Source: Planctomycetales bacterium (GTDB lineage Bacteria; 4484-113; JAFGCY01). Taken from it: a stretch of DNA of 32,000 bases. Made by a program: the position numbers and the translations under genes. The DNA lies in assembly GCA_022646745.1 (NCBI GenBank), contig CP060262.1:1200001-1232000 (forward strand), given 5' to 3'. Positions 1 to 32,000 of this stretch are shown piece by piece (positions within the stretch are counted from its first letter, which is position 1; each line of letters starts with the position of its first letter). The notes below the pieces were generated by a model. The model was not told where the DNA came from, made no database searches, and worked only from the letters and a program-made list of their open reading frames with translations.

Positions 1-2
1 GT

Positions 3-1487
3 TTCGGTGACCCCAAGCCGGGTGACCCGCCGCCGGTGCAGGAAACACAGGAACCGGTGAAAGAGGATCCCCCTGTGGAGGAAAGCAAGCCCGTCGTGGA
101 GCAGGCAGCCCCCGCTAAGGATGAGCCCGCGCAGGATGCCGAAGGCGTCGGCGGTGCGCAGATCCCGCCCCTGCCGGCAGCGGATGGGAAGCAGCCGGAT
201 GCCGCGGAGGAAGCCGGCAAGGAAGACAGCCAGGCTGCGCCGGCCAAGGATGAGTCATATACGAATGTGACGCTGCCCGGCAAGCAGGAGCCGCCAGCAA
301 AGCAGGACGGGAATCAGAAGCAGGAAGAGAAGGATCAGCCCAAGGAAGAGCAGGAGCGCAGCGCCGAGGAGATCATGCGCGAGGTGCGCAAGGGTGATGA
401 CGACTGGTCCACCAGCGCACCGCCCTACCGTGCCCCAGACCCGCCGAAGGATGGAGAGAAGGCTGATGAGGGCAAGGGCAGCAAGGAACAGGACTCCCAG
501 CCCAAGCAGGAAGAGAAGAAGGATGGGGAGTCCGGCAACGGCGAGCTGAAGGGTATCGAACTGCCGCCGCTTGACATGGCGCGGGCCCCAGGCAAGGAAG
601 CCTCGAAGCAGGATGAGAAGCAGAAAGAGAATGAGAAACAGGAAGAGAAGCAGGTAGAGGAACAAGCCCCTGCAGAGGAAGTGAAGCAGGAGGAACCCGC
701 GCGCAGTGAGCCGGCGCGCGAAGTCCCGCAGGATAGTGCCCCTGCCAAGGACGATGGTGGTGGCCTGTCACTGTTCCCGGATGGTGGCAAGGGTGGCGAC
801 AGGCCGATCGCTGACAATCCGCCGCGGGCCGAGGACGTGCTCAACCAGCCGCAGGGCAACCCCGGCGAGCTGAAGCTGAACAACACCCAGTCTGCCAACC
901 AGGCCAGCAAGGAATACGATCCCTTCGAGGGCAACCCGGACGTGGAGTCGGTCTATGACGACTTCACCGAGCAGCGCTGGCCGGTGGCGGATGGTGACAC
1001 CTCCAGCTACCGCTACTTCGGCGCGGCTTACGAGATTGACAACACCAAGAGCGACACGATGGCGATCAGCTACCAGCAGGGCGCCTTCAGCGATGCGCGC
1101 TACGGCGTGGACGTGGAGTACCTCGGCGGGCTGGACTACGTCGGCTACGGGCTGGCGACGCGCTTCTCGGTGAAGAATGGCAACGTGTCCTATTACGGCC
1201 TGTTCGTCAGCCAGAGCGGCGAGTTCCTGCTGCTCAAGGTGCTGGACGGCAAGGAGACCGTGCTGCGCGACTGGAGCAGCGCCCCGAACCTGAGCCGCAC
1301 GCTCTCCAACCGGATCGGGATGGAACTGATCGGCAACAGCATCCAGTGCATTGTCAACGGCGAGGTGGTGGCGACCGTCACGGACGACAGCCTGCGCAGC
1401 GGCGGCTATGCCCTGCTGTGCGGCCCCGGCACCTCGACCCGCTTTGACAACCTGACGATCAAGGGCCTCGTGACGGACGGCGACTGA
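3..1487 (+). CDS. 5'-partial protein: long E/K/Q/P-rich low-complexity region followed by a C-terminal concanavalin-A-like (DUF1080/LamG-like) beta-sandwich domain
   Basis: Frame 3 is open from base 3. The residues before the GTG at 36 (FGDPKPGDPPP) continue the same P/E/K-rich composition, so the ORF probably begins upstream of the window. The APAKD motif occurs three times, with KQEEK-type repeats. The C-terminal ~190 aa (YRYFGAAYEID...GYALLCGPGTSTRFDNLTIKGL) looks globular and lectin-fold-like by eye only. Confidence 0.6.
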   Translation, partial: FGDPKPGDPPPVQETQEPVKEDPPVEESKPVVEQAAPAKDEPAQDAEGVGGAQIPPLPAADGKQPDAAEEAGKEDSQAAPAKDESYTNVTLPGKQEPPAKQDGNQKQEEKDQPKEEQERSAEEIMREVRKGDDDWSTSAPPYRAPDPPKDGEKADEGKGSKEQDSQPKQEEKKDGESGNGELKGIELPPLDMARAPGKEASKQDEKQKENEKQEEKQVEEQAPAEEVKQEEPARSEPAREVPQDSAPAKDDGGGLSLFPDGGKGGDRPIADNPPRAEDVLNQPQGNPGELKLNNTQSANQASKEYDPFEGNPDVESVYDDFTEQRWPVADGDTSSYRYFGAAYEIDNTKSDTMAISYQQGAFSDARYGVDVEYLGGLDYVGYGLATRFSVKNGNVSYYGLFVSQSGEFLLLKVLDGKETVLRDWSSAPNLSRTLSNRIGMELIGNSIQCIVNGEVVATVTDDSLRSGGYALLCGPGTSTRFDNLTIKGLVTDGD

Positions 1488-1491
1488 GCTG

Positions 1492-2388
1492 ATGCCGACG
1501 CCGAACGTGCTGCTGCTCACGCGCAAGCCCAGCGGGCACAGCGTGACCCGCCTGATGGAATCCGCCGCGCTGCGCAGTGACCTCGAGCTGCATGTGCTGG
1601 ACCCGCATACGATCCGCCTGCAGACCGGGCCTTCCGGCACGCGGGTCAGCCATGATGAACTGTCCCTCGACCCGGCGAGCTGCGTGCTCGTGCCGCGCAT
1701 CGGCAGTCTGTCCACGGAGTACTCGCTGTACTGCCTGGAGCAGCTTGAGGCACTCGGCATCCCGAGTATCTGCCCCTTCCCGGGCCTGTTGCGCCTGCGC
1801 CACAAGTACAGTGCGCTGGCAGCATTGTCAATGGCCGGCATCCCGGTGCCGGACAGCGTGATGCTGCGCAACCAGGCTGAGCTCCAGCCGGCGGTTGACA
1901 GCGTCGGCGGCTATCCGCTGATCATCAAGTTCATCCGCGGCAGCCAGGGCGTCGGCGTGATCCGCGCCGACCGCGAGGACACAGTACGCAGTGTGCTGGA
2001 TGCGCTCAACATGGTGCAGTACGACGTGCTGCTGCAGCGTTACATCCCGGAAGCGGCGACTCGCGGCACGATCCGCGTGCTGGTGGTCGGTGGCCGCGCG
2101 CGGCTGGCGGTGCACCTCACCCCGGCAGCCGGGAGCGACCGCAGCAATGTGCATGCCGGCGGGCAGGCCGCGAAGCTTGAGTTGACAATCGACATGGTGC
2201 AGGTCGCGGAGCAGTCCGCCGCCCTGTTCGGCACGAGCCTTGCCGGGGTTGACCTTGTCGAGACTGACAAGGGCTATGTACTGATGGAAGTCAACAGCAG
2301 CCCGGGCTATGAGATGCCGGAGGCGCTGTACGGCCTGGACGTGGCCGGGATGATCCTCGACAGCGCTGTGGCGCTGCTGCCGGGCTAG
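1492..2388 (+). CDS. rimK: RimK-family ATP-grasp alpha-L-glutamate ligase
   Basis: 298 aa, alignable by eye along the whole length of E. coli RimK: VLVPRIG, GYPLIIKFIRGSQGVGV, LLQRYIPEA, IRVLVVGG, SNVHAGG, AGVDLVE, LMEVNSSPG. The ATG lies 4 nt after the upstream stop. Confidence 0.85.
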   Translation: MPTPNVLLLTRKPSGHSVTRLMESAALRSDLELHVLDPHTIRLQTGPSGTRVSHDELSLDPASCVLVPRIGSLSTEYSLYCLEQLEALGIPSICPFPGLLRLRHKYSALAALSMAGIPVPDSVMLRNQAELQPAVDSVGGYPLIIKFIRGSQGVGVIRADREDTVRSVLDALNMVQYDVLLQRYIPEAATRGTIRVLVVGGRARLAVHLTPAAGSDRSNVHAGGQAAKLELTIDMVQVAEQSAALFGTSLAGVDLVETDKGYVLMEVNSSPGYEMPEALYGLDVAGMILDSAVALLPG

Positions 2389-2804
2389 AAGCCGTCCTGG
2401 CTGCGGTCGCGGGTCTCGAACTCGATGTTCTCGCGGTAACGCCGGTACATTTCCTCGCGCTCCGTGTTCCCCTGCTCGAAGGCCAGCCGGCGGCGCTCGT
2501 CAATGTACTCCAGGGCATCCTGCCAGCGCTTCTTCTCAATCAGCATCTGCAGTTCCGGATCCTGTGAGCCTGCGATCATCTCGCGCTCCTTCTTCAGGCG
2601 TTCGGCCTCTGCCTCCGCTTCCAGCTTTGCCATCAGCTCGCGGTTGAGGATCTCATTCTCGCGGGCCTTGGCCAGCTCATTGTTGTAGTTGATGAAGCGG
2701 ATCACGGCTGCAAGCGCAATGATGGACACCACAAGGGCCGGCAGTACCCATACTAGTTTCCAGAGCTGCATCCAATCCATCCGCGCCTGCTGGCGCGGCT
2801 CCAT
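2385..2804 (-). CDS. hypothetical bitopic membrane protein (139 aa): one N-terminal TM helix plus a charged coiled-coil tail
   Basis: TM segment LWKLVWVLPALVVSIIALAAVIRF, then a K/E/R-rich helical tail ending REEMYRRYRENIE. It sits 4 nt downstream of the preceding gene. The start is uncertain, with internal Met codons at residues 9 and 12. High GC3. Confidence 0.55.
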   Translation of the reverse strand: MEPRQQARMDWMQLWKLVWVLPALVVSIIALAAVIRFINYNNELAKARENEILNRELMAKLEAEAEAERLKKEREMIAGSQDPELQMLIEKKRWQDALEYIDERRRLAFEQGNTEREEMYRRYRENIEFETRDRSQDGF

Positions 2805-2808
2805 TCTA

Positions 2809-3186
2809 CTAGGAATCCCGCTGGTCGATCAGCTGCTCGTCAATTACGCGCACATAGCGTTCATACATCTCACGCTGGCTCTGGCCGAGGAATTCGTTGG
2901 CAAGGTGCTCCATGCACAACTGGCGCGCCTCCGGGTAGAGCTGGCCACGCAGCATTTCCTCAACCTGCATGTCATAGCGCCCCCGCTGGGCCATTGCACT
3001 GGGATCCGGGACCTGTGATCGGCGCTGCTCCTCGATGCGCGGGGCGTAGAACTTCGCATCGACTGCATTGCGATGTTCCTCCCACTTGCGGTGGCCAAAC
3101 TTCGTGCCACGCCAGACAAGCCAGACAACTATCGGCGTGCAGCAAAGCATTATTGCCAGAATAAAGTAAAGGGATATCGAACCCAT
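2809..3186 (-). CDS. hypothetical bitopic membrane protein (125 aa), paralogue of 2385..2804
   Basis: N-terminal TM segment ISLYFILAIMLCCTPIVVWLVW. The tail motif QREMYERYVRVIDEQ matches REEMYRRYRENIEFE of the neighbouring gene. A promoter-like element lies directly upstream. Confidence 0.55.
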   Translation of the reverse strand: MGSISLYFILAIMLCCTPIVVWLVWRGTKFGHRKWEEHRNAVDAKFYAPRIEEQRRSQVPDPSAMAQRGRYDMQVEEMLRGQLYPEARQLCMEHLANEFLGQSQREMYERYVRVIDEQLIDQRDS

Positions 3187-3192
3187 GGGTTC

Positions 3193-3221
3193 ATTCTAGC
3201 CTGGCCGGCCGGGACGCTCAA
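3193..3221 (-). promoter_or_regulatory. sigma70-like promoter abutting the start codon of 2809..3186 (candidate leaderless transcript)
   Basis: Minus strand reads TTGAGC (3216..3221), 17 nt, TAGAAT (3193..3198), 6 nt, ATG (3184..3186). No Shine-Dalgarno sequence is present. Confidence 0.5.
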
Positions 3222-3223
3222 CG

Positions 3224-3448
3224 CTAACCGGTTTTATCCGGAGGTTTGTAAAGGCCGGCCTGCTCCATTCGTTTCAGCAGGCGGGGCATTTCGTTCTCAT
3301 GCATTTGGTCGATCCAGACCTTGTACAGCATCCAGGAGAGGCGAATAACGCACCATGCCATGAACATGGCAAGGATCTCCAGGATCACAACACCGGCAGC
3401 CAGAGGGTAATAGCCCTCGAAGGGAGCCTGGTTTGCAAGCAGGAGCAT
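3224..3448 (-). CDS. small hypothetical membrane protein (74 aa)
   Basis: One hydrophobic segment (PLAAGVVILEILAMFMAWCVI). It starts 17 nt after the tgt stop. TACAAT (3455..3460) lies 6 nt upstream of the ATG, and there is no SD. It does not resemble YajC. Confidence 0.45.
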   Translation of the reverse strand: MLLLANQAPFEGYYPLAAGVVILEILAMFMAWCVIRLSWMLYKVWIDQMHENEMPRLLKRMEQAGLYKPPDKTG

Positions 3449-3465
3449 ATCTCGATTGTAACCGC

Positions 3466-4629
3466 TCAGAGATCCTCAGGCAGGCGTCCGTTCAGGTCAC
3501 GGTACAGGCGCTGCCAGCGCTTGCCAAACGTACCGTTGACGATCAGGCGGCGCAGGCGCTTCATCAGGTCGCGGTAGAAGGCCAGGTTGTGCCAGGTCAA
3601 CAGGCGTGCCGCAGTATGCTCGCCGGTGCGCTGCAGGTGGTTGATGTAGCTGCGTGAATAGCGCCGGCAGACCTGGCAGCGGCACTGCGGGTCCAGCGGG
3701 CGATTGTCATCCCGGAAGCGCGAGTTCTTGATCTGCAGCCTGCCGTGGCGGGTATAGGCTGAGCCATGGCGTGCCATGCGGGTGGGCTGTACGCAGTCGA
3801 ACATGTCAAAGCCCATCGCCACGGCGAATACGAGGTCCGCCGGCTCGCCGACGCCCATCAGGTAATGCACCTTATCTGCGGGCAGGCGCTGTCCGCAGAA
3901 TTCCGTCAGGCGCAGGAAGTCCTCGCGCGGCTCACCGACCGCCAGTCCACCGATGGCGATCGAGTCCACTCCGGATTCAGAAACCAACTGGATGCTTTGC
4001 TCCCGCAGGTCCTCTTCCAGTCCGCCCTGGGCGATGCCGAATAACACAGGCTGGTTATCAGCCGGCAGGGCCAGCCGTCCGGCCAGTTCCGGCCAGAGGC
4101 GTACCTGCTGCGCCAGCCAGTCGTGGGTGAAGCGCATGTCCTTGATCACGCGCTTGCGCTCGGCGGGCAGACCGGTGCAGACATCGATCGGCATCACGAA
4201 GTCGACGCCGAGGTTGAGCTGCGCCGTCAGGGTGAATTCGGGGCTGAACAGGTGGCGGCCACCATGCAGGTGGTCGGTGAACTCCACGCCGCCGGGTTTC
4301 AGCGAGCGACGGGCGGCAAGCGAGAAGGCCTGGTAGCCGCCGCTGTCCGTCAGCACGCTGCCCCGCCAGCCGCTCCACTGCTTCACCCCGCCGGCCGCGC
4401 GGATCGGCTCGGTGCCCGGGTCCACCACCAGGTGGTAGGTGTTCATCAGCACATGGCGGTAACCGATCTTCTCGAGGTCGGCCCAGTCGAGGGTCTTCAG
4501 CGAGGCGGAAGTGGCTACGGGCTGGAACAGCGGGGTTGGCAGGCGCTTGCCATTGCGGTCCGTGAGCCAGCCGGCACGGGCCTGTGACCCGGGGTCGAGG
4601 GCTTCCAGCTCAAAGCAGTCGTGGCGCAC
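3466..4629 (-). CDS. tgt: queuine tRNA-ribosyltransferase (tRNA-guanine transglycosylase)
   Basis: 387 aa. Motifs: TPLFQPVAT (compare TPxFMPVGT), LTDSGGYQ (catalytic Asp), GLAVGE, YLMGVGEPADL (nucleophile Asp), and the Zn site CRCQVC...H. The GTG start lies 5 aa before FELE, matching E. coli MKFELD. Confidence 0.93.
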   Translation of the reverse strand: MRHDCFELEALDPGSQARAGWLTDRNGKRLPTPLFQPVATSASLKTLDWADLEKIGYRHVLMNTYHLVVDPGTEPIRAAGGVKQWSGWRGSVLTDSGGYQAFSLAARRSLKPGGVEFTDHLHGGRHLFSPEFTLTAQLNLGVDFVMPIDVCTGLPAERKRVIKDMRFTHDWLAQQVRLWPELAGRLALPADNQPVLFGIAQGGLEEDLREQSIQLVSESGVDSIAIGGLAVGEPREDFLRLTEFCGQRLPADKVHYLMGVGEPADLVFAVAMGFDMFDCVQPTRMARHGSAYTRHGRLQIKNSRFRDDNRPLDPQCRCQVCRRYSRSYINHLQRTGEHTAARLLTWHNLAFYRDLMKRLRRLIVNGTFGKRWQRLYRDLNGRLPEDL

Positions 4630-4666
4630 GCGGATATGTTAGCCGAGAGCCGGATGCCGGCAGTCG

Positions 4667-4694
4667 AAAAAAAGCCCCGGGGAGACCCCGGGGC
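4667..4694 (-). terminator. rho-independent terminator of lipoprotein gene 4735..5328
   Basis: Minus strand: GCCCCGGGG-TCT-CCCCGGGGC (9-bp GC stem, 4674..4694) followed by TTTTTTT (4667..4673). Confidence 0.75.
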
Positions 4695-4734
4695 GGTACT
4701 TTTACAATTGGAGGTTCGTTGATTGGTTGCCAGC

Positions 4735-5328
4735 TCAGTGGACGATGCCGTTGAGCCAGGCCAGGCCCTTCATCAGGATCCAGGTGTTCACACCGTTGTG
4801 GCCGGCATAGGCATCGCACAGGCCCTGGATCGGGCGGCCATGGTTGTCACGCCCGTCCCAGTCCGCTGAGTACTCCTGGGTCTGGTAGGGATGCAGCACC
4901 AGATGGTCGGTGCCGAAGTGCTCGACCTCGCTGTCCGGCAGCAGCCAGCGCAGTACGCCGTTCTGGCGGATGCCGAACTTGTAGCGCCAGGTGTGCGGGT
5001 GGTAGTCGATGTGCCTCGTCGTGGCGCTGTTGTTGGTGACGCGCATCACCCAGCGGTAATGGCCGTTGTTGTCACCGAGCAGCTGGAACATGTAGTCGAT
5101 GCCATCCCAGTAGGCCGCGCCGGCCGTCAGCACATACATGCCGGGGATCCAGGCGGTCTCCTTGTCTGCCTCGGCGGGCTCGGCACCCATCACGAAGCCG
5201 TCCATGGCCACGAAGCCATCGTCAGGCATTTCAGACGGCAGCATGGTGGTGCCGGTGTTGCCAGCGCAGGCTGCAAGCTGCAGCGCGAGGGCCAGTAGTA
5301 ACAGAATCTGCGTGATCCGCTTTGCCAT
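4735..5328 (-). CDS. lipoprotein, Ig-like (BsuPI / FlgD-Ig-like) domain, tandem paralogue 1
   Basis: 197 aa. Signal plus lipobox MAKRITQILLLLALALQLAAC. SD AGGAGG lies 5 nt upstream. The core VTNNSATT..YKFGIRQNGVLRW..WDGRDNHGRPIQGL is reminiscent of BsuPI/FlgD-Ig beta-sandwich signatures (by eye). Confidence 0.75.
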   Translation of the reverse strand: MAKRITQILLLLALALQLAACAGNTGTTMLPSEMPDDGFVAMDGFVMGAEPAEADKETAWIPGMYVLTAGAAYWDGIDYMFQLLGDNNGHYRWVMRVTNNSATTRHIDYHPHTWRYKFGIRQNGVLRWLLPDSEVEHFGTDHLVLHPYQTQEYSADWDGRDNHGRPIQGLCDAYAGHNGVNTWILMKGLAWLNGIVH

Positions 5329-5403
5329 ATCTTCCTCCTGCTCCGCCAGTCCACTCTTGTTTGCAAGGGGCCAGGCCGGAATGCGTCTCAGGTTGATACC
5401 CTC

Positions 5404-5432
5404 ATTAGACTATGGGTCAGGAATGATGTCAA
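5404..5432 (-). promoter_or_regulatory. sigma70-type promoter for 4735..5328
   Basis: Minus strand: TTGACA (5427..5432), 17 nt, TCTAAT (5404..5409). It sits ~70 nt upstream of the ATG and just downstream of the terminator of the preceding paralogue. Confidence 0.6.
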
Positions 5433-5489
5433 TTCTTTAACCACTACTTAACCGATTGCCAGTCTGGCGTTCCCGGAGAAATCAGGCAT

Positions 5490-5515
5490 AAAAAAAACCC
5501 CGGGCGGACCCGGGG
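5490..5515 (-). terminator. rho-independent terminator of lipoprotein gene 5571..6155
   Basis: Minus strand: CCCCGGG-TCCG-CCCGGGG (5498..5515) followed by an 8-nt T run (5490..5497). It resembles the terminator at 4667..4694. Confidence 0.75.
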
Positions 5516-5570
5516 CTTTGAGGTTCATGTTGTCAGACCTGAAAACTCAGGCCTGGCTCAGCTGGCTGGC

Positions 5571-6155
5571 TTACTTGCCGTTCAGCCAGGCGATACCGGA
5601 CATGGTGTGGTTGCCACTGGCGGGACGATGGATGCACTTGGCGGTCACGAGACCCTGGATCTTGTGGCCGAAGTTGTCACGTCCGTCCCACGGCACGACC
5701 TGGGTCAGCGGGGAGTACGGGGCGAGGGTGATGTCGCCGGCGGGCATCGGGCTGACGTAACCATTGGAGGTCCAGCGCTTCACGCCATGCTGGTCGATCC
5801 GGAAGGTGAAGCGGCGCACATGGTTGTTGTAATGAATAGTCTTCGGGAAGGCACTGTTGTTGGTCATGATGAAGTGCCAGAGGTAATGACCCTCATTGTT
5901 TCCATAGAGGCGGAACTGGTAGTCAATGCCATCGATGTAATCGGCACCGGAGGTGAGCACGTAGTAACCGGGGATGTAGTTGGCCGCAGCCTTGTCAGCC
6001 TCGGTCAGCTCGCTGCCCAGGTCAACACTCTGGCCGGCAACAAGGGAGTTGTCAGCAGGAGTCATGTCCAGTGAGTTTTCAGCGTTGCCACCGCAGGCAG
6101 CCAGCGCGAGCGCCAGGGCCAGCAGTGTCATGATCATCGTTATCCGCTTGAGCAT
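5571..6155 (-). CDS. lipoprotein, Ig-like (BsuPI / FlgD-Ig-like) domain, tandem paralogue 2
   Basis: 194 aa. MLKRITMIMTLLALALALAAC lipobox. It is colinear with 4735..5328: IPGYYVLTSGADYIDGIDYQF, MTNNSAF, FTFRIDQHGVKRW, WDGRDNFGHKIQGL, AWLNG. SD GAGGTGG. Confidence 0.75.
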   Translation of the reverse strand: MLKRITMIMTLLALALALAACGGNAENSLDMTPADNSLVAGQSVDLGSELTEADKAAANYIPGYYVLTSGADYIDGIDYQFRLYGNNEGHYLWHFIMTNNSAFPKTIHYNNHVRRFTFRIDQHGVKRWTSNGYVSPMPAGDITLAPYSPLTQVVPWDGRDNFGHKIQGLVTAKCIHRPASGNHTMSGIAWLNGK

Positions 6156-6498
6156 ATTCCACCTCAGTATATGGTTGAGGAAGCGAGGTCAGTTATCGCT
6201 TACCGACGCTGCGAGCCTAACAGTTACCCGCCGCAGGAAGATTTAACAGTATGTTTGTACCGTCTGTCCAGTATTTAATTTGCATTTAACCTTTGAAAAT
6301 GCCAGTCTGCATCTGGCCTGAAGAGCCATCGTTGCCAGAATTCGAGGATAAATTGTGGATAACCATGTTTTCAGGTGGATGCTGAAGCAAGAATGGCAGA
6401 GTTATGGACTTTAGGCTTGATGCTTCGGTTATATGAGTCATCATCACTAAGATAATAAGAAAAATGCTCTGATTTTTCTCCCTTATCAAACAAATGCA

Positions 6499-6526
6499 TT
6501 GACGCAGGGGTAGCACCCGTTATAAT
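6499..6526 (+). promoter_or_regulatory. groESL sigma70-type promoter
   Basis: TTGACG (6499..6504), 16 nt, TATAAT (6521..6526). The CIRCE-like element starts 9 nt downstream. Confidence 0.7.
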
Positions 6527-6534
6527 TCCGCAGC

Positions 6535-6561
6535 TTAGCAGTCTCCCAGCGAGAGTGCCAG
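6535..6561 (+). promoter_or_regulatory. degenerate CIRCE (HrcA operator) inverted repeat
   Basis: TTAGCAGTC-N9-GAGTGCCAG versus the consensus TTAGCACTC-N9-GAGTGCTAA: 8/9 and 7/9 matches with exact 9-nt spacing. It lies between the promoter and groES. Confidence 0.6.
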
Positions 6562-6677
6562 CAGCGGAAAAACAGGCTTGCCAGATGATACGTCTGGCAG
6601 CAGGGGCATCATCACCAGCATCTCGCTGGTTTTTGCTCGTCAGAACTAACAGTATTGATACTGGAGGACTAATAGAA

Positions 6678-6983
6678 ATGGGAAAGGCCAGCAGCAAGTT
6701 TGCCTACACTCCGGCTCCCGGCCGGCTGATCGTCAAGTCGCTTGAGCAGGCTGAGCGTACCGACAGTGGTCTCTACCTTCCCGAGACCGCCAAGGAACGC
6801 CCGCAGCTCGCCGAGGTCGTCGCCTACACCCCGTCCCGCAATGAGAACGGCAAGGCCAACGATGCCCTCGTCTCCGTCGGTGACACGATCTTCCACAGCA
6901 AGTACGGCGGTACAGAGGTCAAGATCGACGGCGCCGACTTCCTGATCCTGCGTGAGGATGACGTCCTCGCAGTGAAGAACTAA
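6678..6983 (+). CDS. groES: co-chaperonin GroES
   Basis: 101 aa. SD GGAGGA (6664..6669) precedes the ATG at 6678. Motifs [46 protein letters not shown]. The track ORF start at 6555 is an upstream extension running through the promoter and leader. Confidence 0.93.
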
Positions 6984-7041
6984 GCACGAACCATCACCCG
7001 CTGCCGGCAGTGCCGGCGGTTCACATAGATAAGAGGAGTAG

Positions 7042-8700
<1,659 letters not shown>

Positions 8701-8854
8701 ATTACGCCAACGGCGTGATTTAGACATTCGATCTTCCGCTTCGCGCGAGCGCTCAGCGGTCTGGCCCTGCAGTCCGGTAGAACCGGCCTGGGTCGGGCTG
8801 AAGTTGCAGGAGATCGGAGGTGCGGCGCAAGCTGCACAGCCAATTGAATTCAGA

Positions 8855-8888
8855 GGGGAGAGTCTTCAGGCTCTCCCCTTTTTGTTTT
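8855..8888 (+). terminator. rho-independent terminator of groESL
   Basis: GGGGAGAG-tcttcagg-CTCTCCCC followed by TTTTTGTTTT. It lies ~155 nt after the groEL stop. Confidence 0.8.
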
Positions 8889-9000
8889 CCCTGTGCATGT
8901 AACGGCACCTTCATACAACCGTCCTGAATGGCGCGGATTCAGCAGAGCTTAATCAATATCCGCGGGGTATGTATCCCCATCAGCCCGGGAGGCGGAAGAC

Positions 9001-9588
9001 ATGGACAAATCGATCCTCGACACTATCTTTTCACAGCTCGGTGATGAGCAGATGAAACAACTCGGCCAGCATGCCGGTGTGGACGAAGGCAAGGCCCGCC
9101 AGGGTCTGGAGGCCGTGATCCCCGTGCTGCTCGGTGCAATGGAGCGCAATGCCTCCGATGGCGGCGGTGCTGAGTCGCTGAAGAATGCACTGGAGAAGGA
9201 CCACGACGGTTCAATCCTCGACCAGCTCGGCGAGTACCTCGGCAACCCGGAGCAGGGCAAGGGCGGCGGCATCCTCAAGCATGTGCTGGGCGAGCGCCGC
9301 AGCAAGGTGGAGGAGCGGCTTGCGTCGCGTACTGAACTCGACCAGGGCCCACTTGGCAAGCTGATGGAGCTGGCAGCGCCGCTCGTGATGGGCGCGCTTG
9401 GCAAGCAGCAGAAGCAGCAGGGTGGCTTCAGCCTTGACAACTTAAGCGAGATGCTCGGCAAACAGCGCGAAGCCAGTGAGTCCGGCGGCGGACTGCTCGG
9501 AATGGCAGCGGACATGCTGGACAGCGATGGCGACGGGGATATCATGGATGACCTCGGTGGCCTGGCCGGCAAGCTTTTCGGACGCTAG
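9001..9588 (+). CDS. DUF937-family protein
   Basis: 195 aa. G/L/D-rich with LGKLMELAAPLVMGALGK and ILKHVLGERR segments and a terminal DDLGGLAGKLFGR, typical of DUF937 as I recall it. SD GGAGG is 8 nt upstream. Confidence 0.7.
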   Translation: MDKSILDTIFSQLGDEQMKQLGQHAGVDEGKARQGLEAVIPVLLGAMERNASDGGGAESLKNALEKDHDGSILDQLGEYLGNPEQGKGGGILKHVLGERRSKVEERLASRTELDQGPLGKLMELAAPLVMGALGKQQKQQGGFSLDNLSEMLGKQREASESGGGLLGMAADMLDSDGDGDIMDDLGGLAGKLFGR

Positions 9589-9592
9589 GCGC

Positions 9593-12500
9593 TCAATTCG
9601 AGGTTACGACATACAGGGTACCGCCACTGTAGGCCAACAGCCTGCCATCTGACAACGGAGGGCCGAAGCCCAGGCCAGTTGGGGAAGCTGCCAGTGTGTC
9701 AGACCAGAGCAGGTTCAGGGCCGCATCATAGGCCCGCAGCACTGCGTCGCCGGAGGGATCTTCACCCGCGGTGTAGATCCGGCTCTCAGCATCCACAAAG
9801 ATGATTTCCTCATCTTCAATGTCAATGAACTGCTCCAGCCCGTTGCTGCCGCTGCGGTACAGCCTGTAGTTGCCCGAGGGGGAATCATAGCCTGTCATAT
9901 ACGCCCGCAGGTTCCAGTCCTGCACCGGTGTGACGGCCTTCAGGCTGTCCTGCGGGATTGCCGTGACGTCAAGCACGCCGCCTGTGCGGGTCATTGTCAA
10001 CAGCTTGCCCGTCAGGAATGAATACCAGGCCAGCCGGCCATTGTCCATGTACAGTGGTGCATCCACCGCAAAGCGGAACTCATTGCCTGCGCTTGGCACC
10101 AGTGTCTTCCAGAGCAGTTCGCCATCCATTCTGAAGCTCGACAGGGAACCCTCCTCGCAGTAGAGCATGCCGTCCAGCCCGACCGTTGCCAGCACTGTAA
10201 TCTCGCCATACTCCCGCAGCTTGAGTCCGGACGTGGAGTAATTGGCAAGGCAGGCATCTGCCGTCAGCACGGAGCCGTTCGGTGCGATTGCCAGGTCGGC
10301 GTAATCATGGTTGTCAAGCTGCTGCTGCCAGATCCGCTGGCCGCTGCTGTCCAGTGCATCCAGCCGCCTGCCGGGCAGCAGCGCATAGACGTTGTCATTG
10401 TAGCCACAGGCTGCCGTGGACAGCTGCAGCGCGTCAGAGCCATACTGCCATAGCAGCTGCCCCTGCGGACTGAGGCGGCGCAGCCGGCCACCGGCCACGA
10501 GCAGGATGTCACCATCCGGTGCGACCAGCGCGGATGTGATTGCCAGCCCGCCGGTGTCATGCAGCATTGCCAGGCTGGCTCCGGGGCCTGGTCCGCCGTG
10601 GCTGCTGCGCCGTGTGCGCTGCGGATCATGGAATTCGCTTGGCCAGCACTCCCCGGCCCGGCCGGTGGCGCTATCACTCCAGAACAGGCCGGGCTGCCCC
10701 TCATAGATCCCTTTCAGGCGGTACTCATAGACTGAATCCGCATCAAAGGGCGGCGAGAGCGGGTTGCCATTTCCGTGCAGGAAGAAGTCGGTGGCCGGCA
10801 GGTCGGCAACCTGGGTCCAGTCCGCCGGGCCCTGTCCCTCCAGGCAGCGGTACTGCAGGCGGTAGCCATCCAGCCGCGGGATAGCGTTCCAGTACACCGC
10901 CACCTGGTTGTTGTAGTAAGCATCCGTGGCCTGCACGTCGTCAATGTCAATCGAGAACACCTCAATGTCGAGCGAGCAGCTGTCCTGCCTGCCGGCGCTG
11001 TCCTGCACGATCAGGTTTATGGTGTTGACACCGAGGTCCGCCGGCCCGAAGGTATGCTCCACGAAGGGTTCCGTGGTGGTCTGGTCGCCAAAGCCGTCGC
11101 CATCCCAGTCCCACTTGTAGGCGGCGATCCCGGCGGCGGCAATGCTGGCCGAGGCATCGAACTGCACCGGCCGCAGCGGTGGCACTGCCGACAGGCTGGC
11201 ACTGAGGATGGCAGAGGGCTGCGGTTCCTCGCCGTCCTCCAGGCAGAACAGTTCACCATGGTCATTGGAGAAGTACAGCAGGCCATGGCGGTCCATCGAG
11301 ATCGACTTGCGCACGGGATGCACGGCGTTGAATGACCACAGCAGCACACCGGAATGGTGGAAGGCGTAGACCCGCCCATCCGAGGAGCCGATGTAGATCA
11401 CTCCGTTGCCACTGACAAGCGGGGCGGACTCCACCGGGCCGCCGGTCAGGTATGACCAGTTGATGTCACCTTCCGGGCTGACACTGTAGACCCGGCCATC
11501 CAGGCAACCGAAGATGATGTCCAGTTCGTCCGTCAGTGCGACGGAGACATTGATCGCATCCGGGAACTGCAGCTCCCAGAGCGGTTCGCCGAAGATGTCG
11601 AGGCGGGTCAGCTTGCCGTTATCGCTGCCATAGACGATTGAATCGTCAGGCAGGATCGTTGCCGAGGAGAAGATCCGGCCGCCGGTATGGTGCTTCCAGG
11701 CCAGTTCACCGCGGGTATTGAGCTTGATCACGGAACCCTGCAGGGTCGGCACATAGACATCGCCGTAGGTTGTCAGGGATGGAGTGGCACTGATGCCCTC
11801 GCCGGCATTGAATTGCCAGATGAGCTTGCCGAAATGGTCCAGCTTGTAGACCTGGTGGTCCAGGTTGCCAAGGTAGACATTGTCCTCGGCGTCGCAGATC
11901 GGCGGGCTGATGATCTCACCGTTCGTGGGGAACTGCCACTCCAGTTTGCCGAAGCGGTCCAGGCAGTACAGCCGGCTGTCATAGCAGCCGACGAACAGCT
12001 TGCCATTGTGGGCAAGGCAAGGTGTGCTGTCCAGCCGGCCCTCGGCGCTGAACTCGCCGTTGATGTTACCCTCGTCGTCAATCGCGAAGAACTTCGCGAA
12101 CTCCGTCCCGACGTACATGTTGCCAACGGAGTCGATCGAGATTGAAGAGGTCAGCCCGCCGGCCATTTCCAGCTTCCAGCGCAGCGACTTGTTGAGCGGT
12201 CCGGGAATTGCCGTACGCTGGGTCTGGCTGCTGTCAAAGCCGTAGTGCGGCCACTGCGGCTGGCTGAAGCGGTAACTGGCCGCTCCGTTGGCATCACCAT
12301 CCGTGAAGCGGAACCAGAAAATGTCGTAGTTGTCCGCCGGGGCAATGTGCCTGAACAGCAGGCGTCCACCGCTGATTGCCGTGCTGAGCGGGACGGTGGC
12401 GATTTCCACCGCGCCGGGCCCATCAGGCTGCTGTGGGTCGAGCGGGAAGTCGTCGAAGGACTGACTGGCGAACAGCCGGGTGCCGAGGATGCGGCGGCCA

Positions 12501-12976
12501 TAGTTCAGCCCGATCGGGGTGACGTCCGCCAGGTTGATTTCGCCGTTGCCATCGCCGTCAATCACGGCCTGGATGGAGAGGTAGTCAAACTGGCCGCTTT
12601 CGCCGAAGTGGCTGGCCAGCGGAACCAGGTCGGCTGCATTCACCTCACCGTTCTGGTCGTAGTCCCCCGGGGCGTCGTAGTACCACTGGAAAGCGCCGTC
12701 CACATAGTTCAGGTTGCGCAGCCGCGGATCCGCAGCAGCTGCTGCGCTGCGCTGCGTATCGCTGATGCTGAGCACACGTTCCAGCTCCGCCTGCAGCATT
12801 GCCAGCAGCGCGTGGTCTGGGCCTGGCTCAGTCAGGGGCTGGTTGCCCGGCGAGGTTGACGTGATGTTCCCATTTCCCGGGGCAGGCACCAGCCGGGCCT
12901 GGCCGTCCGATCCAGAGCTGCAGCCGGCCAGCACCAGCAGCAGTATCAGCATCCCCAGTTTCCAGCCGCAATGCAT
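9593..12976 (-). CDS. giant lipoprotein: N-terminal dockerin repeats, Ig-like region, PQQ/BamB-like beta-propeller, PKD, FN3-like, second propeller
   Basis: 1127 aa. Lipobox LLLVLAGC. SD GGGGAGGA. Repeated ~40-aa units: FGKLEWQFPTNGEI, FGKLIWQFNAGEGI, RGELAWKHHTGGRI, EGDINWSYLTGGPV, SGVLLWSFNAV. PKD-like segment YKWDWDGDGFGD...LIVQDSAGR. Confidence 0.85.
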   Translation of the reverse strand: MHCGWKLGMLILLLVLAGCSSGSDGQARLVPAPGNGNITSTSPGNQPLTEPGPDHALLAMLQAELERVLSISDTQRSAAAAADPRLRNLNYVDGAFQWYYDAPGDYDQNGEVNAADLVPLASHFGESGQFDYLSIQAVIDGDGNGEINLADVTPIGLNYGRRILGTRLFASQSFDDFPLDPQQPDGPGAVEIATVPLSTAISGGRLLFRHIAPADNYDIFWFRFTDGDANGAASYRFSQPQWPHYGFDSSQTQRTAIPGPLNKSLRWKLEMAGGLTSSISIDSVGNMYVGTEFAKFFAIDDEGNINGEFSAEGRLDSTPCLAHNGKLFVGCYDSRLYCLDRFGKLEWQFPTNGEIISPPICDAEDNVYLGNLDHQVYKLDHFGKLIWQFNAGEGISATPSLTTYGDVYVPTLQGSVIKLNTRGELAWKHHTGGRIFSSATILPDDSIVYGSDNGKLTRLDIFGEPLWELQFPDAINVSVALTDELDIIFGCLDGRVYSVSPEGDINWSYLTGGPVESAPLVSGNGVIYIGSSDGRVYAFHHSGVLLWSFNAVHPVRKSISMDRHGLLYFSNDHGELFCLEDGEEPQPSAILSASLSAVPPLRPVQFDASASIAAAGIAAYKWDWDGDGFGDQTTTEPFVEHTFGPADLGVNTINLIVQDSAGRQDSCSLDIEVFSIDIDDVQATDAYYNNQVAVYWNAIPRLDGYRLQYRCLEGQGPADWTQVADLPATDFFLHGNGNPLSPPFDADSVYEYRLKGIYEGQPGLFWSDSATGRAGECWPSEFHDPQRTRRSSHGGPGPGASLAMLHDTGGLAITSALVAPDGDILLVAGGRLRRLSPQGQLLWQYGSDALQLSTAACGYNDNVYALLPGRRLDALDSSGQRIWQQQLDNHDYADLAIAPNGSVLTADACLANYSTSGLKLREYGEITVLATVGLDGMLYCEEGSLSSFRMDGELLWKTLVPSAGNEFRFAVDAPLYMDNGRLAWYSFLTGKLLTMTRTGGVLDVTAIPQDSLKAVTPVQDWNLRAYMTGYDSPSGNYRLYRSGSNGLEQFIDIEDEEIIFVDAESRIYTAGEDPSGDAVLRAYDAALNLLWSDTLAASPTGLGFGPPLSDGRLLAYSGGTLYVVTSN
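12497..12664 (-). other. dockerin-type duplicated Ca-binding (F-hand) module within 9593..12976
   Basis: Residues ~105-160: DYDQNGEVNAADLVPLASHFG and DGDGNGEINLADVTPIGLNYG. Both fit DxDxNGxxxxxD plus a hydrophobic helix. Confidence 0.6.
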
Positions 12977-13099
12977 CGTTTTCCTCCCCTTCAGCCCTGC
13001 ACAGCGATGTTAACAGTTCGGGGAGCGGGACGGGGTTGTCACATGGTGGCAAGTTCCGGGGAACACTTGGAGTAGCCGATGCGGCCTGTGCTGATCCTT

Positions 13100-13612
13100 C
13101 TACTCGCCCGTTGCCACGATGTAGGGTGTGTCGCAGTGCGGGCAGACCGCCTTCAGCGAGCTGCCTGCGTAAAGCTGGCCGCTGAGCTTCATCTCCGCGA
13201 GGCGGGTGACCAGTACGCCATACAGGGTGAACACGTCGCCGACGCTGCGGGCCGAAACCACCGTGCGGGCCACCCACTCCGGCATGCCGATGTCGTCACT
13301 GTCCAGTTCCAGCATGTAGCTGACATTGTCACTGTCCCCCGGCCGCCGGCTGAGCCGCAGGCCCCGCACCCGGTTGAAGCTGACATAGGCATGGCGCCGG
13401 GCGGAAATGCTGCCGGCCTTGCTCATGCCGGCCACGACCTTGATCAGGCGCATGTCGGTGAGCGTGATGCCCTCACCCTTGCTGGTGTGCACTTCGATGA
13501 TGATGTCCTCGTCGGGCCTCAGGCATTCATTCACTCCGGCCCCGAGTCCGCCGGGCAGCTGGCTGGCTTGCATGCAAGGAATATAGCAGCGGGGAGGCGC
13601 TGGTTTCAGCAT
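13100..13612 (-). CDS. hypothetical cytosolic protein (170 aa; 157 aa from the alternative start at 13573), possibly bacterial PH-like
   Basis: High GC3 and no signal peptide. The segment DIIIEVHTSKGEGITLTDMRLIKV resembles bPH/GRAM-like domains (weak, by eye). Cys pairs CYIPC (N-terminal) and CPHC (C-terminal). The alternative ATG at 13573 is preceded by TATATT plus 6 nt. Confidence 0.55.
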   Translation of the reverse strand: MLKPAPPRCYIPCMQASQLPGGLGAGVNECLRPDEDIIIEVHTSKGEGITLTDMRLIKVVAGMSKAGSISARRHAYVSFNRVRGLRLSRRPGDSDNVSYMLELDSDDIGMPEWVARTVVSARSVGDVFTLYGVLVTRLAEMKLSGQLYAGSSLKAVCPHCDTPYIVATGE

Positions 13613-13620
13613 GCTGCCAA

Positions 13621-15303
13621 TCAGTATGTGATCCAGCTGTCCTGGCCGGCATGGATTGTCCGGTCCTGGCCGTCAATCTCCACTCCGATCTGCCAGTCCA
13701 GAACCAATAAGGCCGGCCCGGCTTCGACAGCATTGCTGCCAGCAGCTGCGGCATTGCCCAGTGCGGAGAGGTAGTCCTCAACCCTCAGCTCAGCGTGCAT
13801 GTCATGGATCCTGGCATAGTTTCCCTCAGGCAGGCGGATGAAGCAGTCCACTGTGTTGCCAATGATGTATGTTCCTTCCTGCTCCCTGTAAGTGATCGCA
13901 AGATTCCTGGCGGAATTCTGACGTTGGGAAAGCTGGAAATCCGGCTGCGAGCTGATCACTATTCCCGGCCAGTCCGCATCCTGCATGTCCGCCAGGCGCG
14001 GGTCATCCCTGTCCAGCGACGCCAGGTCAGTGGCGGGGTCAGCAATCGTGCACTGCATGTTGGCGGAGAGGACTGCCAGGATGATGTCCAGCCGGTCCTG
14101 CACAATGCCGGAATCCCCATCCTGGTGGAGCGCGCCGAAATGCCAGACCCGGCGCCGGGCTGTATCCGGCTTGCTGTCCGCCCAATCATATGTGAAGTGC
14201 AGCATGTACTGCGTTTCACTCTCCAAGTAGCTGTCTCCATCGCCGGACGGATTCAGCACGACGGTCGGCAGGTTGAACTGTGCGGAATAGCGCATGTCCG
14301 GTTCCGCAGGCCGCAGCCGGTATTCCGCACCTGAGACCAGTGGCCAGCTGGATTCAGTCATGGGCTGGATTTCCTGCCAGGCTGCGTGCAGCAGGGACTC
14401 ATCCAGTTCCACCAGCACCGAATCCCCGGCAAGCTGGTACGGGCCATACTGCAGCATGTCGTATTCATTGCCAAGCCTGCCGAGCAGCATTGCGTCCGGC
14501 ACCGAAGCATCAACAAGCTCGTACCCTCCGAATTCATTCATGCGGAATTCAAACAGGTGGTCTGCATCCTTCGTGTAGCGCAGTCCTGCAAGCAGCTGCT
14601 TGATTCTCAGTGGGCTGGCTTGCGGACCGGCCGCAGGCGTTTGGGCATTTGCGGCTGACGAGATGAGGCTGACGAGGATTCGCTGGGGCGGACCCAGCTC
14701 GGCATTGCCGGAGTACCAGTCTGCGTATCGGTTGGCAAGGCCAGCACTGTCGCCGCCTAGGTAGATTGGCCCACTGGCAGTATCCAGCGTGGTGTTCCAG
14801 CCTACCGCAATTGCGGCACCACTGCCTTTCCAGTCTGGATCATCTATGCTGCCCTGCAGGAACAACTGGATATTCTGGGCAAAACGGTCGCCATCGTAGT
14901 ACCTTGCGTATGGGTCTTCAAGCGCCAGCAGGACTGTCAGGCTGGCCCCGGCAGCAGTGGACTTGAAGGATGCCGGAGCCATGGTCTGTCGCTCATACAG
15001 CACTCCTGAGGGGAGCAACTGGCTCCTGCCGCTGATCGGTGAGCTGCCATGGAACATGCTGTCCTCCAGCAGCAGGTAACGGCCCTCCAGCTGCCGGGAA
15101 AGCATTTCGTACGCATGCTCGTTGGAACTGTCCGGAACTGCCGCCGCACTGAATTCGCCAAGTGCAATTCCCGAGATGCTGCGTTCCTGTACTTCCCCCG
15201 CATTACCCGGCTGGTTGCCGGAGGAACCACACGATGCTGCCACCAGCATGGAGATAATGGCCAGCGCTACGAGCTGAAGATAGCGAATGAACAACCTGGG
15301 CAT
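13621..15303 (-). CDS. lipoprotein of unknown function (560 aa), possibly three copies of the module seen in 24350..26951
   Basis: Signal plus relaxed lipobox LVAASC. SD AGGGGGGG. No known domain recognised. The C-terminus LVLDWQIGVEIDGQDRTIHAGQDSWITY resembles the module ends in 25089..26294 and 26298..26951. Confidence 0.7.
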   Translation of the reverse strand: MPRLFIRYLQLVALAIISMLVAASCGSSGNQPGNAGEVQERSISGIALGEFSAAAVPDSSNEHAYEMLSRQLEGRYLLLEDSMFHGSSPISGRSQLLPSGVLYERQTMAPASFKSTAAGASLTVLLALEDPYARYYDGDRFAQNIQLFLQGSIDDPDWKGSGAAIAVGWNTTLDTASGPIYLGGDSAGLANRYADWYSGNAELGPPQRILVSLISSAANAQTPAAGPQASPLRIKQLLAGLRYTKDADHLFEFRMNEFGGYELVDASVPDAMLLGRLGNEYDMLQYGPYQLAGDSVLVELDESLLHAAWQEIQPMTESSWPLVSGAEYRLRPAEPDMRYSAQFNLPTVVLNPSGDGDSYLESETQYMLHFTYDWADSKPDTARRRVWHFGALHQDGDSGIVQDRLDIILAVLSANMQCTIADPATDLASLDRDDPRLADMQDADWPGIVISSQPDFQLSQRQNSARNLAITYREQEGTYIIGNTVDCFIRLPEGNYARIHDMHAELRVEDYLSALGNAAAAGSNAVEAGPALLVLDWQIGVEIDGQDRTIHAGQDSWITY

Positions 15304-15457
15304 GTTCCCCCCCTTCGCAAGATCATTACATGAATCCAGTTTCGTTGCACTGGAACATCATTGAATCAGTCCCGCCTTCCCTGGAACTGAACACTGGCAG
15401 AACAGACGGGAACCGTCAGGCTTTGTTTTGTTTGAATGGGTCCGGCCGCCTGCCCGG

Positions 15458-15463
15458 TATAAT
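15458..15463 (+). promoter_or_regulatory. -10 box (TATAAT) 9 nt upstream of the der ATG
   Basis: Perfect TATAAT with no SD before the ATG at 15473. The -35 is poor: the best candidate, TTGAAT, sits at a 20-nt spacing. Confidence 0.4.
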
Positions 15464-15472
15464 CTGCGCGCC

Positions 15473-17017
15473 ATGGGAACAGATGTACAGCGGCCGAAGG
15501 TGGCCCTGATCGGGCGGCCGAATGTCGGCAAGAGCACCCTCTTCAACCGCCTGGTCGGACAGAAGCTTGCGATCACGGACGACGTGCCGGGGATCACGCG
15601 CGACCGGCTGTACGGCGTCTGCGAGTGGGATGGCTATGAGTTCGAGGTGATCGACTGCGGCGGGCTGGGCGAGGAGAGCGAAGATCCGCTGTGGATGGCC
15701 GTCGCCGAGAACACCCTGCGCGCGATGGACGAAGCGGACGTGATCATCCTGATGGCAGATGCCCGTACCGGCATGACGCTGTCCGATGACGAAGTGCTGA
15801 AGGAGCTGCGCAAGCGCAGTGAGAAGCCGGTGATCGTGGCCGTCAACAAGGTGGAGCACGAGAACCATGAGATCCTCGCCAGCGAGTTCTGGAAGCTGGG
15901 CTACAAGGACATGGTATCGATCAGCGCACTGTCGCGCCGCCGGCTCGGTGAGATGCTGGACCTCGTGGTGGCGAAGCTGGACTGGTCGAAGTGGCCGGAA
16001 GCGACCCCGCAGTTCATGCAGCAGCGCTATGGCGATGCCCCGGACGAGGAGGAGCAGAAGGAGCTGGTGCGCGCCGAGCTGGAGGAGCAGGGCATCGAAC
16101 TGGACGAGGAGGACTACCCCTTCGCCTGGGTGCAACGCAGCGGGCCGCTGTTCGTGCCGGATGAAAGCTGGAAGAACGAACCGGTGCGGCTGGCCTTCGT
16201 CGGCCGCCAGAATGTCGGCAAGAGCAGCATCACGAATGCGCTGCTGGGCCGGCACCGTGCGCTGGTGAGCGACCTGGCCGGCACCACACGCGACCCGCTG
16301 TATGCGGAGTTCGAGTTCGAAGGCACGAAGTATGAGCTGATGGACACTGCCGGGATGAAGCGCATCACCCGGCTGAAGGAAGATGTCGACTACTACTCAA
16401 TGATTCGCGCCGAGAAGAGCCTGCGCACGAGCGAGGTCGGCATCCTCACCCTGGACGCCGAGGTCGGCGTGACTGAACAGGACAAGCGCGTGGCGCAGAA
16501 GATCGCGGACTTCTCACGTGCGATCGTGATCCTCGTCAACAAGCGCGACCTGATCCCCGAGGGCAAGGAAGCGCTCGAGCTGTACAGTGACTATGTGCGC
16601 CGGAACCTGCGCAAGCTGCCCTGGGCCGAGGTGGTCTACACCTGTGCGCTGGAGGGGCAGGTCAGCGGGCTGCCGGAACTGCTGGCGGCCGCCAACCGGG
16701 CGCGGGACAACTTCCACCGCCGGATTGACAACAATGCGCTGGCCACCGTGCTCGAGGAGACCGTGGCGCTCAACCCGCCACCGATCGTGAAGAACCGCGA
16801 GCTGCTGTTCTTCGACTTCCGCCAGATTGGCAACTGCCCGCCGGCCTTCCTCGTCGAGCTGAATGACAAGATGCTGATCCGCCAGGCCTACCGGCGCTTC
16901 ATCGAGAACACGATCCGGCGCAACTTCGACTTCCGCGGCACGCATATACATATGGTCTATTACCAGAAGCTCAGCAAGCGCGCGCGGCTGGCCCGGGCCA
17001 GCAAGAGCCGGCGCTAG
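15473..17017 (+). CDS. der: ribosome-associated GTPase Der (EngA)
   Basis: 514 aa from ATG 15473. It has two GTPase domains (GRPNVGKS / DCGG / NKVE, and GRQNVGKS / DTAG / NKRD), an acidic inter-domain linker and a KH-like C-terminus. The track start at 15428 is a TTG extension. Confidence 0.93.
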   Translation: MGTDVQRPKVALIGRPNVGKSTLFNRLVGQKLAITDDVPGITRDRLYGVCEWDGYEFEVIDCGGLGEESEDPLWMAVAENTLRAMDEADVIILMADARTGMTLSDDEVLKELRKRSEKPVIVAVNKVEHENHEILASEFWKLGYKDMVSISALSRRRLGEMLDLVVAKLDWSKWPEATPQFMQQRYGDAPDEEEQKELVRAELEEQGIELDEEDYPFAWVQRSGPLFVPDESWKNEPVRLAFVGRQNVGKSSITNALLGRHRALVSDLAGTTRDPLYAEFEFEGTKYELMDTAGMKRITRLKEDVDYYSMIRAEKSLRTSEVGILTLDAEVGVTEQDKRVAQKIADFSRAIVILVNKRDLIPEGKEALELYSDYVRRNLRKLPWAEVVYTCALEGQVSGLPELLAAANRARDNFHRRIDNNALATVLEETVALNPPPIVKNRELLFFDFRQIGNCPPAFLVELNDKMLIRQAYRRFIENTIRRNFDFRGTHIHMVYYQKLSKRARLARASKSRR

Positions 17018-17064
17018 TCGCAGCGCTTCCCGCAATCTTCACATTGCAAGGATAGAATCTCCCG

Positions 17065-17787
17065 ATGCGAACTGCGCTGAAGCAGGCGGTATCCGAAGCG
17101 GTCGGCACGGCTGCGCTGGTGTTCGTCGGCCTGGCGTCGATCGCAATCTTCCTCGGCGATGAATATGCCGCAATCAGTACCCTGCCGCACCTGCTGAGAC
17201 TGCTTTTGGTGCTGCTCGGCTTCGGGGCCGTGATCACCGCGGTGATCCTCTCGCCCGTGGGCAGCATCAGCGGGGCGCACATCAACCCGGCGGTCAGCCT
17301 GGCTTTCGCTCTGCGCGGTGACCTGCCATGGAAGAACCTGCCGCTCGTTATCAGCGGGCAACTTTTCGGGGGCTGGCTCGGGGCACAGGCGGCGGTCGCC
17401 ATCTGGCACCGCACGCTGGCTGGTTTGTCCTTCGGTGTGACGCACCACAATGCACATTTCCCGCTGTGGGCCACGATTGCCGTGGAACTCGGCGGCACCC
17501 TGCTGTTGGTCTGGCTGATCTTCTGGCTGGTTGCCAACAGCAAGCGCCGGGAAGTGATCGCCGTCGCCGTCGGCTGCTACATCTGGCTGTTCGGCTGGGC
17601 CACGGCCACGATCAGCGGTGCCAGCTTCAACCCGGCGCGCAGCATCGGCCCGGCGATTGCCGGCCATGACTATCGCGAACTTTGGATGTACATCCTGTTC
17701 CCCGTGCTGGGGGCGGTGATTGCCGCCGTCTGGTGCCGGCTTGCCCCGGCGAGCTGCGGCTGCAATATGCAGGAAGGCTGCCGCTAG
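17065..17787 (+). CDS. MIP-family channel (aquaporin/aquaglyceroporin) with a Cys-rich C-terminal tail
   Basis: 240 aa. Two NPA boxes (SGAHINPAVS, SGASFNPARS) and about six hydrophobic segments. Tail WCRLAPASCGCNMQEGCR. TAGAAT (17053..17058) lies 6 nt upstream of the ATG. Confidence 0.88.
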   Translation: MRTALKQAVSEAVGTAALVFVGLASIAIFLGDEYAAISTLPHLLRLLLVLLGFGAVITAVILSPVGSISGAHINPAVSLAFALRGDLPWKNLPLVISGQLFGGWLGAQAAVAIWHRTLAGLSFGVTHHNAHFPLWATIAVELGGTLLLVWLIFWLVANSKRREVIAVAVGCYIWLFGWATATISGASFNPARSIGPAIAGHDYRELWMYILFPVLGAVIAAVWCRLAPASCGCNMQEGCR

Positions 17788-17797
17788 AAAATGGAAA

Positions 17798-17823
17798 CGG
17801 GGACCCGCAGGCCCCCGCTTTTC
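17798..17823. terminator. hairpin terminator between convergent genes (MIP channel and 17844..20348), probably bidirectional
   Basis: CGGGGACC-CGCA-GGCCCCCG (one A/C mismatch), followed by CTTTTC on the + strand and TTTCCATTTTC on the - strand. It shares the core and CGCA loop with the terminator at 20405..20431. Confidence 0.6.
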
Positions 17824-17843
17824 AATCAGCTTCTTTCGTCTGC

Positions 17844-20348
17844 TCAGTTGTAGATGATGCCGAAGTTGATGAAGTTCTCCGTGTTGTTCTGCCAGGCCAC
17901 CACCGGTCGGCCATCAGCTTCGCCAACGGCCAGCACGATCGGCGCCGCCGCATCGTAGCTTGTCAGGATGACCGGGTCACCCCAGGCGTTGCCATAACCA
18001 TCCAGCGCAGGCACGAAGATCAGGCGGGCGTGGTTGGTGTCCTCGTGGTAGACGAGGAAGGGCAGGCCGCCGGCCATGCCGAGCTTGACCTCTCCGTAGG
18101 ACTCGACCTTGGCCACCACGCGGGAGTTGACCCACTGGTTGATGTGCACATTGCGCATGTAGCGCGTGCGCAGCTCGAAGCCGTTGTTGACATTGACATA
18201 AGACGCAGCCAGTGAGCCGTTCGGGATGTCGATCGCGTTGAGCTTGTAGGAGTTGGTGGCATCCACGTCACCGCCCTGGTTGACGGAGCCCCAGGTGGTG
18301 CCATCCGCGTCGTCGCCGTCGCAGGAGCGCCAGCTGGCGGGCACGTCACTGGTGCGGATGAACACCGCGGTCGGGCGCTCGACGGTATTGAGCAGCACGG
18401 GCTGCAGGCCGGTGCCGACAGTGTTGTCCACCGTGACCGTGGCGTTCCATGCCGTGCCGTTCGCATTGCTGGCACGGGTGTACAGCATCGTGTTCGGCCC
18501 GCGGTGCAGGATCGCGGGGTTGCCGTTGATCACAGCCAGGTCGTTGATGCCGCCGGTGTCAAAGCCGGGGTTGTATTCAACCGGCGTGCCCCAGGCACTG
18601 CCATTGGCATCGGTGGCCCGTACGAACTTGCCGCGCAGGTTGCCGAAGTCGTAGAAGGCGATCGCCGGATTCCCATTGACAACTGCCATGCTCAGGCTGA
18701 AGGTGACCAGCGTCGTGTTGTAGATGACAACCGGGTTGTCCCAGCTCTCGCCGGCGCTGTCATCGGCGCGCAGGAAGTACGGTGTGCTGTTGAGCTGGTT
18801 TATGAAGGCGATCGAGGGATTGCCATTCACGGTCACCAGCTCGATGTTGCTGGAACCGCCGCTTTCGGCGATCGGGAAGAAATTCATGCCGCGCACGGTC
18901 ACACCGACGCTGGCAACGGTGCGGTCACCATCGTCATCAGTCACACGGATGCGGGCCGGGTAGTGGCCGGCCTTGTCATAGGCCCAGCTGGCTGAGGGGT
19001 TGGAGCCGCTGTCCAGGTCATAGACGTCGTCACCCTCGAAGTCCCACTCGTACTTGGCAACCAGGCCGTCCAGATCGATGCTGCTGCCGGCGTCGAAGTT
19101 CACTACCTGCCCGACGGCGACATTGTTGCTTGAGGCATTGATGTCCGCGAAGGGCGGCAGGTTGCCGATGTTGATCAGCACACTGAGGCCGCTTAGCGCG
19201 GTGTAGGTCCCACCGGCGTCGTAGCCATGCACACGGGTGCGCAGCACGCCGGCACTGTCCATCTCCATCTTGTATTCGGTGTCACTGGAGCCAGTCACCT
19301 CGAACACGCCGTCGCCATCGAAGTCGACGTCATACAGTTCAGCGCCGGAAACCGTGATACTCAGTTCCGAGCCGACCGGCAGCAGTGTGGTGGACGGTGT
19401 GACCGAGATCTGCTGCACGGTGTCGTCCTGGATGTCAGCCGTGATGATGCCGCTTGCGAACGGGCCATGGTTGCCATTGATGTCCACCGCGGCGACGCGG
19501 ATGTAATAGACATCCGGCGGCAGGGTCAGCAGGTGGCGGGTTGTTCCCTCAAGGTAGCCAATGTTCATCACCCCGGCTGCATCCGGATTGCTGAAGCTGT
19601 TCTTCGAATAGTAAATGGCATAGCCAGCCAGGTCACCATCGGCAACAGGATCCCAGGAGAGATCGATGCTGCTGCCGGTGATCGGACCGCCGATACCAGT
19701 CACCTCGCCTGGTGCATCGATGTCGCCGATCGCACGCTGGGCAAGGGCCAGGCTGACGAGGTCGATTTCCGAGCCGTCGAAGGTCAGCACTGCAACCCAG
19801 GCATTTCCGAGCCCGCTTATGTGGCTGGACTGCGGGTCAAGCAGGATGCGCACGTGGCTGTCGCTGAAAGGTCCGCTCCAGTCCCAGCGCCCGCTGCTGA
19901 AGTTTGCGGCAGCGGCGTAGTACTGCATTCCCGGCTGCAGGTTGGCATCGACGCTCAGTACGCCCGGCTCACTGCCGCCCATCGGGAAGCGGTGCAGGGT
20001 CCAGGCTGCCTGGTTCACGGCCGCAAGCAGGGTGGCGGCGGCGCCGTCCTTGCCAACCAGGCCGGAATCGTCAAAGAAGTCGCGTCCGGCCTGGAACTCG
20101 TCGTTGAGGGACAGGGCACTGGCCACCGCATTGCGCTGCGGGATCACGAAGCCATCGGCGTCGAGGCTCTCGCCGGGCTGCAACTGGTCCTCGGGGAACT
20201 GCGGCAAGGCTGAACTGTCCGCCTGTAGTGCGCCCAGAGCAGTCTGGTCATCCTGCTGCACTGGAAGCTGCGATGTGCCAGTCCCCCCGCCGCAGGAATT
20301 CAACAACAACAGGCACGCGCCCGTTATCGCAATCAGAAAGCGATACAT
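17844..20348 (-). CDS. lipoprotein: unknown N-terminal domain, FN3-like, Ig/PKD-like, PKD, 7-bladed beta-propeller (tandem paralogue 1)
   Basis: 834 aa. Lipobox LLLLNSC. SD AGGAGA. PKD segment YEWDFEGDD...RVTDDDGDR. About seven ~42-aa repeats around the NGNPAI motif (VNGNPSIAF, VNGNPAIAF, INGNPAIL...). Confidence 0.85.
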   Translation of the reverse strand: MYRFLIAITGACLLLLNSCGGGTGTSQLPVQQDDQTALGALQADSSALPQFPEDQLQPGESLDADGFVIPQRNAVASALSLNDEFQAGRDFFDDSGLVGKDGAAATLLAAVNQAAWTLHRFPMGGSEPGVLSVDANLQPGMQYYAAAANFSSGRWDWSGPFSDSHVRILLDPQSSHISGLGNAWVAVLTFDGSEIDLVSLALAQRAIGDIDAPGEVTGIGGPITGSSIDLSWDPVADGDLAGYAIYYSKNSFSNPDAAGVMNIGYLEGTTRHLLTLPPDVYYIRVAAVDINGNHGPFASGIITADIQDDTVQQISVTPSTTLLPVGSELSITVSGAELYDVDFDGDGVFEVTGSSDTEYKMEMDSAGVLRTRVHGYDAGGTYTALSGLSVLINIGNLPPFADINASSNNVAVGQVVNFDAGSSIDLDGLVAKYEWDFEGDDVYDLDSGSNPSASWAYDKAGHYPARIRVTDDDGDRTVASVGVTVRGMNFFPIAESGGSSNIELVTVNGNPSIAFINQLNSTPYFLRADDSAGESWDNPVVIYNTTLVTFSLSMAVVNGNPAIAFYDFGNLRGKFVRATDANGSAWGTPVEYNPGFDTGGINDLAVINGNPAILHRGPNTMLYTRASNANGTAWNATVTVDNTVGTGLQPVLLNTVERPTAVFIRTSDVPASWRSCDGDDADGTTWGSVNQGGDVDATNSYKLNAIDIPNGSLAASYVNVNNGFELRTRYMRNVHINQWVNSRVVAKVESYGEVKLGMAGGLPFLVYHEDTNHARLIFVPALDGYGNAWGDPVILTSYDAAAPIVLAVGEADGRPVVAWQNNTENFINFGIIYN

Positions 20349-20404
20349 CCTGATCTCCTGAAGTTTCGGATGAGTAATAGTAGGTCAATCACGGAATCAG
20401 CACA

Positions 20405-20431
20405 ATAAAAAGGGGACCCCGCAGGGTCCCC
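20405..20431 (-). terminator. rho-independent terminator of 20461..22959
   Basis: Minus strand: GGGGACCC-TGCG-GGGTCCCC (perfect 8-bp stem) followed by TTTTTAT. Confidence 0.75.
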
Positions 20432-20460
20432 AATCAATGTCAGCCTGCCCGAGCGCGGCG

Positions 20461-22959
20461 TTACTTGTAGACAGTTCCGAGGACGATGAAGTTCTCGCCC
20501 TCCGCCTTGTAGGCGAATATCACCCGCTCATCAGTTCCCAGCACGGCAAGCTGCTCCACGTAGTCGGTGCCGTGTTCCAGCAGCACGACCTGTGGATCCC
20601 ACTCGTAGCCATATACATCCCGCGCGCCTACATAGATCAGGCGCTTGGGCCAGGTCGAGAAATCCTCATAGACGATGAAGGGCAGACCATTCATAATGCC
20701 GATTTTCGCAATTCGTGGAGTGCCACCCTGGCTGACGATGCGCGGCTCACCCCAGTAATCACTGGGCAAGGTTTCACTTAGGTAGGCAATCCGCAGCTGG
20801 TTGCTTGAATCAGTATCCGCCGTATAGCAGGCGAGGAATCCGGGACCAGTGGCCACCGAATCAAACCAGTTGCCATCATCAATCGTGTCGTCACCGGCGA
20901 TTACAGGTGCCTTCCAGGCAATACCGTCGGCATCATCGGCCTCCACCCCGTACCAGTTGAGCATCGGGGCAACCTGGAGGAAAGAGGCTGACGGACCTCC
21001 ATTCGTCGCATAGAGCTGGGGGGTATGCCCGCTCACTGGTGAATCATAGAGTTTCACGCCTGGATTCCAGGCGGTGCCGGTGGCATTGCTGCTGCGGTAG
21101 TACCAGAGTTCATCCTGCGAATTGTTCTGTGTCAGGACAGCAGGATTGCCATTGATGATTTCCATGTCAATTGCATTGCCAAGTCCTGCGGCGCCGATCT
21201 GTATCGGGGTGCCCCATGTACTGCCATCAGCATCAGAGGCGCGCATGTAGAGCAGGCGGTCCAGGCCTGAGCTGCGGAATGCGACAGCAGGGTTGCCGTC
21301 GACATCCTGTACGCGCAGGGCTGCGCCGACATCCGAGCTGTCGTAGATCTTGGTCGGGTTTGGCCAGTCCTCGCCGCGTTCGTCCATCGCGCGCATGTAC
21401 CACAGCCGGGAATTCGCACCATTGATGAAGAACAGTGCCGGCTTTCCATCAACTGATTGAAGCTGCAGCTTGCTGTTGCTGCCCGTTTCGGCGATGAGGA
21501 TGCTGCTGGCACCGCGCACTGTCAGGGTGGCAAAGGCGGAGGAAGAGTCTCCGTCCTCGTCTGTCACCCGCATTTCGACGTCGTAGTAGCCGGGCTCGGT
21601 GTAAGTGTGGCTCGTGAAGGGTGTGCTGCCCGTGTCATCATCGAAGCTGCCATCGCCGTCAAAGTCCCACTCAAACGTGTCAATCACGCCATCAAGGTCC
21701 TGGCTGTTCACGGCACTCATGCGGATGCTCTGGCCGGGGGCGATGCTTGCATGCTCAAGCTCAAGTTCCGCGAAGGGCGGCAGGTTGGCAATTGTCACCA
21801 GCACACTGAGGCCGCCCAGTGCGACATGGCTGCCGTCCGCATCATGTCCTCGCACGCGCGCCCGCAGGATGCCGGCCCCGCTGGCCTGCATCATGTACTG
21901 GCTGTCACTGCCATCGCTGATCTCGAAGCTACCATCGCCATCGAAGTCGATGTCGTACAGCTCCGCTCCTGAAACATTGAGTTCCAGCTGCTCACCGATC
22001 TCGCTGAAGCTTGATCCGACGGTGACGACCAGGCCAGCCGCAGGCTGCCCGGTGACCTCAACCTGCTCCAGACCGCTGGGCGAACCTTCATTGCCGTTGA
22101 CATCCAGTGCACTGACAGCGATGAAGTAGCTGCCAGGCAACAGGTCGAGCTGGTGCCGTGTGGTTCCCTCAAGGTAGGGCAGCCGATTTACGCCTGCGGA
22201 ATGCGGGTTGATGAAGCTGCGATCGGACCAGTAGATTGCATAGCCGGCAAGATCACCTTCGGCGTTGTCATTCCAGACCAGTTCGGCCCCGCCGGAAACA
22301 GCCGTGGCATTCAGGCCGGTAACTGCATCCGGAGCCTGGGCATCGCCGCCACTTGCTGGACTGACGGATACGCCGACGACATCGAAGCTGACATCGTCAT
22401 AACCCAGCACGGCGGTCCAGGCATTGCCCAGCCCGCTCAGGTGGCTGTCCTGCGGGTCAAGCGGAATGCGCACGTGGCTGTCCATGAAGGGCCCGTGCCA
22501 CTCCCAGCGCGAGCTGTCGAAATTGGCAACACCGACATAGTAGCTGGCCGCATTCACACCCGGCAGCAGGTTCACATCGACACTGACAACCCCGGGCTGC
22601 TGTCCGCCCAGCGTGAAGCGGTGGACCAGCCAGGCACTGCCGCCGGGAGCGGCCTGCATCGTGGCGGCCACGCCGTTCTTGTCCGCCAGCCCGCTGGACT
22701 CCATGAAGTCCACGCCCGGCAGGAACTCATCAGCGGAGCCGATCGCACTGGCAACGGCATTGCGGTTCACCAACACATTTCCGGAAGAGTCGATGTCCTC
22801 GCCCGGCAGCAGGCTGTCAACGGGGAAAGCCGGCTGGCTGCCAGCGAGTGGAGCATCAGTCGCTTCAGGAGGCGTATTGCCGGCTGCGGTCTGGCCGCCG
22901 CCGCAGGATATCCCAAGCATTGCCAGGCAGATGACGGGAAGAAACAGAAGTCTGCGCAT
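20461..22959 (-). CDS. lipoprotein: unknown N-terminal domain, FN3-like, Ig/PKD-like, PKD, beta-propeller (tandem paralogue 2)
   Basis: 832 aa from ATG 22959 (MRRLLFLPVICLAMLGISC). It is colinear with 17844..20348: NAVASA, HRF..GG..PGV.SVD.NL, DSHVRI.LDP, DLAGYAIY, SGAELYD.DFDGDG, EWDF.GD, RVTD.DGD. The track ORF start at 23268 is an extension that overlaps arsC. Confidence 0.85.
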   Translation of the reverse strand: MRRLLFLPVICLAMLGISCGGGQTAAGNTPPEATDAPLAGSQPAFPVDSLLPGEDIDSSGNVLVNRNAVASAIGSADEFLPGVDFMESSGLADKNGVAATMQAAPGGSAWLVHRFTLGGQQPGVVSVDVNLLPGVNAASYYVGVANFDSSRWEWHGPFMDSHVRIPLDPQDSHLSGLGNAWTAVLGYDDVSFDVVGVSVSPASGGDAQAPDAVTGLNATAVSGGAELVWNDNAEGDLAGYAIYWSDRSFINPHSAGVNRLPYLEGTTRHQLDLLPGSYFIAVSALDVNGNEGSPSGLEQVEVTGQPAAGLVVTVGSSFSEIGEQLELNVSGAELYDIDFDGDGSFEISDGSDSQYMMQASGAGILRARVRGHDADGSHVALGGLSVLVTIANLPPFAELELEHASIAPGQSIRMSAVNSQDLDGVIDTFEWDFDGDGSFDDDTGSTPFTSHTYTEPGYYDVEMRVTDEDGDSSSAFATLTVRGASSILIAETGSNSKLQLQSVDGKPALFFINGANSRLWYMRAMDERGEDWPNPTKIYDSSDVGAALRVQDVDGNPAVAFRSSGLDRLLYMRASDADGSTWGTPIQIGAAGLGNAIDMEIINGNPAVLTQNNSQDELWYYRSSNATGTAWNPGVKLYDSPVSGHTPQLYATNGGPSASFLQVAPMLNWYGVEADDADGIAWKAPVIAGDDTIDDGNWFDSVATGPGFLACYTADTDSSNQLRIAYLSETLPSDYWGEPRIVSQGGTPRIAKIGIMNGLPFIVYEDFSTWPKRLIYVGARDVYGYEWDPQVVLLEHGTDYVEQLAVLGTDERVIFAYKAEGENFIVLGTVYK

Positions 22960-23077
22960 GGTCCGGTCCGTATATTGAGAATGGCCAATTCTATTGCAAG
23001 TCAGCGGCGCCGGTAAAGCATAGTTGCGTCCAGTGCTCAGCATAGGGCGGGCAAAGGCTGATGGATGCTGGACTGTC

Positions 23078-23536
<459 letters not shown>

Positions 23537-23567
23537 AGTCTAGTTCCTCACTGTGAAGATTGCGTGA

Positions 23568-23882
23568 TCACTTCGGCCGCACATTGCCCTTGAACCAGTG
23601 CAGCCAGTTGCCAAGGGTGTTCGTCAGTAGCTCGCGCTCCAGCACATAGATCCGCTGGCGCCCATCTCGGCGCACGGATACAAGCCCGCTTTCCTCCAGC
23701 TGGCGCAGGTGGCGGGAAGTGGTCGGCCAGGAGCAGCTGAAGCGCTCCGCGATGTCACCGGCTCCCATCTCTCCCCCGCGGAAGTGCAGCACCAGCAACA
23801 CCTGGCGGCGCAGCGGATGAGCGAGGGCGGCCATCACACGGTCCAGCTGGTCAAGGCCTTCGGTGGCGGTGTTCTCAGTCAC
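23568..23882 (-). CDS. ArsR/SmtB-family transcriptional regulator
   Basis: 104 aa. ALAHPLRRQVLLVL, wHTH motif GDIAERFSCSWPTTSRHLRQLEESGLV. The GTG start overlaps the upstream stop (GTGA). The protein has only one Cys. Confidence 0.85.
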   Translation of the reverse strand: MTENTATEGLDQLDRVMAALAHPLRRQVLLVLHFRGGEMGAGDIAERFSCSWPTTSRHLRQLEESGLVSVRRDGRQRIYVLERELLTNTLGNWLHWFKGNVRPK

Positions 23883-24208
23883 AGGGAGAGGTCCGTCACA
23901 TGGATGAAGTCCATCGGCGTTTTCGTGCCGCGCATTTCCACCAGGCCGCCCATCGGTTCCCAGATCGCCATCACTTCCGGCAGCTCATGGGCCCGGCGCG
24001 AGGCATCCTCGGAAAGCCACTCAAACACTTCGATGTAAACCAGGCCGCCGCCCTTTTCGCCACCCTTGTACAGCTGGGTCGGACGATCAGTCACCAGCCC
24101 GAGCTGGCTGAGTGTCGGCCAGTGCCGCTGAAGCAGTTCCTCGAACTGCGCATCGGCTCCTTCCTTCACACGGAAGGTGCAGACAACAACGATCCCTTCT
24201 CCGGCCAT
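23879..24208 (-). CDS. ABM-superfamily (dimeric alpha+beta barrel) protein
   Basis: GIVVVCTFRVKEGADAQFEELL...YIEVFEWLSEDASRRAHE fits the antibiotic-biosynthesis-monooxygenase-like fold. I prefer ATG 24208 because GGAGAA lies 4 nt upstream. The track start is ATG 24220. Confidence 0.6.
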   Translation of the reverse strand: MAGEGIVVVCTFRVKEGADAQFEELLQRHWPTLSQLGLVTDRPTQLYKGGEKGGGLVYIEVFEWLSEDASRRAHELPEVMAIWEPMGGLVEMRGTKTPMDFIHVTDLSL

Positions 24209-24219
24209 GACATTCTCCA

Positions 24220-24240
24220 TTAGCTGAATTGCTAACTATA
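24220..24240 (-). promoter_or_regulatory. candidate -10 (TATAGT) and overlapping inverted repeat, a possible ArsR-family operator
   Basis: Minus-strand TATAGT at 24235..24240. Inverted repeat TTAGC-N6-GCTAA at 24220..24235 covers the predicted transcription start. Further GCTAA (24257..24261) and GGATATCC (24249..24256) elements lie upstream. The arms are short, so chance is possible. Confidence 0.25.
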
Positions 24241-24349
24241 CTTGCTTAGGATATCCGCTAATCAAGGATTCCGCAAGGGCGGACCGGTACCAACGAAAAC
24301 CAGCGGTACCGGTACCCGCACTCGTTTAATGGATTCGTAACATATATGT

Positions 24350-25003
24350 ATGTTCCTGACGATGCGGGATTCCCGCCAGATCCCCAGGTTTTCGCTGGGA
24401 ATATTGCTAAGCCTTGTTGCGTTGCTGCTGGGAGGCTGCGGTTCCGGTGGACCGAGGAGTCTGTACATCGGAGACGTGGTGCTCAGTGGCAGCGCCATCA
24501 CTCCCGACCCGGACACCGCCGTCACGCACCCCGAGCTGGTAGATCTGCTTAATCGCGTCAGTGCGCAGCGTAACTTCCACCTGGGCAGCGTTGACTTCAC
24601 CGAAGGCCAGTTTGAGCCGGATTATGGTGCGATGCAGCTGCGGGACAGCTGGACCAAAAGCCAGGTGCGCAAGGGTGGCCAGGTCTGGCGCGCTGGTGTG
24701 AAGGATGCCACGCCCGAAAAACTCAGCGGCGAAGGCAGCATGTACACGGCCGGGCCCTACATGAAGCTGACGCATGTGATTGAAAGCGATGACCCGACGC
24801 TATTCAACCTGATCCTGCGCGGGCAGTTCAATCGCACCGAAGTGCAGGAGCATCTCGATGAGATCAACCCGCGCATGGTGAAGAACGCCCCACTGGAAAG
24901 CGATAGTTTCCTGGCTAGCTTCATCCTGACCGGGGCCTTGGATGGCAAGCCCTTCACCGTGGAGTTCGTGCAGACAATGCGGGCGGAGTTCGGCAAGTTC
25001 TGA
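24350..25003 (+). CDS. lipoprotein, unrecognised module family (single module, divergent)
   Basis: 217 aa. Lipobox ALLLGGC. TAACAT (24338..24343) lies 6 nt upstream of the ATG, and there is no SD. The C-terminus is FILTGALDGKPFTVEFVQ. Confidence 0.7.
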   Translation: MFLTMRDSRQIPRFSLGILLSLVALLLGGCGSGGPRSLYIGDVVLSGSAITPDPDTAVTHPELVDLLNRVSAQRNFHLGSVDFTEGQFEPDYGAMQLRDSWTKSQVRKGGQVWRAGVKDATPEKLSGEGSMYTAGPYMKLTHVIESDDPTLFNLILRGQFNRTEVQEHLDEINPRMVKNAPLESDSFLASFILTGALDGKPFTVEFVQTMRAEFGKF

Positions 25004-25088
25004 GTTACAGGGATTCCCTGGTTCCGCTAGAATGTATACGGGCCGAATACCGGCTGGCAGTGGCTGGCCAGAAGTTGGGGATAGATTC

Positions 25089-26294
25089 ATGCTTTCAAGG
25101 GTAATTACTGGGACAGTGCTGTCCTGCTTAGCGCTTCTCTCCATTTTGCTCATCCAGTCTTGCAGCCAGCCGATCGCTTGGACAGAAGAACAACAATCCA
25201 TCCAGGTATTGCAACTCAAGGCTGCCAGTGTCACGTCCGCTGAAGGTATCGATCTTATTGATGCCCAGGCCCAGGTGCAGGCGGCCCTCTCAGAAGGCAG
25301 CATCCCGATTAATATCGGTTTTGCGGAATACCACCGCACTATCGATCCCGGCCAGCTGCTGCGTCAGGGGCTGCCGGTCGGGAATGGCACAGTCACTTCC
25401 GATCTGGCACCACGCTTCACTGCTTCGAATACTGAGCAATACACAATCACGGTCCCGTTCTTCCAGCAGGCAGCCTATGGGAACGGCGCGGGACTGGATG
25501 CAATGCTGCTGGCCAGTGGCGTTTTCAGCCGCAGCGACTGGCAGGCCGGCAAGGAACACATCTTCGAACCGACTATCAGCGGCACTCCCCGGCAGGGCAG
25601 CTTTGAAATAGAGTGGACGGTGACCGGCTACCGTGACGGGCAGCAGTGGACAGCCCAGGCATCGCAGCAGGCATTCCGTCGGGCCAATGGATTCTGGTAC
25701 GACCAACAGGGACAGCAGCCCCCAAAGCTAAGCTGGCGCTTTGGTGAGGTTGACATTGAATCTGACAACAGCCCGCACCCTGAAATCGGTGAAACCCTGT
25801 CCGCGATGATGGAAGGAATGCGCCAGGACCGGATAGACACCAGCCTGCCAGCTGATGTGCGCAGCCTGCTTGAGCAGCACGGGCTGCTGGACCAGATTGA
25901 CAGGTTGCAGCCCCTGCAGCAGATCACATTGTGGCAAGGCGATGCCCAGCTTGAACAGCAGGTCTACTACAGCAGGCAGCATCCGACGCCGTTCCTCGGT
26001 GGCAAACCGGTGCAGCTGCACTTCATCGACACCGGCTCCCAGCTGCAGCTGGAGAACATACTGCCACTCCAGCTAGTGCTGGCTGACAACAGCATCGCCT
26101 ACATCACAAGCGTGCAGGCCAGTCTGCCCCGCGATGTGGTGGAAACCGCACTTGGCAATCCGGTTGCCTCAGTGACAGAGCCGGACAGCGGCAATCCCGC
26201 CAGCCTGCCCCTCGTATGGCAGGTGGAGGGCAGCCATGGCGACCGGCCATTCAGCATGACCATCAGCCAGCCGAGCTGGATCAGCCTGGACTGA
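25089..26294 (+). CDS. lipoprotein, unrecognised module family (two tandem modules)
   Basis: 401 aa from ATG 25089 (MLSRVITGTVLSCLALLSILLIQSC), with GGGGA 8 nt upstream. Module ends are FEIEWTVTGYRDGQQWTAQASQQAF (residues ~171-196) and LVWQVEGSHGDRPFSMTISQPSWISLD (C-terminus). The track start at 24942 overlaps the previous gene. Confidence 0.7.
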   Translation: MLSRVITGTVLSCLALLSILLIQSCSQPIAWTEEQQSIQVLQLKAASVTSAEGIDLIDAQAQVQAALSEGSIPINIGFAEYHRTIDPGQLLRQGLPVGNGTVTSDLAPRFTASNTEQYTITVPFFQQAAYGNGAGLDAMLLASGVFSRSDWQAGKEHIFEPTISGTPRQGSFEIEWTVTGYRDGQQWTAQASQQAFRRANGFWYDQQGQQPPKLSWRFGEVDIESDNSPHPEIGETLSAMMEGMRQDRIDTSLPADVRSLLEQHGLLDQIDRLQPLQQITLWQGDAQLEQQVYYSRQHPTPFLGGKPVQLHFIDTGSQLQLENILPLQLVLADNSIAYITSVQASLPRDVVETALGNPVASVTEPDSGNPASLPLVWQVEGSHGDRPFSMTISQPSWISLD

Positions 26295-26297
26295 GGA

Positions 26298-26951
26298 ATG
26301 CTGCGGGCACTTCGCTCAATCCTGCTGGCAATGTTCCTGCTGTCAGGCTGCCTGCCGCTGCCGATTGCGATCCAGCCCTATTCCAGTCCGATAACTGATG
26401 GGCTGGCGCTTGGAGAAGCTGAGATCAGGGAATCCAGCGGTATCAATGCGGAGGATGCGCAGGCAATCGTGGATGAGGTGCTCGAGCATGGCTTCATCCC
26501 CTTGCTTTACTCCGGCAATGAGCAGAGCAAGGACAAGCTGAAGTTCCACATCGGGGAAACCATGCATCCGCCGGGGGACACGCCGGGTAGTTTCCATGCC
26601 CGCATTGACTCAATCGTTGGTGATACGGTTGCCATTTCGATGCTGCTGCCTGATTCACGGCCAGAGCAGGACCAGCCGTCCGGACCAGGGCGTTTGCAGT
26701 GCCGGGCCGGTTTCAGCAACACGCGCTGGAATGCAGGACGCAATTCCTCGTGGCAATGGAATGCAGCGAGCTGGAGTGACCAGTCACGGCTGATCATGCT
26801 TGACTGGGAGATATCCGGAAATGACAACGGACAGGCCTGGAGCCTGACTGCCAGTCAGCCGGCGCTGCGATTGAGCTTCCACCACTGGCACTGGGGATAT
26901 GGCTGGTTCGCGGGTGAATCACCGCTTGGTGCCTTCCGGCCCGCATACTGA
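26298..26951 (+). CDS. lipoprotein, unrecognised module family (single module)
   Basis: 217 aa. Lipobox MFLLSGC. The ATG lies 3 nt after the upstream stop. GINAEDAQAIVDEVLEHGFIP parallels GIDLIDAQAQVQAALSEGSIP of 25089..26294, and IMLDWEISGNDNGQAWSLTASQPAL parallels its module ends. Confidence 0.7.
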   Translation: MLRALRSILLAMFLLSGCLPLPIAIQPYSSPITDGLALGEAEIRESSGINAEDAQAIVDEVLEHGFIPLLYSGNEQSKDKLKFHIGETMHPPGDTPGSFHARIDSIVGDTVAISMLLPDSRPEQDQPSGPGRLQCRAGFSNTRWNAGRNSSWQWNAASWSDQSRLIMLDWEISGNDNGQAWSLTASQPALRLSFHHWHWGYGWFAGESPLGAFRPAY

Positions 26952-26960
26952 CAATCCCAA

Positions 26961-29906
26961 TCACGGCAGGATCTTCATCAGGTGGTTGCCTTCCAAGGCA
27001 CAGATGACGCTGCCGTCACTGTGCAGCAGCGGGGCTCCCGAGTTGATGGTTTCACCGCTCAGGACTCCATATTTACCATAGAGCAAGTAGCTCCAAAGCA
27101 GGCTGCCGTCAGCCGGATCGTAGCAGTTCAGCTCGGCGGCCCGCTTGACGAACAGATTGCCATTGCCATCAAACACCGGGAATCCGTTTGCATCCACCAG
27201 CTCGATCACTTCATTCGGCTGTGACCAGAGTTCACTGCCGTCCGCCGGGTCCAGGCCTTTGGTGAAATCCGAGTCTGTCGCTCCAATATACGCACCGTCG
27301 CCGCTGACGGCGATCTCCCGCAGACCTGTGGCAAAAGTCTGGCTCCATGACTCGTTTCCTGATGGATCAAGTAGCAGCAGATCAGCGCTTGTGAATGAAT
27401 TCTGCAGGGCCAGCAGGCTGCCGTCTCCCAGAACGTGGACCGACTTTGCACCGCTGCTCCAGCCGCTGTCATGGCTGTACTGTTCGTTGCCGGATGCATC
27501 ATAGCAGAACAGGGAATTAGCGCTGTTGGAGCAGTAGACAAGGTCACCAGCCTCCTGCCGAAGCACAGCCAGGGCATAGTCAGCAATCGTCTTGCCATTG
27601 GCACCGCCCAGATCCACGGACCATTTCTCCATCCCGTCTGAAGCCCTGAGCGCCTTGAGCAGTGGTGCCGTACTGTTGACCCTGTCTGTCAGCAGTACAT
27701 AGACCGTGTCATCAGATCCGGTTCGGACCTGGCTCGGCCAGTAGTCGTTGAACTCGGCATGCCATTCCTCAGCACCGGCGGGTTTGACAACAAACACATG
27801 TGCAACCGGAGCCCCGGAGATGAAGTCAGAGTACGACTGGGCCATGCTGCCGTCGCTGAGAATCGCAGGACCACCGCGCGGGTTGATGAAATGGTTCTCC
27901 ACCGGGGCCAGCAGTTCCGTGTCCCATTTGAGCTGCAATCCGGCACTGTAGGCCTGCATACGTCCGGCCAGCGGCACATAAACCGTGCCGTCGGCAGCCT
28001 GGGCCATCGCACCGCTGGTTCCGCCAGCCGCAGGTTCGATCTGCCAGCGCAGCTGTCCTGATGGGTCCAGGCTTGTCACCAGGCCATTGACGATAACCTG
28101 GAAGTTGTCATCAGCATCAATGCTCGGCAGGCTCATTATCAGGTCTGGGTAGTACCACTCAGTGGCAGGGATGCCGGGAATGACCGATTTGATGCCGAAC
28201 TCCGGGTTGCCGGAACGGACCCAGACACGCCCTGAGTCGCTCACTGGACCGAGGTCAAACAGGCCCGTTGCAAAGTCGTGTGATTCCACCAGTGCTCCAC
28301 TGTTGTCATACACCTCCACTTCAGTGACAGTGTCACCGGCAGGAATGATGTACAGCTGCTGGCTGGGACCGAGCTGCCATTCATCTGCAGCGACTGACCA
28401 CTGCAGGTTGGCATCAAGGTCCAGCACCTGCAGGCCCTGGCCTCCGCCTGCGTCAAGGTATATCAGGTCCCAGTCAGAAACCACTATTGACCTTCCAGCT
28501 CCGGCTTCCACCTTGCCGGGTGCGTCCATTTCGCTGAAAGTGCCGCTGCCATCAAAGCCGTAGGTGGCAATCTTCCCCGTGGGCTCACCCTGCAGTGCAA
28601 CGAACAGCCTGCCGTCGGGGGCAATTGCCACTTCATTCTCGAAGTTGTTATCCGGAATCTGCTGCTGCTCCACGAAGCCACCGTCTGAATCCAGCATCAG
28701 CACCTGGGTGGTCCAGGGCAGCTTCTGCAGCGTGATTGCAGGCTCAGTGATCCAGAAGATCACGTTGCCACCTGGATGTACAGCGGCGAAGGAGGGGATC
28801 TCTCCCTCCACCAGGGTGTACTCCCAGAGCAGCTGGCCGGTACCGCTCAGGGCGAATACGGTGCAGTTTGTGGATGCAAGGTAGAGCACGCCGTCAGATC
28901 CGAGTCCGAAGCTGCGGATCCGGGACGGATGGGCGTATGTCCAGATGATGTTCCCATCCGTATCCCGCTTCTCCAGCTGGTCCGCGTTGTTGAGCGCATA
29001 GAGGAAGTTGTCACCGAGGACCATTGCCGTTGCCAGTGCAGGCAGCAGCACTTCGGTGATGGAATCGCCGGGCTTACTGGCCGGGCCGCTGACCGGGGTG
29101 TTGTTCAGGTTCTGCGGGCCGCCGCCGGGCTGGCTCCAGTCGCCGGGCGAGGGGTCTGACGCCACGAGTGCGGCAACATTGCTGGGCGGGCCGTCCAGTC
29201 CCTTGTCTACAGGCACCACGCGGTAGCTGCCTTCGGGCACGCCTGACTGGGAGTAGCTGAACTGCTTCACACCGCCGCCGCTGGGAATGCTGCCATCCGC
29301 CACGTTGACTACGGCCACTTCGTTCCAGCCACTGACGCCGTCAGCGGAATTCTCCAGCCGGTAGCCGGCAACACTGTTGGCAAAATTGAGGCCCAGCGGC
29401 GTGATGTCCGCCAGGTTGACTTCACCGTTGTTGTCGCCATCGGCAAGTCGTGCGGCATTCCAGTCCGGGCTGGCCGGTGTCTTGAAGAGGTGCACGGCAA
29501 TCGTGGTCAGGTCGGCGATGTTGACTTCGCCATTCTGGTCGTAGTCGGCTGCATTGCGGTAACTCCAGCTGAAGCTGGCCTGTGAGGCATCGCCTTCCGC
29601 TGTGAAATCACCTATGAGAGCCTTGTCGTTCGGGGGAATCGCTGAGCTCAAGCGCTCCAGGCCACGGCTGCTGAGCACGCGTACCAGTTCCTCAGTCAGC
29701 ATGCTCCAGTCATGCTCGCTGACAGTCTCAGGACGGACAGCGGTTTCGACTTCCGCAATCGCCGCTGAAAGCGCCAATGATCCGCTTTGTTGGCCTGCTG
29801 ACAGGTCCTCGACCGGCAGGTCCTTGCCGCCACCACATCCGGCAAGTGCCAGGCTGGCGAACAGTGCTAATGAAGTCACTATTACGACGGTATCGGTGTT
29901 GCGCAT
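26961..29906 (-). CDS. giant lipoprotein: N-terminal dockerin repeats, Ig-like region, PQQ/BamB-like beta-propellers (paralogous in its N-terminal ~180 aa to 9593..12976)
   Basis: 981 aa from ATG 29906 (MRNTDTVVIVTSLALFASLALAGC). The N-terminal region is colinear with 9593..12976 (EELVRVLS versus AELERVLS, followed by dockerin repeats). Propeller-type repeats: GNIIWTY, GQLLWEY, ANLQWSV, GQLRWQI, LQLKWDT, GMEKWSV, GSELWSQ, GSLLWSY. The track start at 30083 is an extension. Confidence 0.85.
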   Translation of the reverse strand: MRNTDTVVIVTSLALFASLALAGCGGGKDLPVEDLSAGQQSGSLALSAAIAEVETAVRPETVSEHDWSMLTEELVRVLSSRGLERLSSAIPPNDKALIGDFTAEGDASQASFSWSYRNAADYDQNGEVNIADLTTIAVHLFKTPASPDWNAARLADGDNNGEVNLADITPLGLNFANSVAGYRLENSADGVSGWNEVAVVNVADGSIPSGGGVKQFSYSQSGVPEGSYRVVPVDKGLDGPPSNVAALVASDPSPGDWSQPGGGPQNLNNTPVSGPASKPGDSITEVLLPALATAMVLGDNFLYALNNADQLEKRDTDGNIIWTYAHPSRIRSFGLGSDGVLYLASTNCTVFALSGTGQLLWEYTLVEGEIPSFAAVHPGGNVIFWITEPAITLQKLPWTTQVLMLDSDGGFVEQQQIPDNNFENEVAIAPDGRLFVALQGEPTGKIATYGFDGSGTFSEMDAPGKVEAGAGRSIVVSDWDLIYLDAGGGQGLQVLDLDANLQWSVAADEWQLGPSQQLYIIPAGDTVTEVEVYDNSGALVESHDFATGLFDLGPVSDSGRVWVRSGNPEFGIKSVIPGIPATEWYYPDLIMSLPSIDADDNFQVIVNGLVTSLDPSGQLRWQIEPAAGGTSGAMAQAADGTVYVPLAGRMQAYSAGLQLKWDTELLAPVENHFINPRGGPAILSDGSMAQSYSDFISGAPVAHVFVVKPAGAEEWHAEFNDYWPSQVRTGSDDTVYVLLTDRVNSTAPLLKALRASDGMEKWSVDLGGANGKTIADYALAVLRQEAGDLVYCSNSANSLFCYDASGNEQYSHDSGWSSGAKSVHVLGDGSLLALQNSFTSADLLLLDPSGNESWSQTFATGLREIAVSGDGAYIGATDSDFTKGLDPADGSELWSQPNEVIELVDANGFPVFDGNGNLFVKRAAELNCYDPADGSLLWSYLLYGKYGVLSGETINSGAPLLHSDGSVICALEGNHLMKILP
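29379..29546 (-). other. dockerin-type duplicated Ca-binding module within 26961..29906
   Basis: Residues ~121-176: DYDQNGEVNIADLTTIAVHLF and DGDNNGEVNLADITPLGLNFA. Confidence 0.6.
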
Positions 29907-30107
29907 TGGTTGCCTGCTCCTGATACCGCGGCAGATACCCGCGGAATTCTGTCTGGGAAGTATCCAGCATAAATGCTGACGGCTTGTTTCGGCGTTCCTG
30001 TAGCTGGGCGAAACTGCCGTGCAGTAGAAACTTAACGCCAAGTTAACCTGCAAGATCAGCAGTTTTCCACTGCCAAACAGCAATGAGACAGAACCCTTAG
30101 CCCTGGA

Positions 30108-31502
30108 TCAGACCTTCTCGCGCTTGCGGCTGGCGACGTACATCAGGGCGGCCTCGAGGTCGCGGATGATGTCATTCGTCTCCTCGAGTCCGCAGCTCAG
30201 GCGGATGCCTCCCGGCTCCACGCCGCCCTCGGCCTGCATCTCCGGGTCGAGCGCGCTGTGCGTCATGGAGCTGGGGTTCTCGATCAGGGTCTTGACCTGC
30301 CCGAGTGAGACAGCGAGCGTGATCACGTAGCTGTTGTCAGCCGTCCAGTTGATCATCGCCTCGGCGTTGTCATTGCTGCCTGGCTCCTCCTTCAGGGTGA
30401 AGTAGAGCAGGCTGCCGGGCATGAAGGCCCCGTCGAAGTTCGTCATCTGGCGGCGCGCCACGGCATGGTCCGGGTTGTCAGCGAGACCGGGGTAGCGCAC
30501 CTTGGCAACCAGCGGATGGTCGCTCAGGTACTCCGCCACCTTCTGCGCGTTGTACTGCATCTGGCGCATCCGCACCGGCAGGGTCGGCAGGCCGTAGACC
30601 AGCGGCGGCCAGGCGGCCTTCGGGCTGAGGCTGCCGCCGAAGTCCTTGCGGTACAGCTTGTACATCGGCTCCAGCTCCAGCGGGCAGAGCACAATGCCGC
30701 CCATGTCGGTGCCGAAGCCGCCGATGCCCTTCGTCAGCGAATGCACCACCACGTCGACGCCGTGCTCGCGCGGACGCTGGCACAGCGGGGTGGCGAAGGT
30801 GTTGTCACAGATCGAATAGATGCGCTCTTCCGGCGGGCGCTTCGCGTTCACCTCATCGAGCACGTCACTCATGCGGCGCAGGTCGATGATCTCCAGCGTC
30901 GGGTTGACCGGGGTCTCGAGGTAGACAACGCGGGTCTCGGGGCGAATGGCCGCGCGCAGTTCATCCGGGTTGTCAGTGTCGATGAAGCTGACATTGATGC
31001 CGATGCGCGGGTACCAGTTCTTCAGCAGCGAGGTCGTGCAGCCGTAGAGGCACTTGTGCGCGATCACATGCTGGCCGGTGGTGACGAGCGAGGTGATTGC
31101 GGCTGAGATCGCCGCCATGCCGGTGGCGAAGCTGATGCCGACGGCGGCACGCTCGGCCTCGGCCAGGCGGTCCTCCAGCATCGAGCTGGTCGGCTCCTGC
31201 AGGCGGTCGTAGATCAGGATCTCCTGCTCAACGGCCTCAGTGGTGCCGAACTGGCAGAAGCCCTGAGCGCCGCGCTGGCCGCTGTCGAGGCGGTAGGTGG
31301 CGGAGGCGCTCATCGGCGGCACCACATGGTGCGAGTAGTCCCAGTGCGGGCTGACCATTTCGCCGTGGATGAAGCGCGAGCGCTGGGCGTAGCCCTGCTC
31401 GTAGCCCATGTCGTGGCCCTTGTTTCCATTGCTGCCGGCGCTGCCGGCGGGAGGCATGTGGCTGTCGTCGGAACCGGACATGCCGGTGTCATCCTTGCTC
31501 AT
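30108..31502 (-). CDS. Cys/Met-metabolism PLP-dependent enzyme (trans-sulfuration family: CGS / MGL / O-acylhomoserine sulfhydrylase-like)
   Basis: 464 aa. VPPMSASATYRL, GMAAISAA, VVHSLTKGIGGFGTDMGG (PLP lysine), IRLSCGLE. The first ~30 aa are S/G/D-rich, and internal Met codons at residues 8, 16 and 32 make the start uncertain. Confidence 0.85.
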   Translation of the reverse strand: MSKDDTGMSGSDDSHMPPAGSAGSNGNKGHDMGYEQGYAQRSRFIHGEMVSPHWDYSHHVVPPMSASATYRLDSGQRGAQGFCQFGTTEAVEQEILIYDRLQEPTSSMLEDRLAEAERAAVGISFATGMAAISAAITSLVTTGQHVIAHKCLYGCTTSLLKNWYPRIGINVSFIDTDNPDELRAAIRPETRVVYLETPVNPTLEIIDLRRMSDVLDEVNAKRPPEERIYSICDNTFATPLCQRPREHGVDVVVHSLTKGIGGFGTDMGGIVLCPLELEPMYKLYRKDFGGSLSPKAAWPPLVYGLPTLPVRMRQMQYNAQKVAEYLSDHPLVAKVRYPGLADNPDHAVARRQMTNFDGAFMPGSLLYFTLKEEPGSNDNAEAMINWTADNSYVITLAVSLGQVKTLIENPSSMTHSALDPEMQAEGGVEPGGIRLSCGLEETNDIIRDLEAALMYVASRKREKV

Positions 31503-31553
31503 CGAAGACCCCAGATCAGGAGATTGCGCGTCACTAGCAGTGTAGCAGAATGA

Positions 31554-31585
31554 GGGAACAGGGGGCAGGGAACGGGGAAAGGGGG
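31554..31585 (+). other. G-quadruplex-type motif (five G3-5 tracts, loops of 2-4 nt)
   Basis: GGGaacaGGGGGcaGGGaacGGGGaaaGGGGG on the + strand, followed by the 10-bp palindrome ATTCTAGAAT (31587..31596). It sits exactly at the high-GC to low-GC transition. Confidence 0.5.
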
Positions 31586-31661
31586 AATTCTAGAATCTGA
31601 TGGCAGCAATTCCTAAAACCGTTAAACCTGAATGCAATTGACGTACAAATGTATAATTTCA

Positions 31662-32000
31662 ATGATGAGGAGACTGTGTTCATTTCTTTGTGTTGCATTT
31701 CTTGGTTTTGCTAGCATTTTCACGGGCTGCAAGGAGAATGATCAAGAACCACTGGACGTGATAGAAAGCTACAGCATTCCGAGGACCGATCTCTTATGGG
31801 GAGTTCTCAATAGCACGGACTATGTGCCATTCAAAGGTGAGTATCCTGAACATTGGCCAGCAGAAGTTACCATTCTAGATGATTCCATTGTCAATTTTGA
31901 TGGGCAAATTTCTGAAAAGAAACAGGATGATTCCCAATTCAACCTATATCTGATTGCAATGCTAACGCCCATGGATCGAAAGCATGTTGAAAAACACTAT
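31662..32000 (+). CDS. 3'-partial lipoprotein ORF in low-GC DNA (absent from the supplied ORF track because it runs off the window)
   Basis: My translation is MMRRLCSFLCVAFLGFASIFTGCKENDQEPLDVIESYSIPRTDLLWGVLNSTDYVPFKGEYPEHWPAEVTILDDSIVNFDGQISEKKQDDSQFNLYLIAMLTPMDRKHVEKHY. That is 113 codons with no stop. Lipobox IFTGC. TATAAT (31652..31657) lies 4 or 7 nt upstream of the two ATGs. Codon usage is AT-rich, unlike every other gene here. Confidence 0.55.
   Translation, partial: MMRRLCSFLCVAFLGFASIFTGCKENDQEPLDVIESYSIPRTDLLWGVLNSTDYVPFKGEYPEHWPAEVTILDDSIVNFDGQISEKKQDDSQFNLYLIAMLTPMDRKHVEKHY

Follow-up and report, generated by a model that had tools for sequence, protein, structure and literature searches.

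A lipid-anchored dockerin protein from an uncultured bacterium belongs to a large lipoprotein family with predicted cohesin-fold domains among its paralogs

Gene A, a lipoprotein gene in the 32,000-nt stretch of DNA that we analysed (the window), is a member of a large lineage-restricted lipoprotein family, with dozens of genes in an uncultured bacterial lineage. Members of this family share one N-terminal order. A lipobox signal comes first, then a cohesin-fold domain or, in its place, an amphipathic helix; a beta-hairpin leads into a two-repeat Ca2+ dockerin, which is followed by an FN3-like sandwich and then by variable cargo. The best reading of the family, to which we give an even chance of being right, is a non-cellulolytic, lipid-anchored cohesin-dockerin network that would display binding domains. 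The initial annotation had proposed an uncharacterised surface-assembly arrangement formed by three neighbouring genes; the notion of an uncharacterised assembly system is upheld, but the three-gene locus as its unit is not. The relevant features of the window are as follows.

13621..15303, reverse strand: gene C, 560-aa two-species lipoprotein, no known or cohesin-like domain
13100..13573, reverse strand: gene B, 157-aa cytosolic protein with a C-terminal CxxC; the longest ORF (170 aa) runs to 13612
9593..12976, reverse strand: gene A, 1127-aa lipoprotein ORF; N-terminal dockerin cassette, then cargo
12920..12976, reverse strand: gene A signal peptide and lipobox L-A-G-C, Cys19 (sequence reading)
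12764..12814, reverse strand: gene A conserved amphipathic helix, aa 55-71, family consensus W..L..EL.RVL (alignment A1; AF2 helix pLDDT >89)
12680..12709, reverse strand: gene A beta-hairpin entering the dockerin, aa 90-99, consensus L.W.Y.N.G (alignment A1; AF2)
12497..12667, reverse strand: gene A dockerin-type module, aa 104-160, two symmetric 12-residue Ca2+ loops with a helix after each (Pfam, profiles, AF2)
12278..12484, reverse strand: gene A FN3/Ig-like beta-sandwich closing the conserved cassette, aa 165-233 (AF2 pLDDT >90; weak FN3 matches)
11222..12244, reverse strand: gene A PQQ/BamB-like beta-propeller 1, aa ~245-585 (Pfam PF13570, Beta-prop_ACSF4, 2.3e-51; PF13360, PQQ_2, 4.4e-31)
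10976..11185, reverse strand: gene A PKD domain, aa 598-667 (PF18911, PKD_4, E 1e-6, 29.1 bits against a cut-off of 27)
10592..10969, reverse strand: gene A ~125-aa region, aa ~670-795, called FN3-like in the initial annotation
9596..10591, reverse strand: gene A PQQ-like beta-propeller 2, aa ~796-1127 (PQQ_2 when scanned alone; BLASTP to propeller 1)
26961..29906, reverse strand: gene F, second lipobox-dockerin-PQQ lipoprotein of the same family (A1 profile E 1.8e-48; dockerin loops ~29379..29546)

All three originally annotated open reading frames were recovered at their coordinates on the reverse strand (A 1127, B 170, and C 560 aa). The gene A ATG (12976) has an SD-like GGAGG 7 nt on its 5' side. 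The encoded N-terminus, MHCGWKLGMLILLLVLAG-C (MHCGWKLG-MLILLLVLAG-C), has a canonical lipobox by the criterion of a signal peptide ending [LVI][ASTVI][GAS]C, which bears out the lipid anchor first assigned to this protein. The PQQ_2 match of the first propeller covers aa ~286-580. The last 332 aa, scanned alone, matched PQQ_2 above its cut-off (2.7e-8) and aligned with propeller 1 by BLASTP (2e-8). Both propellers and the PKD domain were correctly named, as was the lack of a catalytic domain, while aa ~670-795 had zero Pfam or PDB sequence matches. The cargo of gene A is non-catalytic: a PKD domain, a pair of PQQ/BamB-like propellers, and one further domain. An ortholog in a sister MAG is 79% identical.

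We took a dockerin to comprise two tandem ~22-residue repeats, each with a 12-residue Ca2+ loop (ligands at 1, 3, 5, 9, and 12) followed by a helix. Gene A has two such loop-helix repeats in tandem, DYDQNGEVNAAD and DGDGNGEINLAD; DYDQNGEVNAADL, at aa 105, and DGDGNGEINLADV, at aa 140, occupy 12497..12664, the position reported for the dockerin-type repeats, and the module sits behind the lipobox Cys at the membrane-proximal position claimed for it. The ~85-aa linker described ahead of it is present as a region, yet it is no plain linker, as it holds the conserved helix and beta-hairpin. AF2 modelled three dockerin helices (aa 114-122, 135-139, and 149-157; pLDDT 89.9). The region originally termed Ig-like is a confidently predicted beta-sandwich, though its FN3 matches in Foldseek were weak (E >= 0.027); the motif YWVRP.DG..G..S is conserved within this sandwich in alignment A2. 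Within the cassette model, the dockerin gave just a weak structural match, at Foldseek rank 30 (5m0y_B).

The initial annotation had named a non-significant dockerin HMM as grounds for doubting its reading, and this is what we observed for gene A alone: Dockerin_1 (PF00404) gave E 0.024 and 15.3 bits, or 18.4 bits when the cassette was scanned by itself, both below the gathering threshold of 22.9. It does not hold for the family, in which a paralog from the same organism reached E 1.3e-14 (54.5 bits), 16/62 full-length members matched at E<=1e-4, and 22/26 cassettes matched at E<=1. The best PDB matches to a profile of 26 cassettes were solved dockerins (8x39 at 8e-6; 4fl4 at 1.5e-5, spanning both repeats; 4wi0, 2y3n, and 2ccl), with calmodulin behind them at 4e-4. 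Across 179 modules, the two repeats are near-symmetric; Ca2+-ligand positions 1, 3, 5, and 12 are 98-100% D/N in both, and at position 9 the share of modules with N is 69% and 81%, with T/S in a further 7-8% and mostly G/A in the remainder. Each repeat also has a conserved Pro at position 15.

The family numbers 3316 cluster representatives at E<=1e-3, 1890 at E<=1e-10, and 493 at E<=1e-30. For nearly all of the best 150, the first residue of the cassette module falls at aa ~45-95 or ~155-205, and a lipobox-type signal was found in 168/197 family proteins. A pattern search of 185,579 species genomes gave 217 matches, 191 of them confirmed relatives, and the best 80 relatives were confined to 12 related MAGs, often in tandem arrays. 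The sister genome has at least 26 members, and the window itself at least two, A and F, the latter with the lipobox ...LALAG-C. Among 62 sampled members, PKD domains (16/62) and PQQ-like propellers (11/62) made up most of the cargo, with Ig domains also present; enzymes were rare (one S8 peptidase and one CHAP domain).

Roughly one paralog in two, with at least two examples in gene A's organism, has a ~125-aa domain directly N-terminal to the dockerin, and this domain is predicted to have a cohesin fold, a new result. Profiles A3 and A4 retrieved cohesins as 3/3 and then 5/7 of their PDB matches (E 0.0065-0.013). The Pfam Cohesin model (PF00963) matched 8/18 domain members with a best E of 0.0027, and the protein P0075 gave 1.9e-4 and 22.1 bits, below the cut-off of 24.1. 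The AF2 model is all-beta (pLDDT 91.5), and Foldseek ranks 1-18 are all cohesins at probability 0.99-1.00; the fold E-values are modest (2e-3 to 3e-2) and the TM scores ~0.5 (0.46-0.54). Model and matches together agree with the cohesin jelly-roll, a flattened beta-sandwich. In members with a cohesin-like domain and a dockerin (Coh-Doc), this domain replaces the amphipathic helix of the dockerin-only members, and the profile match begins at position ~18-20.

The family architectures are Coh-Doc, Coh-only, Doc-Doc, Coh-Doc-Doc, and (Coh-Doc)x2. The Coh-Doc cluster of P0043 includes a member from gene A's organism. A tandem locus (L079), from samples that also carry a C gene identical to that of the window, has two genes each of the Coh-Doc and Doc-Doc types and a fifth gene with a single dockerin, together with a partial ORF matching the dockerin at the contig edge; one of its Coh-Doc genes, of 663 aa, encodes a candidate partner. 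A search of the window with the cohesin-like profile was empty, in line with the earlier statement that it holds no cohesin. It had also been allowed that canonical scaffoldins elsewhere in the genome might account for the dockerins. The same organism does have cohesin-fold domains, joined to the lipobox-dockerin cassette, but no multi-cohesin scaffoldin was found among the sampled proteins, which had at most two cohesin-like domains, each with its own dockerin.

For the network that we favour, we propose that an acylated N-terminal Cys would tether each family protein to a membrane, and that the membrane-adjacent dockerin would bind, in a Ca2+-dependent manner, the cohesin-fold domains of paralogous lipoproteins. 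The paralogs would thereby be cross-linked into a membrane-tethered, cellulosome-like, non-cellulolytic network, whose biological role would presumably be to display PKD, propeller, and Ig binding domains. The membrane leaflet involved may be one that faces the cell surface, although BamB-type lipoproteins are periplasmic in Proteobacteria. Since all of the partners are lipid-anchored, attachment to the cell needs no docking, a point against the network.

It is possible, though on balance improbable, that the cassette has a structural, intramolecular role only, as a stalk that is stiffened by Ca2+ and keeps the cargo at a distance from the membrane, with no intermolecular network. The cohesin-like domain, or the N-terminal helix in proteins of the gene A type, would then pack on its own dockerin, comparable to the X module in type II X-Doc. 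The dockerin was directly behind the cohesin-like domain in 12/12 loci from a cohesin-seeded search and in 35/35 fetched proteins, so intramolecular pairing fits equally well. Helix and cohesin are mutually exclusive alternatives at one position, and AF2 modelled the helix, hairpin, dockerin, and sandwich of gene A as a single body (pTM 0.83), both in favour of this reading. Across paralogs, the dockerin surface positions where a cohesin would bind are strongly conserved, which may stem from packing within the protein and not from a common partner. What a stalk explains poorly is a 264-aa cohesin-only lipoprotein without any dockerin, conserved in three relatives, as well as the Doc-Doc and Coh-Doc-Doc proteins, in which dockerins outnumber cohesins. 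The near-perfect symmetry of the two repeats, as in dual-mode type I dockerins, also speaks against it; internal repeat symmetry in type I dockerins is associated with dual-mode cohesin binding.

An unlikely alternative is that the cassette is a sorting tag, with the Ca2+ module as the fold recognised by a lineage-specific machinery for lipoprotein export or surface localisation, a logic comparable to the Bacteroidota lipoprotein export signal or the T9SS C-terminal domain. Such a tag would suit a cassette that is strictly N-terminal, directly behind the lipobox, on unrelated cargo, and that stays highly conserved while the cargo diverges. However, a folded three-part cassette of ~190 aa far exceeds known lipoprotein sorting signals in size, which to our knowledge are all far smaller; second module copies are found internally, far from the N-terminus (e.g., P0071, P0075, and P0114); and no candidate machinery was found in the neighbourhoods examined.

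The initial model, in which genes C, B, and A form a surface-assembly unit and the gene A dockerin docks on a neighbouring lipoprotein such as C, now appears very improbable and is largely refuted by synteny. Its appeal lay in the shared strand and close spacing of the genes, in an order kept in the sister species, and in two lipoproteins, H and I, which have a weak C-like C-terminal motif and adjoin gene F. Against this, just one homolog of gene C turned up among 5.8 billion proteins, that of the sister species, and gene C does not match the cohesin-like profile; homologs of gene A and other cassette carriers occur in many unrelated genomic contexts. Gene B is conserved independently of the other two, in at least 8 relatives: the MAG AC1.30 keeps it in the same Der...DUF937-GroEL neighbourhood without A and C, and in L084 it lies in an unrelated context. 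Synteny of the three genes in relatives extends to the sister species, where two extra lipoprotein genes stand between B and A, but not to AC1.30. Genes B and C are neighbours of A rather than components, and B, a conserved backbone gene, has no tie to either A or C. As first reported, gene C has no recognisable domain and gene B no signal peptide; neither gene had a Pfam or NCBIfam match. The 8-nt distance given between C and B applies to the longest ORF only; each of the 8 homologs and every gene call start gene B at Met14 (157 aa), which makes the gap 47 nt. The gene C lipobox, ...ISMLVAAS-C, has a non-canonical Ala at position -3. The gene C C-terminus is weakly similar to lipoprotein H.

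That gene A is an enzyme (a PQQ-dependent dehydrogenase) or the organism's BamB is barely credible, as the significant partial matches to PQQ_2 and BamB-type models score far below the subfamily or equivalog cut-offs (TIGR03075, PQQ-dependent alcohol dehydrogenase, 31.8 bits against 480; TIGR03300, BamB, 88.5 against 285.2; PRK11138, 51.7 against 423). BamB (YfgL), a lipoprotein of the outer membrane, has a single PQQ-like propeller of 8 blades. Gene A resembles it in having a lipobox and a PQQ_2-type propeller, and differs in its two propellers, PKD domain, and dockerin cassette, being three times longer (1127 aa against ~390 aa).

Both modules find their best profile and fold matches in the type I cohesin-dockerin pairs (PF00404/PF00963) of clostridial cellulosomes (1ohz, 2ccl, and 4fl4), which share the two symmetric tandem Ca2+ loop-helix repeats and a partner with a nine-strand-type beta-sandwich. 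A classical type I dockerin is C-terminal on a secreted enzyme, whereas the family dockerin is N-terminal beside a lipid anchor, and each family repeat, unlike those of type I dockerins, has a conserved Pro at position 15. Unlike in cellulosomes, the cargo is PKD, propeller, or Ig, with glycoside hydrolase domains in 0/62 sampled members, and the at most two cohesin-like domains of a sampled protein are each fused to their own dockerin; neither a scaffoldin with tandem cohesins nor dockerins borne on GHs or CAZymes were seen in the sampled members. LptF/G was found in a related contig, so the organism is presumably diderm, unlike clostridial cellulosome hosts. The type II X-Doc dyad (5m0y and 2b59) may offer a parallel for an Ig-like domain packed on the dockerin as a rigid unit, with the modelled family sandwich behind the dockerin rather than ahead of it; of the listed Foldseek matches to the cassette model, 5m0y_B alone contains a dockerin, and the match is weak (E 0.55, 55 columns).

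Non-cellulosomal cohesin/dockerin-like modules were reportedly surveyed by Peer et al. in FEMS Microbiol Lett in 2009, a paper that PMC8542988 and PMC6461901 cite. The family likewise has such modules on proteins with no link to cellulose degradation, and cohesin-like modules of Clostridium perfringens (2jh2 and 2vo8) were among the fold matches (Foldseek ranks 24-25). It is set apart by the lipobox, the fixed-order Coh-Doc dyad, the conserved hairpin and FN3-like flank, and a very large paralog expansion in one uncultured lineage. For freshwater Planctomycetes of the Nemodlikiaceae, an in silico proposal describes a "planctosome" with an LTD anchor and an "adaptor" that has a dockerin just behind the signal peptide and a cohesin in one protein (PMC6461901). 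For Ca. Stygibacter (Cloacimonadota), the proposed cellulosome-like complex has a multi-cohesin scaffoldin and a CTD anchor (PMC8542988), and the cargo in both models is peptidase or GH (PMC6461901, PMC8542988). All three are hypothesised non-cellulolytic cohesin-dockerin assemblies of Gram-negative uncultured bacteria, and the family, like the planctosome adaptor, pairs a cohesin with an N-terminal dockerin in one protein. In contrast to both models, each family component carries a lipid anchor of its own, most cargo is non-catalytic, and the dockerin comes after the cohesin. The family points to a cellulosome-like docking system that may have been re-used to link membrane-anchored binding proteins.

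Gene A encodes a lipid-anchored dockerin/PQQ-propeller protein whose membrane-proximal cassette is a two-site Ca2+ module of the dockerin type, with a conserved helix, hairpin and sandwich on its flanks. Gene A is one of three minus-strand ORFs, whose positions match those of the initial annotation exactly:

9593..12976, minus strand: gene A, 1127 aa
13100..13612, minus strand: gene B, small cytosolic protein, 170 aa
13621..15303, minus strand: gene C, lipoprotein, 560 aa

A GGAGG Shine-Dalgarno sequence lies 7 nt upstream of the gene A ATG, and the N-terminus (MHCGWKLG-MLILLLVLAG-C) is a textbook lipoprotein signal, as had been claimed. Propeller 1 is of the PQQ/BamB type (Pfam PF13570 at 2.3e-51, PF13360 at 4.4e-31), and a PKD domain was found by Pfam at E 1e-6. 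Scanned alone, the last 332 residues matched PQQ_2 at 2.7e-8, above the cut-off, and aligned with propeller 1 at 2e-8; the second propeller, also proposed earlier, is therefore real. The region at aa ~670-795, originally described as FN3-like, had no Pfam or PDB match and no detectable relative. The cargo of gene A is non-catalytic. Readings of the gene as a PQQ dehydrogenase or as BamB were rejected, as both fell below curated cut-offs. Gene A is also present on JAGRNS010000015. Scanning 9400..15500 for promoters and terminators gave no informative result.

By Pfam alone, the dockerin that the initial annotation saw in A is sub-threshold (Dockerin_1 at E 0.024, 15.3 bits vs 22.9, aa 103-152), whereas a family profile, the motif and a paralog from the same organism (Dockerin_1 at 1.3e-14) speak for it. 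On sequence grounds, the identification is weak for A alone and solid for A's family. Homologs of A, sought among 5.8 billion proteins, were mostly similar at the N-terminus only, and nearly all shared a layout of lipobox, a stretch of ~50-200 aa, a cassette motif ('...L.W.Y.N.GDYDQNGEVN..DLTPLG.HFG ... DGDGNGEINLADVTPIG.NFG') and unrelated C-terminal regions. A profile built from 26 cassettes (A1) matched solved dockerins best in the PDB, with 8x39 at 8e-6 and the C. thermocellum GH9 dockerin 4fl4 at 1.5e-5 with both repeats covered, followed by 4wi0, 2y3n and 2ccl, and then by calmodulin at 4e-4. Pfam found Dockerin_1 in 22 of the 26 cassettes and, at E<=1e-4, in 16 of 62 full-length members. 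Across 179 modules, Ca2+-ligand positions 1, 3, 5 and 12 were D/N in 98-100% for both repeats, loop position 9 was N in 69% and 81% for the two repeats, and the repeats were near-symmetric, near mirror images. The AlphaFold2 model of A aa 45-250 (34-sequence alignment; pLDDT 89.9, pTM 0.83) gave the dockerin as three short helices, together with these elements:

gene A aa 55-71: helix
gene A aa 90-99: hairpin
gene A aa 165-233: beta-sandwich

Foldseek on the whole N-terminal cassette model returned no significant match; its hits were weak, to FN3 structures and once to an X-Doc. The identification of the dockerin is therefore based on the sequence profiles and the motif.

When 1.84 billion representatives were searched exhaustively by HMM, 3316 proteins matched at E<=1e-3, 1890 at E<=1e-10 and 493 at E<=1e-30. 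In the best 150 proteins, the cassette started at aa ~45-95 or ~155-205. A lipobox-type signal was present in 168 of 197 fetched family proteins, and most of the remainder appear to be gene calls cut short. Pattern matching on 185,579 species, with one genome for each, gave 217 matches, 191 of them confirmed, and the best 80 fell in 12 related MAGs labelled 'bacterium', 'Planctomycetales bacterium' or 'UBP7', among them HKST-UBA01/03, AC1.30 and Ww346. Family genes are often arranged as tandem arrays, and the fetched loci alone held at least 26 for the sister species HKST-UBA03 and at least 28 for AC1.30. The lineage is uncultured and comes from activated sludge and saline sediments. The sister HKST MAGs were labelled 'UBP7' by their submitters and carry the NCBI name 'Planctomycetales bacterium' or 'bacterium'; the 4.1-Mb, ~62% GC genome studied here does not match UBP7/Bimafiota as now described (0.8-1.4 Mb, 36-53% GC). 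The phylum assignment of the lineage is uncertain. Cargo in 62 members comprised PKD domains (16), PQQ-like propellers (11), other propellers and Ig domains. Enzyme cargo was limited to one S8 peptidase and one CHAP domain, and no glycoside hydrolase was found among the 62.

Where the cassette starts at ~155-205, a further domain of ~125 aa lies between the lipobox and the hairpin-dockerin, in place of the helix seen in A, with the consensus '..LKALY..L.YD....P.....LG....L.L.V...PG.V..GQVL..P....GFSGdGVLA...F'. Separate lines of evidence, of modest strength, agree that this domain is cohesin-like. All three PDB matches to the profile of one alignment (A3) were cohesins (3l8q at 0.0065, 5g5d and 3fnk), as were five of the seven to another (A4; 6kg8 at 0.013, 6kgc, 3l8q, 5g5d and 4uyp). 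Pfam Cohesin was found in 8 of 18 members, one of which scored 22.1 bits against a cut-off of 24.1. The AlphaFold2 model of the domain was all-beta (pLDDT 91.5), and cohesins of types I and II took Foldseek ranks 1-18 (probability 0.99-1.00, TM ~0.5); C. perfringens cohesin-like modules were also in the list.

Combinations of the cohesin-like (Coh) and dockerin (Doc) modules included Doc-only (as in A), Coh-Doc, Doc-Doc, Coh-Doc-Doc, (Coh-Doc)x2 and a Coh-only lipoprotein. A cohesin-seeded metagenome search, run with an alignment narrower than A4 (A5), found 12 loci, and a dockerin directly followed the cohesin-like domain in 12/12. The Coh-only lipoprotein, of 264 aa, lacks a dockerin; it has a cohesin-like domain and, at the N-terminus, an Ig-like part, and is conserved in three genomes:

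L011, 7461..8252
L026, 7455..8246
L043, 4291..5211

It lies upstream of a Coh-Doc gene, by ~1.2 kb in L011 and L026 and by about 0.7 kb in L043. Cohesin-fold domains exist in paralogs from the window's own organism, to which the Coh-Doc protein P0043 is assigned. The samples that yielded locus L079 also contain a C gene identical to that of the window; in this locus, Coh-Doc and Doc-Doc genes (two of each) stand in tandem with one further gene for a single dockerin, and a partial ORF at the contig edge carries a dockerin match. No curated model, by Pfam thresholds or in NCBIfam, captures the cassette or the cohesin-like domain, with the result that the annotation of hundreds of these proteins says no more than 'PKD domain-containing' or 'PQQ-binding-like beta-propeller repeat protein'. 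No account of the family was found in the literature on N-terminal dockerin lipoproteins, UBP7, or cohesin/dockerin in Planctomycetes and candidate phyla.

The window holds at least 10 lipoprotein genes, including a second member of the family, gene F:

26961..29906, minus strand: gene F, lipobox, same dockerin cassette, PQQ cargo
17844..20348 and 20461..22959, minus strand: genes D and E, tandem paralogous lipoproteins, each with fn3 and PKD
24350..25003, ~25089..26294 and 26298..26951, plus strand: genes G, H and I, small lipoproteins convergent with F
4735..5328 and 5571..6155, minus strand: two tandem paralogous ~195-aa lipoproteins between TGT and GroES, no Pfam match

The cohesin-like profile gave nothing credible on the window ORFs, C, D, E, G, H and I included, which bears out the earlier remark that no cohesin is encoded there. 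For gene F, the longest ORF opens at TTG 30083, but translation probably begins with the Met at ~29906 (MRNTDTVVIVTSLALFASLALAGC). Genes D and E lack the dockerin cassette, each end in a repeat region ('VNGNPAIAF...') that matched no family, and are conserved at the same position in HKST-UBA03 and AC1.30. Across the ~1.3 Mb of related loci fetched, G, H and I had no homologs. H is related to I (E 5e-9), and C and H are weakly similar (E 2e-4 over 77 aa), in the C-terminal motif 'L.W.v.G....sQ.sW' only; with H beside F and C near A, both dockerin-PQQ giants have such a neighbour. GC falls to 0.53-0.59 around 4735..6155, and the AC1.30 counterparts of the two ~195-aa lipoprotein genes are just 365 nt apart. 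GroEL (7048..8700, plus strand) is 99% identical to its counterparts in L004 and L083, against 60-95% for flanking proteins, which is unusually strong conservation or possibly recent exchange.

The initial grouping of C, B and A as one unit did not hold. Neither B nor C belongs to a Pfam or NCBIfam family; C has one homolog anywhere, in the sister species (81% identity), while AC1.30 keeps B without A or C, and B also occurs alone elsewhere. The eight homologs of B are each 157 aa, the length also given to B by all gene calls; tblastn similarity to L083 and L004 runs through the 13 codons upstream (13574..13612, minus strand). The order is Der - C - B - A - DUF937 - GroEL in the sister species, with two additional lipoprotein genes between B and A, and Der - B - ... 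- DUF937 - GroEL in AC1.30; in a more distant relative, B lies in unrelated surroundings. The interval from B to DUF937 contains:

Window: A only
HKST-UBA03, L004 7973..9151 and 9191..9664: 392-aa and 157-aa lipoproteins, plus A
AC1.30, L083 8697..9515 and 9557..10027: 272-aa protein and a 96%-identical 156-aa lipoprotein, no A

These gene orders mark the Der-DUF937 interval as an island of variable lipoprotein content, built around a backbone that is conserved. The cassette, in relatives of A and in other carriers, occurs in many other genomic contexts, and that of the homolog P0003 showed no synteny.

We see an even chance that the dockerins act between paralogs: they would bind the cohesin-like domains on other family members. 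Cross-linked in this way, the lipoproteins would form a network tethered to the membrane and presenting binding domains. The 264-aa Coh-only lipoprotein is a candidate membrane receptor for Doc-only proteins. The main structural alternative, rather unlikely in our judgement, is intramolecular: a dockerin would be packed against by the cohesin-like domain of its own chain (in A, by the helix), and the cassette would be no more than a stalk stiffened by Ca2+. That Coh and Doc are invariably adjacent favours this alternative; the Coh-only, Doc-Doc and Coh-Doc-Doc proteins favour binding in trans, as do the symmetric dockerin repeats. A sorting-tag role for the N-terminal cassette seems improbable. 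Binding between paralogs might extend to an outermost layer built of at least 25 paralogous lipoproteins per genome and self-assembling by a private cohesin-dockerin code, a picture that we consider unlikely as a whole. Doc-only cargo proteins, A and F among them, would then be cross-linked by Coh-Doc, Doc-Doc and Coh-only adaptors, and the product would be a lipid-anchored, Ca2+-dependent, non-catalytic 'cellulosome' with the role of an S-layer analogue or of a surface for adhesion or capture.

In the textbook case, Gram-positive cellulolytic bacteria build extracellular enzyme machines by cohesin-dockerin pairing, a device of which synthetic biology makes wide use. Cohesin and dockerin modules outside cellulosomes are also known, reportedly from Peer et al. 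in 2009, and the C. perfringens modules named above are examples. Assemblies resembling the cellulosome have been proposed in silico, as the 'planctosome' in Planctomycetes (PMC6461901) and also in Cloacimonadota (PMC8542988). The present family differs from these in the lipid anchor on every component, the N-terminal placement and fixed Coh-Doc order, the conserved hairpin and FN3-like flank, the mostly non-enzymatic cargo and the massive paralog expansion, and, in the members sampled, it lacks two defining features of the cellulosome, the multi-cohesin scaffoldin and the CAZyme cargo. If the modules bind, they would be a source of orthogonal cohesin-dockerin pairs. The setting is a different one, with N-terminal modules beside the lipid anchor on mostly non-enzymatic binding proteins, in dozens of genes per genome, and binding there would be a natural use of cohesin-dockerin pairing that organises a membrane-tethered network rather than delivering enzymes to a scaffold.
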